Assembly (NCBI GenBank): GCA_902797885.1
Contig: CADBUP010000171.1
Span: 17,687 to 81,686 of the forward strand
From: an uncultured Ruminococcus sp.
Lineage (GTDB): Bacteria > Bacillota > Clostridia > Monoglobales > Monoglobaceae
Length of the DNA: 64,000 nucleotides
Direction of reading: 5' to 3'
The notes beneath the pieces were generated by a model. That model ran no database searches. It had not been told where the DNA came from and saw only the letters and a list, made by a program, of their open reading frames with translations. This document shows, in pieces, positions 1-64,000 of this stretch. The stretch's first letter is position 1. Every line of letters starts with the position of its first letter. The translations under genes were made by a program, and so were the position numbers.

Positions 1-270
1 TTCGGCCAGAATATGGACGATATTCTTACTCAGCTCAGTGAAGGCGATCTGATTGGTGCTGTGGAATGCTCTATCAATGTTGTGAAGCGCATGAATGTTG
101 CCGAGAGTATGTCCTTTGATCCGTTTATTGACTATATTAAGTCCTGCCGTGGAAAGTGTATTGTCACGGAAGATGGACAAGAAATGACTACGACAGAAGC
201 AGTTGCATATTTGAAGGAGAAGAATCATGAAGCGTCATCTAACACAACTGGAGAAGCAGACGTTGCTTAA
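1..270 (+). CDS. hypothetical protein, 5'-truncated by window edge
   Basis: Frame is open from nt 1 and stops at TAA 268-270. Overlaps the next gene by 44 nt. No motif recognised. Confidence 0.35.
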   Translation, partial: FGQNMDDILTQLSEGDLIGAVECSINVVKRMNVAESMSFDPFIDYIKSCRGKCIVTEDGQEMTTTEAVAYLKEKNHEASSNTTGEADVA

Positions 271-1291
271 TGAATTTGAAAAACACCTGAACGAAGTGAC
301 GGACGGAAAGGTGTCGTTTACAAAAACCATTACGTCGCCTGAAAAGATTAAGATCTTCTATACGCCGGAAGCCTTTTCCAAGACGGTTCGGCTGATCATG
401 TCCCATACAATGGAAGTCGCTTGGCATTGTCTTGTCAGAAAGAAGGATAACAACTATGAAGTATATGACGTGTTGTCCTATCCTCAGACGGTTGGTCCCG
501 CTCACGTTCATGTAAAGATGGGAAGAACCTTTGGTGACGGAAATCCAAAGGATCCTACGAAGTATTATACAGACTGGTACAATGAAGTGGTTCTGAGCAT
601 GCCGGAAGAGGAAGAAGCGAATCTTTGCGGTCAGTGCCATTCACATGTAAATATGGGCACCACGCCGTCTTCTGTCGATATGGCTCAGCAGAAGGAAGAG
701 TTGGAATTGAAAGGCGGCACAGGTTATTATCTGTTCCAAATTTGGAATAAGAAACTGGAAGTAAACTCTTTCCTGTATGATCTGGACGCTGGCGTTATTT
801 ATGAAAAGGAAGACATCGAGGTCGTTGTTGAAGATGACGACTTTACAGAAATGTCTCATAAAATGCTGTTCCAGCAGGAACCGGAAAAACCTAAGCTTCC
901 AGAGAAGAAGAAAGAAACACCTAAAAAGGTAGTCGATTACACAAAGGAAACCGATTACGACAGATATAGCCGATATGACAGATATGGCGACAGCTACTAT
1001 GACTATGGTTATGGCTATGATTATGGCTGGAAAAATCTTCACAATTATTCTATCGGAGCAGAGGCTGACAATGTGTCAGTTAACCTGATTATTGAAGCTC
1101 ACAGCGTTGCCGAAGCAGAATATCTGTTCCAGGAATGGGCCGATGAAAATTTAGATTATTTGTCCACCATTCTGGAAGAAGCAGGAGCAAAGAACACAGA
1201 AGAAATAAGTTTCTCAAAGGCTACGTGGGTTCCAGATCATGAAATTATTGATATACCATATGAAGAGCTAATGGGAGTTGAATCAATTTGA
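227..1291 (+). CDS. JAB/MPN (JAMM) metalloprotease-domain protein with Tyr/Asp/Gly-rich linker and extra C-terminal domain
   Basis: AAGGAG RBS upstream of the ATG. Glu63 (TMEVAW), then H138-S-H140-x7-S148-x2-D151 (CHSHVNMGTTPSSVD, nt 638-679), which is the canonical JAMM motif. Confidence 0.7.
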   Translation: MKRHLTQLEKQTLLNEFEKHLNEVTDGKVSFTKTITSPEKIKIFYTPEAFSKTVRLIMSHTMEVAWHCLVRKKDNNYEVYDVLSYPQTVGPAHVHVKMGRTFGDGNPKDPTKYYTDWYNEVVLSMPEEEEANLCGQCHSHVNMGTTPSSVDMAQQKEELELKGGTGYYLFQIWNKKLEVNSFLYDLDAGVIYEKEDIEVVVEDDDFTEMSHKMLFQQEPEKPKLPEKKKETPKKVVDYTKETDYDRYSRYDRYGDSYYDYGYGYDYGWKNLHNYSIGAEADNVSVNLIIEAHSVAEAEYLFQEWADENLDYLSTILEEAGAKNTEEISFSKATWVPDHEIIDIPYEELMGVESI

Positions 1292-1956
1292 ATTTATCGA
1301 AAAGCTTTGAATTCTTTGATCCTGATAAGCTCAACGGCCGCATCCATATTATCGGGTGCGGCTCCGTTGGCTCTACGGTGGCAGAACTGCTGGCGCGTTT
1401 CGGGATTAAGGAATTCGTATTGTATGATTTTGATGTTGTAATGCCTCATAACATCGTAAATCAAATGTTTACGAGTAAGCATTTATATCGGCCGAAAACC
1501 GAATGCGTTGCGGAAATGCTGAAGGATATCAACCCGGAAGTAAACGTCAAAATTGAACCGGAAGGCTGGAAAGATCAGCAATTGGATGGTTATGTCTTTC
1601 TTGCGGTTGATAATATTGAGCTTCGCAAAAAGATTGTTGAAGACAATAAATACAACACTTATGTGAAGGCTATGTTCGATTTCAGAACCGGACTCACAGA
1701 CGCGCAGCATTACGCTGCTGATTGGTCCGATATGAAGTCCAAGAAAGCATTTGCCAGCACTATGGAGTTTACGCACGAAGAAGCTGTTCAAACTACTCAA
1801 ATGTCTGCCTGCCAGGTCAGCATGTGTGTGGCTCCTACAGTGAGAATGATCGCAAATGTAGGCGTTGCCAACTTCATTAACTTCGCTAAAGGAGAACATC
1901 TGTATAAACAGATCCCCATTGACGCATTTCAATTTACAGTAGACGCAATAGGATAA
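1288..1956 (+). CDS. ThiF/MoeB/E1-like adenylyltransferase-fold protein
   Basis: IHIIGCGSVGSTVAELLARFG is a Rossmann GxGxxG, followed by VLYDFDVV...NIVNQ. TTG start overlaps the JAB stop by 4 nt, suggesting translational coupling. Confidence 0.7.
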   Translation: MNLSKSFEFFDPDKLNGRIHIIGCGSVGSTVAELLARFGIKEFVLYDFDVVMPHNIVNQMFTSKHLYRPKTECVAEMLKDINPEVNVKIEPEGWKDQQLDGYVFLAVDNIELRKKIVEDNKYNTYVKAMFDFRTGLTDAQHYAADWSDMKSKKAFASTMEFTHEEAVQTTQMSACQVSMCVAPTVRMIANVGVANFINFAKGEHLYKQIPIDAFQFTVDAIG

Positions 1957-2267
1957 ACCGAGAAATGATTACCTAATAAAATTAGGATCTACTGATGTTA
2001 TCGATAGAAAATTCTTGATAGGGTATAAGGAGCCCACTAGCGATGCTGCCTGGACCCTCTCAAAAATGTCTGCACGCAATCTAGATGTCTGCACGCACAA
2101 ACGTAGAACACAAATAACTTTCAAAATTAGATAAACTAATGAAACCGGCTAAGAGCAAAGCAATCATCAGAAAAGTTATCGAAGAACTACTTACTAGTCG
2201 GGACTAGGAGGCCTTCCAGAGCTGCCTGGGCAAGGATCTATACTTAATTTAGATTTCGGAGTTTATT
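1957..2267 (+). ncRNA. candidate RT-associated non-coding RNA (retron msr/msd-like or DRT-template-like); unproven
   Basis: 311 nt with no ORF immediately 5' of the RT. Tandem 13-nt duplication ATGTCTGCACGCA (2066-2078, 2085-2097). GCTGCCTGG occurs twice (2045-2053, 2221-2229). CCCACTAG (2033-2040) is complementary to CTAGTCGGG (2194-2202). Confidence 0.3.
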
Positions 2268-3175
2268 ATGATATACGTAACTGTAAAACAAAAAAGAAAT
2301 GACAAACAATTGAAATGGGAAGATTTTCTGTTTAACGAAGATCCTAAAATTCCAAAAATTCACTATGATGAAACCGGAACAATTACGCGAAAATTATTTG
2401 GCCCAAGCAAAGAGATGCTAAAGAGCGTAAATGTTCCGGGTATGATCGCTCTCTTGAAAGGATTTAACACGAAATATTCTTCTTTGTTTGAAAAGAACAA
2501 AGAAGAATTGTACGATCATTTCAAAATTCCAAAGAAAACAGGCGGGTTCAGGCCTATTGACGCGCCTAAGGACGAACTTCAAACAGCACTGAGAGAGCTT
2601 GTTTTTATTCTATCGGAAAAGTTTGGTCTTCTTTACCATACGGCCGCCTTTGCATATGTGAAGGGGCGCTGTATCACAGACGCGGTAAAGAAACACCAAA
2701 TCAATGAGAGCAATTGGATCCTGAAAACAGATTTCAGCGGCTTCTTTCCGTCCACTACATTGGATTTTGCCATGAGCATGATGTCTATGTTGTGGCCCGT
2801 AAGCGAGATATGCAAAACGAAGGCAGGCGAAGATGAATTAAGAAAAGCGCTAAGCCTTGGATTTCTTAACAATTCTTTGCCGCAAGGCACAGTTTTGTCT
2901 CCTATGCTTACAAATTTGATCATGATTCCCATAGATTACACATTATTCAACGAATTTGCTCATAGGAGATTCGTGTATACCAGATATGCGGATGACATTC
3001 ATATCAGCTGTGTTCAAAGCTTTGATATGGATGAAGTTGTTCAAATGATTAAAGAAGCGTTAGAAATCTTTCATGCGCCATACGAAATTAAGAAAGAAAA
3101 GACGCATTATGGATCCAGAAAAGGCAGAAATAAAATTCTTGGCCTGTCTTTGAATGCTGAAAATAACATAACGGT
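2268..3175 (+). CDS. reverse transcriptase, retron/Abi/DRT class, exon 1
   Basis: FRPIDAP; AAFAYVKGRCITDAVKKH...KTDFSGFFPS (retron-like NAxxH/FFxS region); LPQGTVLSPMLTNL; YTRYADDIHIS (YADD, nt 2984-2995); ILGLSLN (VTG-like region). The ORF runs into an intron. Confidence 0.8.
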
Positions 3176-4362
3176 TGGATAAAACGCTTGTCCCTTTAAA
3201 CTGAAAAGTTTATCGATAACATGGTGAACCTGTAAATGCAGGGTGTCTTAATTTATTAAGGCTAACGGGGAAATCTAAACAATATACATAACACTGAAAC
3301 TATGATATAATACCACCAAAGAAAGGTGGTGGCTTTATGCGCTATAAAGACTTGACTGGGCAAAGATTCTTTTGGTTAACAGTAATAAGAAAATTCGACG
3401 ATCCTAATAGTAAAGAAGTAAAGTGGTTGTGTAAATGTGATTGTGGAAACGAAGTCGTCGTAACTGCTGCAAATTTAAAATCTGGGAATACAAAATCATG
3501 TGGTTGTTATTACCGATCGGAAAGATTAAGAGCCAACATAATAGGCAAACAATTTGGTTTTTTGACAGCAATAAAAAGAATAAACTCCAAAGATGTTTTA
3601 TGCAAATGTTTGTGTGGAAATGAAATAGTTGTTTCATATTCAAATTTAACAAGCGGGAACACGAGATCGTGTGGATGTGCGCTTGTAAGATTTATATTGA
3701 ACGATAAATTAACAAACTTGACAGGAAGAATATTTGGAGAATTATTAGTAATTGCTAGATACGGTGATATGAAAGGTAATAGAAACCCAAAATGGCTTTG
3801 TCGTTGCTCTTGCGGAAGATATACTATAGTAGATGGAGAAAAACTAAAGAGTGGACACACGCAATCATGCGGTTGCATGAAAAACAGTTTGCCAGAATCT
3901 ATTATTGTTAATTATCTAAGATCGCACAACGTATCCTATGAAAAAGAATATAAATTCAAAGATTTAAGAAGTGAAAAAGGATATCCACTAAGATTTGATT
4001 TTAAAATTAATACAGAAAACAGTTTTTTCTTATTGGAGTATCAAGGACAACAACACTACTTAAATCACGACGACTTTGGAAAGCAGCAAAGAGAAGTTAC
4101 TGATAAGCAAAAGAAAGATTATTGTATGAAAAATAATATCGAATTAATTGAAATAAAATACGATGAAGAGATAGTTTCAGTTCTGGAAAAAATATTAATT
4201 GAACATTGTATATTGCATGACAATCCCGTGCCAAGCTCTGACCAAGAGAAGGTGTAACGACTATCCCGCGAGGGAGTAGCTTCTACGTGAAACTCGTAGT
4301 CGCGAAGCGCCATGCATCCTAATATGGATGATGATATAGTCTAGCTTTATGGAAACATAAAG
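3176..4362 (+). mobile_element. group I intron (family 1) interrupting the RT gene
   Basis: GGTGAACC (3223-3230), GCTAACGGGGAAATCTAAAC (3261-3280), CCCGTGCCAAG (4224-4234), GAAGGTGTAACGACTATCC (4248-4266) and GATATAGTC (4333-4341, P7 3' strand). The same blocks recur in five other loci. Boundaries are accurate to a few nt. Confidence 0.75.
3337..4257 (+). CDS. intron-encoded homing endonuclease: 3 tandem CxCxCG...SCGC zinc modules + Vsr/DUF559-like PD-(D/E)XK domain
   Basis: AAAGGTGGTG RBS. Three ~50-aa repeats (e.g. WLCKCDCGNEVVVTAANLKSGNTKSCGC). C-terminal LRFDF...LLEYQGQQHY...TDKQKKDYC...IELIEIKY. Confidence 0.75.
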   Translation: MRYKDLTGQRFFWLTVIRKFDDPNSKEVKWLCKCDCGNEVVVTAANLKSGNTKSCGCYYRSERLRANIIGKQFGFLTAIKRINSKDVLCKCLCGNEIVVSYSNLTSGNTRSCGCALVRFILNDKLTNLTGRIFGELLVIARYGDMKGNRNPKWLCRCSCGRYTIVDGEKLKSGHTQSCGCMKNSLPESIIVNYLRSHNVSYEKEYKFKDLRSEKGYPLRFDFKINTENSFFLLEYQGQQHYLNHDDFGKQQREVTDKQKKDYCMKNNIELIEIKYDEEIVSVLEKILIEHCILHDNPVPSSDQEKV

Positions 4363-4594
4363 ACCCACTGGGCGGGAAAAGAAGTACTGGAAAAGTGCCA
4401 CAAACAACCTGATCATGGACTATAAGAACGGCAAGATTTGGGATGTTGACGACATCCGACACTACGAAGGGTTGCTTTCGTATTACAAAATGGTTGAACC
4501 GGATTGTTTTGATCAGCTGGTGAAACACTATGAAGAGAAGTATCACGTTAGTTTAAAGAAGATCATCAAATATTCTTTGAATAACGGCTGGTAA
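4363..4594 (+). CDS. reverse transcriptase, exon 2 (inferred)
   Basis: Open frame from 4361 to TAA 4592-4594 (PTGREKKYW...LEGLLSYYKMVEPDCFDQLVKHY). Joining 3175|4363 keeps the frame (GT+A=Val), giving 379 aa in total. Confidence 0.55.
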
Positions 4595-4599
4595 AGAGC

Positions 4600-5130
4600 G
4601 ATGCCAACAGTTTAAGAAACTGGGATCTGGTGTAATCAAATCTATCTTTACATGAAGGTAAAAATTACTTCAGAGTCGTCATCATAAATGTTTTAAAGCT
4701 CCGTTTTAAAACATTTCTTCTGACGACTCTGAAGTAATTAATAGTAAAATAAATCCTTACCAAATAATTTAAGGATTTATTTAGATCGCTCCATGTGGAG
4801 TTTAGGGTCACTCCCTAAACTTCGCTACCTCTCCAGCTTTTAGCTGGTGTTATCTTCTCCTTTCGTCCGTCGGACTCGTCACCCGACGGACATTATCCTG
4901 AAATTTTAATCTGCGGTGGCGGAATAAACACAAGCGGAATTGAATAAATAAACTATGTTTATTTGATAATCCGCAGTGGACGCAATAACAACGCTCATGC
5001 GAAGCGAGTTGTGTCAGTAGACGCTTATCAGCCTAAGGCGAATAGTTTCAAACAGGTTTTGCGATAAAGGCATATAATTCCTGCTCACTATCAATGTCGC
5101 TATGTGTGGTGGAAATCCACACCCGCAGTA
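4600..5130 (+). ncRNA. candidate large structured RNA / multi-hairpin region (function unknown)
   Basis: About 530 nt with no credible ORF. Hairpin 4663-4739 has a 19-bp outer stem and a 12-bp inner stem. Further hairpins at 4747-4782, 4800-4820, 4834-4848 and 4865-4891, followed by the repeat module 4916-5123. Confidence 0.3.
5099..5123 (+). repeat. 25-nt exact repeat GCTATGTGTGGTGGAAATCCACACC, copy A (contains hairpin GTGTGG/CCACAC)
   Basis: Identical to 6256-6280. Lies about 20 nt upstream of the ATG at 5143. Confidence 0.9.
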
Positions 5131-5142
5131 AAGGAGAACTAT

Positions 5143-5535
5143 ATGCATACGATATTAGTGTCAGAAAAATATTACTTCAGTGATGAAGATATGGAAAACA
5201 TTGTTGTCACGGCGTTAGAAGACGGTATTGGCTATTGGGCTTGTTTGGATAATTCCGATGTGGAGCCACGGGATTGGGGTGACTGGACAAAGAAGCCAAA
5301 GGATATGCCTACATCAGTATATGCCTGGAAAATCATTCAATCTGGCGGCACTCTGCACTTCTTGGATGCAGAAGACGAGACAGCGGAATATTACTTTAGC
5401 CTGGTAAACCTATATACAGGCATCAGTATGGCGATAGGATCTGGTATGTGGGACGGAGACATTGATATATTGGATTCGAGTGTTGCCGATGCTATCTTTC
5501 AATATGGACTATTTGGAAAGTTGGTATATTCATGA
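5143..5535 (+). CDS. hypothetical protein
   Basis: AAGGAG RBS 8 nt upstream of ATG 5143. ATGA stop/start overlap with the next ORF. Confidence 0.7.
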   Translation: MHTILVSEKYYFSDEDMENIVVTALEDGIGYWACLDNSDVEPRDWGDWTKKPKDMPTSVYAWKIIQSGGTLHFLDAEDETAEYYFSLVNLYTGISMAIGSGMWDGDIDILDSSVADAIFQYGLFGKLVYS

Positions 5536-5936
5536 GCAATTGGACGCATGTAGCCGGAATAATCCGGCTGGACTCGTTTCGGATCGATATGTATCCAGAG
5601 CCAAACTTCGATAAACTTTTCGGAAAGAAACTAAATTATGGAAATTGGGAAGACGCACGGAAACATCCTGAAAAATATCTTCCGTTCGGCAGTGAAGGCT
5701 CACTTGATAAATCAGTGTGGGTAAATCCAGAAAAAAGCAGTATTCCTGCGTATACGGTTTCGATCTTTGGCGATCTGAGAGATCATGATTCAGTCAAAGA
5801 TATTATCGAATGGTTCAAAGAAAAGTGTAAATTCTGTAACTCTGACAATACACATGTTTGGGTGCGGCAGGCGACTATTACAGCATCTAACGAGCGATAC
5901 GGAACAGAGTCTTGGACATACGAAGAAGAAGCTTAA
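5532..5936 (+). CDS. hypothetical protein
   Basis: Translationally coupled ORF of 134 aa. No motif recognised. Confidence 0.65.
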   Translation: MSNWTHVAGIIRLDSFRIDMYPEPNFDKLFGKKLNYGNWEDARKHPEKYLPFGSEGSLDKSVWVNPEKSSIPAYTVSIFGDLRDHDSVKDIIEWFKEKCKFCNSDNTHVWVRQATITASNERYGTESWTYEEEA

Positions 5937-5954
5937 TCCCGCGAAAGCGGGTAC

Positions 5955-6025
5955 GCAGCCGTAATGTAATGGCAACATATTTGCCTTCCAAGCAAAATTT
6001 GCGGGTTCGAATCCCGTCGGCTGCT
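5955..6025 (+). tRNA. tRNA-Gly (anticodon UCC); CCA follows at 6026-6028
   Basis: Hand-folded cloverleaf: acceptor GCAGCCG/CGGCTGC, D stem ATGT/ACAT, anticodon stem TTTGC/GCAAA with loop CTTCCAA, T arm GCGGG-TTCGAAT-CCCGT. Confidence 0.85.
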
Positions 6026-6028
6026 CCA

Positions 6029-6667
6029 AGGGAAAACGTGCGCTAAAATCTTCAAAGTGACCCTGCAAACGGTAAAAGAAGATTGACTGATAGGAAAGAC
6101 TATCGTTTTGCTGTGGCGGAATAGACAACCATAATCAAACCAATGCGCTTGGATTGGGAAGTTGGCAAGCAAATTATACAAGTTGCTTGTAGTAGACGCT
6201 TAAAACGTAAGGCTTGTCGCCGGTAAGCCCTTTGTGGAGCCGTGGCCGCAGTACTGCTATGTGTGGTGGAAATCCACACCGGCAAAACAATAGACCTGCC
6301 AGCGCCTCTGCTTAGCACGCGTACCTTGGGGGCACCGCATAACCGAACGCGGTATATAAGATTATGTAACTACGGTTGTTAGTGTTACTGCGCAGAGATG
6401 AAAGCTAACGTAAAAATTCTCAGCGCGTTTAACTTTGGTAAGGGCCCCGCACGCTGAGACAAGTGACGCGAACCATGCTGGGACTTTTATATGGTCTTTT
6501 GATATCTTCGGATTGAGAAAGTATGAAAACGGACGTGTCCATAAAAAAAGAAAGCCCAAATTTAAAGCCTGTAATAATCCTAGGTATATTACCAGCTTCT
6601 CACAACAGTCCAGTTCATATCGGCTTTCGGATAACCAACCATTTCGGATTGCATTGTGAGAACTTAT
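6029..6667 (+). ncRNA. candidate large structured ncRNA between two tRNAs (ROOL/GOLLD-class is a hypothesis only)
   Basis: About 640 nt with only short mutually overlapping ORFs on both strands. Visibly more GC-rich than its surroundings. Hairpins at 6166-6189, 6209-6232, 6261-6279 and 6390-6427. Flanked directly by tRNA-Gly and tRNA-Pro. Confidence 0.3.
6256..6280 (+). repeat. 25-nt exact repeat GCTATGTGTGGTGGAAATCCACACC, copy B
   Basis: Identical to 5099-5123. Part of a larger shared module (6113-6280 versus 4916-5123). Confidence 0.9.
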
Positions 6668-6740
6668 CTGGGTGTAGCGCAGTTGGCAGCGTGCCTGATT
6701 TGGGATCAGGAGGCCGCCGGTTCAAATCCGGCCACTCAGA
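6668..6740 (+). tRNA. tRNA-Pro (anticodon UGG)
   Basis: Acceptor CTGGGTG/CACTCAG (one G-U), anticodon stem CCTGA/TCAGG with loop TTTGGGA, T arm GCCGG-TTCAAAT-CCGGC. Confidence 0.85.
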
Positions 6741-6766
6741 TTAACAAAAAAAGGAGACAGATATCT

Positions 6767-7255
6767 ATGCCGTTGGAAGATAAATATTATTACATTGTCA
6801 GAAAACTGATCGAAGAAAAGAAAACGATTTCCACTATGGAAAGCTGCACCGGCGGATTCATTGCCTCTATGATTACCGATATTCCAGCCGCTTCAGAAGT
6901 AATAAAAGGCGCATTTGTAACATACAGTAATGAAGCTAAAATCAAACAAGGTGTACCTGAATGGATAATTAAATCGCGTGGTGTGTACTCAAATGAAACA
7001 GCATATATGATGGCCTACGCTTGTGCAAGACAGTATAACTCAAACGTTGGAATTGGTATCACGGGATGCTTCGGTAGCATAGATCCGCAAAATAAAGACG
7101 GCGTTCCTGGCGTTGTGGATATCGCAATTGTAGACGGAATTTACTCTGATTCGTGGACAAAAACGTTCGGCCCGTTTGGTTCTCGGCATGATTATAAAAT
7201 TGCCGTAGCTGATTTCGTAGCAGATAAACTAATGGAAATCCTGGAGATCGCCTGA
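6767..7255 (+). CDS. pncC: CinA C-terminal-domain / nicotinamide-mononucleotide deamidase-like protein
   Basis: AAGGAG RBS. ISTMESCTGGFIASMITDIPAASEVIKGAFVTYSNEAK matches the ESCTGG...G.V.YSN signature of the CinA/PncC family. The upstream in-frame extension overlaps tRNA-Pro and is rejected. Confidence 0.7.
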   Translation: MPLEDKYYYIVRKLIEEKKTISTMESCTGGFIASMITDIPAASEVIKGAFVTYSNEAKIKQGVPEWIIKSRGVYSNETAYMMAYACARQYNSNVGIGITGCFGSIDPQNKDGVPGVVDIAIVDGIYSDSWTKTFGPFGSRHDYKIAVADFVADKLMEILEIA

Positions 7256-7270
7256 CGGTCTCCCCTATCT

Positions 7271-7343
7271 GCGCCTGTAGCCAAGAGGATAAGGCCGCGC
7301 TCTTCTAAAGCGCTATTCGCGGGTTCGATCCCTGCCAGGCGCG
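7271..7343 (+). tRNA. tRNA-Arg (anticodon UCU)
   Basis: Acceptor GCGCCTG/CAGGCGC, anticodon stem GCGCT/AGCGC with loop CTTCTAA, T arm GCGGG-TTCGATC-CCTGC. Confidence 0.85.
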
Positions 7344-7370
7344 TTTTATTTCGCTATAAGGAGAAGTATT

Positions 7371-7763
7371 ATGAAAGAGTTTCTCTTGTTAATTACAATT
7401 ATTTTCTTTCATATTCTGGACGATTTTCATCTGCAGGGAATCTTAGCCTCCATGAAGCAAAAGAATTGGTGGGCAGAGCATTATCCTGATAAACTGTACA
7501 AGCATGATTATATTATCGCGCTGATTACACACTCTTTTTCCTGGTCGTTCATGGTTCATTTGCCGGCGTTCGTCTATCTGTATATCACAGGTAAACAAAT
7601 GCCATTGTTTTTCTTAATCATTTCTTTCGTGGCGCATATATGTTGTCACGCCTGTGTTGATAACGATAAGGCGAACAGACATATTATTTCGTTAGTTGAA
7701 GATCAATGTATTCATCTTATTCAGCTAATAGGAATCTGGATGATGTTCGTGCTATATCGTTAA
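7371..7763 (+). CDS. integral membrane protein (DUF3307-like, HILDDFHLQG motif)
   Basis: AAGGAG RBS. Several hydrophobic segments. Confidence 0.6.
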   Translation: MKEFLLLITIIFFHILDDFHLQGILASMKQKNWWAEHYPDKLYKHDYIIALITHSFSWSFMVHLPAFVYLYITGKQMPLFFLIISFVAHICCHACVDNDKANRHIISLVEDQCIHLIQLIGIWMMFVLYR

Positions 7764-7776
7764 GGAGAAGATAAAA

Positions 7777-8100
7777 ATGGAAATAAAAACTGAGTTAGTC
7801 CCAAGATATAAAGTTGGAGATCGAGTCAAAATCCGGTCAGTTCCAACGATACGACATCTATGTGCGACAACAGGTTTACTTGCTGGCTGGGGCTCACCAA
7901 TGGAGGAATTTTGCGGTAAAAGTTATGTTATTTCATCCATTGAACTATCCAATAGAAAAAATTTCTTTAAATATAAATTTCTTAAAATGCCAGAATCTAT
8001 GCAAATGTGGACGTGGTCAGAAGATATGTTCGATTTGGACGTTTCTCAGGAAGAGATAGAAAAACAGGAAAACGAGTTTCTGGAATTGATCGGTTTCTGA
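7777..8100 (+). CDS. hypothetical protein
   Basis: AAGGAG RBS. 107-aa ORF. Confidence 0.6.
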   Translation: MEIKTELVPRYKVGDRVKIRSVPTIRHLCATTGLLAGWGSPMEEFCGKSYVISSIELSNRKNFFKYKFLKMPESMQMWTWSEDMFDLDVSQEEIEKQENEFLELIGF

Positions 8101-8127
8101 TTATTATTTTCAGAAATGGTCGTTTTC

Positions 8128-8159
8128 GCGTCATCATTCGAGAATTGACGTAATGGAGA
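8128..8159 (+). repeat. conserved 26-nt element GCGTCATCATTCGAGAATTGACGTAA (copy 1), possible promoter/operator
   Basis: Identical 26-mer at 34197-34222. Contains TTGACG and the inverted pentamers CGTCA/TGACG. Confidence 0.6.
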
Positions 8160-8216
8160 GAAAGCCGCTCATTCAAAAAGCGTCTCGCTCTATTACTAAA
8201 TCAGAAGGGGGTCAGT

Positions 8217-8450
8217 ATGAGACAAATTATTTTCAAAGACCTTGAGGAAGGAACAATACAGGCTGGATTTTTGATGGATGACGGAACTGTTGTATGCGGA
8301 TGCTGCGGCGAAGAATACAATGAAAGTGAAAAAGGAATCAGATATGAGATCCTGAAAACTTCTGATGATTGGGCGGATATCCAGGTTGCAATTCTTGTTG
8401 AGAATCAAGAGTTGTATAACTACGTTGAGACAATAAATAAAGGAGAATGA
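8217..8450 (+). CDS. hypothetical small protein (CGCCG motif)
   Basis: GGGGG RBS. ATGA overlap with the next ORF. Confidence 0.55.
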   Translation: MRQIIFKDLEEGTIQAGFLMDDGTVVCGCCGEEYNESEKGIRYEILKTSDDWADIQVAILVENQELYNYVETINKGE

Positions 8451-9526
8451 TTATTATGGGTTCACTGATTGTAGCTGTTGTTTTGATTTTTGGTGCATTC
8501 GTGATTGACCGTGTTGTAGGAAAGGATCCTGAGCTTAATGAAAAAATCAAAAAGTATCAGGCTTTTGTGTCTGATCCGAACGCAGACCGATACGATAAGC
8601 GAGAGAGACAGGAAAAACTGGAAAAACTGGAAGCAAAACAGAAGAGGCAGAAAACTACGGCAAAGCTTGCCAGCATCGCCTGCGTCGTTCTTGCCGCCGT
8701 GTTTATTATTTCTTCAACCGTAGCAGTAGTCCCCACAGGATACACAGGAATCAAAACTACGTTCGGCAAAGTGGAAGATGATACAATTTCCTCTGGCGTA
8801 AACTTCATCTTACCTTGGCAATCCATTGTCAACATGGACAACCGCACACAGAAGGTGCAAATCGATACGCAGGCCTTTTCCAGCGACATTCAGCAGGTTG
8901 ATATTAAACTGAGTGTAAACTACAATATCGATCAGGAAACGGCCCAGCTGCTGTATAAAACCGTAGGCACAAATTACTATGAAAACGTTATGTTCCCGCG
9001 CATTCAGGAGAATACGAAGGCTGTGTTTTCTCAGTATTCAGCGGAAAGCCTGGTTGAAAAGCGCAACGCCCTGTCTGCTGAAGTGGCAAATGCTACCGCA
9101 TCCGATATGAGACAGTACGGTATTACTATTGTTTCCATCTCTATTGAGAATATCGATTTTACTGACGCGTTTACCGACGCTGTAGAAGCTAAGCAGGTCG
9201 CTGCGCAAAAGAAATTGACAGCGGAAACAGAGCAGGCGCAAAAGACAATGGAAGAAAAAGCTGCCGCTAAGCGAGCTATCATAGCGGAGAACGCGAAGGC
9301 TGAGCAGGCCATTATTGCCGCTAAAGCCGATCTTGAAGTAGTTCAAATTCAGGCTGAAGCCAGTTTGTACGCCGGTCAGCGCGAAGCTGAAATGAATATG
9401 CGCATCGCTGAGTCTCTCACTCCTGAATTGATTCGGTATAAGTGGATTAACCAGTGGAACGGTCATCTTCCTTCTACTGTATTAAGCGATACCGTAGATG
9501 TTATGATGATGATGGATAAGGAATGA
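8447..9526 (+). CDS. SPFH/prohibitin (band 7) domain membrane protein
   Basis: N-terminal TM segments, then TGYTGIKTTFGKV...INFILPW...VDIKLSVNY...ITIVSISIENIDF...AVEAKQVAAQ, typical of the SPFH fold with a coiled-coil tail. Confidence 0.7.
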   Translation: MIIMGSLIVAVVLIFGAFVIDRVVGKDPELNEKIKKYQAFVSDPNADRYDKRERQEKLEKLEAKQKRQKTTAKLASIACVVLAAVFIISSTVAVVPTGYTGIKTTFGKVEDDTISSGVNFILPWQSIVNMDNRTQKVQIDTQAFSSDIQQVDIKLSVNYNIDQETAQLLYKTVGTNYYENVMFPRIQENTKAVFSQYSAESLVEKRNALSAEVANATASDMRQYGITIVSISIENIDFTDAFTDAVEAKQVAAQKKLTAETEQAQKTMEEKAAAKRAIIAENAKAEQAIIAAKADLEVVQIQAEASLYAGQREAEMNMRIAESLTPELIRYKWINQWNGHLPSTVLSDTVDVMMMMDKE

Positions 9527-9539
9527 GCGGTATAAGAGT

Positions 9540-10034
9540 ATGAGCCAGATGAAGGTAAACTTTGTAGCTTCATGGCGTCCAGACGCTGATAAGTTTTACA
9601 ACGCTGACGCCCAAAAGGTAGCGGAAGAGATATATTCCATAGGTGAAAATCCACAGGCTTCAGACATTCTGAATATGGCCAGAAACAGCGAGACTGAAAC
9701 TCATAAGCTCATCGAGTGGGATGACACTTTGGCGGCTGAGAAATATCGACTGAAGCAGGTTGCAAACATTCTTCACGATCTTCATATTGTAAAGATCGGG
9801 CTGAACGAAGAAAAGAAAGAAGAACGACTGAAGGTCCCCGTAAGGATGTTCTATCACTTAAACGGCGAATCGGGTTATCGTTCTTCTCCAGCCATCTTTC
9901 AGGATGAATCACTGCATCATAAGCTGCTGATGACCGCTATGTCAGAACTGCATGCATTCAGTAAGAAGTACGCTACGCTTTCTGAATTAAAGCCAGTGTT
10001 TGAAGCTATTCAAAATTTAGATAAGACAGCTTAA
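9540..10034 (+). CDS. hypothetical protein
   Basis: 164-aa ORF. No confident motif. Confidence 0.55.
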   Translation: MSQMKVNFVASWRPDADKFYNADAQKVAEEIYSIGENPQASDILNMARNSETETHKLIEWDDTLAAEKYRLKQVANILHDLHIVKIGLNEEKKEERLKVPVRMFYHLNGESGYRSSPAIFQDESLHHKLLMTAMSELHAFSKKYATLSELKPVFEAIQNLDKTA

Positions 10035-10039
10035 TCGCT

Positions 10040-10300
10040 GTTTTATTCATAGAATATAGAATATTACAACATAACGTATCGAAGTATAGAATATTATAAG
10101 ATATTATATCATATCATAGCCAGTTCACCTGAGAGCATAAGATCTCTCAAGAATAGTATTCAACAATTAAGCGAATAACAGCTTAATATAGGAAAGCCTA
10201 CTATAGAATAATATAGGATACTACACCATAAAACAGATCCTTTATGCTTTCAGGTGAGCTGGCTATTGCCAGCAATACAAAACAGGATAAATTAGGTTAG
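10040..10300. repeat. AT-rich iteron-like repeats plus long imperfect inverted repeat (candidate origin or regulatory locus)
   Basis: TAGAATA(T)TA at 10050, 10057, 10087 and 10203, with a variant at 10212. Inverted arms 10116-10144 and 10236-10266 (ATAGCCAGTTCACCTGAGAGCATAAGATC versus GATCCTTTATGCTTTCAGGTGAGCTGGCTAT). Confidence 0.5.
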
Positions 10301-10366
10301 GACAGATCAGGCAAAAACAGCATAAAATAAAACATTAAAATTAATTTGATTATAGGAGCGATGATT

Positions 10367-11032
10367 ATGGCTGAAAAGAAAGTTAAAATACAAAAAGAAG
10401 AAACTGCAAATCTGATCGATATCGAAGCGCATGTAAAACATATGCTGGTCACAGTAGAAGGCGATGGAGATCTTGTACTGAACAAGATGAACGCTCGAAA
10501 TGAACGTATGCTTATGGCAGACGATCGAAAATCAATTAAGCAGGTGCCCAACTTATGGGAAGATATTATCACATCTATCCATTGGCGGGATGATCTTGGG
10601 ATGGACGACACGTACGTTGAAAGTACGGAAGACATCCTTCACAACCTGCTAAAGACAAATGCTCCATGCATTACAGCTTTTGGACTGAAGAAAAGCTTTG
10701 GCGATGCCGTCGTTCGTAATGGCATCGATAAATATAAAACGAAAATTGATAACGCGATTAATGTAATTGCTGAAAATGGTCTAATTCCTGTATCGTTTTC
10801 TGGATGGGACGTTGAAAAGCGGCTGATGAGCCCGAAGAAGGGTAGTCCGCTGACTGTATATCTGAACCACTTTCATAACTGGAATGCGCGGTTTCAGGTC
10901 GATTATCTGGATCACGTCTACAGCCGGGATCAGATTTTGAATTTTATTAATCTGGCAGGATTTGGCGGCGGAATCGGCAGCGGCAGGAGTAGTGGTTACG
11001 GCCGCTATCATATCGTAAAAGTTGAAGAATAA
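10367..11032 (+). CDS. hypothetical protein with C-terminal glycine-rich loop reminiscent of RAMP/Cas6-type proteins
   Basis: AGGAG RBS 8 nt upstream of ATG 10367. The C-terminus LAGFGGGIGSGRSSGYGRYHIV resembles the G-rich loop (GxGxxxxxGxG + hydrophobic) of RAMPs. The assignment is speculative. Confidence 0.6.
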   Translation: MAEKKVKIQKEETANLIDIEAHVKHMLVTVEGDGDLVLNKMNARNERMLMADDRKSIKQVPNLWEDIITSIHWRDDLGMDDTYVESTEDILHNLLKTNAPCITAFGLKKSFGDAVVRNGIDKYKTKIDNAINVIAENGLIPVSFSGWDVEKRLMSPKKGSPLTVYLNHFHNWNARFQVDYLDHVYSRDQILNFINLAGFGGGIGSGRSSGYGRYHIVKVEE

Positions 11033-11043
11033 ATCAAATAATT

Positions 11044-11090
11044 AAGTAAAGCGTCTGTATCGCCTCAGATACGGACGCTTACTTTTTTAT
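11044..11090 (+). terminator. rho-independent terminator
   Basis: Stem AAGTAAAGCGTCTGTATC / GATACGGACGCTTACTT followed by TTTTTAT. Confidence 0.7.
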
Positions 11091-11213
11091 ACAAACATTT
11101 TGTTCATACGTAGAAAAAGGGGGGGGCTCTTAATCTTGCGACCGATAGGTTATGCTTGTTAACGACCGGTCTAAGTAACTGCACAAGCTGTAGAATCTGA
11201 AAAGGAGATAGGA

Positions 11214-11752
11214 ATGAGCGACAAATCATATCTTAAGAATCAAATCAGATTGGTATCCCTGAACGCGAACGATCTGTTTACAGATCAGGAACACGAAGTC
11301 TTCATGGATGTATGTGATCTTGTCCATGAACTGGAGAAAATGGACGCGGATGAAAACGCAGATCAGCTCCTGAAGAAAGAGTTAATAGCAAAGAGAAAAG
11401 AAAAATCTGCGCTGTTAACCGCCCTAATTAAGCAACATGCTGGCATTCCAAGAAAAGTAAGACTAAAGTCAGTCCTCATCCAGAATAAGGATCAGCCGCT
11501 CCCGACTGCAGCCACATGGAAGAATCTCAAATTCTCAAAGAAGATTTGTGAATTTGAGTCTGAAATGAGCCGTGCTATGGGGCTGCACCATCTAGACTAT
11601 ACGTTTGATAAAATTATCATTAAGTGGAAAAATATTGATCTCATGGAACAAATTGTTAAGGACGGATTCACTTTTGATATTTTAAAAGACGACGGCACTG
11701 TTGAAACGAAGAAGTTTCAGTACCTTACAAGTTCAGCTGGTCAAATTGGCCT
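11214..11752 (+). CDS. YonO-like single-subunit (two-barrel) RNA polymerase, exon 1
   Basis: AAGGAG RBS. The ORF ends inside intron landmarks. Part of a four-exon gene whose exons sum in frame to 959 aa. Confidence 0.6.
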
Positions 11753-12065
11753 GTAAGTCCCTTTCTGCCTCATCAGCAGGGTCACATACTTGTGGCTAAC
11801 GGAGAAAGCTAAACACATTCAATATCTAAATTACAACATTCTGTTATATGAAATCAGATATGACGAGAACGCGATTCGACGTCTTGATGAAATATTGAAT
11901 GTGCACGCTAATTCCGTGGGAACGGCTTCGGCTGAGCCTGTATCGACTATCTCCGCATCGGGAGAGTAAGGCTGTTATTGATACACAGTCTGAAATGGGC
12001 TTCTGCAAAATTTGCAGTAAGATATAGTCAGAGCCATATGAAAATATGGATAACTCGCAATTAAG
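11753..12065 (+). mobile_element. group I intron (family 1), endonuclease-less, with decayed HE remnant
   Basis: GCTAACGGAGAAAGCTAAAC, CGACTATCTCC, GATATAGTCA and GAAA-tetraloop hairpin CCATATGAAAATATGG. 11841-11918 translates LLYEIRYDENAIRRLDEILNVHANSV, the C-terminal tail of the family-1 endonuclease. Boundaries are approximate. Confidence 0.65.
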
Positions 12066-12171
12066 AACTTCTAAAATTTCATGTATATCAGAAGAAATGT
12101 GGCAGAAAATCCATGATCGTATCATGTGCGGTCTAACGTTTGAAAAGATCAACGCAAAAGGCGGGTGCAAT
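12066..12171 (+). CDS. YonO-like RNA polymerase, exon 2 (106-nt micro-exon, inferred)
   Basis: Open frame TSKISCISEEMWQKIHDRIMCGLTFEKINAKGGCN between two introns. The 3' end could instead be 12177. Confidence 0.45.
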
Positions 12172-12472
12172 GTGAATTGATTTTAGTTCCTTTGCGCAGT
12201 AATGTGCATAGCAAATGTGGTGAACCTACACATGTAGGGTGTCCAGACTGATGGGCTAACGGTAAAAATCTAAAACAAAAGCCCGTCGGTCTGGGCGCTT
12301 GTCATGACAATACCGTGCCAAGTCCAACCATGTCGGTTGGGAAGGTGTAGAGACTATTCCGTAAGGAAGTACACAGCCGGTGAAAATCCAGCGTGGAAGC
12401 GCCACACGACCTGTAAAGGCCGATGAGATAGTCCACTCCCTGTGAAATACTGCGAAAGCAGGGGTATAAAGG
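12172..12472 (+). mobile_element. group I intron (family 1), ORF-less
   Basis: GGTGAACCTACACATGTAGGGTGTCC, GCTAACGGTAAAAATCTAAAAC, CCGTGCCAAG, GAAGGTGTAGAGACTATTCC, GAGATAGTCC and CTGCGAAAGCAG tetraloop hairpin. About 300 nt. Confidence 0.7.
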
Positions 12473-13882
12473 AAACTGCTTGCCTATATTGCGTTGTCAA
12501 ATTCTGCCACTGATCCTTGGGACGACTTTGATATTGACCGTGTCATTGTTGTTCCAGACTGGGAAGCACCAGTAACTGGTGATATGCTGTACATAAAGCC
12601 AGATTACACAACAGAACGCGGTATCCGCACCGTTATGATCAAGCATACAGACGGTTGCGGAATGATGCTTCCTTCTGTATCTGACAAGAATTTTATGATT
12701 CGTGGACCGTTTGTTAAAGGATTACTCTCAGTGTTCGATTACATAAAATTTTGTAAAGAACATGGGGTTAAGCCAGAAATTGAAGATATTTACGGTGTTG
12801 TTCACGACTTGGAAAAAGAAAGAATTAATATCATTCTTTTTAAATCCATGTTTAAAATGAGCCACTACTTTGATTCCTGGAACTCGTACAAAGAATCCTT
12901 TAAGAAATACGGCTGCCACTTTGGGAAAACGAATTACGAAGAAGACTATTTGCCGGACAAGCAAATGAATTACCAGTTCACGCAAGCGGTGAATATGACT
13001 GATGAAGAAATCAGTAAATACACCGAGAAAGCACACAAGCGGCTGGAGAACCTCGCGAAGAATAAAACCTCCATGCTGCAAATGCTGAAAGCTTCTTCTA
13101 CTTCTCCTAATCCCTATTGTCGCGCTCTAATGATATATCCTGAATTGCTTAGAGATTACTACTCTCGTCAGCAATTGAAGGATATAAAGAAGAAAATGCT
13201 GTACGACGCAAAGTCCGGCGCAATCAAGTGCGAAAATAAGCGGTTGTTTGTCATCCCGGATTTATATGCTGCGTCAGAATACTATTTTCTTCATAAAGAG
13301 CGGCCTGACGGCCTTCTGAAAAATGGCGAAATCGCCTGCCGGCCGTACCGCACTCGCGGCAAAGCGGACGTCCTTCGCTCACCGTCGCTTTATATGGAAC
13401 ATAGTATAAATACTATTGTTGCTGATCCTAAAGTGTACGAATGGTTTACAACCGACGCAGTTGTGACCAGCTGCCATTCAATGATAAGTCGTATTCTGCA
13501 ATTCGATGTCGATGGAGATCAACTTAATGTGGTGGTTGATCCAGTAATTGTAAACGCAGCCGAAAGAAATCTGAAAGAACACGACATTGTCCCTTTGTTC
13601 TATGACGCGGCGAAAGCTAAAGATGAAATTGTCAATAAGGATTCAATATTCAACGGCCTGAAAAGAGCGCATGAATATTCAAATATTGGCGAGATCAGCA
13701 ATATGCTTACGTGTCTGTGGAATAGAAACAAGCCGGATATTGAAGCAGCTGCATTGCTTACTGCTCTCAATAATTGGCGCATAGATGGAGCAAAGACCGG
13801 ACTTGTTTATGAATACGCAAGTTATCCTCAAGTAACTAAACGTATAAATAAAGCTACAGGGGGATCTCACGCAAAGATGCCT
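12473..13882 (+). CDS. YonO-like RNA polymerase, exon 3 (catalytic DxDGD)
   Basis: ILQFDVDGDQLNVVVDP matches the Mg-binding NADFDGDQ motif of the multisubunit RNAP beta-prime barrel and of YonO/QDE-1-type enzymes. Confidence 0.7.
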
Positions 13883-15338
13883 TAACGAATAGGGCCGCAT
13901 ATTGGTAACAGTATGTGATAACGTGGTGAACCTGCAAACGCAGGGTGTCGCAGAAATGCGGCTAACGGGGAAAACTAAACGCAATTATTTTACTTAACTT
14001 TATACAGAAAGGTGGTGATAATATGAGCCATGCAAAATATTATAACGGAAAAACCATTAAAGAATGGTCTGCTGTTTGTGGGATCGAAGCAAAAACAATC
14101 AAAAACCGACTTAAAGAAGGTTGGTCTATTGACCATGCGATTTCTGTTCCGCTCGGTGAAAAGCGCGTTGCGACAATATCTCTATCAAAAATAGCTGCAG
14201 AAAATAAAATGTCGTTTAGTACATTGAAAAACAGGATCAACAAAGGAATGACAATTGAAGAAGCGATTAAATACGATCCGCGAAAAGATATGATAGGATA
14301 TAGATCAGGACGGCTTGTCGTAGAAAAAGAAATTGAACCAAAACGTGATCCATCTGGGAGACCAAGAAGACAGTTTTTATGTTTGTGCGATTGCGGAAAT
14401 GAAACAACAGCTCTTGCCGAAGTACTTATTTCTGGGAACAAGCGATCTTGCGGTTGTCTCGGAAAAGAAATAACATCTAAAAGACAAGAGAAAAATCTAA
14501 TTGGACAAACATTTGGAAGATGGTATATAGAAAGCGAAGCTTTTCGCGACAATCAAGGTATTCATTGGAACGCAGTGTGTTCTTGCGGAAATAAAGGCAC
14601 TCCAACAACAAGCAACTTATTAAAGGGAGTGAGCACGTCTTGTGGGTGTTACAATAAAGAACAAACCTCATTGCGTGAAAGAAAAGATTTAACAAATCAA
14701 AAGTTCTTTATGCTGACAGCGATTGAATACATTGGAATCGATGAATACAATAATTGTCTTTGGCGATGCAAATGCGATTGCGGAAATGAAATTGTGACGA
14801 CAGCCGGAAGATTGCTTGGAGGACAAATCATTTCATGTGGATGCCTTAGATCAAAATATGAACGTATGATTGAAGATGTTCTTATCTCGAAAAATATTTT
14901 CTTTAAAAAAGAAAAATATTTCAAAGATTTAAAACATATCAATTATTTGTTTTTTGATTTTTGCATCATAGATCATGATAACAACATTCATTTGATAGAA
15001 TATCAGGGCAAGCAGCACTATGTTGACTGTGGGGAATTTGGTAGATTGCAACGAGAGATAACAGATCAAATGAAAAAAGATTATTGTTCGAAAAACAATA
15101 TTCCATTATATGAAATTCGCTACGATAGCAATGTCGAAGATGAATTAAATAAGATAATTGCGCATGTCAATCCCGTGCTAAACTCTGAATTATCAGAGGA
15201 AGTGTAACGACTATCCCGTAAGGGAGTAACTACTACGTGAAATTCGTAGTTGTGAAGTGCCACGCAGACAAAGGATAGCTTTGCCTGAAGATATAGTCTA
15301 TTCCCCTAATAAATATCGGGAAACCGAGGGTACTATAG
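13883..15338 (+). mobile_element. group I intron (family 1) with homing-endonuclease ORF
   Basis: GGTGAACCTGCAAACGCAGGGTGTC, GCTAACGGGGAAAACTAAAC, GTGTAACGACTATCCC, GATATAGTCTA and TCGGGAAACCGA hairpin. Joining 13882|15339 is in phase 0. Confidence 0.75.
14023..15207 (+). CDS. intron-encoded homing endonuclease: 2 HTH-like repeats + 3 CxCxCG...SCGC modules + PD-(D/E)XK domain
   Basis: AAAGGTGGTG RBS. Contains LCLCDCGNE...SCGC, VCSCGNK...SCGC, WRCKCDCGNE...SCGC and FFDF...LIEYQGKQHY...IPLYEIRY. Confidence 0.75.
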   Translation: MSHAKYYNGKTIKEWSAVCGIEAKTIKNRLKEGWSIDHAISVPLGEKRVATISLSKIAAENKMSFSTLKNRINKGMTIEEAIKYDPRKDMIGYRSGRLVVEKEIEPKRDPSGRPRRQFLCLCDCGNETTALAEVLISGNKRSCGCLGKEITSKRQEKNLIGQTFGRWYIESEAFRDNQGIHWNAVCSCGNKGTPTTSNLLKGVSTSCGCYNKEQTSLRERKDLTNQKFFMLTAIEYIGIDEYNNCLWRCKCDCGNEIVTTAGRLLGGQIISCGCLRSKYERMIEDVLISKNIFFKKEKYFKDLKHINYLFFDFCIIDHDNNIHLIEYQGKQHYVDCGEFGRLQREITDQMKKDYCSKNNIPLYEIRYDSNVEDELNKIIAHVNPVLNSELSEEV

Positions 15339-16163
15339 TATTTCTTTCAATACAGTAAAAACGGCCGCTCATCAGGAAAGCCAAAGGAAAGCTACGCGAA
15401 GCCTACCAAATCAACCATGAACAGGATCTGTGCCGCATTCGATGATATCGGCAACATCAATCTGAATTTTGCAGGAGTGCCGCCGTTTAATTATCAGATG
15501 CTGCTTTCAGAGCCGTTCTATGACAAAAACACGGAACTAGTTCAAACATTCTGCGATTTAGACAGCATGTCTATCTCAACAGAAATAGCTCTGTCTGAAA
15601 TTCCGCCGCATGAAAGAAACTCTACTGGAATGTATGAAATTTTGGCAGACGTCATCAAAGAAACGCTAACGGAGCAATTTGGATCTATGGAATATTGTTA
15701 TCCAATACTCGTAAAAGCGCTTTTTGCTGGCGATAATTGGAAAAAAGCCTCGCATAAAAAGATGTTCTGGCGAATCTTTGGTGAAATTGCACTGCAAAAC
15801 ATAGAAAATAATCTTAAAGACCATACAGTGTGTCCTGATTGCGATGCAAAAATTCCCAAATGGGCCAAAGATCATACATGCCCAAAGAACACTTTAGGCT
15901 TCTACGTGTGCGAAGATTGCGGAAAGCAATGTGTCAGAATTAACTCAAGGCAGGTGCGATGTGAAGAATGCCAAAAAGCGCACAGGGAGGAATCCAACAA
16001 ACTTGCGCATACGAAAATGCGAGAACGTAAAAAGGTGTGTGAGAAACGGTGTATTTCTTTCTTGCGATCACGCTCGATGGCAACGTCAGAGACGGAACCT
16101 TCTGGCCAGCCTATGTTCTTTGTAAATCATGGACAACAAGCGAAAAGCGATCAGGATGGATAA
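15339..16163 (+). CDS. YonO-like RNA polymerase, exon 4 (C-terminal Zn-ribbon region)
   Basis: In-frame TAG at 15336-15338 marks the upstream limit of the open frame. CPDCDAK...CPKN...CEDCGKQC...CEECQ cysteine pairs. Confidence 0.6.
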   Translation, partial: YFFQYSKNGRSSGKPKESYAKPTKSTMNRICAAFDDIGNINLNFAGVPPFNYQMLLSEPFYDKNTELVQTFCDLDSMSISTEIALSEIPPHERNSTGMYEILADVIKETLTEQFGSMEYCYPILVKALFAGDNWKKASHKKMFWRIFGEIALQNIENNLKDHTVCPDCDAKIPKWAKDHTCPKNTLGFYVCEDCGKQCVRINSRQVRCEECQKAHREESNKLAHTKMRERKKVCEKRCISFLRSRSMATSETEPSGQPMFFVNHGQQAKSDQDG

Positions 16164-16240
16164 TCGTCCATTATCAAGACGGAATTCCTGTTCGAGCTCT
16201 ACCTAAAGTAATTGTAACAGAGATTATCGGTCACGAGGAA

Positions 16241-16603
16241 ATGATTCAATTTATGAGTTCGTATCAGAAAGTTGATTCTAAAACTCATAAACATTTTCAT
16301 CCCCATGGGGCGCTGTGCTGGTATGAGTGCAATCAGTACGGCGACCCCACGGGGGTCGTTTATTTCATTAAACGAGTGCCTGAATGGAGAATGATTTACA
16401 ATTTCTCAGAACGCGGCTGGCAGCAGTTAAAGAAAACATTAGCACGTAAGCCAGAATGGAACGAGCTGTTAAATTCAGACGTCCAGTTGGAACGGATGAA
16501 GTTTACAGATACAAAGATGCTGCTGCATCAAAATTCACACGAAAAAGATTTAAGAGAATTTAGGGGGTTAAGAGATGCCGGAAGAGAAGATGAACAGAAC
16601 TGA
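16241..16603 (+). CDS. hypothetical protein (start uncertain; frame open from 16049)
   Basis: The ORF overlaps the RNAP 3' end. First ATG after the RNAP stop is at 16241, with GAGGA immediately upstream. Confidence 0.4.
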   Translation: MIQFMSSYQKVDSKTHKHFHPHGALCWYECNQYGDPTGVVYFIKRVPEWRMIYNFSERGWQQLKKTLARKPEWNELLNSDVQLERMKFTDTKMLLHQNSHEKDLREFRGLRDAGREDEQN

Positions 16604-17306
16604 TCAGAACATGCGATTCTATGTACAGGTTCAGAATACGCCAAAAGATGCGCAAAAACCATTCAGCAACGGCAGATTTAACGGTACAGACGTAAATCCA
16701 ATGTACCGAATTAAGATGCTCACAATGATGTTTGGTCCAGTTGGCGAAGGTTGGTGGACGGAAGATGAGCAATATACGATGGTTCCTTGTGAAGCAACTG
16801 GTGAAGTCGCCGTCTTCTGCACGCTGAAATTGTTTTATCGTGATCCAGACACCCATGAAGTAAGTAAAGGTATAAGCGGCGTAGGCGGCAATAAGTTCCT
16901 TGTGTCGCAAAAGTCAGGTAAATACTGCAATGATGAAGCCTATAAAATGGCTTACACAGACGCGGTGTCCATCGCCTGTAAAGCACTTGGCTTTTCTCAT
17001 GATATTTATTATCAGAATGATAGAACAAAGTATACAATGTACAATGACAATCAGCCGGATCAACAAGGAACTCAGCCGGCAGTCAACATTCATTCTGCCA
17101 GCTCCGTTGAATTAATTGATAAGATCGCAAAGCGGCTGGATGTTATTGGATCTGGCATGAAGACGACAGAAAAAACGGCTTTTGCCAAGAAAACCATTGT
17201 ACCTATCATTGGTTCTATGAACTACAAAACATGCACAGATATTGATAAACTTCAGAAATTGTTGGACGAACTGAATAAGGACAATACACAGAATAAGGCG
17301 GCATAA
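16575..17306 (+). CDS. Rad52/Sak-like single-strand annealing protein
   Basis: DEAYKMAYTDAVSIACKALGFSHDIYY resembles the conserved Rad52-family helix-hairpin (sDAlKRa...fGiG..lY). Confidence 0.55.
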   Translation: MPEEKMNRTDQNMRFYVQVQNTPKDAQKPFSNGRFNGTDVNPMYRIKMLTMMFGPVGEGWWTEDEQYTMVPCEATGEVAVFCTLKLFYRDPDTHEVSKGISGVGGNKFLVSQKSGKYCNDEAYKMAYTDAVSIACKALGFSHDIYYQNDRTKYTMYNDNQPDQQGTQPAVNIHSASSVELIDKIAKRLDVIGSGMKTTEKTAFAKKTIVPIIGSMNYKTCTDIDKLQKLLDELNKDNTQNKAA

Positions 17307-17308
17307 TC

Positions 17309-17557
17309 ATGAGTCTCGGTTCTGAATGTATATTTGAATCATATGTTTACGAATTAGAACAAAGAGATAGAATCGAACGTGAAGCAGCACAAGGTATATG
17401 GGTCACATATGACGGCAGGCAAATACCTGTCCGCGAAATGACAAGAGACCATATCGAAAAAGCTATGGGCTATATAAAAAGAACAGATAAAACAGATATG
17501 ATGTTGCCATGGCTTACGACATTTAGAAATGAACTAATCAGACGATATGGCGTTTAA
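17309..17557 (+). CDS. hypothetical small protein
   Basis: 82-aa ORF tightly packed after the annealase gene. Confidence 0.6.
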   Translation: MSLGSECIFESYVYELEQRDRIEREAAQGIWVTYDGRQIPVREMTRDHIEKAMGYIKRTDKTDMMLPWLTTFRNELIRRYGV

Positions 17558-17701
17558 TTGTTTTTGCTGCTGTAAGCTGGATGCGAGGGGCGACGGAATG
17601 CAGGTGCCTTGCGGTGGTTGGGTTCGAGTCCCTGGTCGTCCCGAACGTTAACTTACAAGCGGCTAAACCGCATTTACACATTATTAAGGAGAATAAATTA
17701 T

Positions 17702-18124
17702 ATGGCAAATGACGCTCGTGTAAACATTGTTGGTAACATTATCAACGAACCTAAAACAAGTCAGTGGAATAACACTACAATATTAAGCTTTGGCGTTAGC
17801 GTAAGAACAACTAAGAAGCAAGAAGGATCTCAATATTACGAATCCGATATTTACAATGTTTCTGTTTGGGGCAAACAAGGCGAAACGTTGCTGAATCAAA
17901 TTCAGAAAGGAACAATGGTCTGGGTTGAAGGCGATCAAATGATGCGCTCGTATAAGAATAGAAACAACGAGACTGTCACTTCGCCAAGTGTGAATGCGTC
18001 CAGTGTCAAAATTCTGGCCAAAGGAAAATCCAATGGCAATTATCAGCGCCAGGATAACGCGACGAACAATCTGGCAAATCAAATGCAGCAACAGGTGGAT
18101 TCTGAAGAAGAGCCTCCATTCTAA
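17702..18124 (+). CDS. ssb: single-stranded DNA-binding protein
   Basis: AAGGAG RBS upstream of ATG 17702. OB-fold pattern VNIVGNI...FGVSV...WGKQGE. Acidic tail EEEPPF. Confidence 0.8.
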   Translation: MANDARVNIVGNIINEPKTSQWNNTTILSFGVSVRTTKKQEGSQYYESDIYNVSVWGKQGETLLNQIQKGTMVWVEGDQMMRSYKNRNNETVTSPSVNASSVKILAKGKSNGNYQRQDNATNNLANQMQQQVDSEEEPPF

Positions 18125-18137
18125 TAAATAAAAAAAC

Positions 18138-18168
18138 ACCGGCCCTGTCATCAGCGGGGCCGGTTTAA
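18138..18168 (+). terminator. rho-independent terminator
   Basis: CCGGCCC / GGGCCGG stem followed by TTT. Confidence 0.6.
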
Positions 18169-18191
18169 ATTAAAAGGAGAAGGAAAGAGAC

Positions 18192-19801
18192 ATGGATAGT
18201 ATTGCTTCTGCGGTTATTGAATTGGCTAATAAGCACTTTGGAGAATATCGTATCAGGAATGGACAAGTGGTTCCTAAGTATTGTCCGTTCTGCCACGGCG
18301 GACAAAATGGAGATAAGGAAACATTTTCTGTTGGTATGTATAATGGAGCTTTTTCATGTATGCGCGGAAACTGTACTGGCATTTCTGGCGACGGCAAAGG
18401 AACAGAAGGCTCTTTCCAACAGCTATCTAATTATTTCGGAGAATCTGGATTTCAATTTTCCAGTTTGCCGAAAACAATTGGTCTTTCCAAGAAAAAGACT
18501 TATGAACTTCCTGATCCAAACGAACTTCAGCCGCTGACAGACGACATTGTTAATTACATGGGAACTCGTAGCATCTCTCGTCAAACCTTGGATGATTGGG
18601 AAATCGCTTCTGATAAAGACGGGAATATTGTGTTTCCGTTTTACCGGAACGAGAAACTTATTTATGTGAAATATCGCAAGCCTAAGAAGCACACAAAAGA
18701 AGACGGTCCCAAAGAGTGGGCAAAATCCAACACGGAACCGATCCTCTTTGGTATGGATATGGTTTCCTTTAATAAGCCGCTGTGCATCACTGAAGGTGAA
18801 ATTGATTGCCTGTCGCTGTACGAAGCTGGAATTTCCAACGTAGTGTCTGTACCTTCCGGCTGTAACAATATGGAATGGGTCACACTTTGTTGGGATTGGC
18901 TGGAAAACTTTCAACAGATTATTCTGTTTGGAGATTCCGATGAGCCTGGAATGGAAATGTCTTCCACGCTTATGAAGCGACTGGGTGAAGATCGCTGCAT
19001 GATCCCCAAGGAATATCCTGAATGTGTTTATAATGGGCATAATTACAATAGAATCTGTAAGGATGCTAACGAAATTCTGTGCTGTTATGGCCCTGACAAT
19101 TTAAAGACGTTGGTAGAAGCTTGCGAACCTGCGCCGATTAAAGGCGTTCTTCAGGTTTCACAAATTCCATACGTAGATCCAAGAAGCGTTCCAAGAATTA
19201 TGACAGGAATACATACTCTTGATAACATGATTGGTGGGTTCGGAGAATGCGGAATCACGGTAATAAGTGGCATGCGTGGCGAGGGTAAAAGTACGATTAG
19301 TTCTCGCTTTCTTCTTGAGGCAATCGAACAAAATTATAAGTGCTGTGCTTATAGCGCTGAACTTCCTAAAAATCAATTTCTTGATTGGACATTTCTTCCT
19401 GCGACTGAAAGTAAATATGTTACCTATGTAACAGATCCAAGAAACGGAAAAAGAATTCCTCAGGTTCCATTGGAAATCCAGAAAAGAATAAGGAACTGGC
19501 TTGGAGATAGACTGTGGTTGTTTGATAATGGGGCAATTTTTGATGATGATCAACAAACTGCAGTTTTAAAAGTATTTGAAATGTGCGCAAGAAGATATGG
19601 TTGCAAACTTTTCCTGGTAGATAACCTCATGATGCTTCTTACGACTGGAGAAGAAGAAAATGCAGCACAAGGTAGATTTATGGCAAAGCTTAAAGCATTT
19701 GCAAACAAATATAAAGTACATGTTCTTTGTGTGTGCCATCCACGAAAGAAGCCAGCTAACGCTACTTTCTCCAACGATGATGTAGCGGGAAATTCAGTGA
19801 T
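18192..19801 (+). CDS. bifunctional DNA primase-helicase, exon 1
   Basis: Zn finger CPFCHGG...CMRGNC. TOPRIM ITEGEIDCLS...LFGDSDEPG. Walker A GMRGEGKST. Walker B LFLVDNLM. Confidence 0.8.
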
Positions 19802-21063
19802 TAAATTTAGTCACCTCGGCAAGTAATTGTTGAGAAAAATGTGGTGAACCTATACATATAGGGTGTTCCATTTTTGGAGCTAACGGTAAAAATCTAAGTG
19901 ATGTGTTTAAATATATAATGAAAAGGAGGTGAAAGAATGAAACGAGCAGACTTAACTGGACAGACATTCGGGTGGTTAACCGTAGACCATTTTGAAAAAA
20001 TAATAACAGTTGGAAAAAATACAAAAAGAACTTTGTGGTCCTGTACATGTAAGTGCGGAAACACTGCATTTGCAACAACACAGGATTTAAGACAAGGTAA
20101 AGTGGTCTCATGCGGTTGCAAAAAAGCATATAACGCTAAAGATAGAATTATAGACGAAACAGGTAAAATTCATGGATTTCTTCGAGTGAAAGAAAAAGCC
20201 GGATCAGACGAGAATAGAAGAGTTTTATATCGTTGTGAATGTTTGTTGTGTGGAAAAGAGACTATTGTTTCAGGAAAGGCCTTACGTAGAGGCACAACTA
20301 AATCTTGTGGTTGTTTAAAAGTTGAAAATCGAAAGACTTTAGGAAAGAGAACCTTTAAGGATTTAACAGGCAAAACAATAGGGTATCTCTATGTCGAAAG
20401 CAGAGCAGAAAATAAATATTCTCAAGCAGGAAATCAATCAACAATGTGGAATTGCAAATGCCTCCTTTGTGGCGGGAAAACCGTTGTTGCTGGTACTGCA
20501 TTGTGGAATGGTCATACAAGATCTTGTGGATGTCTTCATATGTCATACGCAGAAAAAGACATAAACGATGAATTAATTAAGCTTAAAATTAATTTTTATC
20601 ACGATTATTCTTTCGACGATTTAATCAGCCCTTATTCAACCATGCCTTTACGTTTTGATTTTGCTCTTTTAGATGATTGGGGTTTAGTATTAGCTCTTTT
20701 AGAATATCAAGGAATTCAACACTTTCAAAAATTCAAAGATGGCTTTGGAGATATGCAAAGAGAAATCACAGATCCCATAAAAAAGGAGTATTGTAGAAAC
20801 AATAGCATTCCATTATATGAAATTCGATACAATGAAGAAATTATTCCGGCTCTACATAAAATTCTTTCAATGGTATATAACACATCATATGACAATACCG
20901 TGCCAAGCGAGCAGGAAACTGCTTGAAGGTGTAACGACTATTCCGTAAGGAAGTAGTTTGCAGGCGAAAATCCTGCTTACGAAGTGCCACACTCCTATTC
21001 TCAATAGGATGAAGAGATAGTCTACTCCCCTTGTTAAATATCGGGAAACCGAGGGTATTAAGG
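19802..21063 (+). mobile_element. group I intron (family 1) with homing-endonuclease ORF
   Basis: GGTGAACCTATACATATAGGGTGTTCC, GCTAACGGTAAAAATCTAAG, GGTGTAACGACTATTCC, GAGATAGTCTA and TCGGGAAACCGA. Joining 19801|21064 gives AT+A=Ile and ...AGNSVI|TNIATTVFSLEK. Confidence 0.75.
19937..20926 (+). CDS. intron-encoded homing endonuclease: 3 CxCxCG...SCGC modules + PD-(D/E)XK domain
   Basis: AAGGAGGTG RBS. Contains WSCTCKCGN...SCGC, YRCECLLCGK...SCGC, WNCKCLLCGG...SCGC and LRFDF...LLEYQGIQHF...IPLYEIRY. Confidence 0.75.
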   Translation: MKRADLTGQTFGWLTVDHFEKIITVGKNTKRTLWSCTCKCGNTAFATTQDLRQGKVVSCGCKKAYNAKDRIIDETGKIHGFLRVKEKAGSDENRRVLYRCECLLCGKETIVSGKALRRGTTKSCGCLKVENRKTLGKRTFKDLTGKTIGYLYVESRAENKYSQAGNQSTMWNCKCLLCGGKTVVAGTALWNGHTRSCGCLHMSYAEKDINDELIKLKINFYHDYSFDDLISPYSTMPLRFDFALLDDWGLVLALLEYQGIQHFQKFKDGFGDMQREITDPIKKEYCRNNSIPLYEIRYNEEIIPALHKILSMVYNTSYDNTVPSEQETA

Positions 21064-21313
21064 AACAAATATCGCAACTACAGTATTCAGCTTGGAAAAA
21101 CCTTCAATTCGTGTAACTAAGAATCGAGATTATGGTGAAACAGGCTTTATTCCATGCGACTACGATCCTGTGAATCATAGAATCTTTGAAACTAAATTTG
21201 GTGATAGGGCTGTTTATGGGTGGGATCATACTGGAATTGAAATTCCTGAAGATCAGGCTTGCGCTCTGCCAGAATTTCAGCTTCAATCCAACCGTCAGGA
21301 TCAGCCGTTCTAA
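21064..21313 (+). CDS. primase-helicase, exon 2
   Basis: The frame opens just after the intron 3' hairpin. IRVTKNRDYGETG is the DnaB/gp4-type motif H4 (KNR..G). Confidence 0.65.
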
Positions 21314-21327
21314 AGAAAGGATAGCAT

Positions 21328-21756
21328 ATGATATTTTATTTAATTTTGGCTATTGGAATTATAACACTTATCGCTGCGTGTTTTTGTAACTGGAATCGCG
21401 TTAACGACACTGTTGAAATCGCTTTAGATTTTATTAGCACAGTATTTTGCTGCGCTGCGTTAATTCTTTCTATGATTGTTCTGCTTGTAAATACAAACAT
21501 TGACGCTAAAATCGCTTCCGATCAGGAGCAGTATAGTTCTCTTGTCTATCAATTGGAGAGTGGATCGTTCAACGAAGGCAATTCTGTCGCCAGAAAAGAA
21601 CTGTATAAGGAAATTCAGAAATGGAACGAAGATTTGGCATACAATAAAAAAGCACAGTACGACTTTTGGATTGGTCCCTTCTGTCCTGACTATTACGACA
21701 ATTTTGATTTTATAAGAATTGAAGATGAAGTAAATGCCGAACTGGGTAAGAAATAA
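21328..21756 (+). CDS. membrane protein (2 N-terminal TM segments)
   Basis: AGGA RBS. Hydrophobic N-terminus. Confidence 0.6.
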   Translation: MIFYLILAIGIITLIAACFCNWNRVNDTVEIALDFISTVFCCAALILSMIVLLVNTNIDAKIASDQEQYSSLVYQLESGSFNEGNSVARKELYKEIQKWNEDLAYNKKAQYDFWIGPFCPDYYDNFDFIRIEDEVNAELGKK

Positions 21757-22354
21757 AATAACGTTCTATGGTCCGCAGAACGGAATCGACGAACTGAAAC
21801 AATTTGTTTCCACTGATGAAAGCCTGTTTGACTTCAATCGAATCTTCAAAACACCGGATAGATTAATGTGTGTACCAGCAAGTGAAGACATTGAAGCTTG
21901 TGCAATAGCCTGTCTTAACGCAAAGAATGACGACCTTAATACATGCGATGAATATCAAAGACGCAATTGGGGTTATGATTTTCAAACGTTGGCTGCTTAC
22001 GGCAGAACGTATGAAGACAATGAAATTTTCTTTGGCTATAAAGATTGGTACTCATGGCGATTAGCTAACTGGGGAACAAAGTGGAATTCAGTGGACGCAT
22101 CATGGGAAGGAAACGAATGTACATTTAATACCGCGTGGTCAATACCGCAGCAAATCTATGAAAGACTTGCGCGTACTTTTCCATATATAATGTTCGACGT
22201 GCTATTTGCTGATGAAGACTTAGGGCACAACTGCGGCACCGTTCGTTACAGCGGAGACGGAAGAGTTGTAGTTGATTATGTTGACGAGCTCGACTTTGCA
22301 CGTGATGTGTGGGGAACTACGCTAGAACATGCAGATATAGATTTGCCATTCTAA
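21734..22354 (+). CDS. DUF1281/Api92-like protein
   Basis: MPNWVRNKITF...LANWGTKWN...TAWS pattern. Confidence 0.55.
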   Translation: MPNWVRNKITFYGPQNGIDELKQFVSTDESLFDFNRIFKTPDRLMCVPASEDIEACAIACLNAKNDDLNTCDEYQRRNWGYDFQTLAAYGRTYEDNEIFFGYKDWYSWRLANWGTKWNSVDASWEGNECTFNTAWSIPQQIYERLARTFPYIMFDVLFADEDLGHNCGTVRYSGDGRVVVDYVDELDFARDVWGTTLEHADIDLPF

Positions 22355-22363
22355 GGAGTGCGT

Positions 22364-22819
22364 ATGGACAAAATAAATTCGATCAGAATTTTCTTTGAGA
22401 ACTGTGAATACGCAGACGTTAAAAGAAAAGACTTAGAAAGTATGAGCATTTGTGGCGTAACAAAAAGTTATCATATTAAATCGTTCGCGCAACCCATTTA
22501 TGAAAGTAACACTTGTGAAGAATTGTTTTTACGATTGCTCCCAGCCGCTAATGTTCAGATGACAAACGGTGACACAACATTAACAGTTTTTGAGCGGATA
22601 CAAAGGTATGACGATATCGAATGTATACAAATCAAATATGAAACAAAACCATCCATGGAATTCAGTATTAAATGGAACGGATCACTTGAAACAAATAAGA
22701 ATCAGAGTTCAGTTATTTTGAACAGCGGAATTCTTTTAGTTGTTTGTTCTCCTAACGAAGTAGCACAGAAAATAAAAGAAAGAACAGAGAAACCAGTAAA
22801 AATTTATTACGGAGAGTGA
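22364..22819 (+). CDS. hypothetical protein
   Basis: AAGGAG RBS 5 nt upstream of ATG 22364. Confidence 0.6.
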   Translation: MDKINSIRIFFENCEYADVKRKDLESMSICGVTKSYHIKSFAQPIYESNTCEELFLRLLPAANVQMTNGDTTLTVFERIQRYDDIECIQIKYETKPSMEFSIKWNGSLETNKNQSSVILNSGILLVVCSPNEVAQKIKERTEKPVKIYYGE

Positions 22820-22825
22820 AAAGCT

Positions 22826-22993
22826 TTGACCGCAGAAGAAAGAAAAACAGAAGCTCTGGCCTGGGCGAAAGGCGTTATGGGAAAGATTCTCGACGTTTAC
22901 GTGGATCGTGACTTTGTCGAAGTCGTCGGCAAGGAAGGCGGAGATACACTTACGTTTAGATATTATTCGAAGGATAAGATCTATGAACGATGA
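22826..22993 (+). CDS. hypothetical small protein (TTG start, uncertain)
   Basis: 55-codon ORF filling an otherwise empty gap. Overlaps the next ATG. Confidence 0.3.
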   Translation: MTAEERKTEALAWAKGVMGKILDVYVDRDFVEVVGKEGGDTLTFRYYSKDKIYER

Positions 22994-23165
22994 TGAAAAG
23001 AATTTACTTTGGGATATTCTATGGAAACATAGAAACCACAAGCTGGAAGTAGCACGGTATGGCGGAAATGCCGCTCCTGAAGATGTCTGTCTCGAATGTC
23101 TTGATTGTAACGAAGTTATATTAGACGCTGAACTATATACAATTTGCCCGCAAGAAACGGAGTGA
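22983..23165 (+). CDS. hypothetical small protein (CLECLDC motif)
   Basis: ATG 22983. 60 aa. Confidence 0.5.
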   Translation: MNDDEKNLLWDILWKHRNHKLEVARYGGNAAPEDVCLECLDCNEVILDAELYTICPQETE

Positions 23166-23171
23166 TGTTCT

Positions 23172-23972
23172 TTGCTTGACGAAAACCATAGATATTCATA
23201 CTCTCAGTTATCATCCTTCTCAGAATGTCCATTTAGTTATTACCTATCACATATAGAGCGTCCAAGACCAGAAGAAGCTCCCAACGCCTGGGCTGAGCAA
23301 GGAACATTGATTCATGATCTGCTGGACAAATGGGCAAAGGGCGAACTTAAAAAAGAGGATTTAGCCGCTGAATATACTCGCAGATATGGAGACGAAGTTG
23401 TAACAGCGTTTCCAAGAATGCTGGCAACAAAAGGTTATGCTGAGAAGACATATCAGCAGGGGCTGGAATACTTTGAAAATTTCGATGGCTTTCCAGGTTA
23501 TGAGATAGTTGCAGCAGAAGAAGAGTATAAAATGCCACTGAAACTCACAGACGGAACTGAGCGGCCGTTCATTGCTTACATTGACTTAATTCTAAGAGAT
23601 CTAAGAAACGGCGGACTCGTTGTTATGGACCATAAGTCTAAGTCTTTGGCGTCATTCAAAAAAGATAAAGACAAAATGTATAAACAGCAATTCTTGTACT
23701 CCTATTTCGTTCATGAAAAATACGGCGAGTGGCCTGCCGTTTGCGCTTTTAACCTCTTTAAGGAGAACGGGTACATTGACGAACGTGAATTTACAACAAA
23801 AGAGTATGAGAAAACAATTCAGTGGGCTACAGATGCAATATATGCCATAGAAGAACGTGATCTGCTTGATTGGCTGGAATGTAAAGAGCTTCCAAAGTCG
23901 GGAAAGCCGGATCTGTTCTGTCAATCTATTTGCGGCTGGCATCTCATATGTCCGCAGGCGGCCGGGAGATAG
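23172..23972 (+). CDS. Cas4/RecB-like PD-(D/E)XK exonuclease with 4-Cys cluster
   Basis: YSYSQLSSFSECP...IDLILRD...VMDHKSK (D..D/ExK) and C-terminal CQSICGWHLICP. Confidence 0.7.
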   Translation: MLDENHRYSYSQLSSFSECPFSYYLSHIERPRPEEAPNAWAEQGTLIHDLLDKWAKGELKKEDLAAEYTRRYGDEVVTAFPRMLATKGYAEKTYQQGLEYFENFDGFPGYEIVAAEEEYKMPLKLTDGTERPFIAYIDLILRDLRNGGLVVMDHKSKSLASFKKDKDKMYKQQFLYSYFVHEKYGEWPAVCAFNLFKENGYIDEREFTTKEYEKTIQWATDAIYAIEERDLLDWLECKELPKSGKPDLFCQSICGWHLICPQAAGR

Positions 23973-23974
23973 CT

Positions 23975-24250
23975 ATGAAATTCAAAGATCCTATAGTTGG
24001 TGAGCAATACGATGAGTTTGTCTCCGTAATGCTTCGCTGCGCTGAGAAAAATCAGCTTCCTCAGCTAATGGAAATACGTGATGTTTCTAAAGTTACGCTT
24101 CCAGACATTCACGCCTTTATGTTGAAATTTACAAAAGATACATTGCTGAATATGAAATTTCAAGCTGAACTATGTCCTTACTGCGATAAGCTGCACGCTT
24201 TTTTGTTCGTAGACTATCCAGAAGAGGACGAACAAGAACCTTTAAATTAG
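23975..24250 (+). CDS. hypothetical protein
   Basis: ATG 23975 lies 2 nt after the upstream TAG stop. Confidence 0.55.
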   Translation: MKFKDPIVGEQYDEFVSVMLRCAEKNQLPQLMEIRDVSKVTLPDIHAFMLKFTKDTLLNMKFQAELCPYCDKLHAFLFVDYPEEDEQEPLN

Positions 24251-24260
24251 GAGATGCTAT

Positions 24261-24482
24261 ATGGGCGCTTACAGAGACAGAACAATGACCAATGCTTTCG
24301 GGAATGTAAATAAAGAGTGGAAGTATATGGTACGGCTTGCTGTCAGAATCAGAGAAGGCTATTACACTATAAAAGAAGAACAAGAATACAGGAAACTCTT
24401 TACTGGTATTTATAAACGGCTTTTGGAGGACCCAATGGACCAATTATATCAAGAGCGAGACGGTCGTAAACGTGCCAGCTAA
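24261..24482 (+). CDS. hypothetical small protein
   Basis: AGGAG RBS. 73 aa. Confidence 0.55.
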   Translation: MGAYRDRTMTNAFGNVNKEWKYMVRLAVRIREGYYTIKEEQEYRKLFTGIYKRLLEDPMDQLYQERDGRKRAS

Positions 24483-24511
24483 TCAAAATAAAAAATGGGG
24501 AGTGATGCACT

Positions 24512-26230
24512 TTGCTTGAGTACGAGGGGTATCACATTCACACTTGTTACAGTAATGCCCTAACTCAGCCGGATTCTACTGTGTTCATCAAGGATTACGC
24601 GAAAGCTTACCGAGAACGCGGGCATAAGGTATTGTGCATCTCAGAGCATGGAAATCGATCCAATGTGTGGGAGCAATTCGATATATGCGAAGCGTATAAG
24701 AACGATAAAGACAGTCCTTATGTAATGACGCCGATTGCGGCGGCTGAAGCATATTTTGTTCCAGACAGGCTAAAAGAAGTTGACGGAAAGAAAGACGGCA
24801 GAAACTTTCATTTGATTCTTGTAGCGAAAGACATGGAAGGTTTCTACGAATTAAACGAAGCGTTGTCGGAAGCCAATCTGACAGGTTTCTACAGTAAAGC
24901 CAGAGTGGATTTCGATATTCTGTCTAAGCTGGATTATAAACATTTTATATGCACAACCGCATGTGTAAGTGGCATATTAAAGGATGAAAGCTGCGAGCAG
25001 CTGGCTTGTCAGTTACATGAAATATTTAGAGAGAATTTCTATCTGGAAGTACAGCATCATCCACAAAGAATCCAGGCTGAAACAAATATCAAGGCTCTTC
25101 GGTTATATAAGAAATATAATTGGCCGCTGATCTACGGAACAGACAGTCACTATATTAACAAGGAAGACAAAATTCTGAGAACGGAGTTAATGAAGTCTGC
25201 AAATATAACATATGGCGATGAAGATTCGTTCGATCTTCATTTACCAACGGCGGCTGAAGCGTTCAAACTATTCCAAACTCAGGGCGTGCTGTCTAAAGCT
25301 CAGATCGAAGAAGCTATGGAAAACACTCTAATTTTGAGAGATTTTGAAGGCATACACTTTACAAAAGAAAAGAAGATTCCAAATTCTTATCCAGGAGTAC
25401 CAATAGAAAAAAGAAATTATCTATACAAGAAAACAGTTTGCGACGAATATATTAAGAAGGCAGGTATGCCAAATAAAGAAGAAGCAGCTGAGATTCATGC
25501 GGAAATGGACACGATAGCCGATACAGGTACGGCTGATTATTTCCTTATCATGAAGCGAATCATTGATAAGGGAATTGAATATGGTGGAGTATTAACTACA
25601 ACCGGTCGTGGATCAGGCGCATCGTTCGCAACTAACTACGCTATGGGATTTTCATCGATAAATAGATTACACTGCGCTGTAAAAATGTATCCTGAGCGTT
25701 TTATATCAGCTGATCGTTTGGCTAATGGGCTTCCAGATCTGGATTGCAACATGGCAAATGTATCTGCTTTCGAAAAGGCTGGAAAAGAAATATTAGGCGA
25801 ATATGGATGCCTTCCGATGATTGCGTTTGGAACCGTAAAAACACTATCAGCATTTAAATTGTTGGCCAGGGCCAGAGATTTGGACTTTGACACATCCAAC
25901 GCTGTGTCAAAACAAATTCAGAATTACGAACAAGACGTAAAATACGCCAAAGAAAACAACAGCGATGATCCTGATTATGATGTTGACGATGAAGTGCAAA
26001 TTGAGAATTATATTGACGATCAATACATAAAACTTGTTGAAGATTCAAAGCAGTATAAAGGAATTATAATAAGCACTTCTCCGCATCCCTGCGCTCATCT
26101 TTTATTAGATAAGGATATTCGAAGAGAGATTGGCGTTATTCGTGTCAAATCAAAATCTGGAAACAAGGACGCTGTATATGCCGCATTTATTGACGGAAAG
26201 ACGGCAGATAACTACAACTACTTAAAAGCT
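24512..26230 (+). CDS. DNA polymerase III alpha (DnaE)-like replicative polymerase, exon 1 (PHP + palm)
   Basis: N-terminal PHP signature YHIHTCYSN...ISEHGN. The ORF runs into intron landmarks. Confidence 0.75.
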
Positions 26231-27655
26231 AGATATTTGGCCTTTTCTATGGTAACATAGAATTGAAACATGGTGAACATATAAATATATGGTGTTGGGA
26301 TAAAACCCAGCTAACGGCAGAAAGCTAAATGCGAATAGATCAACAACGAAGAAAGAAGGTGAATAAATGCCAGCGAAAAAGAATTTAATTGGCCAAACAT
26401 TTGGGTGGTTAACTGTAATTAAAGAAGCTGAACCACTTATCTTGGCGAGCGGAAAATCAAGAACACAATGTGTTTGTTTGTGCAAATGTGGAAAGGAAAC
26501 AATCGTATCCTCTCAGTCCCTTATACAAGGCACAACAATTTCTTGTGGCTGTTTTGGTGCTATCGCAAGAACAGAAGGAAAAAGAAAAGCCGTGGAAAAC
26601 AAAATGCTCGATAAGCATTTTGGTCGCTGGCACGTTGACAGTTACGCTGGACAAAAATATTTACCTTCTGGTCAAACTCGTAGCTTATGGAATTGTACAT
26701 GTGAATGCGGAACACGCAGAACATTAACTACAAATCAATTAAATGAAGGAAGTTTAAGCTGTGGATGTTTACGTAGCGAACTCGCATCTGCTAGAGAAAC
26801 AATAAATTTAATTGGTATGCGTTTCGATTCTTTAGTGGTGTTAGAAAGAATTGGTTCAAAACATTATGGAAAACAAAAATTATCCATGCCACTATGGAAA
26901 TGCAAATGCGACTGCGGAAAAGAATGCATTGCAACATCTAGAGCTTTAATTGAAGGCAGAAAAAAATCATGTGGATGTCAACGCAGATTAAACTTAGAAG
27001 GTTTACGATTTGGATTGCTTGTAGTTATAAAATACGATGAAACAAAGAAAAAATGGCTTTGTAAATGCGACTGTGGAAACCTTACATATAAAGCTGCAGG
27101 GCATCTTCGAGCTGGCAGTGCAATTAGTTGCGGTTGTCAAGCAATGTCAAAAAATGAGATAATCATAAATGACTATCTCATGAATAAAGGAGTTAAATTT
27201 GCAAATCAATATTCTTTTAAAAAACTAAAAGGGCCTAATGGCGGGCAATTGAGATTTGACTTTGCAATTTTGAATGAAGATAATTTTCCAGTCGCGTTAA
27301 TAGAGTATCAAGGGCAGCAACATTTCGAAGAAATAGAAGGATACGAATATTTCGGAAAAACGGCTCGCGATATAACGGATTTCATTAAAAGGTTGTTCTG
27401 CGATCAAACACATATAGATCTATACACAATAAGCTACAATCAAAACGTAATTGAAGAATGCGATAAAATTCTTTCACAAATAAAATTCGCACATGCCAAT
27501 GCCGTGCCAAGCTCGAAAGAGAAGGTGTAACGACTATCCCATAAGGGAGTAGAACTCAGTGAAACTCTGCGTTCGAAGCGCCATGCAACCGGTTTTACGG
27601 TTGAAGAAATAGTCTAAACCCCTAATAAATATCGGGAAACCGAGGGTATTCATTG
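26231..27655 (+). mobile_element. group I intron (family 1) with homing-endonuclease ORF
   Basis: GGTGAACATATAAATATATGGTGTTGGG, GCTAACGGCAGAAAGCTAAATG, GGTGTAACGACTATCCC, AAATAGTCTA and TCGGGAAACCGA. Joining 26230|27656 gives ...YNYLKA|DFLRVDVV, matching the DnaE LKxDFLGL box. The two exons total 1161 aa. Confidence 0.75.
26367..27530 (+). CDS. intron-encoded homing endonuclease: 4 CxCxCG...SCGC modules + PD-(D/E)XK domain
   Basis: GAAGGTG RBS. Four repeats (CVCLCKCGKE, WNCTCECGTR, WKCKCDCGKE, WLCKCDCGNL, each ending SCGC). LRFDF...LIEYQGQQHF. Confidence 0.75.
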   Translation: MPAKKNLIGQTFGWLTVIKEAEPLILASGKSRTQCVCLCKCGKETIVSSQSLIQGTTISCGCFGAIARTEGKRKAVENKMLDKHFGRWHVDSYAGQKYLPSGQTRSLWNCTCECGTRRTLTTNQLNEGSLSCGCLRSELASARETINLIGMRFDSLVVLERIGSKHYGKQKLSMPLWKCKCDCGKECIATSRALIEGRKKSCGCQRRLNLEGLRFGLLVVIKYDETKKKWLCKCDCGNLTYKAAGHLRAGSAISCGCQAMSKNEIIINDYLMNKGVKFANQYSFKKLKGPNGGQLRFDFAILNEDNFPVALIEYQGQQHFEEIEGYEYFGKTARDITDFIKRLFCDQTHIDLYTISYNQNVIEECDKILSQIKFAHANAVPSSKEKV

Positions 27656-29422
27656 GATTTTCTAAGAGTAGATGTAGTTAAAATAATTTCTGAAACATTC
27701 AAACTAATTGGAAGACCAGTTATGACTGTTTCAGAATTAGACGAGGCCGTCAAAAACGACGACGAGGTTTGGAATCTTTACAAAAATGGAATAACATTTG
27801 GATTGAATCAGGTTGAAAAGGAAAAGTCGTCTAAGCGCTGTATGATATATAAACCGCACAGTGTGCCGGAGTTGTCTGCGCTGGTTGCAGCAATCCGCCC
27901 AGGTTTCAAATCGATGCTTGATACGTTCATCAACAGGAATCATTTTGAGTATAACATTCCGTCGCTTGACAATTTATTGAAGACAGAATATATACCTGAA
28001 TCGTTCCTAATGTATGATGAACAAATTCTGCAAATTCTAAAAGCAGCCGGAATACCTGGTCCTGATGCGTATGCATGCACAAAGGCGATTAAGAAGAAAA
28101 AGGCAGATAAAGTTGCGTCATTTAAAGAACGTTTTAAATCTGGATTCGGAAAGATGCTTCAAGAAAAAGAACACGCATCAAAAGAAAAAGCAGACGAAAC
28201 CGTGGAAGAAATATGGAGAATTATAAATGACGCTGCGTCGTATATGTTTTGCAGTGCTCACAGTGTTAGCATGGCCTATGATAGCTTATACTGCGCCTGG
28301 TTAAAAGCTCATTACCCATATGAGCTTTACGTCACAATGCTGAAACTCTACGACGAAAAGAAGAATACGGACAAAATCTCAGCTATTATTTCAGAAATGA
28401 AACGTTATAAAGGTATTCGTCTTCTTCCTGGCAGATTCGGGCAGGACAATAGAGATTGGCTGGTAGATAAAGAACATGCCACGATCTCTCAAAGCATATC
28501 CAGCATCCGGTATATCAGCAAAGAAGCGGCTGAGGTTCTCTATCAGATAGGGCTTAACGACGAAGCTGTTATGGGAACCATCTATAAACCAGCCGTTCTT
28601 AAAGATTCTGTCAAGAAAGATATTGCCGCAATCAAAAAGAAGCTAAAACAGCTCAAAGAACGGTATGACAAAGAAGCTCCGTCGGACCTATCAAAAGAAG
28701 AGTTGTTTCGCTTTACGGAAGAAAAGGAAGGAATTGCTCAGGCTGGTGCGGAAATGGAAGAGCTTTTGCGCAATATTGAGTTAAGTCCAGATTCCTATGA
28801 AACTCAAGCCGAAGAAATTGATGTAATAGCAAAGCTGGATTGCTTCACGAATGTTCTTCGGGCAATTCAAATGAACGCTAACGTCAACACCAGAATGATT
28901 GAAGTGTTAATTGGAATAGGGTACTTCAGCCGTTATGGTAAAACAGAAAAGCTTATGAAAGTCTTTAATGAGTTCTTCGAGGGAAAACAAAAGTTAACAA
29001 AGACAATCAAAAGTTTTCAGGAGCGGCTGGAATATATGCGGAACTATGAAGCTTCGCTGCCAGATGAAGACCTTCCGATCGGCTTACGCCTACAAAAGGA
29101 ATTTGATAACATCGGTCTCTGCCTTACCGCGTTTCCCAGCGCTCCTTCCAACCTATATTTCGTCGAAAGTGTTGATGATAAGTATAGTGTTCGAGCTAAG
29201 CTTTACAGCGTTCAGCGCGGAACAATAGGTACAATCAGAATTACAAAGAAACAACAGGAAATTATGCCGTTAAAAGAAGGAAATTTGATTGTTATGGAGA
29301 AATATAATATGCGTCAAAGATGTTCCTATAAAGACGGCAAGAGGATTCCTATTCCAGGCGAGAAAGATTGTTGGGTTACTAATTATTCTATTATATACGA
29401 GAATCAACTTTCCGCAGCATAG
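27656..29422 (+). CDS. DnaE-like polymerase, exon 2
   Basis: DFLRVDVV...AAIRPG...MFCSAHSVSMAYDSLYCAWLKAHYP matches the fingers/HhH region pattern of pol III alpha. Confidence 0.7.
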   Translation, partial: DFLRVDVVKIISETFKLIGRPVMTVSELDEAVKNDDEVWNLYKNGITFGLNQVEKEKSSKRCMIYKPHSVPELSALVAAIRPGFKSMLDTFINRNHFEYNIPSLDNLLKTEYIPESFLMYDEQILQILKAAGIPGPDAYACTKAIKKKKADKVASFKERFKSGFGKMLQEKEHASKEKADETVEEIWRIINDAASYMFCSAHSVSMAYDSLYCAWLKAHYPYELYVTMLKLYDEKKNTDKISAIISEMKRYKGIRLLPGRFGQDNRDWLVDKEHATISQSISSIRYISKEAAEVLYQIGLNDEAVMGTIYKPAVLKDSVKKDIAAIKKKLKQLKERYDKEAPSDLSKEELFRFTEEKEGIAQAGAEMEELLRNIELSPDSYETQAEEIDVIAKLDCFTNVLRAIQMNANVNTRMIEVLIGIGYFSRYGKTEKLMKVFNEFFEGKQKLTKTIKSFQERLEYMRNYEASLPDEDLPIGLRLQKEFDNIGLCLTAFPSAPSNLYFVESVDDKYSVRAKLYSVQRGTIGTIRITKKQQEIMPLKEGNLIVMEKYNMRQRCSYKDGKRIPIPGEKDCWVTNYSIIYENQLSAA

Positions 29423-29462
29423 CGGAAACTCCCAAGTAGTGATAAATTTGGAGTGAAGAAAA

Positions 29463-29759
29463 ATGAAGAAAATCTACAGTATCCCGAGCGCGTTCGGCGG
29501 ACAGGACTTCTATGATGAAAACGGAAACCGTGTTGGATACTCCGTACCAGGCATTGGAGGCGGCGAGGACTTTTACGGTTCAGATGGAAGCTTCGGGTAT
29601 TCAGTGGACTCTATCTTAGGCGGTCAAGATTACTACAGCAATAAAGGAAACGCGCACTCGTTTGAATCTCCATTCGGCGGGCAAACGATTCGCGGAGACA
29701 TAAACGGGTACAGTTTTGATTCACCGTTTGGCGGACAAAACATAACGCTTGACGATTGA
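29463..29759 (+). CDS. Gly-rich repeat protein (GGQDFY-type repeats)
   Basis: Five to six degenerate repeats of F/LGGQD(F/Y)Y..G...GYS. Confidence 0.55.
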   Translation: MKKIYSIPSAFGGQDFYDENGNRVGYSVPGIGGGEDFYGSDGSFGYSVDSILGGQDYYSNKGNAHSFESPFGGQTIRGDINGYSFDSPFGGQNITLDD

Positions 29760-29815
29760 TTTTTCTTCTTTGATAACAATAGGGAGTTCTCGAATAAAAA
29801 AGGGGGAACTATCCT

Positions 29816-30241
29816 ATGGGTTATATGTTACCATTAAGATTTATAAAGGTCTCAAATAAAAGATCAGACGTAAAACAATTCGACGTGGCAATATGCGCCA
29901 CCAGAATTGTCGCTATGATGTCTACAGATATTTATCAGGCAAGAAGAACAGTAACGGCTGAAAAAAAGGCTGGCTCACTAATTAACGCCTGCGGAACGTC
30001 TGCGACAAAAACAGCGATCTTTCTGGATAATGGCGCTGTTGTCGCGTCGCCTTTGTCTATTCCTGTTTTACTGAACTCAATCGAAAAAGCGAACAGTAAA
30101 GCCGGAGCAAAACAAACATACAGAATGAAAGTTTACGACGTAGTCGATGAAGATCCTCAGCCGGAAATTGACGAAGATATCAATGAGCTTTCCGCGTATG
30201 ACGAATCTGAAGAAGAAGATTACGATGATTATAGTGAATAA
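29816..30241 (+). CDS. RemA/DUF370-like DNA-binding regulator with acidic C-terminal tail
   Basis: ICATRIVAMMS...ARRTVTAEKKAGSLINACGTSATKTAIFLDNGAVVASPLS aligns by eye with RemA ISANRI..IVSP..APIKR...A...G.LIDAT.GR.TRAV...DS....SA. Confidence 0.55.
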   Translation: MGYMLPLRFIKVSNKRSDVKQFDVAICATRIVAMMSTDIYQARRTVTAEKKAGSLINACGTSATKTAIFLDNGAVVASPLSIPVLLNSIEKANSKAGAKQTYRMKVYDVVDEDPQPEIDEDINELSAYDESEEEDYDDYSE

Positions 30242-30292
30242 GCGGTTTTCTGGTCCGCTTTTCAAATACAATTACAATAGGAGTGATTATTA

Positions 30293-30478
30293 TTGAGTGA
30301 TTCCAACCAGATGAAGCAAAACAAAGAAGGGGATTGGGTTATGGAAAACAAGATTCAACAAATTCTGGCTGACATCGAGAACTACAAAGAAGCAATTGAG
30401 GATGCACGCAACGCATTAGCTGCGGCGGAACAGGAATTGGACGAAGAGCTCGAAAAAGAGTTAGCTCAGGAAGAATAA
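30293..30478 (+). CDS. hypothetical small coiled-coil protein (start uncertain)
   Basis: TTG at 30293. Alternative ATGs at 30311 and 30338. Confidence 0.4.
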   Translation: MSDSNQMKQNKEGDWVMENKIQQILADIENYKEAIEDARNALAAAEQELDEELEKELAQEE

Positions 30479-30485
30479 CCCTTTT

Positions 30486-30521
30486 AGAGCCGGAGGTAAA
30501 ACTCCGGCTCTTTCTTTTATT
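30486..30521 (+). terminator. rho-independent terminator
   Basis: AGAGCCGGAG-GTAAAA-CTCCGGCTCT followed by TTCTTTTATT. Confidence 0.75.
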
Positions 30522-30550
30522 AACAATTGCTCGCTAGGAGTTTATATATT

Positions 30551-30865
30551 ATGCTAACTAAACTTGAACTTGGCGCTGGTTATTTAACATTTACGAATGC
30601 GCAAGGTGAAAATTGGAGATTGGAATTAAATGGCGTTTCAGATCCAGAAATAACTGCATCATTATATGATACCTATGTAAGAGACGCTAGCGGTAATATC
30701 ATTGCCAGCATTGCTGATGGAAGGATGTTTAGTTTCAGCTGCAACGCGAGGTCAATAACGCTGGAAAAGAACAATGAATATAGGATGCAATATGCACCAA
30801 CTGAAATTTCGACAGAGTATTCAGAAGAAGACATAAGAGAATTAATTATAGGAGAACAGGAATGA
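30551..30865 (+). CDS. hypothetical protein
   Basis: AGGAG RBS 10 nt upstream of ATG 30551. Confidence 0.55.
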   Translation: MLTKLELGAGYLTFTNAQGENWRLELNGVSDPEITASLYDTYVRDASGNIIASIADGRMFSFSCNARSITLEKNNEYRMQYAPTEISTEYSEEDIRELIIGEQE

Positions 30866-31317
30866 GTTATTACGCAACTCTCGGCGGAGATATTGTCGTC
30901 AAAGAGAATAATTTCAATGAAGTATTTGAAAGAGCGGATAAGATCTTTCCTTATGCTGGAAAATGGAAAGACGGGATTGAAGTCAGCGGATATGATAACT
31001 ATCATGAAGAAGAAATCAAAGACTTCTTAGACGAAATTGCTCCATACACAGAGTCTGGTGAAATTTTCTTTACCGGCGAAGACGATACAAGATGGAAGTT
31101 CAAATTCACGGGCAATAGATGGGAAGAATTCAACTCTAAATGCGTCTATGAAGGAGAACCGTTTATTGAGTCGCCTCGCGATAAAGCTGAGCTTGTAGGT
31201 CAATTGATCGACCAGATTCAGGACAATATGCAGCTTGATTTTATAATAGATGGAGAATTATATGACACATTAAAATCAAAAATAACCGAAACGCTGCATA
31301 ACTGGAGCATTCTATGA
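30862..31317 (+). CDS. hypothetical protein
   Basis: ATGA-coupled ORF. 151 aa. Confidence 0.6.
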   Translation: MSYYATLGGDIVVKENNFNEVFERADKIFPYAGKWKDGIEVSGYDNYHEEEIKDFLDEIAPYTESGEIFFTGEDDTRWKFKFTGNRWEEFNSKCVYEGEPFIESPRDKAELVGQLIDQIQDNMQLDFIIDGELYDTLKSKITETLHNWSIL

Positions 31318-31550
31318 ATAAGACAATCACACTTAAGGACATTGTAGAAAAAATAGGCGATTGTATTATTGAGTACAGAACTTGGCTCCCAGACGGTACG
31401 GATGTTCTCAGCGGATACTGTAAGTTCGTCAATAATGAACTGATTTCATTAGATGGCGACTCATATTCTATGGATGACGTATTCGTTAAATATTCTGTGT
31501 CTCAGCAAACAAAACAAGTTACCATTTGGTACGAATCGAAATGGATTTAA
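31314..31550 (+). CDS. hypothetical protein
   Basis: ATGA-coupled ORF. 78 aa. Confidence 0.55.
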   Translation: MNKTITLKDIVEKIGDCIIEYRTWLPDGTDVLSGYCKFVNNELISLDGDSYSMDDVFVKYSVSQQTKQVTIWYESKWI

Positions 31551-31559
31551 GGATAAATT

Positions 31560-31742
31560 ATGAATTCACCTCCGTGCAAAAACTGTCAAAGTTGAATGCT
31601 GGGCTGTCACGCTATTTGTTCAGATTACACAGAATGGAAACAGAAAAAAGAAAATGAACTGAATAAAAGAAAGCAAGAATTAGATAACGTGGACACCGTC
31701 GTTCGCAGCATACTTCGCAAACACAAATATACATCGCATTAA
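31560..31742 (+). pseudogene. small Cys/His-rich protein gene with in-frame TGA (31593-31595)
   Basis: MNSPPCKNCQS*MLGCHAICSDYTEWK... The stop sits where CGA (Arg) would give a CxxCxxR..GCHxxC pattern. The downstream part alone (31596-31742) could still be translated. Confidence 0.45.
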
Positions 31743-31755
31743 AAGGGAGTTTGTT

Positions 31756-31944
31756 ATGAAAGTTAGTCCTTGTCCAAACTGCGGGCATGATCGCGCTTGG
31801 TTAATCCGTAGCATAGGAAGTAATAAAAAACGTTTCCGAATTGAATGCCCTCAATGTCATTATAAATCCGAAAATAAAAGCTCTCCAAACAAGGCGGCGA
31901 GAGCCTGGAACAAAGCAAAAGGATTGATCTCAAATGGGAGTTAG
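31756..31944 (+). CDS. Lar-family restriction-alleviation-like zinc-ribbon protein
   Basis: CPNCGH...ECPQCHY...AARAWNK matches the Lar pattern CPFCG...C..C...A..AWN. Confidence 0.55.
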   Translation: MKVSPCPNCGHDRAWLIRSIGSNKKRFRIECPQCHYKSENKSSPNKAARAWNKAKGLISNGS

Positions 31945-32131
31945 TGAAATCGTTGTATTGGTCGGTGTGTTTGTTATAGGATTCTTTGTTGGATTGGATA
32001 TTAACAATTTGTCAAAGAAATCCAGAGAACAGGAATACCACATTCAGTGGCAACAGGGTTACAACGCTGGCTGGTCAGATGCATTATCGACAAAGCAACG
32101 GTTAATGGATAGAGAAAATTTAAATCGCTAG
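31934..32131 (+). CDS. small membrane protein
   Basis: N-terminal TM (IVVLVGVFVIGFFVGL). Confidence 0.5.
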   Translation: MGVSEIVVLVGVFVIGFFVGLDINNLSKKSREQEYHIQWQQGYNAGWSDALSTKQRLMDRENLNR

Positions 32132-32143
32132 GTGGTGTTTTAA

Positions 32144-32596
32144 TTGGTATTTGTTGGAATTGATCCAGGTGCTAAGGGCGGATGGTCTATTATCCATGAA
32201 GCTGGATCTGTAGAGTCCCATATCTGGGATGATATAAAGTTTATTGAGTCTATGAGGGACTTATCATTAACGAATTATAAAAACTGCAGATGCGCATTGG
32301 AAAAGGTAGGCGCAATGCCAAAGCAGGGGTTATCTTCCACATTTAAATTTGGAGAGAGCTACGGCGAAATACAAGGAATCCTGAAAGCGCTTGGTATACC
32401 TTTCCAAACTGTTCCTCCACAAACATGGAAAAAATCTTTTAGCCTAATCAATCAAGATAAATCAAAAAGCATTGAAACAGCCCAAAAGCTTTTCCCTGGA
32501 GTTGACTTAATCCCAACAGAGCGCAGCCGTAAAGCCAGCGATGGCATGGCTGAAAGCTTATTATTGGCGGAATACGCAAGGAGACATTTTGGTTAA
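32144..32596 (+). CDS. RuvC-like Holliday junction resolvase (phage type)
   Basis: VGIDPGAKGGWSII N-terminal catalytic Asp motif. TTG start. C-terminal DGMAESLLLAEY. Confidence 0.6.
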   Translation: MVFVGIDPGAKGGWSIIHEAGSVESHIWDDIKFIESMRDLSLTNYKNCRCALEKVGAMPKQGLSSTFKFGESYGEIQGILKALGIPFQTVPPQTWKKSFSLINQDKSKSIETAQKLFPGVDLIPTERSRKASDGMAESLLLAEYARRHFG

Positions 32597-32865
32597 TGAC
32601 AAGAGAAGACGTATTGCAAACAGCGCATGATGCTGTAAACGGCAGCCGCCATGAAGATTATGGCAGCGCTGAAAATAACTTTAAGATCATCGCAAAATTC
32701 TGGAACGCGTATCTTAATATGGATAACGTAATCGAAGCCAAAGACGTAGCGGCAATGATGGCGCTTCTCAAAATAGCCAGAATTGCCAGCGGGCACGGAA
32801 AGAGCGACAATTGGGTCGATCTCGCCGGTTATGCCGCGTGCGGCGGAGAAATAGAAGGTAAGTAA
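32596..32865 (+). CDS. DUF6378-like protein
   Basis: GSRHEDYGSAENNF...MMALLKIARI pattern. Confidence 0.5.
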   Translation: MTREDVLQTAHDAVNGSRHEDYGSAENNFKIIAKFWNAYLNMDNVIEAKDVAAMMALLKIARIASGHGKSDNWVDLAGYAACGGEIEGK

Positions 32866-32880
32866 GGAAGGTGATTCCCT

Positions 32881-33159
32881 ATGCCTGAATGGGCTTGGAT
32901 TATCGCACTGTTTATCGGAATGAGCGCAGCGTATTATTGTGGCTATAAACTTGGAACTTCTGAAGCAGACGAAGCGCCATCTCAAAAGGCCTGGATTGAA
33001 GTTAGAAAATATGGCATCGACAAACAACTTGAGTCCGAAAAGTACGCTATTGACAAAGAACACGAATTCAATTTAGAGCTCATGGAACGCGGCGCGTTTG
33101 ACAAGATCGTTGAAGAAGAAAATGACGAAGACGACAAAGAGGAAAAGCAACATGGGTAA
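32881..33159 (+). CDS. small membrane protein with acidic tail
   Basis: N-terminal TM. 92 aa. Confidence 0.5.
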   Translation: MPEWAWIIALFIGMSAAYYCGYKLGTSEADEAPSQKAWIEVRKYGIDKQLESEKYAIDKEHEFNLELMERGAFDKIVEEENDEDDKEEKQHG

Positions 33160-33718
33160 ACTATGGAAACACTTTAAAACGATTTGTCTTCATAAAAAAT
33201 ATGTGTATGAAGAATGTAAAGCTTGCGGTCTGCTCTGGCAAGGAATCGTTCACGATCTGTCCAAATTTAGTCCAACGGAATTCGTTCCCTCCGCTAAGTA
33301 TTTCCAGGGAGATCGCAGCCCAATTTCTAAAGAGAAAGAAGAAATTGGATATTCTAAGGCTTGGCTGCATCATAAAGGCCGCAACAAACATCATTGGGAA
33401 TATTGGACAGACTTTGACGATAACGGAAATGTTACGTGTGTAAAAATTCCTTTTAAATATGTCGTTGAAATGGTTTGCGACTGGATTGGGGCTGGAAAAG
33501 CTTACTCAAAAGAGAAATGGGAAAATAAATCTCCTTTAGACTATTACATTGCAGTTCGCTCAGGCCGCCATTTCCATCCAGAAACAGAAGATCTTATTTT
33601 AAAGTTCTTAAACTGTATTAAAGAATATGGACTGGAAGAATTTCATGATATGGCAAAGTGCGGCTATGGATACGCATATCTTCAAGCAGACTACGATCAT
33701 CCGGGTATGTGTCCGTAA
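33152..33718 (+). CDS. DUF5662-like His-rich protein
   Basis: ATG 33152. HDLSKF...HHKGRNKHHWEYW. Confidence 0.55.
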   Translation: MGKLWKHFKTICLHKKYVYEECKACGLLWQGIVHDLSKFSPTEFVPSAKYFQGDRSPISKEKEEIGYSKAWLHHKGRNKHHWEYWTDFDDNGNVTCVKIPFKYVVEMVCDWIGAGKAYSKEKWENKSPLDYYIAVRSGRHFHPETEDLILKFLNCIKEYGLEEFHDMAKCGYGYAYLQADYDHPGMCP

Positions 33719-33744
33719 AAATAAAGAGAAGGAAATAAAATCGT

Positions 33745-34158
33745 ATGAGAGTAAAATTAGATCCAGGTGCTAAAATTCCAACAAGAGCTCACACTAAAGA
33801 TGCGGGACTTGATATTTACAGCCGCGATACAATGCTCGTGCCTGCGCATGGCAACGCCATTTTTCACACCGGTGTTCATGTCGAATTGCCAAGCGGCTCT
33901 GTCGGTATGCTGAAAAGTAAAAGCGGTCTTATGGTTGTTCACGATATTACTAGCGAAGGAACGATCGATGAAGAATACATGGGTGAAATCATTGTCAAGC
34001 TTTTTAATCACGGTAACAGAGATTATACTGTGTGTGAAGGCGACAAAATCAGTCAGCTTGTTGTGTTAAATTGCATCCGTGACACTGTGGAAATCGTAGA
34101 TGAATTTGAATATATCACAGACCGAGGAACAAACGGAATTGGAAGCACTGGAAAATAA
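33745..34158 (+). CDS. dut: dUTP diphosphatase
   Basis: All five motifs are present: AGLDI, KSKSG, GTIDEEYMGEI, GDKISQLV, RGTNGIGSTG. Confidence 0.85.
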   Translation: MRVKLDPGAKIPTRAHTKDAGLDIYSRDTMLVPAHGNAIFHTGVHVELPSGSVGMLKSKSGLMVVHDITSEGTIDEEYMGEIIVKLFNHGNRDYTVCEGDKISQLVVLNCIRDTVEIVDEFEYITDRGTNGIGSTGK

Positions 34159-34196
34159 GTTTGTCTTTATGTATTAATGTATACCTGTCTACAATT

Positions 34197-34228
34197 GCGT
34201 CATCATTCGAGAATTGACGTAAGGGAGA
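34197..34228 (+). repeat. conserved 26-nt element GCGTCATCATTCGAGAATTGACGTAA (copy 2), directly upstream of the NAD operon
   Basis: Identical to 8128-8153. Ends about 14 nt before ATG 34242. Confidence 0.6.
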
Positions 34229-34241
34229 AAAGGAGCTAGAA

Positions 34242-34790
34242 ATGAATAACATTCTTATTGTCATTGATATGCAGAATGATTTTGTCGATGGTTCATTAGG
34301 CACAAAAGAAGCTCAGGCAATTGTGCAGAAAGTTGTTGATCGAATTAATAAAGCTAAAGAAGAGCATTGGAGAATCTACTACACCCAAGATACTCACTAC
34401 GATGATTACCTTGACACGCAGGAAGGAAAAAAGCTTCCTGTAGAACATTGTGTTTATGGAACAGATGGGTACAACCTTAACCGCGAAGTAAGTAACGCAA
34501 TGAATTGCTATGAAGACCTTCACAAATATACAAAGAATACATTCGGCTGTATCGATTTGGCTGAAGATCTATGCTTTGAGGCGCAAGACGCCGGCACGGA
34601 ACATCTTATGAACATTGAGCTTATTGGCCTGTGCACAGATATTTGCGTTGTTTCCAACGCGATGCTTCTGAAAGCGTTTATTCCAGAGGCTACAGTTTCC
34701 GTCAACGCGTCCTGCTGCGCGGGCGTAACGCCTGAAAAACATGAAGCGGCGCTCAAAACAATGGAAAGCTGCCAGATTAACATTATATAA
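34242..34790 (+). CDS. pncA: nicotinamidase / isochorismatase-family cysteine hydrolase
   Basis: LIVIDMQNDF (catalytic Asp), QDTH...VEHC (metal site), K..F, GLCTDICV (catalytic Cys). Confidence 0.7.
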   Translation: MNNILIVIDMQNDFVDGSLGTKEAQAIVQKVVDRINKAKEEHWRIYYTQDTHYDDYLDTQEGKKLPVEHCVYGTDGYNLNREVSNAMNCYEDLHKYTKNTFGCIDLAEDLCFEAQDAGTEHLMNIELIGLCTDICVVSNAMLLKAFIPEATVSVNASCCAGVTPEKHEAALKTMESCQINII

Positions 34791-34801
34791 GGAGAAGAAC
34801 G

Positions 34802-35584
34802 ATGTATAATTTCGATCCTGCTGAGGCAAGAAATATTCTGGTTGAGTCAATTCGCAAAACTGTGCATATGTTAGGATCCAACAAGGTTGTAATTGGCATT
34901 TCCGGCGGCAAAGACTCCACAATTACTGCCGCATTGTGCGCTCGCGCACTAGGCAAAGAAAATGTATATGGAGTAATGCTTCCCGATGGAGAGCAATGCG
35001 ATATAGCGGATAGCATTCGTGTTTGTAATGCTTTGGGAATTCACCGTATAATTGTGAACATTCGAGAGATGCATAAAGATCTATTGCGTGAAATAGACTT
35101 TTCAAATTGTGATCCGCATACAGATAATTTTCTTGTCGATTATTCCAAAGAAGCTGATATTAACGTAGCTCCACGACTTCGTATGACGGTGCTCCGATAT
35201 ATCACGCAGGCACTGGGCGCTCGGCTGGCTGGAACAGGGAATCTGTCTGAAATCACTGTTGGCTACTGTACCAAGGACGGCGACACTTCCTGTGATTTTT
35301 CCGTTCTTGGTGGACTTACCAGCGTCGAAGTTGTCCAGGTTGGTTTAACGATGCCGGAAATTCCTCGTGATTTGGTTGTGAAGACTCCAACGGATGGACT
35401 CTCTGGAGTAAGTGACGAAGAAAAGCTTGGAATTTCTTACGACGACATTCATCATTATATTCGGAAAGACCAGGAAATTCCTAAAGTAGTGGCTGATAAA
35501 ATTGCAACAATGGAAAAGAAGAATTTTCATAAGCGTTTCCCGCCGCTGGTTATCTATAATGTGGAATGGCCGAACATTTTATAA
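34802..35584 (+). CDS. nadE: NH3-dependent NAD+ synthetase
   Basis: VVIGISGGKDSTITAAL PP-loop (SGGxDS). GVMLP. GTGNLSE...GYCTKDGD. Confidence 0.8.
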   Translation: MYNFDPAEARNILVESIRKTVHMLGSNKVVIGISGGKDSTITAALCARALGKENVYGVMLPDGEQCDIADSIRVCNALGIHRIIVNIREMHKDLLREIDFSNCDPHTDNFLVDYSKEADINVAPRLRMTVLRYITQALGARLAGTGNLSEITVGYCTKDGDTSCDFSVLGGLTSVEVVQVGLTMPEIPRDLVVKTPTDGLSGVSDEEKLGISYDDIHHYIRKDQEIPKVVADKIATMEKKNFHKRFPPLVIYNVEWPNIL

Positions 35585-35595
35585 AGGAGATTACA

Positions 35596-36228
35596 ATGGA
35601 AAAGGTTTTAGCCTTCTTTGGAGCGTTTAATCCACCAACAAAGGCTCATGTAGAACTGGCTAAGTTTGCCGCCGAGAAAACCGAACGTGATCGCGTTATC
35701 TTTATTCCGTCAAAATCTGAATACATCACAACAGAACAAAAGAAGAATTTCAGTTTCTCAGATGAAGAACGCCTCGATATGTTATACGAAGTATATGAGA
35801 AGAATTCTGATTGGATGTTATTTACCGATCATGACATTCTGTCTGAAACGCAGCCGAGATCTTATGAAACGCTCAAGTGGCTGAGAGACGAAAAGGATTA
35901 CGATCCTACGCTTCTTATTGGCGCTGATCAATTCTTTGACATGGAAGAGCATTGGAAGAACGTCCCAGAAATAGCCAAAGAATTTGGAATTGTTGTGCTT
36001 ACAAGAAGAGCCTTTTCCATTGACGCTATCATGCAGCACTCTGCGTTCTATAAAGAAATTAAGCCTCATGTACAGGTTGTGGAAACACCAAAGAATACAA
36101 GAAATGTTTCTTCTTCGTGGATCAGAAATAATATGATTGAAGTCCAGGAGCGGCTTCGCTACCTAAAGACGGATTTAACACCGGAAATTTACGATTATAT
36201 CAAGGAGTGCTACCTATATGAAATTTGA
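35596..36228 (+). CDS. nadD: nicotinate(-amide) mononucleotide adenylyltransferase
   Basis: FFGAFNPPTKAH ((H/T)xGH-type motif) and VSSSWIRN (ISSTxxR motif). AAGGAG RBS. Confidence 0.75.
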   Translation: MEKVLAFFGAFNPPTKAHVELAKFAAEKTERDRVIFIPSKSEYITTEQKKNFSFSDEERLDMLYEVYEKNSDWMLFTDHDILSETQPRSYETLKWLRDEKDYDPTLLIGADQFFDMEEHWKNVPEIAKEFGIVVLTRRAFSIDAIMQHSAFYKEIKPHVQVVETPKNTRNVSSSWIRNNMIEVQERLRYLKTDLTPEIYDYIKECYLYEI

Positions 36229-37432
36229 GCCAATAATTGATTCGCTGCTATCGACCGATCTTTATAAATTCAACATGCAACAGGTTATGTTTCATAAACA
36301 CACGGATTTATCTGGCACATACCTGTTTAAATGCCGCAATAAGGATGTTGTGTTTACTTATGAGATGCTGGATGAGATCAATGAGCAAATCGATCATCTA
36401 TGCACATTGACATTTCAGGAAGACGAACTGAATTATCTGCGGTCTATTCGGTTTATCAAATCGGACTATGTTGAATTTCTGCGGCTGTGGCGTCCTATCA
36501 GAGACTATGTGTATACCTGGTTGACTCCTAATGGAGAGTTAAATATTGAAGTCAGCGGGCCGCTGTTCTCCTGTATGCAGTTTGAAATTTACTTACTTGA
36601 AATCGTCAATGAAGTATACTTCAGAACGAAGTATGCGGATCAGTGGGCATACGTCATGAACTCAGCATATGACCGGCTTAATGATAAGATCGCTCGCTTC
36701 AATGATGGCACTTATACGTTTAAGTTTGCAGAGTTTGGCTGCCGCAGACGGCTATCCCGTTCCTGGGAAGACACCGTAGTAAGCCGGCTGGCGAAAGAAA
36801 CGAACAATATGGTTGGGACCAGCAACGTATATCTGGCTAAGAAATATGGGCTTACACCTATTGGAACTTTCGCGCATGAATTTGTCCAAATGTATCAGGG
36901 AATCCCTAAGATCCCGTTGGCCTATACCAACTACTATGCCCTCAAAGATTGGTACAACGAATACAAGGGCGACAATGGAACAGCACTGACCGACACTATT
37001 ACCACTGATCTGTTCCTTCTGGACTTTGACCGTTCTATGTGCAACAACTTTACCGGTGTTCGTCATGACAGCGGCGACCCTTACGAGTGGGGCGAAAAGA
37101 TCATTCGTCACTATGAAAAGTACGGAATTGATCCGAAAACAAAGACGCTATTGTTCTCAGATTCTTTGAATTTTGACAAGGCTCAGGCGCTGTACGATCA
37201 CTTCAAAGACAGAACAAAGGTATCGTTTGGCATTGGAACTTATGTTTCTAACGATACGATGGTCGAACCGTTGAATATCGTAATTAAATTACAATCTGTC
37301 AACGGAAATCCTGTAGCAAAGCTGTCAGACTCTGAAGGAAAAACTATGTGTCAGGATGAAAATTACGTCCAGTATCTTCGTAACGCTGTAAAATTCAGGT
37401 TAGACAGAGAAGGAAGCAGCTATGGAACCTAA
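36218..37432 (+). CDS. pncB: nicotinate phosphoribosyltransferase
   Basis: TDLYKFNMQQ, EFGCRRR, GTSNV, FAHEFVQ and RHDSGDP, the classic NaPRTase blocks. Confidence 0.8.
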   Translation: MKFEPIIDSLLSTDLYKFNMQQVMFHKHTDLSGTYLFKCRNKDVVFTYEMLDEINEQIDHLCTLTFQEDELNYLRSIRFIKSDYVEFLRLWRPIRDYVYTWLTPNGELNIEVSGPLFSCMQFEIYLLEIVNEVYFRTKYADQWAYVMNSAYDRLNDKIARFNDGTYTFKFAEFGCRRRLSRSWEDTVVSRLAKETNNMVGTSNVYLAKKYGLTPIGTFAHEFVQMYQGIPKIPLAYTNYYALKDWYNEYKGDNGTALTDTITTDLFLLDFDRSMCNNFTGVRHDSGDPYEWGEKIIRHYEKYGIDPKTKTLLFSDSLNFDKAQALYDHFKDRTKVSFGIGTYVSNDTMVEPLNIVIKLQSVNGNPVAKLSDSEGKTMCQDENYVQYLRNAVKFRLDREGSSYGT

Positions 37433-37787
37433 ATGGTTATATCGACTGGAAAGTACAGATCCTTCCAAAGGACTTTGGTATAATGCCGCTGGTGATTATG
37501 TTTGGACCATTGGCACGCTGCCAGATTGCCAAACCAAAGATCTCCCTATGGGATATGACGAACGTTACAGAAGAAATGGCAGGCACTGGTATTCATCTTG
37601 TTCCAATCCAGAAGATTTGGCGCACTGGTTTTCGTTGAACGATGCATTAAAACTTATGGAGAAAGGATTTCGGTTTATGAGGTATTTAGCTACTGAATAC
37701 ACCGAATATTCTTTGGAAACTGTTTTCATTAAAGATACGTGTTTAGACTGCCAACCAGTCGATCCACGTACTTTATATCAGGAGTAA
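37422..37787 (+). CDS. hypothetical protein co-operonic with pncB
   Basis: Overlaps pncB by 11 nt. 121 aa. No motif. Confidence 0.6.
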   Translation: MEPKWLYRLESTDPSKGLWYNAAGDYVWTIGTLPDCQTKDLPMGYDERYRRNGRHWYSSCSNPEDLAHWFSLNDALKLMEKGFRFMRYLATEYTEYSLETVFIKDTCLDCQPVDPRTLYQE

Positions 37788-37789
37788 TT

Positions 37790-38122
37790 ATGACTGTACT
37801 CTTTTTTAAAGTGGAAGATGTTTTAAATTTCCCCGAAACAGAAGCTCGATCTCCAACTGACAGACTTGGAATTGTAGACAAGCTCGTAAAAAATTTACAA
37901 AAAGAGCTCCAGGATCTCGGTCCTGGGGCTCAACTTGTTTTGTACGGAGACTGGGCAAAAGACTGGAATTTTGACAACGACTTATGCACTGCCGACGGAA
38001 AATATTTAAACAGAAAACTTGATCGCAGAGGTCTTCATATTATGGATAAAGCAGAAGGCATAAATCCGATCGTCAACTACATCGAAAAGAAACATGTTGA
38101 TCATCACAAAATATTAGCGTAA
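37790..38122 (+). CDS. hypothetical protein
   Basis: AGGAG RBS. ATG 37790. Confidence 0.55.
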   Translation: MTVLFFKVEDVLNFPETEARSPTDRLGIVDKLVKNLQKELQDLGPGAQLVLYGDWAKDWNFDNDLCTADGKYLNRKLDRRGLHIMDKAEGINPIVNYIEKKHVDHHKILA

Positions 38123-38136
38123 AGGAGAAAAGAAAA

Positions 38137-38370
38137 ATGCGTGACGAATGTATTTATCCTGAAATCTATATTCAGATGTACCGCCGAAATCTTGACAGTA
38201 AGGAACTGGCAAACTTAACTGGAATCAACTATACGTCTCTTCGCAGAAAAATGCGCGGCATCACACCGTTCAAGTTAGACGAAGCAAAATTAATTCAGAA
38301 AGCGCTTAATTGCAGGGCAACACTGGATGAGCTCTTTGATACAATTAAAAGTGAAGACACGGTAGGGTAA
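38137..38370 (+). CDS. HTH (Cro/CI-like) DNA-binding protein
   Basis: ELANLTGINYTSLRRKMRG helix-turn-helix. Confidence 0.55.
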   Translation: MRDECIYPEIYIQMYRRNLDSKELANLTGINYTSLRRKMRGITPFKLDEAKLIQKALNCRATLDELFDTIKSEDTVG

Positions 38371-38372
38371 TA

Positions 38373-38582
38373 ATGGGTGTATCAGATTTGTTAATAGGAT
38401 TGAATCCTGATATAAACAAAAGAAAAAATGTTATCAGAATGATCAAAGCGAATAATGGGTACTGCATCAGTCAGCCTGGTAAATCGCAAGATACAAAATG
38501 CCACTGTAAACGATTTAAAGAAACAGGCGAGTGCTTATGCGGTCTGTTTTTAACCTTACAAGTAGTAGAAGTTGAACATTAA
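38373..38582 (+). CDS. hypothetical small Cys-rich protein
   Basis: 69 aa. CHCKRFKETGECLCG. Confidence 0.5.
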   Translation: MGVSDLLIGLNPDINKRKNVIRMIKANNGYCISQPGKSQDTKCHCKRFKETGECLCGLFLTLQVVEVEH

Positions 38583-38593
38583 AGAGGAACGCT

Positions 38594-38923
38594 ATGAAGC
38601 TAGAAAATGAATATAGTATTCTTGTCCTGCTACTGCGCAAAATAGTTGAAGCACCAAGGCTTTCTCAACGTAAAAAGTTAGAGACAATCTTCATCCAGCG
38701 GCTGAATCAGTTTAAAAAACATATCCAGCAGGTGGATGAAAAAATAAATCGCATCGCCGATCAGGTAGCACCGAAAAAAGAAACGAGCCAGTTCGAACAA
38801 GACTACTTGAAATATGACAAGATAATGGATTGTTTTCGGTACGTTCCTAAATTAGATCCTGATAGTATATTATATAAATTTAATTTTAAGGAAGGCGGCA
38901 ACAATGAAAATAGAAACGCTTGA
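38594..38923 (+). CDS. hypothetical protein
   Basis: 109 aa. GAGGA RBS. Confidence 0.55.
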   Translation: MKLENEYSILVLLLRKIVEAPRLSQRKKLETIFIQRLNQFKKHIQQVDEKINRIADQVAPKKETSQFEQDYLKYDKIMDCFRYVPKLDPDSILYKFNFKEGGNNENRNA

Positions 38924-39530
38924 TGTTCACGGATTTGAACCGGCGATAATCGCCATGAGAAATCCATTTAATAGCTGGCCCAAATCAGACAGTTGGCGAG
39001 ACGATCCTGATTTTCATATTGGGGAGGCCGATAAAGCACTATCTTTAAAACTTCAGAAGGCCGGACCGGAACACTGTAAACATCTGCGAATGATCATAGT
39101 TTGGACAGACATAATAGCTGATTTTACTTTTTGGAAGCAGTTTGACACATATAGAGCTGGAATAGAAAAAGTATCAACGTCTACAATGCATAAACTTATG
39201 TCTCGCAAACTTACAATGAATGATTTTTCTGCTATTGAAGGCAAATATGGAAAATATTGGCCTTCTGATCTTGTTGCAGCCGTAGGCGCAATCAATATGA
39301 TGATCGAGAAATATAAAGCTTGTGATGATCCAGAGCAAAAGAAAGAGATTTGGCAAGAAGCTGTCAACCTCCTTCCTAATTCATATCTTCAAAAACGAAC
39401 CGTCATGATGTCATACGCTGCTATTAGAAATATTGTTAGGCAGCGCGAGGGTCATAAACTTGGAGAATGGAAAAAGTTTATCGACTGGGCAAAAGAGCTG
39501 CCAGAATCCTGGATGATTTTCGATGAATAA
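38904..39530 (+). CDS. ThyX (Thy1)-like fold protein, divergent (RHR box replaced by TYR)
   Basis: GPEHCKHLRMIIVWTDIIADFTFWKQFDTYR and LPNSYLQKRTVMMSYAAIRNIVRQR follow the ThyX layout, but the RHRxxS signature is not intact. Confidence 0.45.
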   Translation: MKIETLDVHGFEPAIIAMRNPFNSWPKSDSWRDDPDFHIGEADKALSLKLQKAGPEHCKHLRMIIVWTDIIADFTFWKQFDTYRAGIEKVSTSTMHKLMSRKLTMNDFSAIEGKYGKYWPSDLVAAVGAINMMIEKYKACDDPEQKKEIWQEAVNLLPNSYLQKRTVMMSYAAIRNIVRQREGHKLGEWKKFIDWAKELPESWMIFDE

Positions 39531-39539
39531 GGAGTCGTA

Positions 39540-39749
39540 ATGGAACTTGTAAGAATAAAAGATTCTAAATATACACAGTATATCCACGCTGCGCTAATTG
39601 AAGGTTTTTATTTTGACGGCTACAAAACAATCATTACGACGGCCGGAGGTTGTTCCTATTGCTTCAACGACGACATAACTCAAGAATTGGCTAAGGTACT
39701 GACAAACAGCGTAGGAATCAAAACAATTGTAGTTGATAAACAGGAGTGA
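39540..39749 (+). CDS. hypothetical small protein
   Basis: 69 aa. AAGGAG RBS. Confidence 0.55.
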   Translation: MELVRIKDSKYTQYIHAALIEGFYFDGYKTIITTAGGCSYCFNDDITQELAKVLTNSVGIKTIVVDKQE

Positions 39750-39754
39750 TTAAC

Positions 39755-40327
39755 GTGGGTTACAAAAGGCTTTCACAACAGCAAATCGACGAAATATGCG
39801 AACTAAGCCAAGCAGGATTTTCCAATAAGGATATATCTGTTGAGCTTGGCATTGCTCAGCATACAGTAGCAAAGTATGTTGGAATAAAGCACAAACGGTC
39901 AAATATCACCGAAGACGTAATCAAACAAATGCAGTCGCTACGGTCGAAAGGATTAAGCAATTCACAGATTGCTTTAGAGCTTGGCATGTCAAAAACGACC
40001 GTAGATAACCACATTGGACTGCAGAAAAGTATGAACAGAGCTGTATACGGCAGCTTAGTTGCTTATTCAACAGGAGATTCATTTGTAAAGGAAAGTAAAA
40101 TGAGTACTGGAAAGCTGAAGCAAACTAAAACATCGGTTTCCTGGGATGGTAAAGAATATAGTTATAAGGCCAGCACAGATGGACAAATCAGAATTACCAG
40201 TCCTACTGGAGTTGCCACGTCGTTTACTCGTGATCAGTTCCTCACTTTTATGGCCGAGCTAAGCGAGGTTCTCGACTGGGTTGAAGAAAACAGTAAAAAG
40301 GAATCCGTTATGCTGTATCATCAATAA
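39755..40327 (+). CDS. protein with two tandem HTH (sigma region-4/LuxR-like) repeats; regulator or small-terminase-like
   Basis: AGFSNKDISVELGIAQHTVAKYVG and KGLSNSQIALELGMSKTTVDNHIG. GTG 39755 lies 8 nt after AGGAG. Confidence 0.55.
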   Translation: MGYKRLSQQQIDEICELSQAGFSNKDISVELGIAQHTVAKYVGIKHKRSNITEDVIKQMQSLRSKGLSNSQIALELGMSKTTVDNHIGLQKSMNRAVYGSLVAYSTGDSFVKESKMSTGKLKQTKTSVSWDGKEYSYKASTDGQIRITSPTGVATSFTRDQFLTFMAELSEVLDWVEENSKKESVMLYHQ

Positions 40328-40338
40328 CAAAGCAATAT

Positions 40339-40506
40339 GAGAATTGCTTTGCTTATCCGGTACACGGATCTGTCGGTGTAATCAGCAGAACAAAGAGGTT
40401 ACTTATCTTCAGGAAAGACTCATTACTGAGCTTTCCTGAAGAATCTATTGGAATAAAATATTGTTCGGAAAGGCTTAGAACAACATTTTATTAGAAAGCA
40501 ATTCTC
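40339..40506 (+). other. closed multi-hairpin element (two internal hairpins enclosed by a 12-bp stem)
   Basis: GAGAATTGCTTT (40339-40350) pairs with AAAGCAATTCTC (40495-40506). Inner hairpins are CTTCAGGAAAG...CTTTCCTGAAG (about 40407-40440) and AATAAAATATTGTT...AACAACATTTTATT (about 40453-40492). Confidence 0.5.
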
Positions 40507-40519
40507 AAAAGGTGAAGAT

Positions 40520-41059
40520 ATGATTGGAAAATTAAAAGACCTCACAATGAATAGGGATGGAACACAGAATATTACTATAACTGTTCAAGCCGATTTTCGG
40601 GAAGAGTTTGATGAACTGGCCGATAAAGACGTTTCAATAGAAATTAAAAAATATAGCGTTCATCGATCGATGGATGCCAATAATTATTTATGGCATCTAT
40701 GTTCAGAAATAGCGAAAAAAACATCGAAATATTCTACTTCGAGTAAAAATGATATTTACAAAGAGGCAATTAAAGCAAAGGGAGAATTTGAACCACTTGT
40801 AATAAGAAAAGAAGCAGTGCAAAAATTCTTAGACAGGTGGGCAGAAAAAGGTATCGGCTGGTTTGCTGAAGTTATTGATGACTATAAAGACGAATATAAA
40901 ATTGTTCATGCTTTTTATGGGAGCTCCACATACGATTCAACAGCAATGAGCAAAATATTGGATTACGTTATCTTAATTGCAAACGATTTAAACATACCGA
41001 CAATGACCCCTAAAGAAAAAGAAAGACTTTTGATTGCTTGGAATAAAAAAAGAAGGTGA
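40520..41059 (+). CDS. ninB: NinB/Orf-family recombination mediator
   Basis: KYSVHRSMDANNYLWHLCSEIAKK and YGSSTYDSTAMSKILDYVILIANDLNI parallel lambda NinB RNRSLDQNRKLWACLGDVSRQ and GQSTSRMRVGEFAELLELIQAFG (recalled from memory). Confidence 0.55.
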   Translation: MIGKLKDLTMNRDGTQNITITVQADFREEFDELADKDVSIEIKKYSVHRSMDANNYLWHLCSEIAKKTSKYSTSSKNDIYKEAIKAKGEFEPLVIRKEAVQKFLDRWAEKGIGWFAEVIDDYKDEYKIVHAFYGSSTYDSTAMSKILDYVILIANDLNIPTMTPKEKERLLIAWNKKRR

Positions 41060-41065
41060 TGTATC

Positions 41066-41821
41066 GTGAACGATTCAGATCCAACAACCGAAATATGGAA
41101 ACCAATATTAGGATATGAAGGTTTATATGAGGTTAGCAATTTAGGAAAAGTACGAAGTTTAAATTGGAAAAACAAAAAAGGAGTAGTTCATGAACTTACA
41201 TATAAACTTACTAGAAATTATTTTAGCGTTGGACTAACAAAACAAGGAAAACAAAAATGGCATAAAGTACATCGATTAGTTGCGACTGCTTTTATAGACA
41301 ATCCAGAAAATAAACCTCAAGTAAATCATAAAGATTGCAACAAGTTAAATAATTGCGTCTCTAATTTGGAATGGTGCACAGCAAGTGAAAATATGAGACA
41401 CGCAGAAAACAATGGATTAATGGAAGCAGCGCACGCGGCAATTGTTAAAGCTTGTCGTAAAAAAGGATGGCCTGGAGTAAAAGCAAGCGTAGAATCCGCT
41501 CGAAAAACAGGATGGAGCCATATGAAAGATATTAGTAAAAAAGGAGCCGCTGCAGCTAAAAAAGCACGTTCGAAACCAGTCGCCGCTTTTAATATTAACG
41601 GTGAGCTTGAACATACTTTTGAAAGTGCTACTGAGGCTGAAAAAAATGGATTTTCTTCACAAGCTATAAGCGCATGCTGTTTAGGGAAAAGAAAAACGCA
41701 TAAAGGATTCATCTGGTGTTTCATAGAAACTCTTGGAATTCCAACTATGACACCAGCAGAAAAAGAAAAGCTGCTTATGCAATGGAGTAAGAAAACTGAA
41801 AAGAAAAGCTCGGCTGCATAA
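41066..41821 (+). CDS. free-standing HNH homing endonuclease (NUMOD4 + HNH_3-like) carrying a duplicated NinB C-terminal tail
   Basis: WKPILGYEGLYEVSNLGKVRS (NUMOD4). VHRLVATAF...VNHKDCNKLNNCVSNLEWCTASENMRHA (HNH). The last 30 aa, LGIPTMTPAEKEKLLMQWSKK, duplicate NinB LNIPTMTPKEKERLLIAWNKK. Confidence 0.75.
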   Translation: MNDSDPTTEIWKPILGYEGLYEVSNLGKVRSLNWKNKKGVVHELTYKLTRNYFSVGLTKQGKQKWHKVHRLVATAFIDNPENKPQVNHKDCNKLNNCVSNLEWCTASENMRHAENNGLMEAAHAAIVKACRKKGWPGVKASVESARKTGWSHMKDISKKGAAAAKKARSKPVAAFNINGELEHTFESATEAEKNGFSSQAISACCLGKRKTHKGFIWCFIETLGIPTMTPAEKEKLLMQWSKKTEKKSSAA

Positions 41822-41840
41822 AAAGGTGGTGATGCAATAT

Positions 41841-42119
41841 ATGTCGGACAGTATTATGCAGGATAAAGAAGAATGTTATGTAAGCGGATCCAGAATCAAT
41901 TTAGACCGGCATCATTAGCATTGTTTGCACGGAACAGCTAATAGAAAGCTCGCTGAAAAGTGGGGGCTGTGGGTATGGCTAAGGCACGATATTCATATGG
42001 ATATTCATGAAAGAAACAAGAAACTCGACAGAGAGTTAGAGCAGGACGCTCAGCGGGCTTTTGAAGCTAAATACAGTCATGAAAAATTTTTAGAAATTTT
42101 CAGAAAAAATTATTTATAA
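41841..42119 (+). pseudogene. small His/Cys-motif protein gene with in-frame TAG (41916-41918)
   Basis: MSDSIMQDKEECYVSGSRINLDRHH*HCLHGTANRKLAEKWGLWVWLRHDIH... AAAGGTGGTG RBS before ATG 41841. Only the 3' part (41925-42119) is an uninterrupted ORF. Confidence 0.45.
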
Positions 42120-42134
42120 CCGGGAGATTGATTA

Positions 42135-42422
42135 ATGATCGAAACTGTAAAAAGAGAACCTGTTTTTCATGTTGGCTGCAGTGAACTTACTGGAGCAATT
42201 TATGCCGGAATAATCAATAAAAAAGGAACTAAATGGCTAAAGCAAACTGACGTTACGCAAGAAGCGCTTGCTGCTGTCAGAGATCATTTTATGAATGCGT
42301 ACTCCAGTCAAAAAGAACCGGTAGGTACTGTCGGTTATCAATGGACAACAAAAGATGGCAAAACAATAACTTTGCAGTTAAATATAGCGGAAACTCATGA
42401 AAGAAGTGATTTAATTGCCTGA
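42135..42422 (+). CDS. hypothetical protein
   Basis: GGGAG RBS. 95 aa. Confidence 0.55.
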   Translation: MIETVKREPVFHVGCSELTGAIYAGIINKKGTKWLKQTDVTQEALAAVRDHFMNAYSSQKEPVGTVGYQWTTKDGKTITLQLNIAETHERSDLIA

Positions 42423-42714
42423 CTTAAATAATACAACAAGTTATCAATGGTCTACATATATAGTTCCAACGCAGACATATAACATTGTCGATGGAACCAT
42501 TGAATATAATCCTACTTTAACAAACATGACATCTGAATATATGGATACGAAAACATATATAAGAGACATAGTTGAAGAAGTTTTATCGAGTTCCCGCATT
42601 AAGGAATTAGACGATCTCAAAGGAAAAGTCAGATATTTAGAATGCTTAATAGTAGATCTTCAGCGAAAGATTGAAGCGCTAACTGAGACTGTATTATTCG
42701 ATAAACAATCTTAG
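42415..42714 (+). CDS. hypothetical coiled-coil protein (TTG start uncertain)
   Basis: ORF overlaps the previous gene by 8 nt. Confidence 0.4.
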   Translation: MPDLNNTTSYQWSTYIVPTQTYNIVDGTIEYNPTLTNMTSEYMDTKTYIRDIVEEVLSSSRIKELDDLKGKVRYLECLIVDLQRKIEALTETVLFDKQS

Positions 42715-42722
42715 GTGTTATT

Positions 42723-43157
42723 ATGAAGAATAAAGAAGAAAAAATCATTTTAGAAATGACAAGAGAGCAAGCTTTAACTATTGAAATAGCCTGTGAGCTA
42801 CTGGCTCGGCTACATATTGGGCAGTTCAAAGAACTTACAAATATTCTGTTGCCTATTCATGGAACAGACGCAAATGATTACTGCCGTCGCCGAGATGACG
42901 CAAATGATGCGCTTGACTTGGCCGCAAAATTAATGTTCGGCAGAACGCCATACAACACGCCAAATATTACAAAAAAAACAGAAGAACATAATCGAGCCTG
43001 GAATATTTATCAAGTCCTTCGTTACACCAGAAGTTGGCACGACCATCCAGAAGGTGACCACTGGAGTGTATGTTTTGACGAACCAATGAATATGATCGCT
43101 GGCGAACCGCTGCCGAAATGCAAAATTGTAAAGAACGAACAAGACAATAACACGTAA
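42723..43157 (+). CDS. hypothetical protein
   Basis: 144 aa. ATG 42723. Confidence 0.55.
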   Translation: MKNKEEKIILEMTREQALTIEIACELLARLHIGQFKELTNILLPIHGTDANDYCRRRDDANDALDLAAKLMFGRTPYNTPNITKKTEEHNRAWNIYQVLRYTRSWHDHPEGDHWSVCFDEPMNMIAGEPLPKCKIVKNEQDNNT

Positions 43158-43174
43158 AGAAGTGTGTATATTGT

Positions 43175-43399
43175 ATGGCTACAAAAATTTATTGTGCTTC
43201 TATTGATTGTAAATTTTGCAACGAAAAGGGAGTCTGTACGGCTAAGAACGTTGAGTTGAGCTGGCACAGTGTGATGACAGTATACGAAGGACGACAGTAT
43301 TTCAATAAGTGTAAAACTTATGAACTAAGTGAAGAAGCAAAAGAAATATATGGAAAGGTGAGAGATTATTTTGAAAATTACGTGGGACAAAGAAAATAG
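43175..43399 (+). CDS. hypothetical small Cys-rich protein
   Basis: CASIDCKFCNEKGVC motif. 74 aa. Confidence 0.5.
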   Translation: MATKIYCASIDCKFCNEKGVCTAKNVELSWHSVMTVYEGRQYFNKCKTYELSEEAKEIYGKVRDYFENYVGQRK

Positions 43400-43631
43400 C
43401 GATCCGTATACTGCTGTTGGTAATTATATTGGAGAACATTTCGGCTGGTACAATAGTTACATTGCTAGAATTAAGACTACAACTCTTGGCGAATCAAACG
43501 AATACGTTACGCCGATAGATTATCTTTCTGAAGATTTCGAGTGGGAAAACGATTGGTATGAAGGTGGAGAAGTTGAGTTGCTTGGCGTAATATCGGTCGA
43601 AGATATCGAAGTGCCGCCGCTTAAAGAATAA
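43371..43631 (+). CDS. hypothetical protein (non-ATG start)
   Basis: 86-aa ORF overlapping the previous gene. Confidence 0.4.
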   Translation: MKITWDKENSDPYTAVGNYIGEHFGWYNSYIARIKTTTLGESNEYVTPIDYLSEDFEWENDWYEGGEVELLGVISVEDIEVPPLKE

Positions 43632-43672
43632 GCGCAAAAGAAATAATTAAATATATCGTAAGACAAAAGAAA

Positions 43673-43891
43673 TTGAGAAACGATATATACTGCGTAGGCA
43701 TTAATGATTCTATGCGTATGGTTTTATCAGCGGCAGGAGCGCTGTTGAGTTGGGAAGAGAACCATCCCGGCGCTTACGTTATCCATAATGGTTTGTGCGG
43801 GCTGCCGTATGTTATCGATAATTCATTTGAAAAAATTCAATTAATGAACCGAACAGAATATCTGGAATGGAGCAATAGTAAATATTTATAA
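43673..43891 (+). CDS. hypothetical protein (non-ATG start)
   Basis: 72-aa ORF followed by a strong terminator. Confidence 0.4.
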   Translation: MRNDIYCVGINDSMRMVLSAAGALLSWEENHPGAYVIHNGLCGLPYVIDNSFEKIQLMNRTEYLEWSNSKYL

Positions 43892-43897
43892 CTGCAT

Positions 43898-43930
43898 AAC
43901 CAGCGGCCGCCAAAAGGCCGCTGGTTTATT
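43898..43930 (+). terminator. rho-independent terminator
   Basis: AACCAGCGGCC-GCCAAAA-GGCCGCTGGTT followed by TATT. Confidence 0.75.
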
Positions 43931-43948
43931 AAATGAAAGGAAACCCAA

Positions 43949-44218
43949 ATGATAGTCCAAGCTGCTTGCCGCGTGATAATTCCAGGAATAAGAGATATAC
44001 AGTGCATACCGCTTCATAGACATGGTGATATGGGAAAAATATTCAAAGCATTTGGATATAAACCCGGCGAATGTAAAATTGTGGAACAAGGATTTATCGA
44101 TAACCATGGCAACTTTTACAACAGAAAGTCTGCATTGAAACATGTAAATGAGTGCGGTCAACGATGTTTGCTTGGAAACTTCAATACAGACGAACTGTTT
44201 TCAGAAGACTTATATTAA
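43949..44218 (+). CDS. hypothetical protein
   Basis: 89 aa. GAAAGG RBS. Confidence 0.55.
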   Translation: MIVQAACRVIIPGIRDIQCIPLHRHGDMGKIFKAFGYKPGECKIVEQGFIDNHGNFYNRKSALKHVNECGQRCLLGNFNTDELFSEDLY

Positions 44219-44230
44219 AGGAGAATAATA

Positions 44231-44566
44231 ATGCCTGAGAAAATTGACACTGTTAGAGAGATTCTGTATAATGAAAAAATAGAACAGATCGCGACTTTGG
44301 CGGCCGAAAAAGCAGCCGAAAGAGTCATTTCTGCTCTAACGAATCTTGACAATGAAACAGCGTATAATTTATTTTCTCCTACTAAAACTACCTTAACCGT
44401 AGAAGAAGCAGCTCACCTTATTGGGGTTTCAAAACCTACGATGTACGCTATTGTTAAAAGACCTAGTTTTCCTGCAATACATATAGGCAGAAAAATTCTA
44501 ATTTGCCGAGATGCTTTGTTGAGATGGTTAAAAGGAGAAGATAGCTATGGGGAAAAGACGGTCTAA
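44231..44566 (+). CDS. xis: excisionase-family HTH DNA-binding protein
   Basis: LTVEEAAHLIGVSKPTMYAIVKR..FPAIHIGRKILICRDALLRWL (HTH_17/excisionase pattern). Overlaps int. Confidence 0.65.
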   Translation: MPEKIDTVREILYNEKIEQIATLAAEKAAERVISALTNLDNETAYNLFSPTKTTLTVEEAAHLIGVSKPTMYAIVKRPSFPAIHIGRKILICRDALLRWLKGEDSYGEKTV

Positions 44567-45683
44567 AGGAGAAGGAACCATCAGAAAAAGAAAGGACGGC
44601 GTATGGGAAGGAAGATTCTACATTAATGGAGTTCAACGCTCTATATATAGCGGATCGCAAAACGATATAAGAAAAAAGATGACTGAATCGTTAGCGGAAA
44701 TAGATAAAGACGAATTTTTAATTGAGAACAATATGACTCTTGAGCAGTGGCTTACTACATGGCAAGAAACGTATTTGTCTGATGTGAAGGATTCCACGGC
44801 TGATAGGTATAAGTCCTGCATAAGAGTTCACATAATCCCAGGGCTTGGCAAAATACCAATATCGAATTTGAAGCAGCCTACAATACAGAAATTTCTTAAC
44901 GAGTGTAAACTTAAAAAGAAGTTGTCAAAAAAGAGTATTCAGAATATCAGACTTGTTATAAATAAAGCAATGACCGAAGCCGTTGAATGTGAACTAATTA
45001 AAAAGAATCCCTGTGCAAAAACAAAGATTCCGGTCTACAGCGAGCCAAAAAAGGAGATGAGACCAATTACTGGAAATGAAATAACCGAATTCCTGGAAAC
45101 AATAAAAGGAAACGAGTACGAGAATCTGTTTTTCGTCGCGTTGTTTACGGGAGCGAGAGAGAGCGAGTTAATCGGGTTGTCTTGGGACTGCATTGATTTT
45201 TCCACTCAGAAAATTCATCTTTACAGGCAGCTGAAAAGATCAAGAGGAAAAAATAGTAAATACGTCTTTTCTTCGCTGAAAAACAATCAAACCAGAACAT
45301 TCACCGCTCCAAAAGAAGTCATTGATGTTCTTAAAAAAGTAAAGCTTAATCAGAACGAACAGAGGCTAAAAATTGGAAACGCATGGCATAATCCTGATAA
45401 TTTAGTCTTTACGAATGAAGTTGGCATGTATATTGAGACAGTTTCTCTTTATAGAAGCTTTAAGAAAGTTGCTGCCAGTATGGGGATCCCAGAATTAAGA
45501 TTCCATGATCTGCGTCATTCATATGCTACATTAGCTCTGGAACGAGGAGTCGATTCTAAAACTGTTTCGATGAACTTAGGGCATGCGACAGTAGCTTTTA
45601 CATTAGATAAGTATGGGCACGTATCCGAAGCTATGATGAGTGATTCAGCAAATAAGATCCAATCATTCATCGAGACAATATGA
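44547..45683 (+). CDS. int: tyrosine site-specific integrase
   Basis: N-terminal SAM-like domain. TGARESELIGL (Arg I), HDLRHSYAT (HxxR), GHATVAFTLDKYGHV (catalytic Tyr). Confidence 0.85.
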   Translation: MGKRRSKGEGTIRKRKDGVWEGRFYINGVQRSIYSGSQNDIRKKMTESLAEIDKDEFLIENNMTLEQWLTTWQETYLSDVKDSTADRYKSCIRVHIIPGLGKIPISNLKQPTIQKFLNECKLKKKLSKKSIQNIRLVINKAMTEAVECELIKKNPCAKTKIPVYSEPKKEMRPITGNEITEFLETIKGNEYENLFFVALFTGARESELIGLSWDCIDFSTQKIHLYRQLKRSRGKNSKYVFSSLKNNQTRTFTAPKEVIDVLKKVKLNQNEQRLKIGNAWHNPDNLVFTNEVGMYIETVSLYRSFKKVAASMGIPELRFHDLRHSYATLALERGVDSKTVSMNLGHATVAFTLDKYGHVSEAMMSDSANKIQSFIETI

Positions 45684-45753
45684 GACGAAAGTGAGACGAT
45701 TTGACCCGCAAAATGACCCATTTTTGACCCAATAAGGGTAGTAATAAGGGTAG
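45680..45753. repeat. arm-type repeat cluster (TGAGACGA x2, TGACCC x3, AATAAGGGTAG x2), probable integrase/Xis binding sites
   Basis: TGACCC at 45702, 45714 and 45725. AATAAGGGTAG at 45731 and 45743. Confidence 0.55.
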
Positions 45754-45803
45754 CAAACAAAGAAAAAGCCCTGGAACCCTTGTAATTCCAAGACTTTTTA
45801 GAA

Positions 45804-45830
45804 CGGAGAAGGAGAGATTCGAACTCTCAG
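45804..45830 (-). other. attP core candidate: 3' fragment of a tRNA (T arm + acceptor CTTCTCC-G, tRNA-Ser-like)
   Basis: The minus strand reads T-GAGAG-TTCGAAT-CTCTC-CTTCTCC-G. There is no matching 5' acceptor or D arm upstream, so it is not a complete tRNA. Confidence 0.6.
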
Positions 45831-45928
45831 GTGTTCGTACAACCCAGTATAATGCAGTATTACCAAGTCAAGAAAATCAGCGGTTTTTGCAACTTTCAGA
45901 CAACGTCGTACAACTGAAATAAATTCTA

Positions 45929-45950
45929 TTAAGGGTAATAATAAGGGTAG
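45929..45950. repeat. arm-type repeats on the other side of the core (TTAAGGGTA, AATAAGGGTAG)
   Basis: Third exact AATAAGGGTAG at 45940-45950. Confidence 0.55.
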
Positions 45951-46073
45951 TAAAATAAATTATATGCTGTTTCATTGTTAGATTTCTACCAAAGCACCAT
46001 GCGAGTGATGTTTTGTTAGAAACCTATGTTATATATGGAAGATAATCGAAAGTCTTCCTTTTTTATGAGCCGA

Positions 46074-46100
46074 ATAAAAAAGGGCAGCCTAAAAGCTGCC
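46074..46100 (-). terminator. rho-independent terminator for the minus-strand block
   Basis: GGGCAGC/GCTGCCC stem. On the minus strand it is followed by TTTTTTATTC. Confidence 0.7.
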
Positions 46101-46109
46101 CTTAATCAG

Positions 46110-46499
46110 TTAGTCAATAAGATTTATTGCGATACTATCGTATACAATATATTCGCCAGGAATAAAAGCGTCTGGTCTGTCAACGACCTGGAATGTAGCG
46201 TGCTTTATATTGCCTTCTGTCAATAACTCCCATACTCCATTTTCGTTAACAGGAACTATTATAATAAGGTAGAAACTATCTCCAATGAACAGAGTAGATC
46301 GTATATAATAGCCTGCTTTGTCAGTAAAGATGTGTCCGTTAAAACCGTTTTCGTCTACTATTACATAATGGATAAGTGGTGCTTCTTCTATTTGTGTTTC
46401 CTCTGCGTTTGTAATAAACGTAAAGTTAACGGTCATAAGGCATATAATAACCATAAAAATCAGCCAACGAATAAGTCTCTCTTTCAACATAAAGATCAC
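46110..46499 (-). CDS. signal-anchored small protein (function unknown)
   Basis: N-terminal TM LIRWLIFMVIICLMTV. 129 aa. Confidence 0.6.
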   Translation of the reverse strand: MIFMLKERLIRWLIFMVIICLMTVNFTFITNAEETQIEEAPLIHYVIVDENGFNGHIFTDKAGYYIRSTLFIGDSFYLIIIVPVNENGVWELLTEGNIKHATFQVVDRPDAFIPGEYIVYDSIAINLID

Positions 46500-46506
46500 T
46501 CCTTAT

Positions 46507-47814
46507 TTAGGCTAATGCTTTGTTGATAATTTCCAACGCATTCAATAGATTCGTCTTCACCTGTTGAAGTTGCTCTTTTGTTATAACGTCGTCTTCCGAA
46601 TTAGAAGATCCTTCAGGCTTAAGAAATTTGGTCATCATGTAACCAGGCCGTCCAAAATACTGAACAGCACTCCAGCCATCGAGCACATCCATAACTTCAA
46701 TGTTTGTGCCAATAGGTACTTCAAATAGAACCTTTGAAGTTACAGAAGGATTGCTGCGCATATTAACAGTCTTCCCAGTTGGAGCAGTTACAATAGCGCG
46801 ATAAAGAGGTTCTTCCATTTCGCTTTCACCTTTTTCATAGTCTACGTACTTTAATTTTCCGCCATACTTCCAGTTTCCTTGAACGGTATCTCGTTTTATG
46901 CCGCCGGCAACACCCGTACAATGCGTGATACACAGTGGATTTATGGAAGTGACAACGCCGACGTGATAATAGTCTTTTTGATCGGGACTATTCTTATAGG
47001 AAGAAGGAAGGTCATATTTATCTTCGCCTGGGTTTCTGGCCTTAAAGACAATTTCACCGAGAAACATTTTACTAACACTTGGAATATACTCCAAATCATC
47101 TATAGCGTTTCGTGCCGCCCAGTTACTGCCATGTGTTCCTGTCCATTCTCCGCCGGCGAGACGCACTGCACCAATGATTAGGCCGATGCAGTCACATGTA
47201 CCGTTGCTTCCATCGTTTCCTAATTTATATGCTTTGATTCTGTTTACGTTTTCTTGAATGGCTGATAAAAAAGAAGAAAGAGTGATCATGTTGCTCTCCC
47301 CTTTCTCGTCCATAAACATGTTATAAAATTGTCGTCCATAGTTAGCTCTGTTTTGTTTTGATTCTTCGCTTTGATTTTTAGGCTTCTCATACTGCGTAAC
47401 GATAATATCAGACGCTTCCCTGATTGATTTTGCCTCACATACTGAGCGTAAACAGCTCTTATATGTTTGTAGTTCTTTCCACAGAAATTCGAGCTGCATA
47501 GCTAAGTCGCCTATTGATCTGTTTGTTTGGCTTGCATACATCAGAAGGTTTTCTTTACGAGAAGAATAAGTCCATTGAGCGAGGCCGTATCCTGCCGAAT
47601 CAAATACAAAATTTGTATACGTCCAGTTGTCTACGGCCTCTGTGTATTCTTCGTCTGTCATATTTAATTTTCTTTCATATGATCCCTGAAGATTCTTAGG
47701 GTTTAATCCGCTTTCAGCATATAAGTTGCCCATGAGAGCGGCTGTCCCATATGGATTCTTTATCTTATCATAAAGAAAATCCCATATTGTTTTTTCGTTC
47801 ATATTACATTTCAA
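46507..47814 (-). CDS. multidomain endolysin: lysozyme-like N-domain + NlpC/P60-like Cys peptidase + SH3
   Basis: GTAALMGNLYAESGLNP...GYGLAQWT (phage tail lysozyme-like). GTCDCIGLI...YHVGVV (Cys/His). C-terminal VNMRSNPSVTSKVL...GWSAVQY (SH3_3). Confidence 0.75.
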   Translation of the reverse strand: MKCNMNEKTIWDFLYDKIKNPYGTAALMGNLYAESGLNPKNLQGSYERKLNMTDEEYTEAVDNWTYTNFVFDSAGYGLAQWTYSSRKENLLMYASQTNRSIGDLAMQLEFLWKELQTYKSCLRSVCEAKSIREASDIIVTQYEKPKNQSEESKQNRANYGRQFYNMFMDEKGESNMITLSSFLSAIQENVNRIKAYKLGNDGSNGTCDCIGLIIGAVRLAGGEWTGTHGSNWAARNAIDDLEYIPSVSKMFLGEIVFKARNPGEDKYDLPSSYKNSPDQKDYYHVGVVTSINPLCITHCTGVAGGIKRDTVQGNWKYGGKLKYVDYEKGESEMEEPLYRAIVTAPTGKTVNMRSNPSVTSKVLFEVPIGTNIEVMDVLDGWSAVQYFGRPGYMMTKFLKPEGSSNSEDDVITKEQLQQVKTNLLNALEIINKALA

Positions 47815-48577
47815 CCGTAATTAACTTTTTATCGCCATGAAGCGTAATAATTTGTGGTGCGTGACTGGAAGGAAGAAGCTGTTTTCTGGCTGCATATCCG
47901 CCATAGTCAAGCCAGGAAGTCGCGACAATAACTTTCAAAGGCTTGATAGAAACTTTGTTATTGTAAGGATCGATATAAATCTTTCCTGGTTGAGTCACAT
48001 ATGGCTTGTGCGTATGGCCAACAAGTAGAGCGTCTGTTCCATCTATTGTGTATCCAAAGCGTTCATTGCGATTAACGGCAGCGCCAGTCCATATGCCACC
48101 GCCAGCGCCGTGCATCACAGTCAGAATATAACAAGGATCCTTGTGGTCATCTCCAAGCTTGATTTTTAAGAAAGCGATGTTCTCACGGTATATGTCCTCT
48201 AAATTCAGCTTACAGAGTATGTCATACATAGGATCGTCGTCAGCGTCTTTCCAACTGCGCGCTTCATGGTTTCCTGGTACGGCGCACAGGATTCTGTCAG
48301 CTAATGGTTTTAGCATTTCGGCCATCATGATTTTCTGCTCTCTTGGTCTGATAATATCATCAAATGGGCCGGAAACGCTGTTTCGCGTCCCATTGTTGAT
48401 TAAGTCGCCGCCTAAAATAATATAAGCGTTAGGATCATCTAAAACAGAATCGCAAAACTTAGACCACGCTTCACCCATATGTTCCTTCGAACCAAGGTGC
48501 AAGTCTGCGATAAAATGTATGTGTGCGTCTTTTCGTTTTGGAAGTGTCTTTACGATCATATCAAAGTCTTGATGCAT
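47804..48577 (-). CDS. calcineurin-like metallophosphoesterase
   Basis: IADLHLGS, GGDLINNG, PGNHE, HGAGGG and VGHTHKP motifs in canonical order. Confidence 0.75.
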   Translation of the reverse strand: MHQDFDMIVKTLPKRKDAHIHFIADLHLGSKEHMGEAWSKFCDSVLDDPNAYIILGGDLINNGTRNSVSGPFDDIIRPREQKIMMAEMLKPLADRILCAVPGNHEARSWKDADDDPMYDILCKLNLEDIYRENIAFLKIKLGDDHKDPCYILTVMHGAGGGIWTGAAVNRNERFGYTIDGTDALLVGHTHKPYVTQPGKIYIDPYNNKVSIKPLKVIVATSWLDYGGYAARKQLLPSSHAPQIITLHGDKKLITVEM

Positions 48578-48609
48578 AAATCGTACTCCTTAAAAATAAA
48601 AACGGTACA

Positions 48610-48750
48610 TTAATGAATAATGATCTTGTTCATGCAATAGCACGTTACGCAATCGCTTTTTCCGTCGCTGCCGTCGTGACCCAATTCGTAGGCATGGATG
48701 CGGTCGGCGTTTTCCTGGACGCAGGCCAAAAATTGTTTTAATGTGATCAT
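48610..48750 (-). CDS. hypothetical 46-aa protein
   Basis: Not in the supplied ORF track (<60 aa). GGAGCAAACC precedes the ATG. MITLKQFLACVQENADRIHAYELGHDGSDGKSDCVTCYCMNKIIIH. Confidence 0.3.
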   Translation of the reverse strand: MITLKQFLACVQENADRIHAYELGHDGSDGKSDCVTCYCMNKIIIH

Positions 48751-48782
48751 GGTTTGCTCCTTATATACTGTTTTTATGGTTT

Positions 48783-49148
48783 TTAATCAGTAAAATATAC
48801 TCCATAGCATAGCGCCGTTCCGTTAATTGTCGCAAAGTTTCTCATGCCGCCATCATTCCTGATTTGTAAATATCCAACTACGGTACGATCATTGGTGTTA
48901 TATGCGGGAAATGCAATCCATTCTTTACTTTTCGGCATATTGGAAAACAACCCATTAACGGTATCCGCTGGCAATGTTTGCGTAGCCGTAATTTTCGCAA
49001 AAAAAACTACACATTTATCAATCTTGCTATACTCGATATACGTGTTTTCCGAATCAGTTATAGCTGTGTTATAACCTGGTGCTAAACCGATTCTTTTTAC
49101 CGCGTCAATAAGTGCAGGCCGTTCTCCCATACTTGTTGCCATAATCAC
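48783..49148 (-). CDS. hypothetical protein
   Basis: 121 aa. Overlaps the upstream ORF by 4 nt. Confidence 0.55.
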   Translation of the reverse strand: MIMATSMGERPALIDAVKRIGLAPGYNTAITDSENTYIEYSKIDKCVVFFAKITATQTLPADTVNGLFSNMPKSKEWIAFPAYNTNDRTVVGYLQIRNDGGMRNFATINGTALCYGVYFTD

Positions 49149-49390
49149 TCACCTGCCGTTTCTTCTGTCGTGTTATTGCTCTGCCTATCCCACACCCGGC
49201 TTTCAATCATGATACCGTCTGAGCGCAAAATATGTGCGCTATGGTAGGGTATTTCACTCACCGCCGCCGCAGCGCACACTGTGAAAAATTTGGCATACGC
49301 CGCGTTCATATCGGTAAAGTGGTCATAGAGCAATCCAAAGCTGCCGTCATTGCGTACCTGGTTTTCAATCGTTGTGTAAATGGTTTCCAT
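49145..49390 (-). CDS. hypothetical protein
   Basis: 81 aa. AGGAGG RBS. Confidence 0.55.
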   Translation of the reverse strand: METIYTTIENQVRNDGSFGLLYDHFTDMNAAYAKFFTVCAAAAVSEIPYHSAHILRSDGIMIESRVWDRQSNNTTEETAGE

Positions 49391-49403
49391 TTTTCATTCC
49401 TCC

Positions 49404-50489
49404 TTACGTTCCTGTTACGTCGGTGTTGTCGCTGAGTTTGATTTTTACTGTTGTGCTGCCGCTGATCATCGCCGAGAATGTTACACTGTTTGTCGCCGTA
49501 GTCACTGTCCAGCCGCTTTGTACCACGCTTGGCGTTCCGAATTCTATCCTGTCCACGGTCATGCTGGATGTTACGCCCGTTACAGATTTTGTTACGGTTA
49601 CAGTGCTACCTGTGCCTGTTACGGTTCCCATGTTAACAGTGATGGGGATCAGTTTGCGGTTAGCGTAGGTATCGCTGGAATTTGCCGTGCTCAATTGGCA
49701 TTTCAGCAGCTCCAGATCATAATTGGGTGGCGGATCGTTCAGCACCCATACGCCATTTTTCTGGTGGGCGAGGGTTTGAGTGTCACCGATTTCCAGTTTT
49801 ACGGCGACTATAGTAAGCGACGAAACTATTATAAATTTACCATCGCTAAGACTGTAGACGGTCATATTTCCAAGACCACTTCCGCCACTATTTCTTCCAA
49901 AAGTCATGGTGGTGTACTTTAATACGTTTTCACTTGTAAGCGCCGAAAAGGTAACGGTTTTATCCAGCAGTTTCGCAAAGTCATTCACCGTTTGGGCAAT
50001 ACGGCCAGAATTGAATTTTAGGCCCTCGGACAGTAAACTAACATTGCTACTAACATCCATCATCCATCTATCTATAGTGTAACCTATGCCGCTGTATGAT
50101 GTTTGCCCCCGCTGATTGATAGGAAACTGCTTCCCTCCTTGCTGACTGCCGCCGCCAACAAAATACCAGTTATCCAACAGGTTTACGCCCTTCCCGACAA
50201 CTGGCATTTTGCCATCCAGCGCCGCTTTCACACCGCCGCTTTGCACCGGGTTTGTGCTGTTTGCTGTAGGCGTAGCGTCTACGGTAACGGCCTTTTTCGT
50301 CGCCGCGATTACGCCTTGCTCGTTCTGTGAAATCGTGTCAATAAACGCGAGCGCACTACCGCTGGCGCTGGGGGATGATACGGCAGACTGAACGTTTTTC
50401 TTCTCATTCCATTTTGATAAATTATTTACCCAGTCTTTAAATAAAGAAGTGTATTGTCTTAAACGATCTAGGGTGATAAATGTTCCCAC
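49404..50489 (-). CDS. tail fibre / receptor-binding-like protein
   Basis: N-terminal fibre-adaptor-like segment. Ser/Thr/Gly/Val-rich beta-rich body. Confidence 0.5.
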   Translation of the reverse strand: MGTFITLDRLRQYTSLFKDWVNNLSKWNEKKNVQSAVSSPSASGSALAFIDTISQNEQGVIAATKKAVTVDATPTANSTNPVQSGGVKAALDGKMPVVGKGVNLLDNWYFVGGGSQQGGKQFPINQRGQTSYSGIGYTIDRWMMDVSSNVSLLSEGLKFNSGRIAQTVNDFAKLLDKTVTFSALTSENVLKYTTMTFGRNSGGSGLGNMTVYSLSDGKFIIVSSLTIVAVKLEIGDTQTLAHQKNGVWVLNDPPPNYDLELLKCQLSTANSSDTYANRKLIPITVNMGTVTGTGSTVTVTKSVTGVTSSMTVDRIEFGTPSVVQSGWTVTTATNSVTFSAMISGSTTVKIKLSDNTDVTGT

Positions 50490-50534
50490 TTATCGCACCC
50501 CCTTTTTTAATTTATTAAATTCGTAACAATATAA

Positions 50535-50852
50535 TTACGCAAAATCATTTTTAAGAGCGTATACAGCAGCCTCAATAGCTGCATCAATTGCGCTATCGTC
50601 GATGTGGTATCCCTGATCTTTTAAAACATCAAGTACATAGGCTTTTTTCTTTTGTCCTTCAGTAGAATTGAATAACTGCTCTGCGGCTTTCACCGCTGTA
50701 TTTACAGCTAATTTCAAAAGAGCAGCTTGTGTTTCTGTAATTTTACCGTTTTCTGCGTCAACTTTTTTCTTAAGCCAGGGAATGATAAATCCAGTTAATA
50801 CGGCGCTAAGAAGCGCAATTACAGCAAGAATTATTTGAGTTAAATCAACCAT
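50535..50852 (-). CDS. holin (LL-H family-like)
   Basis: Single N-terminal TM (IILAVIALLSAVLTGFIIPW), then the pattern AVNTAVKAAEQL...KKKAYVLDVL...IDAAIEAAV. AAAGGA RBS before ATG 50852. Confidence 0.6.
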   Translation of the reverse strand: MVDLTQIILAVIALLSAVLTGFIIPWLKKKVDAENGKITETQAALLKLAVNTAVKAAEQLFNSTEGQKKKAYVLDVLKDQGYHIDDSAIDAAIEAAVYALKNDFA

Positions 50853-50868
50853 AATTAATTCCTTTCTG

Positions 50869-51195
50869 TCAGCCATTAGCTGAATCATTTTGATAATTAT
50901 TGTTTGAATCAGTATTAATGGCAGAAGATAGTTTTCCTGATAAATCCATCTCCATCTTTGCCTTATCTAATACTGTTAACAAACTTTTTTCATAGATAGA
51001 ATTTTTTGTATATGCCCATACATGGATAATCATAACAATAGATACTATGATTGCCATATAAACACAGGCTATAGCAACTTCTGGACGATAACACATCACA
51101 AACAACAACGCAGAAAGAAATACAATCCAGTATATAGCGCCAGATTTTGCTAGCCATTTACTAAACTGTTTTTTCGGATCCTTTTTTATTGGCAT
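50869..51195 (-). CDS. membrane protein (2 TM)
   Basis: GAGGTG RBS before ATG 51195. Confidence 0.5.
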   Translation of the reverse strand: MPIKKDPKKQFSKWLAKSGAIYWIVFLSALLFVMCYRPEVAIACVYMAIIVSIVMIIHVWAYTKNSIYEKSLLTVLDKAKMEMDLSGKLSSAINTDSNNNYQNDSANG

Positions 51196-51209
51196 AAAAA
51201 CACACCTCA

Positions 51210-51794
51210 TCATTTCAGGAAGTCGTTTTCTCGTTGACAACGCTGATATTCATGATATAGGAACTCATAGTCTGCTTTATATACGTCATTTGTCCAATGA
51301 TTATGTTTAACTAGTCGTTCATATTCTTCATTTTCTTTAATCAGATTTTTAAAGTCTTCTTCTGTGTGTTTTTCCCCGACCCGTAACGATCTTGAGAAAT
51401 TAAGAACGTGTGCCTTTATTCTTGCAATAGCAGCTTTATCTTGACTTAATTCGATTTGTTCTAATCGTTTTTTCGTTTCTTCGGAGTTGTTTGTTACATT
51501 TGTTTTTATTTCGTTCAAAGCGTTAGTTGTTTTCGTGTTCAGTTCGTAGATTTTTTCTTCAGTGTCTTTTTTTAGTTCGTCGATTTTTTTATTTGTGTCT
51601 ACCTTAAGTTCTGCTATGTCTTTTTTTAGACCACCGATCAATCTTGACCCAACCCAATTTAACAATGCGGTTATTGGAGATAGTTTTATTTTTGAAAATT
51701 CAAAAAACAAAGAAAAAACAAAAACAAGTATAACTATCGTCCAACCTGCGTTTTCGGCAATCCATTGCGTAACAGGTTTGGCGATGTCATTCAT
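51210..51794 (-). CDS. membrane-anchored coiled-coil protein
   Basis: AAAGGAG RBS before ATG 51794. One TM, then heptad-like repeats. Confidence 0.55.
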   Translation of the reverse strand: MNDIAKPVTQWIAENAGWTIVILVFVFSLFFEFSKIKLSPITALLNWVGSRLIGGLKKDIAELKVDTNKKIDELKKDTEEKIYELNTKTTNALNEIKTNVTNNSEETKKRLEQIELSQDKAAIARIKAHVLNFSRSLRVGEKHTEEDFKNLIKENEEYERLVKHNHWTNDVYKADYEFLYHEYQRCQRENDFLK

Positions 51795-51912
51795 TGTAAT
51801 GTCTCCTTTCTTGGCACAATGCAACATAATTTAACAGTGTGTCTGGTGTATGAAATTTCATTCAATATTGAATACCGCATAGACCAGATACACTGTCTTG
51901 TTACAGATTGTG

Positions 51913-53016
51913 TTAACTAAATAATGCCGCTATTTCAGCGGCAGTTGCAACGTCTTCGTATATGTTATCCACTGCAGATGTTACAGTACTTACTGTTGCG
52001 GCCTTATTTGTTGAAGAGTCATAAGTTCCGTCAAAAATATATGTAGTGTCTGATCCTGGAATGCCTAAGTTAGTAATATCGTTTTTTGTTACCTTGGACA
52101 CAGAGCCAACGTGTCCTTCTGCTGTCACAGAAAACAAATACAAATCAGCGTTTTTAGCTTGACTTATTTTATTGTTGTCGGTTGCGTGAATATACGCAGC
52201 ATTTCCATAGTCTCCGCGATAAGCTGTAGAACTTGTTGTTCCTAATGCTAAAGAAGGCGATATTTCCACATAGTCGGAACCGCCCCACCTATATGTTAAA
52301 TTTGTGCTAATGTCTACATATATTATACCGGAAACACCAGTTAATGGAAAATTACTTTTCGATGCAAACTCTAAAACATCATCCACGTAAGATGGCAGTT
52401 GCGACGCTGGGACTTTCCCGTATTCGTCTAATTCCGCAAGTCCGTTTGCAGATCCTTTTAGTGAAGAGTCAAGCTTTCCGCTAATATCTTGATGTGAAGT
52501 AATAACAGTGCCAAGGTCAACCACACCAGACGTTCCTTTAGATGATCCGTTCATCGTAATTCCGGTAATTGTCCCCTGATTAGCTGTTGCGTTTTCTGCA
52601 ATTCCATCAAGCTTTGTTTTGTCTTCTGAAGACATGAGGCCATCTATAGATTGTGTGGCAGCGGAATACGTCGTGTTATTATCAGGAATCGTAATAGTCG
52701 TTGCCGTTCCAACGGACGGTGTTAAAGTGATAATATGTCCATCTAAGCTATTCTGTGTTAATGTATAAGTCGTATCTGTTATTCCAGACGGGAGCTGACT
52801 TGATGGTATTTTTCCATCAGATCCCAAAGATGCTACGCCGTTTACGCTGCCGACACTGTCAATGCTTACCTTTTCATCTAAAGCGTCCTGCACACCATTG
52901 ATAACAGCTGCAATAACATCGTTTGTAGGATAATTATTTAATTTCTGGGCGAAATAAGCCAACCCATTAGCGTCCAGAAACTTTTTAACAGCTGTTGCCG
53001 CGTATGTAGTCGGCAT
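51913..53016 (-). CDS. tail fibre protein (paralogue set)
   Basis: N-terminal VKKFLDANGLAYFAQKL. GITDTTY motif. C-terminal AAEIAALFS. Confidence 0.6.
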   Translation of the reverse strand: MPTTYAATAVKKFLDANGLAYFAQKLNNYPTNDVIAAVINGVQDALDEKVSIDSVGSVNGVASLGSDGKIPSSQLPSGITDTTYTLTQNSLDGHIITLTPSVGTATTITIPDNNTTYSAATQSIDGLMSSEDKTKLDGIAENATANQGTITGITMNGSSKGTSGVVDLGTVITSHQDISGKLDSSLKGSANGLAELDEYGKVPASQLPSYVDDVLEFASKSNFPLTGVSGIIYVDISTNLTYRWGGSDYVEISPSLALGTTSSTAYRGDYGNAAYIHATDNNKISQAKNADLYLFSVTAEGHVGSVSKVTKNDITNLGIPGSDTTYIFDGTYDSSTNKAATVSTVTSAVDNIYEDVATAAEIAALFS

Positions 53017-53081
53017 ATTACATTTCCCCTTTCATAGAGAGTGAAGGGGGAAGTGTGTTACCACGCCTTCCCCCATTTTTA

Positions 53082-54014
53082 TTAGCCATCAATTTCAGCG
53101 TTAGCAGAAGCTATAGCAGCATCAATTTCGCTATTAGTCAGTGCCTGAATCGCGGTGTATACATCAGAAGCGTATTGCTTCACGCCGTACACGGTGGCAG
53201 CAGAAGCTAAATCAGAAGAAGTGCCAAGAACAGCGGCAGCAGCGCCAGAAACATCATAAGCAGTAGCAGCGGTAAACGCAGCAGTGCCAAGGCCAGCAAC
53301 AGCAACCTCAGTTCCATCTACCTTAATTGTACCGTTTGTTTCGCCAGTAGTAATGGTCTGCACAGCACTATCGGCAGCATCAAGAGAGTTCTGAACTGCA
53401 GTAGCAAGCTTAGCTTTGGTGATCGTACCGTCAGTAATGGTAGCAGTCACTCGATGCTGTTCGTCGATGGCGATTACCACCATATCACCAACCTGAGAAC
53501 CGGAAGTGACGTATTCAATCAAATCGCCAACGTTAATGTACAAATCATCATTGTCAGCATTTGCGAGAATCAGATGAATGTACGTGCCAGCGGGACCCCA
53601 TTCGCCAGCTTGAGATTTGGTTTCAACAGAACCAGATTCAACCACCATGTCCTTTGGAATGTTGATGGCCGCGCCAACATTAACGGGAGTTCCGGTTCCG
53701 TTGGGAGTCTTCTGCAAATGATAGATTGCAGCATAGTCGCCAGAGTTATCATCCTTCACGATACTGTAAGTATCTTGATCCGCAACAGGAGCAACATACA
53801 AACCCTTATTGCCAGTAGTCTTAATCTGAAGTCTGTTATCAGATTCAGCACTGACAACAACAGAGATCTGGTTGTTGTTTGCAACAGAAACGGCGTCGTT
53901 ACCGGCAGTGACGTTGTCCAGCTTGGAGTCGTACCGATCTCTGATTTTTTCCCAAAGATGACCTACGCCAGCAGAGTTAAGGAATTTCTTGGTTTCAATA
54001 GTTTCATAAGCCAT
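53082..54014 (-). CDS. tail fibre protein (paralogue set)
   Basis: N-terminal KKFLNSAGVGHLWEKI. Ala-rich C-terminus with SEIDAAIASA. Confidence 0.6.
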   Translation of the reverse strand: MAYETIETKKFLNSAGVGHLWEKIRDRYDSKLDNVTAGNDAVSVANNNQISVVVSAESDNRLQIKTTGNKGLYVAPVADQDTYSIVKDDNSGDYAAIYHLQKTPNGTGTPVNVGAAINIPKDMVVESGSVETKSQAGEWGPAGTYIHLILANADNDDLYINVGDLIEYVTSGSQVGDMVVIAIDEQHRVTATITDGTITKAKLATAVQNSLDAADSAVQTITTGETNGTIKVDGTEVAVAGLGTAAFTAATAYDVSGAAAAVLGTSSDLASAATVYGVKQYASDVYTAIQALTNSEIDAAIASANAEIDG

Positions 54015-54042
54015 AATAGTTTACCTCTTTTCTAAATATTTA

Positions 54043-55494
54043 TTACACCAACGCAGGATCAAACGATCCGCCGTTGATAGTAACAGCAGGAGTAGTTTCA
54101 TTAGACAGAATTTCAAGGGCATGATCTGTTCCTTTGAATATACCGTCGTTAATTGTAAGATTCATACCAGCCTTGCCAGGATAGTTAGCGGATTCATGAT
54201 AAATAACCGCAGAAGCAGACATCTTTGTCTTATTGTCTCCAACCCATCCTGGAGTGTGATCTCCGCCAAAAGCGGTGATTTCGCCACCGTTGATTGTTAC
54301 ATTTCCGGCGCGCATAAGAATGCCGCAACCATTATTAGATTTAATAACTCCGCCATTCATAACAAACGTATCGTTGTTTGCAATATATACACCACAGGAT
54401 TCATATCCGTTGGAAACAATGTTGCCAATCAACTCGCCATCATTAAACACTATGTTGTTGCCTCCGCGTCCAGCCGTTCCGTTGGTAAATACAGGAAAGT
54501 TATCTGTTCCTGTAATTTGCCCACCGTTAATTTCAACTGATCCTCCATCGAAAGAACCTATTCCGCCTTCCTTGGCAACAATAGAACCAGAGTTGAACGT
54601 AACCTTAGAGTTACTTCCAATAGCAGAAAAGGCTACATCGCCAGATTGATACTCGCCGCTGTCAATGACAACTTTGCCGCCATTTTCAGCTTGAGCGATG
54701 CGTTTGTTTGCGTTTACACTACCGTTCTTTATTGTGAGTGTTGCATTGTTTGCAACAAGAGCATATCCCTCACCGGAATAAGTTAACGTATTTCCACAAA
54801 GATTCAGAACGGCATCTTGAGAAACATTGACCGACATAGACAATGATATGTTTCCGTCAAGATCAATATTTCCACCTTTAGTAAGCAATTCTTTCAAAGA
54901 AGCTTCAGATGAAGCAGACCCGGTAATAATATCTAATTCATAATTGGATAAAGCTTCAATCTCAATAAAAGATCCCAGATTATCCCAACGAGATTCCGCT
55001 TGATTCCACGCATAGTTTGCGCCATTTTCTTCAACGTCATAAACGTCTCCGTTATGCGGGTTTTGAATATTTTCAAGATCTGCTATCGTAGGCACCTTGC
55101 CGCAATATTTGTAAACTTTACTTACGGCAGAGCGCACTTCTTCAACTTCTGCTTTCGTTGCAGCGTCTGTGATACCATATCCTTCTAAAGTAGTAGGAAC
55201 ACTCTGGATATCGCTCCATTCAACCGCCATCTCAGGGTTATATATGGTATGCACAACGCCGTTTTCATCAATTTTAAGACCATCGCCTATCTTAATGCCA
55301 CCGAGAGAATTTTCAGAAGCAGCTGGAAGTTCGTAATTCTTCAATTCTGCAAGCTTCTCTTTTTCCTGTGACGTATAATTTTCTTCGGATAGACCTTTTC
55401 CGGCTTCTTTTTTCAGGTAGATTTCTTCTGCTTTATTCCATAAATGTTTTACGCCAGCAGAATCCAAATATTTGTTTTCGCTCACCTGCACCAC
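54043..55494 (-). CDS. tail spike/fibre with right-handed beta-helix-like repeats
   Basis: N-terminal KYLDSAGVKHLWNKA. GYGITDA. Repeated ~22-aa G-x-V/I-x-I-x-GG units (NGGKVVIDSG, DGGSVEINGG, NGGVIKSNNG, AGNVTINGGE). Confidence 0.6.
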   Translation of the reverse strand: MVQVSENKYLDSAGVKHLWNKAEEIYLKKEAGKGLSEENYTSQEKEKLAELKNYELPAASENSLGGIKIGDGLKIDENGVVHTIYNPEMAVEWSDIQSVPTTLEGYGITDAATKAEVEEVRSAVSKVYKYCGKVPTIADLENIQNPHNGDVYDVEENGANYAWNQAESRWDNLGSFIEIEALSNYELDIITGSASSEASLKELLTKGGNIDLDGNISLSMSVNVSQDAVLNLCGNTLTYSGEGYALVANNATLTIKNGSVNANKRIAQAENGGKVVIDSGEYQSGDVAFSAIGSNSKVTFNSGSIVAKEGGIGSFDGGSVEINGGQITGTDNFPVFTNGTAGRGGNNIVFNDGELIGNIVSNGYESCGVYIANNDTFVMNGGVIKSNNGCGILMRAGNVTINGGEITAFGGDHTPGWVGDNKTKMSASAVIYHESANYPGKAGMNLTINDGIFKGTDHALEILSNETTPAVTINGGSFDPALV

Positions 55495-55500
55495 CTCCTT

Positions 55501-55737
55501 TTAGCCGTCGATAAGATTATCAAGATCTTCAGTTGTTAAAGGGCCTGTTGGCACATCTCCGAGACCCAAATCTTCAAGTGAAAGATCGCCAGCAAGCTCA
55601 ACCCCATTAATTGTTGGTTTATTTGTTAAACCGTCGTAATCTCCAGGTTCTTTGCTATCTTTTTCAGGGGCAGGAGTGGCAAGAGTGAGAGTAAACATAT
55701 TCCCACTTTTTACTGAACGCCGATCTATTTCATACAA
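55501..55737 (-). CDS. small fibre-associated protein
   Basis: LTNKPTINGVELAG motif. C-terminal TEDLDNLIDG. Confidence 0.5.
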   Translation of the reverse strand: MYEIDRRSVKSGNMFTLTLATPAPEKDSKEPGDYDGLTNKPTINGVELAGDLSLEDLGLGDVPTGPLTTEDLDNLIDG

Positions 55738-55748
55738 TTACTCTCACC

Positions 55749-56105
55749 TCATTCGTTTTCAGCATATGTGACCTCATCAGTTAATACAAATGTGCCAGTG
55801 AATGTTTCTTTGATCATATCTTTATAATTAAGCTGAATATCAAACACATAATTCGGAAATCTTGGATTATTAACTAACATTTTATTTGTGTCGCCTGGTT
55901 CGATTTTAATTTGGTAATCTCCCAAATTTATTTTAGTAATTTCGCCTGTGCTAAGTCTTTTTTGAAATTCATACAATCTGTCTCTTGCCGTTCGTTTTAC
56001 TGTGAAATATATTTCGGTAAAATCCACGTCAGTAGATGTTCCGTTTAGATCGTTTATTAGAAACCGAACCAAACGAATATCGCCTCGCGGCATTCGTATC
56101 ATCAT
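55749..56105 (-). CDS. hypothetical structural protein
   Basis: 118 aa. GAGG RBS. Confidence 0.5.
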   Translation of the reverse strand: MMIRMPRGDIRLVRFLINDLNGTSTDVDFTEIYFTVKRTARDRLYEFQKRLSTGEITKINLGDYQIKIEPGDTNKMLVNNPRFPNYVFDIQLNYKDMIKETFTGTFVLTDEVTYAENE

Positions 56106-56123
56106 CTGGATTTACCTCCTCTG

Positions 56124-56528
56124 TTACCACCGTTGCTCTCCTTGTGTATAAGAAGGATATCCAGGTCTTTGCATGCCGCGCTGAGTATATGAGTTATCGG
56201 CATACGAATTCATACCGGATCCATTTGGGTACGGCATAGGTTGATACATTCCAGACCCCATGTTTCCTTGATTGTTTGGCGCATATGAAAACGCCTGATT
56301 CGACATTCTGCCGCTCATTTGGTTCTGCATTGAAGCCATTTGTTCAGAGCGATAATCCTCTGCTTCCTTCATGGCGCTGTACGTAGCCAGGCTCTTAATC
56401 GCATGCGTGAGCAAATCAATGCGACGAAGATCGCCCTCGCTCATTTCAGCCCCAGTGCGATATTTTTCTTCAAGAAGGTCCAACTCTTTGCACATTTTAG
56501 CTTCGAGTAATTCATGTCTTCTATACAT
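56124..56528 (-). CDS. protein with helical N-domain and Q/N/M/G/Y-rich C-terminal low-complexity tail
   Basis: GAGGAGG RBS before ATG 56528. Confidence 0.55.
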   Translation of the reverse strand: MYRRHELLEAKMCKELDLLEEKYRTGAEMSEGDLRRIDLLTHAIKSLATYSAMKEAEDYRSEQMASMQNQMSGRMSNQAFSYAPNNQGNMGSGMYQPMPYPNGSGMNSYADNSYTQRGMQRPGYPSYTQGEQRW

Positions 56529-56541
56529 GTCTATCGCCTCC

Positions 56542-57000
56542 TCACGCAAGTCTGGTTACTTCTACGTTGAGGTTCCTCAGATTCAGCGCAGGAGCAGGCG
56601 TAGTAGCAGGAGTCGCAGAAACAGAAGCGTTTTCGACAGCTACTGTATAGCAACATCCAACAGGAACATCAATGATGGCAAAACCGGACACATTCCAATA
56701 GGCCTCCGCAACAGTTGGCGTCGCGGTAGCGATACTAGTAGGAACAACTTCCCCGCCAATGGCAATAGCAAGCTGAATTTCTCCAGCCGTTCCACCTTCA
56801 GGAATGGCAATATTTCCATCATAAGAGACACGATAACGTGCAAAACGAGCACATGGATTATTAACGATTCCACGCAGCGTCAGAATGCCAGAACCAGGAC
56901 GATGAATAACATAACCTTTATTACAGGTGATAGCATCATTTAAAAGCGCAGAAGCGCCAGGTTGCACGAGTTGGATCTCGTTATAAGTCCACTCAGACAT
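56542..57000 (-). CDS. hypothetical beta-rich protein (jelly-roll/C1q-like is a guess)
   Basis: 152 aa. GGAGAG RBS. Confidence 0.5.
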   Translation of the reverse strand: MSEWTYNEIQLVQPGASALLNDAITCNKGYVIHRPGSGILTLRGIVNNPCARFARYRVSYDGNIAIPEGGTAGEIQLAIAIGGEVVPTSIATATPTVAEAYWNVSGFAIIDVPVGCCYTVAVENASVSATPATTPAPALNLRNLNVEVTRLA

Positions 57001-57042
57001 AGAAAATCTCTCCTTTTGTCAAAATTAGTTATAACTAAAGAT

Positions 57043-57067
57043 AGGGAACCGATTTTCTCGGTTCCCT
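57043..57067 (-). terminator. hairpin terminator candidate
   Basis: AGGGAACCG-ATTTTCT-CGGTTCCCT immediately downstream of the stop at 57084. Confidence 0.5.
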
Positions 57068-57083
57068 AAAATGACAAGCGTTA

Positions 57084-57466
57084 TTAGGCGGCGTTGCAGC
57101 CACAGCCAGCGCCAAAGTTCTGAGCGCAGCAGTGTGGGTTCTGCACAATGTAAGCAGGCCGAGCAACAGGAGCCAGATACTGTTCAAGAGCGGTGGTCTG
57201 AGCTTCGTTGTTCGCCAGAATCTGAGCAGTTTGAGCGCCCTGAGAAGCAGCAAACCGCAGAGCCTGATTATCGCTGCGAGCCTGATCCAGAGCGTTCTGC
57301 ATACCAGCAATGCGATTCTCATAGTTCTGCTTAATTCCATCCAATTCCAGCTGACAAAGTTTGTCCATGATCTTCTGATTGCCATCGGAAATAGCCAGAC
57401 GAGTGGCGGCACCATCCTGAGCAATATTAGTATTCACGCCTTGAGTCGCCAGACGGTTTTCGCAAC
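57084..57466 (-). CDS. Gly/Trp/Asn-rich, Cys-tailed late protein, exon 2 (inferred)
   Basis: The frame is open upstream of the annotated GTG back to 57487. Ends ...NPHCCAQNFGAGCGCNAA. Confidence 0.5.
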
Positions 57467-57962
57467 CAATTGTGTTATCGTGAAGGCTCTTTATCCTTCA
57501 CTTCTTATAGTTTCCTATAAGTTCGGACTATATCTTCACCCATCGCATTATTGCGATTAGGGGTCGGGCACTTGTATTAGGATTATTGATTACCGTTCTC
57601 ACCTATTAGTCTCTGAACCTTCCGAGATACTATTATCGGTATTCTCTCGGCTTGGCTGCTGATTACCATATTCACATATATAATTTTGATCATATGGCTT
57701 ATCTCTTAAATATCAAGATTTTATCTGAATTAATGTCCAATTCTCTCGCTGCAAATTCTTTACTGAGATATAATTTTTATTAGTGTCTATTTTGTACCAT
57801 TCATATACGTAATACATTATTATCTCCTATTTGTTTCATGCGAACTTAGGCTTCCAGCAATTCACCCGATTGCCAGTGCGGATTACGCCGCACAAGTGCC
57901 ATTGGCGAAAATAGTTTTCGTATTGAAGAAACGCTTGGTTGAATTACGAATCTTCGTTAAGC
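57467..57962 (-). mobile_element. group I intron (family 2, Tetrahymena/IC-like P7 landmarks) with decayed GIY-YIG remnant
   Basis: The minus strand has GGTTCAGAGACTAATAGG (57602-57619) and GAAGATATAGTCCGAAC (57521-57537), which are P7 5'/3' landmarks. GAAA-tetraloop hairpin CTTATAGGAAACTATAAG (57503-57520). Joining 57963|57466 gives T+GT=Cys, in frame. Confidence 0.6.
57713..57817 (-). pseudogene. 34-aa remnant of a GIY-YIG homing endonuclease inside the intron
   Basis: AGGAG RBS. MYYVYEWYKIDTNKNYISVKNLQRENW... parallels I-TevI GIYQIKNTLNNKVYVGSAKDFEKRW (recalled from memory), then terminates. Confidence 0.4.
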
Positions 57963-58317
57963 ACTGTTGGAAAGCATTCTGCATCTGGAAATACTGATTC
58001 ATATCAGCCATCTGTCGATTGCTGGCAGCAGCTTCAGCCTGAGCAAAACCATTAGTCAAAGTGTTCTGAATGCCCTGAATACCAGTCATTACAGAATTCT
58101 GATCGAAGCCGCGCTGAACTTCGGAATAACCGTTGTATCCACCAAATCCATTGTTGCCGCCCCAACCGTTGTTTCCGCCCCAGCCGAACATAGCCATCCA
58201 TACCAGCAAGAACCACATCCAGCCGCCGCCAAACATACCATCGTTTGCGCCGTTGCCATAATAGTTCCCCATAGGAGCTACAGGCATGTACATATTAGGT
58301 CCATTTTCGCTCATCAT
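57963..58317 (-). CDS. Gly/Trp/Asn-rich late protein, exon 1
   Basis: AAAGGTGG RBS. GNYYGNGANDGMFGGGWMWFLLVWMAMFGWGGNNGWGGNNGFGGYNGY. Confidence 0.55.
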
Positions 58318-58437
58318 AAAAAAGCCACCTTTCTTAATTTTGTTTTAAAATGATGAGATATATATAAACAACCGTTTGTACTTATTTTTCGCATGCGTAA
58401 AGCTTAATGAGTCCAACGGTGTTTATCGAAAATAAAT

Positions 58438-58464
58438 AAAACAGTCAGACAAACTGACTGTTTT
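58438..58464. terminator. bidirectional hairpin terminator
   Basis: AAAACAGTCAG-ACAAA-CTGACTGTTTT with T-runs on both strands. Confidence 0.7.
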
Positions 58465-58507
58465 ATAATTACAAGCATTTTCAAGCCCTGTTAAAATTTT
58501 TCTACGT

Positions 58508-58732
58508 TTATCCGTGATTAAAATTAGGGATTGAATTCATTGTTTGCTGAACTTGGTCATTTGTGATACCGCGAGTTTGTTGCAGATATTGTAAAATTTG
58601 ATTTGGGTCATTTTGAATGTTTGCTGGAATGTCAGGAAATTTTTGCTTCAGAAACGCTATTGGGTTTTGCATCACTTGCATCACCTGTTGCATTTTCTGC
58701 TGTCCCATCATCATTGCATAAATTGGGTTCAT
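58508..58732 (-). CDS. Gln/Met-rich small protein
   Basis: 74 aa. MMMGQQKMQQVMQVMQNP. Confidence 0.5.
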   Translation of the reverse strand: MNPIYAMMMGQQKMQQVMQVMQNPIAFLKQKFPDIPANIQNDPNQILQYLQQTRGITNDQVQQTMNSIPNFNHG

Positions 58733-59166
58733 TGATCTCCACCCCGATTTTTACTGTTATGAGTATTAGAAATCATAGATGATAAGCTTTCTATTTGTTT
58801 TTTAAGCTCTTCAAATTCCCGTTTAGAAACATATTGAGACATATCTTTGCCGGAAATTCCATCAGGCAACATCTGCATCATTGTTGGATTTTCTTTGATT
58901 GTATAATCTATTTCAGTCAATGGGTTTGCAGCACCAACCTGATTCCAGCTCTTAAGATATATTTTATTTCCGGTTGAATCCCACAATGGAATTGGTGCAT
59001 TGACCGGTATGCCTATGGGTTTTTGAAACGCTTTAGCTCCAACTTCGCCGTCTACCCATTCCATAAATTTCATATCCTGAGTAAAAGACTGTTGTGTTTG
59101 ATAAGTGGGATAATTGTTGTTGTAATATGGGTTATTATATCCGGGGTTATAATAATTGTTCGCCAT
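58729..59166 (-). CDS. protein with Asn/Tyr-rich N-terminal low-complexity segment
   Basis: AGGAG RBS before ATG 59166. NNYYNPGYNNPYYNNNYPTYQTQQ. Confidence 0.55.
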   Translation of the reverse strand: MANNYYNPGYNNPYYNNNYPTYQTQQSFTQDMKFMEWVDGEVGAKAFQKPIGIPVNAPIPLWDSTGNKIYLKSWNQVGAANPLTEIDYTIKENPTMMQMLPDGISGKDMSQYVSKREFEELKKQIESLSSMISNTHNSKNRGGDQ

Positions 59167-59180
59167 GTAAATCACTCCTA

Positions 59181-59555
59181 TTAATTAATTTTCCAGAAAA
59201 AACTAATTACTTCATTTGATGAATTCCAACTATCAAAGAAATTTCCGTCTATAATAGCAACGGCGTGTTGTCCTGTTCCTACAATATATGTTCCAAATGG
59301 AAACATTTCTGTAAACATTTCTATCGTTATACATCTCGGGCAATCTCTAGGGAGTAAAAAAGGCTCAAATCCTTTTAAATATAAGTAATGTCCCCAGACA
59401 TTATCGTCTGAAGACACGCTGCAATCATTTCTTGCTACTTCATACAGCTCATCAGATACCTGATACCATGATAAGTTAAGTGCTATTGCTATTGCTCGAA
59501 TTACACAATCTGGAACTTCTTTTTTGCATGGATTAGGATTTGCTTGAATCCACAT
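59181..59555 (-). CDS. papain-like (C39/NlpC-like) cysteine peptidase fold candidate
   Basis: PDCVIRAIAIAL (Cys) ... GQHAVAIIDG (His) ... DSW. Confidence 0.4.
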   Translation of the reverse strand: MWIQANPNPCKKEVPDCVIRAIAIALNLSWYQVSDELYEVARNDCSVSSDDNVWGHYLYLKGFEPFLLPRDCPRCITIEMFTEMFPFGTYIVGTGQHAVAIIDGNFFDSWNSSNEVISFFWKIN

Positions 59556-59569
59556 GTCGGATCACCGCC

Positions 59570-61288
59570 TCAAGGAAACAAGGCAGCTATTTCTTCATCA
59601 GTAGCAAAATCATTTAACGCGTCTGAGATAGTTCTATCGTCATCCTGCGTTAATGAAATATCTGTACTATAAAGAATCACGTCTCCGTTTCTGCCATTAA
59701 CAGAATCAACGCTGCCGGTTCCGTCTATTCCAGCGTAGCTTACGTTATATATTTCACTTGTGGAATCATTAAGCCAAGTAATCACAATTTTAGCCCATGT
59801 AAACTTTCCAGGCTGAGGGTTAGGATATTCTGTCCACGTTCCGACAACAGGCGGCGTCGTACCATCATCACTGTTTTGATATGTTACATTAATAGTGGCA
59901 GCTTGAATAGAAGCGGCTTGATTTGCTGCGAATTCTGCATAATATTTAGCATTGTTCGTAGTTGTAGCAGTACCGCCAGTCGCTCCAGTAGCCCAATTTT
60001 CAGCAGAAATAGCGGAATTTTCAGCATTTGTTTCACTTAAAGCCGCGTTCGCTGCAGAATTGGCGGAATTCTGACTACTTAAATCCGCTTGTTGCGCATA
60101 ATATTTTGAATTATTATGATATGTAACATCAGAAGACGAAACGTCTGTTCCATTTTTTTGCCCTACAGCCCAAGCTTCCGCGTTATCTTCTGCGGTTTCT
60201 GCATTATTCTTAGCTACATCAGCTTCTGCTTTGGAAGTCGCGGCATTTGATGCGCTGTTCTCTGCATTTGTTGCCTGCTCTTTAGCTACTCCGGCATAGT
60301 ATTTTGCATTATTGTGGTACGCAGGATCAGAAGAATCAACTTCTGTCCCGTTTTTAGTACCAGCAGCCCATGATTCTGCATTGTCTTCTGCGGTTTCAGC
60401 GTTTGCCTTGGCAGCCTCCGCATTTGTCTGAGCCGTTTCTGCATTGCCTTGAGCGATTTCCGCTTTTTCTTGTGCTGTTTCTGCTGCGGTTTTACTAACG
60501 TTTGCCGCAGATGCAAAATCAGAAGCACTTACAGCACTTAGTTGAGATTGTTCAGAATAATATTTTGCGTTGTTGGTTGGAGATGCTGTTCCTCCGGTTC
60601 CTCCGGTTGCCCAATTTTCAGCAAACGTTGCTGAGTTGTTAGCGTCAGTCGCACTGTTATCAGCATTAATTGCACTGGCTTCTGCGTTTGTTGCGCTTGT
60701 TTCTGCTTGTGTCGCGTAGTACTTAGCGTTATTTGTAGACGTGGCAGTACCGCCAGTACCTCCCGTTGCCCATGATTCTGCCTTTGTTTTTTCTTCTTCG
60801 GCTTCGTTCTTAGCAGCTTGAGCTTGTTCTTTTGCTGTTTCTGCATCGTTCTTATAGTTCAAAGCAGAATCAGCAGAAGCTGCTGCATCTATCGATTTAG
60901 TCAGCGCTTGATTAGCATAGTATTTTGCGTTATTTGTTTCTGACGGCGTTCCGTCACTTCCGCCAGTCGCCCATTTTTCAGCTTTTTCTTCAGACAGCGC
61001 AGCGGCAGTTGCTGAATTTTGAGCGGCTAAAGCATTTTCTGGTACATCTGTAAGTAGTTTGACCCATTCAGTATATGTTAAATCTTTTCCTAAATCGGCA
61101 AATATTTTTTTTGCTTCAGCATAATCAGATACATAGCCAAGCTGCTGAACAAGACCGTCGATATATTCTGCAAAAAGATAACCTGCTTCGCCAGTTGTTT
61201 CTCCGTCTCCAATCCACACACGCACAACGCCACGATATAGTGTTACATATTCTTCAAATTTTGGATAGAAAGTGTAATTATCAGCCAT
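59570..61288 (-). CDS. tail fibre protein with six WATGG...NNAKYYA collar repeats
   Basis: Repeats AE.WATGGTGGTA..TNNAKYYA.QA separated by Ala/Ser/Asn-rich coiled segments. C-terminal DEEIAALFP. Confidence 0.65.
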   Translation of the reverse strand: MADNYTFYPKFEEYVTLYRGVVRVWIGDGETTGEAGYLFAEYIDGLVQQLGYVSDYAEAKKIFADLGKDLTYTEWVKLLTDVPENALAAQNSATAAALSEEKAEKWATGGSDGTPSETNNAKYYANQALTKSIDAAASADSALNYKNDAETAKEQAQAAKNEAEEEKTKAESWATGGTGGTATSTNNAKYYATQAETSATNAEASAINADNSATDANNSATFAENWATGGTGGTASPTNNAKYYSEQSQLSAVSASDFASAANVSKTAAETAQEKAEIAQGNAETAQTNAEAAKANAETAEDNAESWAAGTKNGTEVDSSDPAYHNNAKYYAGVAKEQATNAENSASNAATSKAEADVAKNNAETAEDNAEAWAVGQKNGTDVSSSDVTYHNNSKYYAQQADLSSQNSANSAANAALSETNAENSAISAENWATGATGGTATTTNNAKYYAEFAANQAASIQAATINVTYQNSDDGTTPPVVGTWTEYPNPQPGKFTWAKIVITWLNDSTSEIYNVSYAGIDGTGSVDSVNGRNGDVILYSTDISLTQDDDRTISDALNDFATDEEIAALFP

Positions 61289-61613
61289 TTGTAAGCACTT
61301 CCCTTAAATACTGTACGCCACTACTATTTTTCATTTCGTAGCTTGTGTGTCGTGTCCCGCCTTTTGTGTATACGTTACATTGAATTGTAAAAGAATTATT
61401 GTCGTCAAATAATAATCCTTCTGATTGTGTAAACACAAAAGAAAAAGATGTAATGTTGGTTCCTTCTTGTTCAAATCCAGAAGCAATCTTTTTTTCAAAT
61501 ATAATTTCTTCGTTTTGTTTATAGGAAATAATCACATAATCAATTTCATTAGCGGCGAAAGGAATTACAAACTTATGAGTTATCGTTTCACCAGGAAAAA
61601 ACATTGTGGTCAC
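61281..61613 (-). CDS. hypothetical structural protein
   Basis: 110 aa. Overlaps the downstream gene by 8 nt. Confidence 0.5.
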   Translation of the reverse strand: MTTMFFPGETITHKFVIPFAANEIDYVIISYKQNEEIIFEKKIASGFEQEGTNITSFSFVFTQSEGLLFDDNNSFTIQCNVYTKGGTRHTSYEMKNSSGVQYLREVLTNG

Positions 61614-61630
61614 TTCCTTTCTTGCACAAA

Positions 61631-61993
61631 TTATTCAGCCGGTTCAGTAAATTCAATAAAGTCTTCCAGCGGCTCAATAATTTTCAACGTCATTCCTTGT
61701 GTTATTTTAATTTTAGGTTTAGTGAATTGTTCTATTTCTGCGTCAAGCTGAGAAAGTTCCTGCAAATCTTTAATGTAATTTTGCATAGCCTCGCCTTCAA
61801 GTATTCCTTTGTCGTTAGCGTATTGCCTATATTTATCAAGAAGAGCGTTTTCTCTTTCTGCTTGAAATTCAATATGCGGTTTTAGAATCTTCCGCAGTTT
61901 ATAAATATTCCATTGGTCAAAATCAGTTAACCGTTCATTTTCAGATAAAGCTTCCAAATTTTTGTAAGCATTAATAATTTGATATTGTTTCAT
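61631..61993 (-). CDS. hypothetical helical protein (tail-assembly-chaperone-like position)
   Basis: 120 aa. AAGG RBS. Confidence 0.5.
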   Translation of the reverse strand: MKQYQIINAYKNLEALSENERLTDFDQWNIYKLRKILKPHIEFQAERENALLDKYRQYANDKGILEGEAMQNYIKDLQELSQLDAEIEQFTKPKIKITQGMTLKIIEPLEDFIEFTEPAE

Positions 61994-62023
61994 AACCTTT
62001 TACCTTTCTGTTGTTCGTATAAA

Positions 62024-64000
62024 TTAAGTTTTCTTCTGAGGGATAATGTATGCGGTTGCAGAAAATCCTCCGAGTCTCCATGTCCCTGTACCCATTGAAA
62101 TGTACTCAGTTCCTTGTTTTGTATAAAGTGTTCCATCGTACTTTTCTGTACTATTTCTTACAACTTCAATACTTGTGCATTTATCTATACAATCATTCCA
62201 TCCGTTGTTATATACCCCAGAAGCGTCTATATTTGTTCTTATTGTAGTCCATTCGTTATCTTCATCATCAACCGTTAAAGTGCAACTATGAGTAGAACTA
62301 TTTTCCAATGCTGTTTTTATTTGTGCTTCAGTTCTATTAAAACTAAGAGAAGCAACCTCTTGTTTCAGTACAGTATCACCGCTTTTGTTTTTAACGTATA
62401 CAGTTAATGCCCCGCCCGACCATCCAGAAGTGATCGACGAGGCAGTATTAAAATTTATAGTTGTACCATTAGATAAAGTAATGGAATTATCGGTGTATGA
62501 TTTGATTACGCTATACCATAATTTCCACAACGGATACTGCGTTAAATTTATTACTTGCTCAGTTTCACCAGTTTCAGTGATTGTGTTCAACTTTGTCAAG
62601 TCAACAGTTCCATCTCTCTTTACTCTAAATGGAGCACTTGATGCGGTTGAAGCACCAGCCCATATTGCATATTTAGAAGATGTATTAGACGACAAACCAA
62701 CATAATAAGATCCAGAACCAGAATGAAAACTGTTCGAACCAATGTTCCAGCCACCAATTGTACTTCCTGAACCAGCCGTTATCGTTCCTGTCATAGTCAC
62801 ATTGCCGGTATCAGAAACAGAAAAGTTACCACTGGCAACTGAGAATGTACCACCGGTCTTAATTCTGACGGAATCTTTTGTTATCGTAATACCGCTTGCG
62901 TTTCCAAGCTCGTCCCATACTCCTTGTTCGATTGCGTTATTCATTACGGTAATCGTGGCGTAGTTTGATAATTTCGTGGTTAAATTATCGTCGTTTACTA
63001 CTTTTGTGGATAATGACGATAAATCTATTCTTCCGTTTGTTACGCTGATATTTGCGGCTTTTGTGATAGCCGCAGACGCATTATCGGATAAGCAGCTAAT
63101 ATCTACCTTATCATTTGTTATCATAAGTTTTGCTGCCTTGTTAATTGACGTTTGTGAGTCACTGTTTAAAGAACCCAATGTAATTTTTCCACTGCTGTCC
63201 AACGAGATATTAGCTTCTCGGCCTCCAATGTACAGCGCATTTGCTTTAATTGTTCCCTCTACGCTAACATTCGTGGCGTTTAAATATCCGCCTGCCGTTA
63301 CGTAGAACGGTGCGTTTGACGGGGTCGTGCTGCCGGCCCAAAATGCAACAGCGTTTATTGCTGTCGAACTTGCCATACCCGTAATTCCACCACCGCTAGC
63401 ATTTCCGCTGCGAATTCTGTCTGTGCCTATATACCAGCCGCCGATTGTACTTCCAGTTCCAGCAGTGATCTTTCCATTAAACGTGCCGCTGTTTGCGTAT
63501 ATCTCACCATTGCGTTTCACGTAAAAGTTCGCACTGTCAGGACTTGCTGCTCCAGCCCAAATCGCATAGTCTGACGACGTATTAGAAGACAGTCCCACAT
63601 AGTTAGACGTAGAACCAGAGCTTAACACGTTATTGTTGATTATCCAGCCGCCGGTCATCGTGTCACCGCTGATTGTTCCGCCAATACGTCCTGAAGTGGC
63701 GTAAATAGTACCTGTCACAGTGGCGGAATTCAGCACAGCGTTCACCGCCGTTAAAGTGCCGCCGTTTGTCACTTTAAAATTTGCAGAGGAAGGAGCTGAA
63801 TTTCCAGCCCAAAAAGCAATATTGCTATTTCCAGACGCGGAAGATAAACCAGTAAGTCCGTTATTACTGCTGATTTGATTCGCTGTAATAGACCAGCCGC
63901 CAGTTACCGACGTTCCAGAGATTGTTCCGCCAATATTACCGGAGGCCGCATAGATGTTTCCGTACACGTTGGCGCTTTGCAATTCCGCTCCTACGGCCTT
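62024..64000 (-). CDS. large tail protein with four GGW...YVGLSS...AIWAGA...F.V repeats, 5'-truncated by window edge
   Basis: The frame stays open to nt 64000, upstream of the TTG at 63982. Repeat units of about 60-65 aa. Confidence 0.65.
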   Translation of the reverse strand, partial: KAVGAELQSANVYGNIYAASGNIGGTISGTSVTGGWSITANQISSNNGLTGLSSASGNSNIAFWAGNSAPSSANFKVTNGGTLTAVNAVLNSATVTGTIYATSGRIGGTISGDTMTGGWIINNNVLSSGSTSNYVGLSSNTSSDYAIWAGAASPDSANFYVKRNGEIYANSGTFNGKITAGTGSTIGGWYIGTDRIRSGNASGGGITGMASSTAINAVAFWAGSTTPSNAPFYVTAGGYLNATNVSVEGTIKANALYIGGREANISLDSSGKITLGSLNSDSQTSINKAAKLMITNDKVDISCLSDNASAAITKAANISVTNGRIDLSSLSTKVVNDDNLTTKLSNYATITVMNNAIEQGVWDELGNASGITITKDSVRIKTGGTFSVASGNFSVSDTGNVTMTGTITAGSGSTIGGWNIGSNSFHSGSGSYYVGLSSNTSSKYAIWAGASTASSAPFRVKRDGTVDLTKLNTITETGETEQVINLTQYPLWKLWYSVIKSYTDNSITLSNGTTINFNTASSITSGWSGGALTVYVKNKSGDTVLKQEVASLSFNRTEAQIKTALENSSTHSCTLTVDDEDNEWTTIRTNIDASGVYNNGWNDCIDKCTSIEVVRNSTEKYDGTLYTKQGTEYISMGTGTWRLGGFSATAYIIPQKKT

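Follow-up and report, generated by a model that had tools for sequence, protein, structure and literature searches.

A probable tRNA-Leu-like RNA lacking an anticodon arm, and its relatives in phages of Gram-positive bacteria

The spacer between tRNA-Gly and tRNA-Pro

The DNA analysed here (the window, a 64-kb stretch) contains a phage tRNA cluster in which two tRNA genes, identified by both ARAGORN and the Rfam tRNA model (69.2 bits for tRNA-Gly, 67.3 bits for tRNA-Pro), flank a spacer on a 147-kb phage contig. Because tRNA-Gly ends at 6028 and tRNA-Pro starts at 6667, the spacer comprises 6029–6666 (638 nt). It and a related element upstream are made up as follows:

4910–5129, + strand: probable tRNA-Leu-like RNA, copy 1
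5955–6028, + strand: tRNA-Gly(UCC), 5′ edge of the spacer
6029–6106, + strand: spacer block A, 78 nt, with hairpins AATCTTC/GAAGATT and GATAG/CTATC predicted from the sequence
6107–6286, + strand: probable tRNA-Leu-like RNA, copy 2
6287–6666, + strand: spacer block D, 380 nt, lineage-specific
6667–6741, + strand: tRNA-Pro(UGG), 3′ edge of the spacer

The initial annotation had described a gene-free, GC-enriched segment with stable hairpins and only short, overlapping ORFs. The gene-free spacer is real, and its ORFs are indeed short and overlapping (longest ≤82 aa). The single ATG ORF, 6523–6744, reads across tRNA-Pro and is broken in the closest relative (ATG ATG TAA), and a tblastn search with the 74-aa spacer ORF gave no match in GenBank phages. 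The GC enrichment holds only weakly: the spacer has a GC fraction of 0.448, compared with 0.402 for the window and 0.415–0.427 for the flanking genes, and 9.4% of equal-sized segments reach or exceed it. An ORF-free gap larger than the spacer also exists within the 64 kb. Hairpins can be drawn, but they are not stable beyond chance, as dinucleotide shuffles reach the same minimum free energy (MFE) as the spacer (z of −0.09 for the + strand, −0.66 for the − strand). Across 4500–7500 neither promoter nor terminator signals rose above chance, and a BLAST search of GenBank phages with 5900–6800 matched the tRNA parts alone. None of 30 IMG/VR loci with homologues of the upstream 134-aa protein contains the spacer, and among them only L021 carries a tRNA-Leu-like element.

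Rather than one large RNA, the spacer is a patchwork of non-coding DNA within a phage tRNA cluster. Close relatives differ in it by whole blocks gained or lost; the nearest lack window positions 6124–6191 but have ~350 extra nt elsewhere in the spacer. Block A is present in close relatives only, being identical at 77 of 78 nt to related locus L031, where neighbouring genes are 86–93% identical, and missing in the more distant relative L036. For block D the likeliest reading is filler peculiar to this lineage, made up in part of gene remnants. Positions 6383–6445 resemble a piece of a RuvC-like resolvase gene, the sole match of two IMG/VR pattern scans with block D lay inside a RuvC-like gene, and the corresponding peptide found nothing in GenBank phages by tblastn.

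It is unlikely that block D is instead a separate, lineage-specific structured RNA, passively released by neighbouring cuts, with a 5′ end created by cleavage after the tRNA-like element and a 3′ end created by RNase P at tRNA-Pro. Its placement exactly between two tRNA-type processing sites and the lack of a conserved ORF inside it are consistent with this idea, as are two small hairpins in which the window and L032 differ by double changes that preserve pairing (TTAG/CTAA to TTGG/CCAA, and CTTTT../..GAGAAAG to CTTCTTC/GAAGAAG). Yet the block occurs in close relatives only, at 88–92% identity (91.7% to L031), the same as coding DNA and about the genome average; it gave no evidence of conserved structure, with no thermodynamic signal (MFE z = +0.69); it has a 15-nt indel in addition to the probable gene fragment; and neither IMG/VR scan returned a homologue.

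The initial annotation had suggested that the whole ~640-nt segment might be a single ornate RNA. ROOL and GOLLD RNAs are found in Bacillota phages and prophages near tRNA genes (PMC5737381, PMC12286853), and the spacer shares this location. In the related phage loci L041 and L097, moreover, a ROOL RNA lies directly downstream of a tRNA-like element (711 nt in L041, 52 nt in L097), in the place that block D has here. Even so, the idea that the spacer is one RNA of the ROOL/GOLLD kind or a divergent relative is highly improbable and has already been largely refuted. Against positions 5850–6850, Rfam 15 returned only the flanking tRNAs, both at gathering score and at E ≤ 10; ROOL (RF03087, gathering score 99.1 bits), GOLLD (RF01998), HEARO (RF02033), raiA (RF03072) and tmRNA gave no match even at E ≤ 10, and ARAGORN found no tmRNA. 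The ROOL model scored 323 and 341 bits on its positive controls, L041 and L097, and the HEARO model 135 bits on L150. The spacer is not a single ~580-nt RNA with multistem junctions and pseudoknots, its MFE and that of block D are those of shuffled sequence, and close relatives differ by entire blocks. Block D was also considered as a diverged ROOL on the basis of motif likenesses (ACAAUAGA, and a hairpin plus AUAUAAGA), which did not survive alignment to ROOL (score 23–30; shuffles mean 25, maximum 36–43), and nhmmer found no match between block D and ROOL. For genome scans, the lesson is that a phage, tRNA-adjacent context alone is insufficient to define ROOL or GOLLD membership; here a covariance model ruled ROOL out. 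The expectation of a structured RNA beside the phage tRNAs was borne out for 180 of the 638 nt (6107–6286), and the real signal comprises this element together with a paralogue lying outside the flagged interval.

Two tRNA-Leu-like copies and their family

Positions 6107–6286 probably encode a 180-nt tRNA-Leu-like RNA without an anticodon arm, of which 4910–5129 is a second copy. The parts of copy 2 are:

6107–6113, + strand: acceptor stem, 5′ strand
6114–6115, + strand: U8 and G9
6116–6123, + strand: D arm, 5′ part
6124–6191, + strand: D-loop insertion, 68 nt, lineage-specific
6192–6199, + strand: GTAGACGC
6199–6211, + strand: mini-hairpin CTTA-AAACG-TAAG
6212–6258, + strand: variable domain
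6261–6279, + strand: T stem-loop GTGTGG-TGGAAAT-CCACAC
6280–6286, + strand: acceptor stem, 3′ strand

As in the Rfam tRNA family (RF00005), the acceptor stem (UUUGCUG/CGGCAAA) has 7 bp, including one G·U, and is followed by U8. The anticodon arm of RF00005 (5-bp stem, 7-nt loop) is missing, and a mini-hairpin of 4 bp with a 5-nt loop, followed by the variable domain, stands in its place. Nor does the T arm have the 5-bp stem and U-U-C-R-A-N-N loop of RF00005, since its stem is 6 bp and its loop UGGAAAU. It is the T hairpin of the family described below, with CTAT, GTGTGG, TGGAAAT, CCACAC and CGGCAAA in succession (6257–6286), so that an A-U precedes the stem and the acceptor 3′ strand abuts it. 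Neither copy is detected by ARAGORN or the Rfam tRNA model, and Rfam searches of the spacer and of 4200–5200, at gathering score and at E ≤ 10, gave, apart from tRNAs, just one partial group I intron and chance matches.

The covariance model R1 found exactly two matches in the window, copy 2 at 52.2 bits (E = 2e-12) and copy 1 at 46.6 bits (E = 8e-11), with E-values that are rough because calibration was shortened; the next best hit scored 11.5 bits. Both copies span model positions 1–119 and score well above true tRNA-Leu (28–36 bits). They are paralogues: the alignment of 4912–5141 with 6109–6298 scores 58 (shuffles: mean 28, maximum 39), and the 19-mer GTGTGGTGGAAATCCACAC is present exactly twice in the window, where the chance expectation is 0.

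Copy 1 lies 315 nt past a reverse-transcriptase gene and 13 nt ahead of the start codon (5143) of a gene for 130 aa (5143–5535). It has a 95-nt structured insertion in its D loop and an MFE z of −3.04. L036, whose neighbouring genes share only ~70% identity, still has this scaffold and insertion, and two helices there carry compensatory changes (GCGG/CCGC to GCAG/CTGC, and GTGTGG/CCACAC to GCGCGG/CCGCGC). Orthologues of copy 2 in L031–L036 likewise show compensatory changes, and the insertion at 6124–6191 is missing from the orthologous copy in L031–L034. No further copy of that insertion turned up elsewhere in the window or among the fetched loci, and the possibility that the D-loop insertions are copies of a mobile mini-element was rejected for want of other copies. 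Insertions of 68–95 nt break up the D loop of both window copies, and the base before GUAGA is an A opposite G56, so that the elbow may be built differently here. In the orthologues of copy 2 the D-loop:T-loop pair is U:A (L031) or C:G (L036).

We document here the fold, transcribed strand, membership, distribution and genomic context of the wider family. The family numbers about 170 distinct relatives, drawn from IMG/VR phages and the genomes of ~100 bacterial species, nearly all Bacillota, with carriers that include cultured Lactobacillus phages and prophages of Listeria, Bacillus, Paenibacillus and gut Clostridia. Among the Lactobacillus phages are Sha1, H1-Guo and ATCC 8014-B2, in which two tRNA-Arg genes flank the element (record positions about 42397–42507). 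The elements are unannotated in the GenBank phages examined and absent from Rfam, and a search of the full-text literature, in which the sequence motifs themselves were included, found no description of them. The family, widespread in phages of Gram-positive bacteria, is one that we could not find catalogued. If it is truly uncatalogued, it would add a common, easily recognised RNA gene to Bacillota phage genomes and prophages, in whose "empty" intergenic DNA it is currently hidden.

The 18-mer GGCGGAATANGTAGACGC recovers both genuine tRNA-Leu genes and long elements, at no fewer than 120 IMG/VR loci, and the two classes split cleanly. Genuine tRNA-Leu genes are 81–85 nt long, with a 5-bp T stem, a UUCRANU loop and A73-CCA, and the tRNA-Leu-like class is 60–251 nt long, with a 6-bp T stem and a UGNAAAU loop. 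At T-loop base 2, 59 of 62 family members have G and 20 of 20 true tRNA-Leu have U, although the sequence conservation of the D arm and T loop looks inflated, as members were gathered via exact D-arm or T-loop patterns. The common layout consists of a 7-bp acceptor stem, U8-G9, the tRNA-Leu D arm (GGCGGAAUA..GUAGACGC), a variable insert that replaces the anticodon and variable arms, an A-U before the T stem, and a T hairpin stacked straight on the acceptor stem. Members of 60–91 nt have no room for an anticodon arm.

This fold was tested on a covariance model-built alignment of 96 distinct sequences and 16 pairs. Bases were paired in 97.9% of cells, double changes occurred in 14 of the 16 pairs, and 428 cells were compensatory; the covariation score of 0.73 compares with 0.17 for shuffled and 0.06–0.12 for slid controls. 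About 169 distinct variants, with 111 different acceptor strands, keep all helices. The D-loop base before GUAGA covaries with T-loop base 3 in 61 of 62 members (G:C 48, U:A 10, C:G 1, A:U 1, U:G 1), leaving one mismatch. In the acceptor stem, G·U outnumbers A·C by 45 to 8, which points to RNA of the + strand. The discriminator base is not conserved among the 169 (A 78, U 59, G 17, C 15), and CCA is encoded in only 2 of them, though it might be added enzymatically; 50% have U at position 74, where the background is 27%. With so variable a discriminator, leucylation by LeuRS is not expected.

Relation to known tRNA-like RNAs

The elements share with bacterial class II tRNA-Leu the 7-bp acceptor stem, U8, G9, the exact D-arm sequence (GGCGGAAUAGGUAGACGC), the A-U before the T stem, at the site where an A15-U48 pair would form, a T hairpin that sits on the acceptor stem and, in the family at large, a Watson-Crick D-loop:T-loop pair. 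Unlike tRNA-Leu, they have no anticodon arm, a variable region of 8 to >200 nt, a T stem of 6 rather than 5 bp, UGNAAAU rather than UUCRANU in the T loop, and neither a conserved discriminator nor, with the rarest exceptions, an encoded CCA; ARAGORN and the Rfam tRNA model miss them. In the tRNA-like domain of tmRNA, both ends of the molecule form the acceptor stem and T arm and the interior replaces the anticodon region. The two ends of the phage element build the same structures, but the element is missing the alanine identity pair (G3·U70), the encoded or added CCA, the reduced D arm, the pseudoknots and the tag ORF of tmRNA.

YrlA, a bacterial Y-RNA-like molecule, and the Bacillus cereus pseudo-tRNA "tRNA-Other" are non-decoding mimics of the tRNA elbow and acceptor that engage tRNA-handling proteins; the ends of YrlA form a Ro-binding stem, and tRNA-Other retains the cloverleaf. 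The 3′ tRNA-like structures (TLS) of plant viruses are tRNA mimics as well, forming aminoacylated 3′ ends of RNA genomes (PMC8127992, PMC7749636). Like all of these, the phage element copies the elbow and acceptor region of tRNA; its topology, hosts and contexts differ from theirs, and the sequences are unrelated. With ROOL and GOLLD it shares the Bacillota phages and prophages and the vicinity of tRNA genes, but it has no sequence or covariance-model similarity to either, and it is a tRNA fold of 60–350 nt rather than an RNA of 580–800 nt with many junctions and pseudoknots.

In the engineered tRNA scaffold, arbitrary RNA is swapped for the anticodon arm for recombinant RNA expression (PMC3753655), and the tRNA body confers processing by host enzymes and stability on the inserted RNA. 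The phage element would be a natural counterpart of this man-made design; its insert can shrink almost to nothing, an argument for the body as the functional part. It also offers a test of how much of a tRNA suffices for recognition by RNase P, RNase Z, the CCA-adding enzyme and LeuRS.

Genomic context, proposed processing and alternatives

The elements sit in tRNA arrays or just upstream of HNH and terminase genes. A tRNA is present in the fetched locus of 29 of 72 elements, and the nearest one is on the same strand in all 29 and within 500 nt in 27, in some cases only 7–11 nt away. Downstream neighbours, always co-oriented, include TerS (27 loci), HNH (15) and TerL (15+9), and some elements adjoin ROOL, drum or skipping-rope RNAs. 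This recurrent place, at the start of packaging operons and beside other structured RNAs, suggests shared tRNA-type precursor transcripts. A role as cis-regulator of one gene family was rejected because the downstream genes are diverse. By eye, these include genes for DNA polymerase, HNH, lysin and small unknown proteins.

The elements are presumably co-transcribed with flanking tRNAs. Because they retain the acceptor-T helix and elbow recognised by RNase P, RNase Z and the CCA-adding enzyme, there is perhaps an even chance that host RNase P and RNase Z would excise them like tRNAs, although their 13-bp (7+6) acceptor-T helix and the G as second T-loop base are unlike the canonical substrates of these enzymes. 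Such cuts would both divide the polycistronic transcript and release a stable, non-decoding, tRNA-shaped RNA. The working part would be the tRNA-shaped core rather than the insert, since some members are only 60–90 nt long and nearly insert-free. The selected role might lie in transcript punctuation and stability, at clearly less than even odds; it might, a little less plausibly, be to soak up a factor that recognises the elbow or acceptor stem of tRNA; and service as a payload carrier seems unlikely. About 10% of elements have a terminator-like hairpin within ~20 nt of the 3′ end, and these behave as stand-alone sRNA genes or 3′ ends, not as punctuation.

We tentatively propose, well short of even confidence, that the elements are undescribed, widespread phage mimics of the tRNA body, whose working part is the acceptor-T helix and elbow, and which act either as punctuation driven by host RNase P and RNase Z, in tRNA-array and late or packaging transcripts, or as decoys. 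As decoys, in the same tentative proposal, they would draw off immune toxins and other host factors that bind or attack the tRNA acceptor end or elbow. The proposal also holds, no more firmly, that this phage lineage has added an extra conserved domain in the D loop.

Retron RNAs normally lie upstream of their reverse-transcriptase gene. It is very unlikely that the elements supply the adjacent retron-type reverse transcriptase with a template or primer RNA, even though copy 1 lies so close to that gene and L069 and its relatives encode a 46%-identical reverse transcriptase ~1.3 kb ahead of an element. Copy 1 is downstream of the gene, unlike retron RNAs; copy 2 lies 1.5 kb from it, with two genes between; and no homologue of the window's reverse transcriptase was found in other fetched element-bearing loci. 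A search around the gene for template/variable repeats of the diversity-generating (DGR) type found none.

Bacterial tRNA-Leu genes with group I introns are well established, and this phage does contain group I introns. It is nevertheless improbable in the extreme that the elements are interrupted tRNA-Leu genes spliced to a normal decoding tRNA, because the 60–91-nt members cannot hold an anticodon arm, the inserts match no group I or other intron model, T loop and T stem differ consistently from those of real tRNA-Leu of the same phages, and neither CCA nor a conserved A73 is present.

An equally slight chance attaches to action of the conserved sequence as DNA, be it attP, cos, pac or an origin close to the terminase genes. 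Integration often occurs at tRNA genes, and the frequent location just upstream of HNH, TerS and TerL would fit such a site. The excess of G·U over A·C in the helices argues for RNA, the covarying D-loop:T-loop pair is sensible only for a folded tRNA-like RNA, the strand always matches that of adjacent tRNAs and genes, and the acceptor strands, unlike an att core, vary freely between phages.

Least credible is that both elements are decaying, functionless tRNA-Leu pseudogenes: a D arm identical to that of real tRNA-Leu, the missing anticodon arm and the blindness of tRNA-finding models would suit decay, but the covariation of the helices, kept by compensatory changes across ~169 variants and 111 acceptor strands, refutes it, as do derived traits not found in tRNA-Leu (the 6-bp T stem and T-loop G2) and the retention of position and scaffold by both copies where relatives' genes are only ~70% identical. 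Of the degraded tRNA pseudogenes that the initial annotation had named as an alternative, the tRNA-Leu origin stands, and the decay gives way to a conserved, covarying family.

The tRNA-Gly–tRNA-Pro spacer

The initial annotation had proposed a large ornate RNA of the ROOL or GOLLD type in a gene-free, GC-enriched segment flanked by tRNA genes. As the ARAGORN and Rfam predictions show, the flagged interval (6029–6666) is exactly the spacer between tRNA-Gly and tRNA-Pro.

Features of the region (tRNAs from ARAGORN and Rfam)
4910–5129, + strand: copy 1 of a tRNA-Leu-like element without anticodon arm
5955–6028, + strand: tRNA-Gly(UCC)
6029–6106: block A of the spacer
6107–6286, + strand: copy 2 of the element
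6287–6666: block D of the spacer
6667–6741, + strand: tRNA-Pro(UGG)
7270–7344, + strand: tRNA-Arg(UCU)

Only short overlapping ORFs occur in the spacer, as had been stated, the longest being of 82 aa. Its sole ATG ORF (6523–6744) runs through tRNA-Pro and, in the closest relative, retains just two codons, and a 74-aa TTG ORF had no tblastn match among GenBank phages. While the absence of genes is genuine, the arguments from GC content and hairpins carry little weight: the GC excess (0.448 vs 0.402 for the window and 0.415–0.427 for flanking genes) is present but modest, about 1.4 sd over equal-sized windows, 9.4% of which are equally high, and the folding energy is that of dinucleotide shuffles (z = −0.09 on the + strand, −0.66 on the − strand).

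The proposed ROOL or GOLLD identity was not borne out. Rfam 15 was silent in the spacer at gathering thresholds, and at E ≤ 10 a 1-kb slice yielded the two tRNAs, two chance plastid-UTR matches overlying them and nothing else, although the same models detect ROOL (323 bits in phage locus L041, 341 bits in L097), drum (L069, L137), skipping-rope (L161) and HEARO (L150) elsewhere. ARAGORN found no tmRNA.

A non-decoding tRNA-Leu-shaped RNA

What the spacer does contain is one of two copies of a non-decoding, tRNA-Leu-shaped RNA, encoded on the + strand and co-oriented with the tRNAs and genes. The window holds exactly two copies of a 19-mer hairpin, GTGTGG-TGGAAAT-CCACAC, one at 5104 and the other at 6261 (0 expected by chance), and the segments 4912–5141 and 6109–6298 align with a score of 58 (shuffle maximum, 39). 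Scanning IMG/VR with this hairpin recovered four unrelated phages. The closing strands of the segment differ from phage to phage yet are complementary (CTGCGG/CCGCAG, TTTTGCTG/CGGCAAAA, TATTTTG/CAAAATA, AATATTTAG/CTAAATATT, AAAAATGCGG/CCGCATTTTT and ATGCCGG/CCGGCAT). A second conserved block, GGCGGAATANGTAGACGC, matched at least 120 IMG/VR loci, some of them genuine tRNA-Leu genes and the majority longer elements with an identical 5′ part. Judging from these sequences, the element is derived from tRNA-Leu; a simple structural search told the two classes apart.

True tRNA-Leu genes and elements compared
Length: tRNA-Leu, 81–85 nt; elements, 60–251 nt
T stem: tRNA-Leu, 5 bp; elements, 6 bp
T loop: tRNA-Leu, UUCRANU; elements, UGCAAAU, UGAAAAU or UGGAAAU
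3′ end: tRNA-Leu, mostly A73-CCA; elements, without CCA

When bacterial genomes are included, 169 distinct elements span 60–344 nt (median 119) and have 111 different acceptor 5′ strands; those of 60–91 nt are too short for an anticodon arm. Inserts can be wholly different between otherwise near-identical phages (e.g. L055 vs L070). Because near-insertless members exist, function would be placed in the tRNA-shaped core. In several elements the variable insert holds a nested, canonical T-arm-like hairpin of the GGUUCGAUUCC type, i.e. a piece of tRNA inside a tRNA-like scaffold (elements L055 1509–1650, L071 3486–3641, L078 1775–1931, L085 3063–3210, L091 5282–5408 and L068 3698–3840).

When 48 elements preselected by a pairing filter were aligned with MAFFT, double changes were found at 12 of 16 pairs. 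Because these members had been chosen with that filter, a covariance model of the family (R1) was built to align 98 matches without it. Among the 96 distinct sequences so aligned, 97.9% of cells were paired, double changes affected 14 of the 16 pairs, compensatory cells numbered 428, and the covariation score was 0.73, against 0.17 for shuffles and 0.06–0.12 for slid partners. The base that precedes GUAGA in the D loop covaries with the third base of the T loop (G:C 48, U:A 10, C:G 1, A:U 1, U:G 1 and a single mismatch; the set counted had been retrieved with the D-loop base free), a pair that corresponds to the one at the tRNA elbow. Also retained are U8, A14, A15, the A-U ahead of the T stem and, in the T loop, the U...A. 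The excess of G.U over A.C in the acceptor stem (45 vs 8) points to an RNA of the + strand.

With filters off, R1 had exactly two matches in the 64-kb window, 6107–6286 (52.2 bits, E 2e-12) and 4910–5129 (46.6 bits, E 8e-11); the next best scored 11.5 bits, and true tRNA-Leu genes score 28–36 bits. The positions of both copies are preserved across all relatives, and both carry large D-loop insertions. That of copy 2 (68 nt) is missing from relatives L031–L034 and has no second instance in the window or the fetched loci. That of copy 1 (95 nt) is conserved even in L036, with compensatory changes in two helices, and copy 1 folds better than shuffles (z = −3.04).

Distribution and possible processing

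By a strict two-block pattern, the element is present in 104 species-representative genomes, nearly all of them Bacillota, including Bacillus, Paenibacillus, Listeria, many Lactobacillaceae, Clostridia and Erysipelotrichaceae. Cultured Lactobacillus plantarum phages carry it unannotated: in ATCC 8014-B2 it has a tRNA-Arg gene on either side, and in H1-Guo a DUF1492 gene and the terminase genes flank it. Among 72 IMG/VR elements, 27 have a tRNA within 500 nt, and the nearest tRNA is on the element's strand in every locus with a tRNA. Co-oriented downstream neighbours are TerS (27 loci), HNH (15) and TerL (15 + 9); those upstream are YopX and two unannotated families of ~140–150 aa, possibly late regulators. 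Tad2-like proteins are encoded nearby in six loci, mostly downstream. Some elements directly adjoin enigmatic phage RNAs, with ROOL 711 nt (L041 2288–3722) and 52 nt (L097 396–1144) downstream, drum ~115 nt downstream (L069 3220–3554; L137 2–335) and skipping-rope ~200 nt upstream (L161 2085–2491), an arrangement that suggests common precursor transcripts.

The acceptor–T helix and elbow are what RNase P, RNase Z and the CCA-adding enzyme recognise. On this established knowledge, host enzymes would cut the element out as they do a tRNA; the polycistronic RNA would thereby be split, and a stable product of tRNA shape would remain. U is mildly enriched at position 74 (50% vs 27%), which is compatible with RNase Z, though no proof of it. 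A terminator-like hairpin lies within 160 nt downstream of ~17% of elements, beginning within 22 nt in more than half of these; between 4500 and 7500 of the window, no promoter or terminator signal rose above chance. Punctuation, decoy and payload scaffold are candidate roles, and the variability of the discriminator speaks against leucylation. As a kind of RNA, tRNA mimics are known. The architecture of this one is absent from Rfam 15, of which no family matched the element in any tested locus, and is unannotated in the GenBank records examined; a full-text literature search of partial coverage did not find it, and an earlier description is possible.

The rest of the spacer and other features of the window

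The window phage is also present as a 147-kb contig (L037). Its relatives were found through the upstream 134-aa protein (77% aa identity in L031–L035, 68% in L036).

Identity to L031
Neighbouring genes: 86–93%
tRNA-Gly: 97%
Block A (6029–6106): 98.7%
Element, 3′ part: 94.7%
Block D (6292–6646): 91.7%

Compared with L032, the window has 68 nt extra at 6124–6191 and lacks ~350 nt that lie in L032 between the counterparts of 6287 and 6292, and it has only short islands in common with the L036 spacer; the spacer is therefore modular. Block A, the 78 nt after tRNA-Gly, is the most conserved part of the whole region (77/78 identical to L031). A ~215-nt block that the window lacks occurs in the Gly-Pro/Trp spacer of relatives (L032 2178–2400, L036 6098–6312); it is >90% identical between phages only ~70% identical elsewhere, has no Rfam match and is possibly an ncRNA, either mobile or under strong selection.

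Block D showed no similarity to ROOL. It is confined to close relatives, does not exceed coding DNA in conservation and gives no thermodynamic signal (z = +0.69); its small hairpins show two compensatory changes. One IMG/VR pattern scan with it matched the gene for a RuvC-like resolvase in an unrelated phage (L269 5035–5499), with 25 nt identical and 52% of residues matching between the translation of 6383–6445, CYCAEMKANVKILSAFNFGKG, and CYIEEVHSMPSQGISSAFNFGKG; the window has a RuvC-like gene of its own at 32144–32596. This is a hint that part of block D may be gene debris, and a weak one because follow-up searches gave nothing further.

Upstream of copy 1, a retron-type reverse transcriptase gene (exons 2268–3180 and 4371–4594, 378 aa joined; PADLOC RT_II-A, E 1e-51; Pfam RVT_1) is interrupted by a 1190-nt group I intron (3181–4370), whose ORF (3337–4257) encodes a Cys-rich protein of 306 aa without a Pfam match. 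The gene lacks the intron in L031 and L036. A 311-nt non-coding gap (1957–2267) immediately precedes it; directly upstream of the RT gene is the usual place of a retron msr/msd RNA. Upstream of the gap are genes for a ThiF-family protein (1288–1956) and a 354-aa protein of unknown kind. Just past the RT stop codon, an inverted repeat (4663–4739; 35-nt arms, 91% complementary, 7-nt loop) is conserved in relatives, with BLAST matches in either orientation. The late-gene region holds a complete group I intron on the − strand (57504–57923; Rfam 71 bits, E 5e-16). Finally, a 48-nt island (15285–15332) is 94–98% identical to many Herelleviridae phages of Staphylococcus, Listeria, Enterococcus, Bacillus and Lactobacillus, falling in some under 'DNA polymerase' or endonuclease annotations, and is probably a conserved intron or homing-endonuclease target site.

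Follow-up and report, generated by a model that had tools for sequence, protein, structure and literature searches.

The window, meaning the whole 64,000-nucleotide stretch of DNA that was analyzed, carries at positions 11214 to 16163 of the plus strand what is very probably one gene for a single-chain, two-barrel RNA polymerase of the YonO family, 960 residues long and cut by three group I introns, all of them in phase 0 and of a phage IA2-like type. The gene belongs to a temperate phage. A Shine-Dalgarno sequence, AAGGAG, is read at 11202–11207, 6 nt before the ATG at 11214. Exon 1 (11214–11741, 528 nt, residues 1–176) ends with GCU GGU, its boundary being given by the alignment to intronless homologues, and is followed by intron 1 (11742–12057, 316 nt), exon 2 (12058–12177, 120 nt, residues 177–216, QLRTSK...GGCNVN), intron 2 (12178–12472, 295 nt), exon 3 (12473–13882, 1410 nt, residues 217–686), intron 3 (13883–15338, 1456 nt) and exon 4 (15339–16163, 825 nt including the stop codon, residues 687–960). 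The predicted ligation points are 11741/12058, 12177/12473 and 13882/15339.

Identity and predicted fold of the polymerase

In the tblastn comparison, yonO of SPBc2 matched the spliced product over residues 4–881, 91% of the query, with 33.5% identity (E = 3e-115). Because the product matches 775 proteins at E ≤ 1e-3, many of them with E = 0, the pattern of exons and protein is, on these comparisons, not due to chance. Hundreds of contiguous homologues of about 940 residues span 94–100% of the product, and more than 50 contiguous proteins of this length align across the junctions without a gap. The closest relative shares 66% identity, and the clade is known only from metagenomes. A first-pass annotation of this DNA had described a YonO-like single-subunit two-barrel polymerase that needs four exons, which agrees with the full-length homology to SPbeta YonO, the predicted fold and the contiguous homologues.

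The DxDGD box, which had been placed in exon 3, was found there as DVDGD, encoded at 13505–13519 within QFDVDGDQLNVV (13499–13534). Residues D561, D563, G564 and D565 do not vary among 55 sequences, consisting of the product and 54 homologues. Exon 3 also matches the Pfam family PF05183 (RdRP) with 24.2 bits, the cut-off being 23.8. The multi-Cys tail noted in the first pass is encoded at 15831–15971 in exon 4, and its eight Cys/His positions, C851, C854, H865, C867, C877, C880, C894 and C897, are invariant in the product and the 54 homologues.

Structure prediction, which had been named as a check, gave a confidently predicted QDE-1/RDR2-like fold for the spliced product (AlphaFold2, pLDDT 88.2, pTM 0.81), where residues 175–178 at junction 1 have a pLDDT below 50. 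Foldseek matched QDE-1 and RDR2 over 830–950 aligned columns with E from 1e-12 to 6e-19 (RDR2 7w82, 6e-19; QDE-1 2j7n, 4e-16). These best structural matches, with a TM of about 0.44, belong to PF05183 as well and have a DxDGD-bearing two-barrel active site; however, the identity is 13–15%, and both are eukaryotic silencing enzymes with another template preference and role. The comparison with YonO and crAss-type polymerases that had been suggested yielded a YonO homologue, whereas no crAss-type polymerase was among the best 50 structural matches.

Structure and life-cycle stages of the group I introns

As judged from their cores, guide-sequence pairings and terminal G, the three insertions are group I introns, and we infer that all three are spliced. 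Stop codons occur in all frames within each of them. The covariance model R1, trained on 10 introns that are all from other phages, matched intron 3 with 116.4 bits (E = 3.4e-20, 15198–15338, ending at the splice site), intron 2 with 102.4 bits (E = 1.6e-17, 12341–12472, stopping at the 3' splice site itself) and intron 1 with 34.8 bits (E = 1e-4, 11934–12066). The window contains seven introns in all. In the Rfam search with RF00028, intron 3 scored 23.2 bits (E = 0.009) and introns 1 and 2 were unmatched, none of the three reaching the gathering score of 50.

The covariation test was applied to 12 related introns including introns 2 and 3. Over 37 pairs, 98.1% of the cells were paired, whereas pairing was 32–45% in the slid-partner control. 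Compensatory changes were found in 21 of the 37 pairs, the P3/P7 pseudoknot being among the pairs, and for four of the five measures none of 500 shuffles reached the observed values. The helix names are our own assignment; two additional hairpins lie between P3 and P4 in these introns, and no fit to a published IA2 diagram was found. The 3' end of intron 3 is 94–98% identical to sequences in 212 phage records, mostly in unannotated gaps, and we read these as the 3' ends of group I introns.

Intron 3 forms a P1 of GCCU/GGGC with a 9-nt loop and a 5-bp P10 of UAUUU/GAAUA. It contains a homing-endonuclease-like ORF of 394 residues (14023–15207, plus strand), in which three Cys-rich CxCxCG...SCGC repeats precede a C-terminal nuclease-like domain, and whose stop codon is part of a conserved segment, GUGUAAC, immediately 5' to P7. 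The ORF matches PHROG 374, 559, 7140 and 9084 (E = 9e-47 to 1e-16), labeled as HNH, homing or intron-encoded endonucleases; its structural matches are weak PD-(D/E)xK-type folds only. It has three paralogues elsewhere in the window and shares 40% identity (E = 7e-73) with the endonuclease of the intron at locus L031. Intron 2 has no ORF and forms a P1 of GAAU/GUUC with an 8-nt loop and a poor P10.

Intron 1 is the weakest of the three cases. Its P1 has 3 contiguous base pairs, GGU/GCC; by reading of the sequence, a C-G and a G-U pair extend it beyond a U-U mismatch, and its loop is 7 nt long. The same guide sequence also forms a P10 of 5 bp, CAAUU/AAUUG, and the core contains CGACUA...GAUAUAGUC. 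The endonuclease gene has been lost. Its C-terminus remains at 11835–11933 (plus strand) as NILLYEIRYDENAIRRLDEILNVHANSVGTASA, which shares 56% identity (E = 6e-11) with the final 34 residues of the L031 endonuclease, the L031 intron being inserted at the same site and encoding an intact 328-residue enzyme. Between intron 1 and the L031 intron, 12 compensatory pairs were found, and these changes in the helices therefore argue for selection on the RNA fold.

The loss of this endonuclease gene, the weak P1, the low R1 score and the heavy load of seven introns in the window would fit a dead or dying gene, in which at least one intron, likeliest intron 1, no longer splices and the full-length polymerase is not made. 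We consider this very improbable, since the 2883 exon nucleotides contain neither frameshifts nor stop codons, all columns that are invariant in the 54 homologues, including the DVDGD triad, are kept in the product, and compensatory changes have preserved the helices of intron 1. Loss of the endonuclease with the ribozyme kept is reportedly an expected stage in the homing-cycle model of Goddard and Burt. The introns appear to be selfish homing elements, each at its own stage of the life cycle, with an intact endonuclease gene in intron 3, a 33-codon remnant in intron 1 and none in intron 2.

Position of the splice junctions

The four open segments reported in the first pass, 11214–11752, 12066–12171, 12473–13882 and 15339–16163, are present on the plus strand and join in frame to 959 residues as stated; however, the product has 960 residues, because two junctions had been misplaced by 6–11 nt. 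The third junction was exact, as indicated by 17 and 54 homologues, by intronless DNA and by the end of the R1 match at 15338. With the corrected boundaries, all three introns are in phase 0, and the junctions are gap-free in the alignments to 17 and then 54 homologues, as well as in the DNA alignment to the intronless gene of one relative (L003). The ligated sequence would be GCUGGU/CAAUUAAG at junction 1 and GUGAAU/AAACUG at junction 2. Residues Q177, L178, R179 and K217, invariant in the 55 sequences, are restored together with the motif GGCNVN/K, and KMP/YFFQYSKNGR aligns without a gap at junction 3. All three introns follow the U/...G rule, with U as the last letter of the 5' exon and G as that of the intron.

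The earlier boundaries also satisfy this rule and keep the frame, they allow a 6-bp P1, UGGCCU/GGGUCA, at the 5' splice site of intron 1, which by reading of the L031 sequence is conserved there, and the R1 match in intron 1 happens to extend to 12066. That they are exact is nevertheless highly improbable. They give AGQIGLTSK against AGQLR(T/R)DK in every homologue, replacing L178 and R179 and inserting an extra residue, and GGC--NK in place of GGCNVNK, with the loss of two residues that the aligned homologues have. No P10 is formed, and in intron 1 the spacing of 8 nt between the last helix and the terminal G, found in introns 2 and 3 and in several relatives, is kept by the 3' end at 12057 only. 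The 5' site of intron 2 would have a weaker P1 of 3 bp with a 14-nt loop.

Jumbo phages have split beta and beta-prime genes, ORF callers would give four ORFs here, and GenBank labels the split SPbeta-like genes yonO_1 and yonO_2; but that the segments are separate genes for subunits, with nothing spliced, is exceedingly improbable. At the boundaries given by homology, exons 2 (40 residues), 3 and 4 have neither a start codon nor a ribosome-binding site, and the ORF starts that were listed, 12494 and 15417, fall within homologous sequence by 21 and 78 nt. Structure, covariation and model score all mark the gaps as group I introns, the junctions are nucleotide-exact relative to intronless genes, and hundreds of homologues are contiguous proteins of about 940 residues.

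Proposed expression and relation to known systems

For the spliced gene, a pre-mRNA would be transcribed from the early/replication gene cluster on the plus strand, and each intron would splice itself out with guanosine as the cofactor. Intron 2 starts with an in-frame UGA and intron 3 with an in-frame UAA, and the unspliced frame of exon 1 stops 13 nt into intron 1. With such stops no further than 13 nt from any of the 5' splice sites, ribosomes would be kept off the ribozyme cores. Translation of the ligated mRNA would begin at the Shine-Dalgarno sequence and the ATG at 11214. The polymerase may then transcribe late phage genes, by analogy with YonO in SPbeta, which functions in late-gene transcription (Forrest et al. 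2017, PMC5467207). The suggestion that triple splicing builds in a regulatory delay is speculation.

SPbeta YonO (PMC5467207) likewise consists of one chain, has the same Asp triad and comes from a large temperate phage of Bacillota, and presumably shares the late-gene role. In contrast, the window protein has about 960 residues, the SPBc2 match ending at residue 881 inside the Cys/His tail (851–897), and its gene has three introns, whereas the match to SPBc2 yonO runs without interruption. The split yonO genes of phi3T, SPR, Goe11, Goe14, BUCT083 and SPbetaL3-L7 are of the same family and have a group I intron that shares the 3' core and encodes a homing endonuclease; two such genes of SPbeta-like phages scored 132 and 125.5 bits with R1. 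However, they have one intron, at NNFTID/FAKT, which corresponds to residues 654/655 here, where the window gene is empty, and their endonuclease is of the GIY-YIG type. The literature search found no paper that calls this split an intron.

Three group I introns with exon skipping are described for Twort orf142 (Landthaler and Shub 1999, cited in PMC11878797), and two or three introns for DNA polymerase and terminase genes of Bastillevirinae (PMC11878797). As far as these accounts go, they resemble the present case in having several IA-type group I introns per gene, with or without endonuclease ORFs, sometimes small exons and intron-rich genomes; the host genes named there are those for tail tube, DNA polymerase and terminase, whereas here it is the phage's own RNA polymerase. 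In PhiPA3, the RNA polymerase beta-subunit gene has a putative group I intron, placed just after conserved catalytic-region residues, that encodes an endonuclease (Birkholz et al. 2024, PMC11620839), and this endonuclease, gp210, interferes with a co-infecting relative (PMC11620839). The product of that gene is one subunit of a multisubunit jumbo-phage enzyme, and its one intron has an HNH nuclease, whereas the window gene encodes a single-chain YonO-type enzyme and has three introns and another nuclease family.

An intron-split phage gene of the YonO type is a fresh example of things already known and not a new kind of system. Each of its three introns sits inside a highly conserved peptide motif (AG/QLR, NVN/KLL and KMP/YFF), and related phages have introns at about five further sites in the polymerase gene, one of them inside the DVDGD codons, giving about eight insertion sites across relatives. 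Together with the split yonO of SPbeta-like phages such as phi3T and Goe11, these sites therefore support the earlier proposal that the polymerase gene is a hotspot for intron homing.

Exon map and predicted spliced product of the polymerase gene

The + strand of the window carries four open segments between positions 11214 and 16163, with a fifth ORF of 394 aa (14023-15207) within the third gap. In the first-pass annotation, the segments 11214-11752, 12066-12171, 12473-13882 and 15339-16163 were claimed to join in frame to a 959-aa RNA polymerase with a DxDGD box in exon 3; the segments do join in frame to 959 aa, and QFDVDGDQLNVV is encoded at 13499-13534. A search with this join gave 775 protein matches at E ≤ 1e-3, and the best 120 of these are mostly contiguous proteins of about 900-990 aa with 47-66% identity, which cover 83-100% of the query (nearly all 94-100%). 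Pfam PF05183 is carried as a precomputed match by many of the full-length homologues. Because contiguous homologues of about 900-990 aa span all four segments, the segments are parts of one gene, as had been proposed, and not separate genes.

The exon boundaries of the first pass held at one junction of three. In an alignment with 17 homologues, junction 3 (13882|15339) is gap-free and junctions 1 and 2 are not. The first-pass junction 1 yields AGQIGLTSK where the other homologues have AGQLR(T/R)DK, and its junction 2 yields GGC--NK where most others have GG-x-N-x-NK. The sequence CAATTAAGAACT lies directly upstream of exon 2 as first drawn, and GTGAAT lies directly downstream. The corrected join, in which exon 1 ends at 11741, exon 2 spans 12058-12177 and exon 3 starts at 12473, gives a product of 960 aa, in which Q177, L178, R179 and K217 are invariant in an alignment of 55 sequences. 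The nucleotide alignment to the uninterrupted gene of a related phage locus (L003) is gap-free at all three corrected junctions. As shown by the homologue and L003 alignments, excision of introns 1, 2 and 3 (11742-12057, 12178-12472 and 13883-15338) restores a reading frame colinear with the intronless alleles. The predicted ligated junctions on the + strand are ...GCUGGU|CAAUUAAG... (11741 to 12058), ...GUGAAU|AAACUG... (12177 to 12473) and ...AUGCCU|UAUUUC... (13882 to 15339), and the intronless counterpart of the intron 3 site in L003 is ...CGCATGCCC|TTCTTC....

Inteins are ruled out for all three insertions, because each contains stop codons in all three frames. An in-frame UGA opens intron 2, an in-frame UAA opens intron 3, and the frame of exon 1 meets a stop 13 nt into intron 1. 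Early in-frame stops are the usual arrangement in phages and keep ribosomes off the ribozyme. All three introns are in phase 0, and each 5' exon ends in U. Since exon 2 comprises 40 codons between phase 0 introns, skipping of this exon would keep the frame and, as a rather doubtful side possibility, might yield a second polymerase isoform.

The product matches the yonO gene of SPBc2 over aa 4-881 with 33.5% identity (E 3e-115, tblastn against phage records), so that the comparison with YonO proposed in the first pass bears out the relationship. The same search matched the genes of Goe12 and Goe13 annotated as 'yonO: DNA-directed RNA polymerase' (E 1e-115) and Psychrobacillus phage Perkons (E 2e-137). 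The closest genome relative of the polymerase is encoded in an Acutalibacteraceae MAG (54% identity). The catalytic triad DVDGD occupies aa 561-565 (13505-13519), where D561, D563, G564 and D565 are invariant in the 55 sequences, and the multi-Cys tail noted at first reading corresponds to a C-terminal Cys/His cluster that is invariant across the family. Exon 3 alone scores marginally above the cut-off of Pfam PF05183 (RdRP; 24.2 bits, cut-off 23.8, E 1.7e-5). No meaningful match was found among PDB sequences.

The AlphaFold2 model of the spliced product, calculated from the 55-sequence alignment, has a mean pLDDT of 88.2 and a pTM of 0.81. In the Foldseek comparison with the PDB, plant RDR2 and Neurospora QDE-1 rank at the top (probability 1.00, E 6e-19 to 2e-12), with structural alignments of 718-956 columns whose span includes all four exons, and bacterial beta-prime subunits match more weakly (E 0.02-0.1). 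The overall predicted fold thus resembles the solved two-barrel single-chain polymerases, in agreement with the first-pass expectation; the crAss-type polymerases, also suggested there for comparison, were absent from the 50 best Foldseek matches. The residues at junction 1 itself (175-178) are disordered in the model, though the motif there is invariant.

The homology and the predicted fold support the assignment of the product as a single-chain two-barrel RNA polymerase of the YonO family. YonO, the polymerase of the SPbeta prophage, has been shown experimentally to be a DNA-dependent RNA polymerase that transcribes the SPbeta late genes and in which the Asp triad is essential (PMC5467207). 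Because this role was shown for YonO (Forrest et al. 2017), the window polymerase would likewise carry out DNA-dependent RNA synthesis and transcribe the late genes of its phage.

Structure and endonuclease-like ORFs of the three introns

Introns 1, 2 and 3 show the pairings of group I introns. In intron 3, a P1 of 4 bp (GCCU/GGGC) and a P10 of 5 bp (UAUUU/GAAUA) share one guide sequence; in intron 2, P1 is 4 bp (GAAU/GUUC) and P10 is absent or weak; and in intron 1, P1 is weaker, with 3 contiguous bp (GGU/GCC), extended on reading by 2 bp past a U-U mismatch, and P10 is 5 bp (CAAUU/AAUUG). The P1 loop is 7-9 nt long in all three, and each ends in a terminal G (...aacucg|, ...uaaagg| and ...cuauag|). 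In intron 1, an alternative 6-bp helix of UGGCCU (11747-11752) with GGGUCA (11779-11784), which by reading of the sequence is kept in the intron of locus L031 at the identical site, could compete with P1.

Covariation was examined in 12 introns, namely introns 2 and 3 and ten introns of the same gene from other phages, with ORFs removed. For 37 pairs in eight helices (P3, the hairpin after P3, P4, the P7 pseudoknot strand pair, P7.1, P7.2, P9.0 and P9), 98.1% of cells are paired, compared with 32-45% when the partner strand is slid, and changes on both sides occur in 21 of the 37 pairs; in four of five measures the observed values were matched by none of 500 shuffles. An example is P7, in which GACUA/UAGUC becomes GACCA/UGGUC in L045 and Goe11. 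The conservation of the ribozyme core is evident from these values. Two covarying hairpins sit between P3 and P4 in this intron class, and no place for them was found on a published IA2 scheme.

R1, a covariance model that covers the 3' half of the core, was built from only the ten introns foreign to the window. Its matches at 15198-15338 (116 bits, E 3e-20) and 12341-12472 (102 bits, E 2e-17) end exactly at the proposed 3' splice sites of introns 3 and 2. The match at 11934-12066 is lower (35 bits, E 1e-4), and intron 1 is of a slightly different subtype, for which 12 compensatory pairs were found against the L031 intron. RNAalifold applied to intron 1 and the L031 intron paired the 5' end with the 3' strand of P7, which is regarded as an artefact because the method cannot draw the P3/P7 pseudoknot.

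None of the three introns was called in the Rfam scan at the gathering score (50 bits for RF00028). Intron 3 scores 23.2 bits against this model (E 0.009), below the gathering score, and introns 1 and 2 gave nothing against it at E ≤ 10; a group II D1-D4 fragment at 12374-12409 (14 bits, Rfam at E ≤ 10) is noise. The shortfall is attributed to the model, which is taken to be limited for introns of this class, above all those with inserted ORFs, because the same model also misses the introns of relatives: no intron of seven related loci reached the gathering score, and those of Goe11 and BUCT083 gave nothing in Rfam at E ≤ 0.1.

A megablast search of the locus against phage records found no related record, the sole match being the conserved 60-nt 3' end of the intron. 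In 212 records of Staphylococcus, Listeria, Enterococcus and Bacillus phages there are sequences with 94-98% identity to the final ~60 nt of intron 3, most of them in unannotated gaps and some within DNA-polymerase genes, and these sequences are taken to be 3' ends of group I introns. Distant blastn searches with introns 1 and 2 gave core matches of 32-37 nt only, besides one 118-nt match of intron 1 at 70% identity.

The three introns differ in the state of their endonuclease genes. The ORF of intron 3 (14023-15207) sits between both strands of an ACGGGG/UCCCGU helix, that is, in a peripheral loop of the ribozyme; its PHROG matches are labelled HNH, homing or intron-encoded endonuclease (E down to 9e-47), and it is 40% identical to the 328-aa ORF of the L031 intron (E 7e-73). 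Homologous ORFs are present in introns of the same gene at sites 176, 521 and 654 (L031, L033, L045 and L027), and further copies adjoin the DNA-polymerase, primase/helicase and RT-like ORFs of the window. The four paralogous endonucleases in the window (35-42% identity to the first) have in common three Cys-rich CxCxCG...SCGC repeats and, at the C-terminus, an FDF...EYQGxQH...TD domain. Intron 1 retains an ORF remnant of 33 codons, which shares 56% identity with the C-terminal 34 residues of the L031 protein (E 6e-11); intron 1 is thus a derivative of the same-site intron from which the endonuclease has been deleted. No ORF is present in intron 2.

The putative endonuclease of intron 3 matched no Pfam family at the cut-off (DUF2726, E 0.002), no NCBIfam model and no PDB sequence, and these searches give no support for an HNH or EDxHD/Vsr-like assignment. 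Its AlphaFold2 model is of moderate confidence (pLDDT 74.6), and the fold matches are weak, local and of PD-(D/E)xK type, with VRR_NUC 4qbn (probability 0.99, TMt 0.68, E 0.1) followed by McrC (probability 0.93).

In the proposed mechanism, the polymerase pre-mRNA would be transcribed together with the neighbouring + strand replication genes for SSB, primase/helicase and DNA polymerase, and all three introns would be removed by guanosine-initiated self-splicing. Translation would start at AAGGAG/ATG (11202/11214), and the spliced product would then transcribe the late genes. An "on-switch" idea, akin to the speculative regulatory delay suggested in the first-pass annotation, and a competition idea have both been floated for Bastillevirinae introns (PMC11878797).

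Other introns and genes of the window

Seven group I introns, a high density, are present in the 64-kb window, compared with 17 R1 matches in 1.05 Mb of 83 related loci. The DNA polymerase gene (24512-29422, +) is also split; its N-terminal part (24512-26260) and C-terminal part (27653-29422) match PHROG 405 positions 42-600 and 596-1039. The two parts are separated by a paralogue (387 aa, 26367-27530) of the intron 3 endonuclease, and the strongest R1 match of the window (127 bits) is at 27521-27654. Downstream of the primase/helicase ORF (18192-19826, +) lie a group I 5' core (GUGAACC...GGAGCUAACGG, ~19840-19890), a 329-aa endonuclease paralogue (19937-20926) and an R1 match of 120 bits (20925-21063), so the 18192-21300 region appears to contain another intron, after which exon 2 would begin near 21064. 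A retron-type RT-like ORF (2268-3182, +) matches the NCBIfam retron St85 RT below the cut-off (159.5 bits, cut-off 235, E 1e-46). Directly 3' of it comes a group I 5' core (3180-3280); an endonuclease paralogue of 306 aa (3337-4257) and a 91-bit R1 match (4248-4370) follow, all within 2268-4600 (+). It would be unusual for a phage RT-like gene to carry a group I intron at its 3' end. The sole intron that reaches the Rfam gathering score (57504-57923, -; RF00028, 71 bits, E 5e-16) differs in subtype from the six + strand introns and lies amid genes of unknown function in the tail/structural region.

The window also contains three tRNA genes (5955-7344, +; Gly-UCC, Pro-UGG and Arg-UCU), a tyrosine-type integrase (44547-45683, +; PHROG 1, E 2e-69), and endolysin and tail-fibre genes on the opposite strand (46507-64000, -). 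These genes suggest that the source is a temperate tailed phage of large size, in which the early and replication genes share one strand and those for lysis and structure occupy the other. In Goe11 (L001), the Rfam matches at 2080-2183 and 7833-7942 comprise the SR6 antitoxin RNA, upstream of yonO, and a 'skipping-rope' motif near the polymerase gene, below threshold (31 bits). The skipping-rope motif was also matched near the polymerase gene of L031 (2424-2494), above threshold (49.7 bits); it is absent from the gathering-score Rfam scan report of the window.

Intron insertion sites across the YonO family

Insertion sites in relatives were determined by reading junctions in a sample of about 200 loci, which is not a census. 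The polymerase gene is interrupted in 10 of the 80 IMG/VR loci that encode relatives. The site at aa 176/177 of the 960-aa product, identical to the site of intron 1, is occupied in L031, and aa 521/522 (LRSPH|L) in L033 and L045. Five phages (L027, L028, L029, L032 and L034) carry a group I intron with a ~160-aa HNH ORF at aa 561/562, where it separates the D codon from the V codon in the catalytic motif (FD|VDGD), with a 6-bp P1 (UUCGAU/GUCGAA) and a 3' exon GUUG that pairs with the first intron bases CAAC. Three sites within 8 nt lie around aa 652-655 (L023, L027, L030 and L034), where the introns contain a GIY-YIG ORF, an ORF of the Cys-repeat family or no ORF. In the SPbeta-like phi3T, SPR, Goe11, Goe14, BUCT083 and SPbetaL3-L7, a ~1.3-kb intron with a GIY-YIG ORF occupies 654/655, and the split gene is annotated only as yonO_1 and yonO_2. 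Only two of 80 loci in bacterial genomes, namely prophages of Lachnospiraceae, Oscillospiraceae, Paenibacillus, Bacillus and others, are interrupted, both near aa 650-655.

The window sites 216/217 and 686/687 were seen nowhere else among the ~200 loci, and no other sampled locus has three introns in one gene. Exact-pattern scans of IMG/VR for the two window-unique junctions gave no match for one and two chance matches in unrelated DNA for the other.

With about eight sites across relatives, the earlier suggestion that the polymerase gene is a hotspot for intron homing is borne out, and the survey identifies the transcriptase encoded by the phage itself as a favoured target of homing elements. 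At least eight distinct sites fall in the most conserved motifs, one of them the catalytic D|VDGD, and the associated endonucleases belong to at least three families, namely HNH, GIY-YIG and the Cys-rich-repeat family with its putative PD-(D/E)xK-like domain. By analogy, a tentative and rather doubtful reading is that the YonO-family gene is a recurrent homing battleground, in which endonucleases would serve as weapons against the transcriptase of co-infecting intronless relatives. It is modelled on PhiPA3 gp210, which was shown to act against a co-infecting relative; the PhiPA3 RNA polymerase gene has a group I intron with an endonuclease, and the nuclease interferes with PhiKZ (PMC11620839). 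If the endonucleases do act as such weapons, the three-intron phage would be immune at three target sites.

Multi-intron phage genes are already established (PMC11878797), and intron-split yonO is already in GenBank in SPbeta-like phages, apparently undescribed; the literature search found no paper that describes an intron in yonO. What is new is the combination, in a clade known only from metagenomes, of a YonO-type gene with three introns, two of which occupy sites unseen elsewhere. What is known of the function of group I introns or of YonO is unchanged. Gene callers report the essential polymerase gene as four unrelated hypothetical ORFs and a nuclease, and GenBank likewise splits the phi3T-like gene into yonO_1 and yonO_2; because the gene is reported in pieces, the number of YonO-type polymerases in phage genomes is probably underestimated. 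With the corrected exon map, an expressible cDNA becomes available for a clade of YonO relatives known only from metagenomes. The survey agrees with the recent view that intron endonucleases serve phage-phage competition, and it provides naturally occurring pairs of alleles, with and without an intron, on which this view can be tested.

Follow-up and report, generated by a model that had tools for sequence, protein, structure and literature searches.

A phage-borne nicotinamide salvage operon of the Clostridia type, possibly sustaining NAD+ against NADase defense

A temperate phage associated with rumen Clostridia encodes four enzymes that together make up the deamidating route from nicotinamide through nicotinate, NaMN and NaAD to NAD+. 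The genes pncA, nadE, nadD and pncB adjoin one another in the same orientation within the 64,000-nucleotide stretch that we analyzed (the window), and the translations of the window open reading frames show the catalytic residues in each. We propose that they form a working Clostridia nicotinamide salvage operon that is maintained by the phage and most likely sustains NAD+ against NADase defense, a reading to which we give slightly less than an even chance. As originally predicted, the window belongs to a phage; its contig is ~147 kb long and carries an integrase at 44547-45683. The four gene identities were also correct, based on family matches and motifs. The features that bear on the argument are:

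pncA, 34242..34790, + strand: nicotinamidase of the isochorismatase fold, 182 aa; step 1, nicotinamide to nicotinate and NH3
nadE, 34802..35584, + strand: NH3-dependent NAD+ synthetase without a glutaminase domain; step 4, NaAD, ATP and NH3 to NAD+
nadD, 35566..36228 (alternative start 35596), + strand: NaMN (possibly also NMN) adenylyltransferase; step 3
pncB, 36218..37432, + strand: nicotinate phosphoribosyltransferase; step 2, nicotinate and PRPP (with ATP) to NaMN
orf121, 37422..37787, + strand: conserved phage protein, translationally coupled to pncB
dut, 33745..34158, + strand: dUTPase (PF00692, 3e-24; TIGR00576, 3.3e-33)
DUF5662 protein, 33098..33718 (probable start 33152), + strand: PF18907, 6.7e-41; two genes upstream of pncA
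CinA/PncC-domain protein, 6767..7255, + strand: PF02464, 3.5e-29; TIGR00199, 77.9 against a cut-off of 68.9

The original prediction had the cassette begin at 33745, but this position belongs to the dUTPase gene and lies outside the NAD pathway. The sequence AAGGAG stands 7 nt ahead of the pncA ATG. The genes are tightly packed, with an 11-nt overlap at the nadD/pncB junction and another at pncB/orf121. At the nadE/nadD junction there is either a 19-nt overlap (nadD start at 35566) or an 11-nt gap (start at 35596); the annotation of the source contig uses 35596, giving a protein of 210 aa.

The first enzyme, PncA, matches the isochorismatase family (PF00857, 9.2e-24), and no NCBIfam equivalog attains its cut-off. 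The best PDB match is the Pyrococcus horikoshii pyrazinamidase/nicotinamidase (1ilw, 4.6e-10), and the Mycobacterium tuberculosis PncA (3pl1) also matches. Residues D9, D50, H52, H69 and C135 align with D10, D52, H54, H71 and C133 of 1ilw (1ilw positions counted from the alignment), which we take to be residues with functional roles in nicotinamidase. These five residues and K98 are at least 95% conserved among 26 viral homologues, and the predicted motifs DMQNDF and CTDIC are present. NadE is assigned by PF02540 (NAD_synthase, 1.2e-46) and TIGR00552 (153 against a cut-off of 64). All eight of its top PDB matches are named NH(3)-dependent NAD(+) synthetase (best 2e18, 2.5e-27), and the PP-loop residues G32, S34, G35, G36, D38 and S39 of the expected SGGKDS motif are at least 95% conserved among 25 viral homologues.

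NadD matches PF01467 (CTP_transf_like, 4.5e-18) and scores 103.7 with TIGR00482, slightly below the cut-off of 112.45; its PDB matches are Staphylococcus aureus NadD (2h29, 2e-7) and an NMN/NaMN adenylyltransferase (9rpk, 1.9e-4). Both motifs named beforehand, GAFNPPTKAH and SSSWIR, were found in the translation. In the first, of the form GxFNPxTxAH, a threonine replaces the first histidine of HxGH; this motif and SSxxxR are each at least 90% conserved among 13 viral homologues. PncB combines PF17767 and PF04095 (NAPRTase_N and NAPRTase), and it scores 440 with TIGR01514 (cut-off 270) and 504 with NF003704. It contains the predicted DLYKFNM, EFGCRRR and HDSGDP, and H220, R176-R178, D284 and S285 are invariant among 16 diverse phage PncBs. 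In its best solved relative (3os4, 8.8e-93), GTQAHEW aligns with GTFAHEF of the phage protein.

Nine loci on chromosomes of rumen Clostridia share the order pncA-nadE-nadD-pncB. Compared with this chromosomal operon of rumen and gut Clostridia (L059, L040 and L060 are examples), the phage copy has the same four genes in identical order, at amino-acid identities of 52-59% for PncA, 62-67% for NadE, 38-49% for NadD and 74-77% for PncB. Because of the shared order and the identity of PncB to the bacterial copies, the cassette matches a host-type operon. L059 and the phage even have the unusual GAFNPPT.AH in common (GAFNPPTTAH in L059). The surroundings differ. Of the two chromosomal loci whose flanking genes were inspected, L059 carries NrtR immediately upstream, with DnaE close by, and PolC, CysS and IspG flank L060; the phage copy has the dUTPase and DUF5662 genes in place of nrtR, no NrtR gene, and the phage gene orf121 downstream. 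The cassette has a GC content of 0.42, close to that of the phage (0.40) and unlike the same-order bacterial loci (0.53-0.63), and in a rough tree its PncB falls among viral copies and not in the cluster of sampled bacterial ones. Both observations argue against a recent capture. The original prediction had named a recent host-derived passenger absent from relatives as the case that would count against it. The match to a host-type operon does hold, as does absence from relatives, with the cassette missing from all 16 of the 16 closest backbone relatives, but recency does not agree with the GC content and the tree.

A survey of PncB relatives, as originally proposed, recovered at least 517 IMG/VR stretches, and we examined 91 viral loci with a neighborhood of 8 kb. 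The cassette recurs across many viral contigs: PncA, PncB, an adenylyltransferase and NadE all lie within 8 kb in 51 of the 91 loci, in more than 20 gene orders among the loci examined. Loci without a detectable NadD often have a NadM-type enzyme in its place, and some carry nadD-nadE fusions. The dN/dS between phage copies (phage-to-phage pairs with unsaturated dS) is 0.01-0.31, which indicates purifying selection and argues against a decaying passenger. Given the gene identities, the conserved residues, the match to a host-type operon, the viral recurrence and the purifying selection, it is well supported that the route from nicotinamide to NAD+ is in working order, with enzyme activity deduced from sequence.

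In the proposed mechanism, PncA would deamidate nicotinamide to nicotinate and release NH3, PncB would convert nicotinate and PRPP, with ATP, to NaMN, NadD would adenylate NaMN to NaAD, and the NH3-dependent NadE would amidate NaAD to NAD+. The infected cell would thus gain capacity for turning nicotinamide into NAD+. Since NADase-type abortive-infection systems (TIR, SIR2, SEFIR) split NAD+ into nicotinamide and ADP-ribose, the cassette could keep NAD+ available. The cassette lies among replication and nucleotide-metabolism genes and is therefore probably co-expressed with them, and without the NrtR repressor gene it probably escapes host control.

A counter-defense role is plausible by analogy with NARP2, the Nampt and Nmnat nicotinamide salvage that is described as a means by which phages offset NAD+ depletion (10.1101/2024.02.11.579819) and is summarized as such elsewhere (PMC13464706); phage NAD+ salvage has also been interpreted in this way by others (PMC9503650). 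Both routes take in nicotinamide, yield NAD+, require PRPP and ATP, and are canonical cellular salvage routes carried on a phage. NARP2 has two steps via NMN, whereas the cassette would follow the same logic in four steps that remove the amide and later restore it, via nicotinate, NaMN and NaAD, by the route native to these hosts. Its PncB is a NAPRTase (TIGR01514) and not a Nampt, and NARP2 has been tested by experiment while the cassette is known from its sequence. The neighbors of the cassette in related viral loci also favor counter-defense: Macro (20/91), Nudix (17/91) and NADAR are domains with which NAD conflict systems process ADP-ribose.

Several observations count against this reading. 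Among the window ORFs scanned there is no Macro, Nudix, NADAR, ADP-ribosyltransferase or other defense-linked NAD gene, the 16 closest backbone relatives manage without the cassette, the phage is temperate, and the route recycles only nicotinamide and not ADP-ribose. Each NAD+ made by the deamidated route costs PRPP and three ATP, so the route may be too slow to outpace an NADase. In addition, hosts of this clade already carry the same operon, so that the gain would be one of dose or regulation only.

Somewhat less probable, though a serious contender, is that the same enzymes and pathway were selected for general NAD+ supply, as an ordinary auxiliary metabolic gene set that boosts nicotinamide and niacin salvage for replication of a ~147 kb genome, with PncC recycling NMN released by ligase. 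The cassette does sit in a replication and nucleotide block, after PolIII-alpha genes, a Holliday-junction resolvase (phrog_1770) and the dUTPase, no defense-linked gene adjoins it in the window, and a study of jumbo phages interprets clusters of this kind as a boost to NAD+ production that serves propagation (PMC11662467). Yet no NAD-dependent ligase or other NAD consumer was found among the window ORFs scanned and the 10 kb to the left, the hosts already have the operon, related phages have the Macro, Nudix and NADAR genes beside it, and its patchy accessory distribution resembles that of counter-defense genes.

The PncC-domain gene points more to this housekeeping recycling of NMN from NAD-dependent DNA ligase, as PncC has been tied to relief of ligase inhibition by NMN (PMC3855486). 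The original prediction of an NMN deamidase feeding the pathway holds for the homology, and its link to the pathway is weak. The protein matches Thermus thermophilus CinA (4ct8, 1e-12) and has the blocks ESCTGG and YSNEAK, but in P-II, AAS replaces G(A/S)S, and P-VI deviates from active PncC, with TGCFGS in place of (S/T)G(I/V)AGP. Its gene, 27 kb away from the cassette, is flanked by tRNA-Pro and tRNA-Arg, and only one related CinA was found on viral contigs. It is a possible NMN deamidase that could supply NaMN to NadD.

We consider it unlikely that the cassette serves lysogenic conversion, in which expression from the prophage would give the lysogen extra or deregulated salvage of niacin and nicotinamide in the vitamin-limited rumen. 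The integrase and the missing NrtR repressor gene would fit, and tyrosine recombinases occur near the cassette in 12 of the 91 loci and in L006, L010 and L027, where they were recognized by reading the sequence. Typical morons, however, are separate transcription units near prophage ends, and this cassette is co-oriented and tightly packed within the lytic replication block, with no promoter or terminator signal above chance level. Least probable, and already disfavored, is a piece of host chromosome that a temperate phage acquired without benefit to itself: the bacterial gene order and the absence from the closest backbone relatives would suit it, but the genes keep intact reading frames and their catalytic residues, GC content, PncB grouping and dN/dS oppose it, and viruses have repeatedly replaced the adenylyltransferase and fused genes while still keeping the four steps.

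The NAD+-restoration reading that we prefer does not make the cassette a third enzymatic solution in phages, as first proposed. That claim is outdated because a paper of August 2026 describes NARP3 (PnuC and NadR; PMC13464706) and clusters of pncB, nadD and nadE in gut jumbo phages were reported in 2024 from sequence analysis, by authors who link NAD+ use to counter-defense (PMC11662467). Clusters similar to the window cassette have thus already been noted in other phages. As here, the jumbo-phage genes are clustered on the phage genome and known from sequence analysis, but those phages exceed 200 kb, the Kuafu clade (which by name includes Kuafu_71) has predicted Bacteroidota hosts, and the pncB-nadD-nadE cluster of Kuafu_71 begins at nicotinate, without pncA (PMC11662467). 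The window operon includes pncA, so its entry point would be nicotinamide. NARP1 (Adps and Namat) and NARP3 are likewise phage-encoded routes of NAD+ restoration; the former converts ADP-ribose and nicotinamide to NAD+ via ADPR-PP and the latter imports nicotinamide riboside (PMC13464706), and neither gene set was found among the window ORFs scanned.

The ORF downstream of pncB, originally described as unknown and co-operonic, is a real conserved gene that overlaps pncB, and a specific tie to the NAD genes did not emerge. It has 178 homologue clusters (E ≤ 0.001), and among the 120 matches listed none has a functional name and only one a Pfam domain. Its AlphaFold model (pLDDT 88.5) has no match in the PDB (best E 1.4), and in BFVD it matches uncharacterized proteins from many unrelated phages. 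In one viral locus (L004) it extends PncB as a C-terminal fusion; no NAD gene lies near it in L033-L038 and L128. It is a widespread phage protein, usually found away from NAD genes, and its membership in the pathway is doubtful.

The DUF5662 gene may be a phage-specific companion of NAD cassettes. Of the 91 viral loci, 32 have it at most 8 kb from pncB, often with pncA on its other side, and none of 80 bacterial loci has it there; conversely, NAD genes are nearby in 0 of the 80 viral loci whose DUF5662 gene is closest to the window copy. Its model (pLDDT 90.9) is almost wholly helical, H7, H34-D35, H73/H74, H80/H81 and D110 are invariant, and the strongest hints from the PDB point to the HD superfamily (probability ≤0.28), which would make its function HD-like at best.

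The original prediction placed a complete pncA-nadE-nadD-pncB operon in a phage and read it as a candidate NAD+-reconstitution counter-defence. The four-gene observation was borne out by the ORFs, the family assignments and the conserved residues, and all the quoted motifs were found in the four ORFs. The first 414 bases of the range assigned to the pathway (33745-34158) encode a dUTPase instead. Adjacent cassette genes either overlap or are separated by 11 nt, and AAGGAG is found 5' of pncA. The genes considered here are as follows.

6767-7255 (+), CinA/PncC-like gene
33098-33718 (+), DUF5662 gene
34242-34790 (+), pncA
34802-35584 (+), nadE
35566-36228 (+), nadD, with an alternative start at 35596
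36218-37432 (+), pncB
37422-37787 (+), orf121, an ORF 3' of pncB

PncA has the isochorismatase fold (PF00857) and its nearest solved structures are the nicotinamidases 1ilw and 3pl1; no NCBIfam equivalog matched it at its cut-off. The Asp-Lys-Cys triad (D9, K98, C135) and the Asp-His-His metal site (D50, H52, H69) required for this activity are present in the window protein and at least 95% conserved across 26 viral homologues, and pncA shares operons with pncB in both bacteria and phages. NadE scores 153 against TIGR00552 (cut-off 64), its PP-loop (SGGxDS) is conserved in 25 viral homologues, and its top eight PDB matches are all named NH3-dependent enzymes; the protein has 260 residues and no glutaminase domain. 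NadD matches PF01467 and NadD structures, and its motifs GAFNPPTKAH and SSSWIR are those of the HIGH-type nucleotidyltransferase family, with GxFNPxTxAH and SSxxxR conserved across 13 viral homologues. Its score against the equivalog TIGR00482 (103.7) is slightly below the cut-off of 112.45, and the substrate may be NaMN or NMN, between which sequence does not discriminate. PncB is a nicotinate phosphoribosyltransferase (TIGR01514 score 440, cut-off 270) with both the N-terminal and the catalytic NAPRTase domains. It aligns with PDB 3os4 at 8.8e-93, which places the active-site histidine, H220, within GT.AHE. This residue is invariant in 16 out of 16 phage PncBs and, together with RRR and DSG, conserved in 30 viral sequences. 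Taken together, the four proteins very probably make up a working route from nicotinamide to NAD+. For each NAD+ made, such a route would use up three ATP and one PRPP, and PncA would release as much NH3 as NadE takes up.

The window is clearly phage DNA, as it encodes a primase/helicase, an SSB, a PD-(D/E)XK nuclease, a Holliday-junction resolvase, an endolysin, tail fibres and a tyrosine integrase. The GC content of the cassette is 0.42 versus 0.40 for the remainder of the window. Between 31000 and 39000, a scan found 19 promoter sites (20.4 expected) and 6 terminator sites (6.4 expected), none of which stands out. No NAD+ riboswitch was detected in the window at Rfam gathering thresholds.

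In its backbone the window is closest to 16 IMG/VR contigs of 16-151 kb, which are syntenic with it from the PD-(D/E)XK nuclease, by way of PolIII and a RemA-like gene, as far as orf127 and past it. None of the 16 carries the cassette, which is therefore an accessory element in this lineage. The RemA-like gene and orf127 bound a variable slot, of ~2-4 kb in relatives with both markers versus 7.5 kb here (30241-37739); in the window it also carries the resolvase, a DUF6378 gene, the DUF5662 gene and the dUTPase besides the NAD cassette.

To describe the distribution of the pathway we surveyed viral loci around pncB. Relatives of PncB are encoded on at least 517 IMG/VR stretches, and we counted the features located within 8 kb of pncB in 91 viral loci.

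Pathway genes within 8 kb of pncB in viral loci
pncA: 71 of 91 loci
nadE: 79 of 91 loci
NadD-type adenylyltransferase: 31 of 91 loci
NadM-type adenylyltransferase: 23 of 91 loci
All four steps: 51 of 91 loci
All four steps, loci of at least 15 kb: 41 of 67 loci

More than 20 gene orders occur in these 91 loci, six of which share the order of the window, and a NadM-type enzyme is often present where NadD was undetected. That all four steps persist despite rearrangement, replacement of one enzyme by an unrelated one and gene fusion speaks for selection acting on the pathway as a whole. The dN/dS estimates use closer phage pairs alone, since dS is saturated when the window is paired with its nearest phage copies; where dS is unsaturated, dN/dS ranges from 0.01 to 0.31 across the four genes. 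Fusions of nadD and nadE were seen in three viral loci (L004 9578-10825, L011 and L022). In another (L017 5959-7383), a single protein combines a NadM-type adenylyltransferase with a Nudix domain and an NrtR-type winged helix, and the same cluster has long members in L018 (5930-7384) and L029 (6786-7967).

Among GenBank phages, megablast with the cassette gave no match, and a protein search returned only 20 records with a PncB relative, each below 60% identity. Of four of these records that we inspected, MT835470 has weak pncA, nadE and nadD matches around pncB; nadE is present in LR756501, and an annotated ADP-ribose pyrophosphatase lies nearby in Atu_ph07.

For comparison with bacteria, we scanned one genome per species and retained the best 80 loci by similarity. 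Nearly all are labelled as Clostridia-class or related Bacillota from the ruminant gut, including isolates of Ruminococcus flavefaciens, and their PncB copies are 74-77% identical to that of the window. Nine of these 80 loci have the identical order pncA-nadE-nadD-pncB, with identities of 52-59% for PncA, 62-67% for NadE and 38-49% for NadD and a GC content of 0.53-0.63. We considered whether the bacterial four-gene loci are themselves prophages, and chromosomal flanks ruled this out for the two loci checked: L059 has an NrtR regulator immediately upstream and DnaE nearby, and L060 is flanked by PolC, CysS and IspG. Because the same gene order is found in chromosomal loci, the phage cassette corresponds to a host-type operon minus the repressor gene. 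In a rough neighbor-joining tree, the window PncB groups with viral copies that all share its gene order (L001-L003, L005, L006 and L010), outside the cluster of 80 bacterial sequences; the tree is indicative only, since the bacterial sample consists of the top 80 by similarity. From the GC content and this tree, the capture of the cassette does not look recent. The chromosomal locus L059 also contains an apparent nadD-pncB fusion ORF of 601 residues (7389-9194).

The genes that accompany pncB in the 91 viral loci (within 8 kb) include Macro (20 loci), Nudix (17) and NADAR (3) domain proteins, together with CCA-adding enzyme (11), Thg1 (9-10) and RNA ligase (6); a GmrSD_N-domain protein is a neighbor in 14. 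This set combines ADP-ribose processing with tRNA repair and fits the NAD/ADP-ribose conflict neighborhoods described in PMC9503650. Macro, Nudix, NADAR, CCA-adding enzyme, Thg1 and RNA ligase were all absent from the window ORFs scanned.

Of the 91 viral loci, 32 (for instance L013, L015, L021, L023, L025 and L030) have a DUF5662 gene at most 8 kb from pncB, often between pncA and pncB, versus none of the best 80 bacterial loci. No NAD genes were found near the best 80 viral DUF5662 loci, those closest to the window's copy. The modeled fold is nearly all helical, with an invariant H..HD..H..D pattern, and gave no significant PDB match by sequence or fold, only weak HD-superfamily hints; from the model, the protein is possibly a divergent HD phosphohydrolase. 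We found no paper mentioning the family.

The orf121 family is well conserved (58-88% identity among the 120 homologues listed) and occurs on many viral and metagenomic contigs, with no annotation in the matches listed. Its structure model is confident, and its structural relatives are uncharacterized proteins from very diverse phages. Searches of Pfam (with 37 members), of PDB sequence profiles and of PDB folds returned nothing. Residues Y7-R8, S58-S59 and E95/E99 are invariant, and Foldseek gave weak matches to small ADP-ribosyltransferases (probability at most 0.3, TM below 0.4). The notion that orf121 is a minimal R-S-E ADP-ribosyltransferase was set aside as unsupported and improbable. 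In L004 (8001-9572), orf121 is fused in frame to the PncB C-terminus. A role as a dedicated pathway component was rejected, since in L033-L038 and L128 orf121 is found apart from any NAD gene, and we treat it as a neighbor and not as a pathway member. An RVT_1 gene is found near its homologues in L036 and L037; in the window, a reverse transcriptase (2268-3182) is grouped at the left end (227-4257) with a ThiF/E1-like protein (1288-1956) and a 354-aa protein that had no family match.

The CinA/PncC-like gene had been proposed to feed NMN into the route. The homologue is real and scores above the TIGR00199 cut-off, but it departs from the blocks of active NMN deamidases. As set in PMC3855486, these are P-I AESCTGG, P-II G(A/S)S, P-III YxNxxK, P-VI (S/T)G(I/V)AGPxGG and P-VIII Rxx(V/I)R. 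In the window protein, P-I (MESCTGG) and P-III (YSNEAK) are present, P-II reads AAS and has lost its glycine, P-VI reads TGCFGSIDP and retains T-G alone, and P-VIII reads RHDYK. The gene is flanked by tRNA-Pro and tRNA-Arg, within a group of tRNA genes (Gly-TCC, Pro-TGG and Arg-TCT) at 5955-7344. A longer GTG-started ORF (6656-7255) overlaps tRNA-Pro, which makes the ATG at 6767 the likely start. Viral contigs yielded a relative at one locus (L135, 43% identity), whose contig also encodes a PncB ~65 kb away (L186), and we found no consistent linkage between CinA and pncB in viral contigs.

We compared the cassette with the known phage NAD+ systems using a Pfam scan of 39 window ORFs; the minus-strand structural ORFs were scanned with PHROGs only. 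The families of NARP1 (PRPS-like Adps and Namat) are absent from the 39 Pfam-scanned ORFs, as are both families of NARP3, the PnuC transporter and the NadR-like kinase/adenylyltransferase (PMC13464706). NARP2 (Nampt/NadV and an NMN adenylyltransferase) was not matched either, as the window phosphoribosyltransferase belongs to the NAPRTase equivalog TIGR01514; its match to the PHROG Nampt family is weak (1e-19). PncA, PncB, NadD and NadE are unmentioned in the NARP1/NARP2 preprint (10.1101/2024.02.11.579819), and a survey of 21,191 viral proteomes listed NadV, NadM and NadR as the sole phage NAD+ synthesis enzymes (PMC9503650). Preiss-Handler clusters have been reported in gut jumbo phages, such as pncB-nadD-nadE in Kuafu_71 (PMC11662467), where pncA appears in the discussion only. 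The clustered pncB, nadD and nadE of these 'NAD-jumbo phages' are common to the window, whereas their genomes exceed 200 kb and the source contig here, from a metagenome, measures 147,132 bp, a figure for the contig that may be less than the whole genome. Neither a phage nicotinamidase route nor a 'NARP4' turned up in our literature search. The original interpretation is partly supported: its nicotinamide-to-NAD+ route is well supported, but phage NAD+ salvage as a concept and clusters of a similar kind have been published before.

The meaning of the pathway for the phage is less certain. NAD+ depletion is a common effector mechanism in bacterial immunity and, to our knowledge, the proven phage answers all come from model systems (NARP1 and NARP2 in their original study, NARP3 in Enterobacteriaceae phages). 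Quite possibly, at somewhat below an even chance in our analysis, the phage keeps the cassette to counter NAD+ depletion in NADase-type abortive infection. General NAD+ supply for replication is a lesser but serious possibility, favored by the position of the cassette in a plus-strand block of replication and nucleotide-metabolism genes; the ADP-ribose-processing genes that neighbor its viral counterparts speak against it. Lysogenic conversion seems unlikely, even for a phage with an integrase. A neutral passenger, which absence from the 16 relatives might suggest, is very improbable given the low dN/dS values.

Tentatively, and with some doubt, the counter-depletion reading could be extended to a fourth, deamidating phage NAD+ reconstitution pathway (PncA, PncB, NadD/NadM and NadE), captured from Firmicutes and widespread, that would rescue phages from TIR, SIR2 and SEFIR NADases; further steps, such as the processing of ADP-ribose derivatives, would come from phage-specific companions, namely a DUF5662 subfamily and perhaps orf121. 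Should the deamidated route also prove to be a counter-measure, this would show that phages adopt the salvage route in use in their host clade, whichever that is. This would give detection tools a new anti-defence module for phages of Clostridia-type hosts and explain why hundreds of viral contigs retain a costly four-enzyme pathway. Should the cassette only boost metabolism, it would nonetheless be a clear example of phages capturing a whole operon and then keeping it over the long term. With a compact cassette (~3.2 kb) and standard assays for its enzymes, the idea lends itself to direct testing; given also how widespread the cassette is, we consider its interest moderate.

The window also contains repeated elements. 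Two repeat families flank the ORFs at 3337-4257, 14023-15207 and 19937-20926 and the HNH endonuclease ORF that interrupts PolIII-alpha. The first family (61 nt) resembles a 5' intron element and the second (52-72 nt) a 3' element.

Repeat and intron elements in the window
4245-4316 (+)
12213-12392 (+)
13919-15266 (+)
19837-20993 (+)
26261-27652 (+)
57504-57923 (-)

An ORF-less copy (12183-12454) aligns with the full group I intron model of Rfam at a sub-threshold score (E 2.9e-4), and an additional group I intron on the minus strand is above threshold. The phage seems to carry about six elements of the group I intron or homing-endonuclease type.
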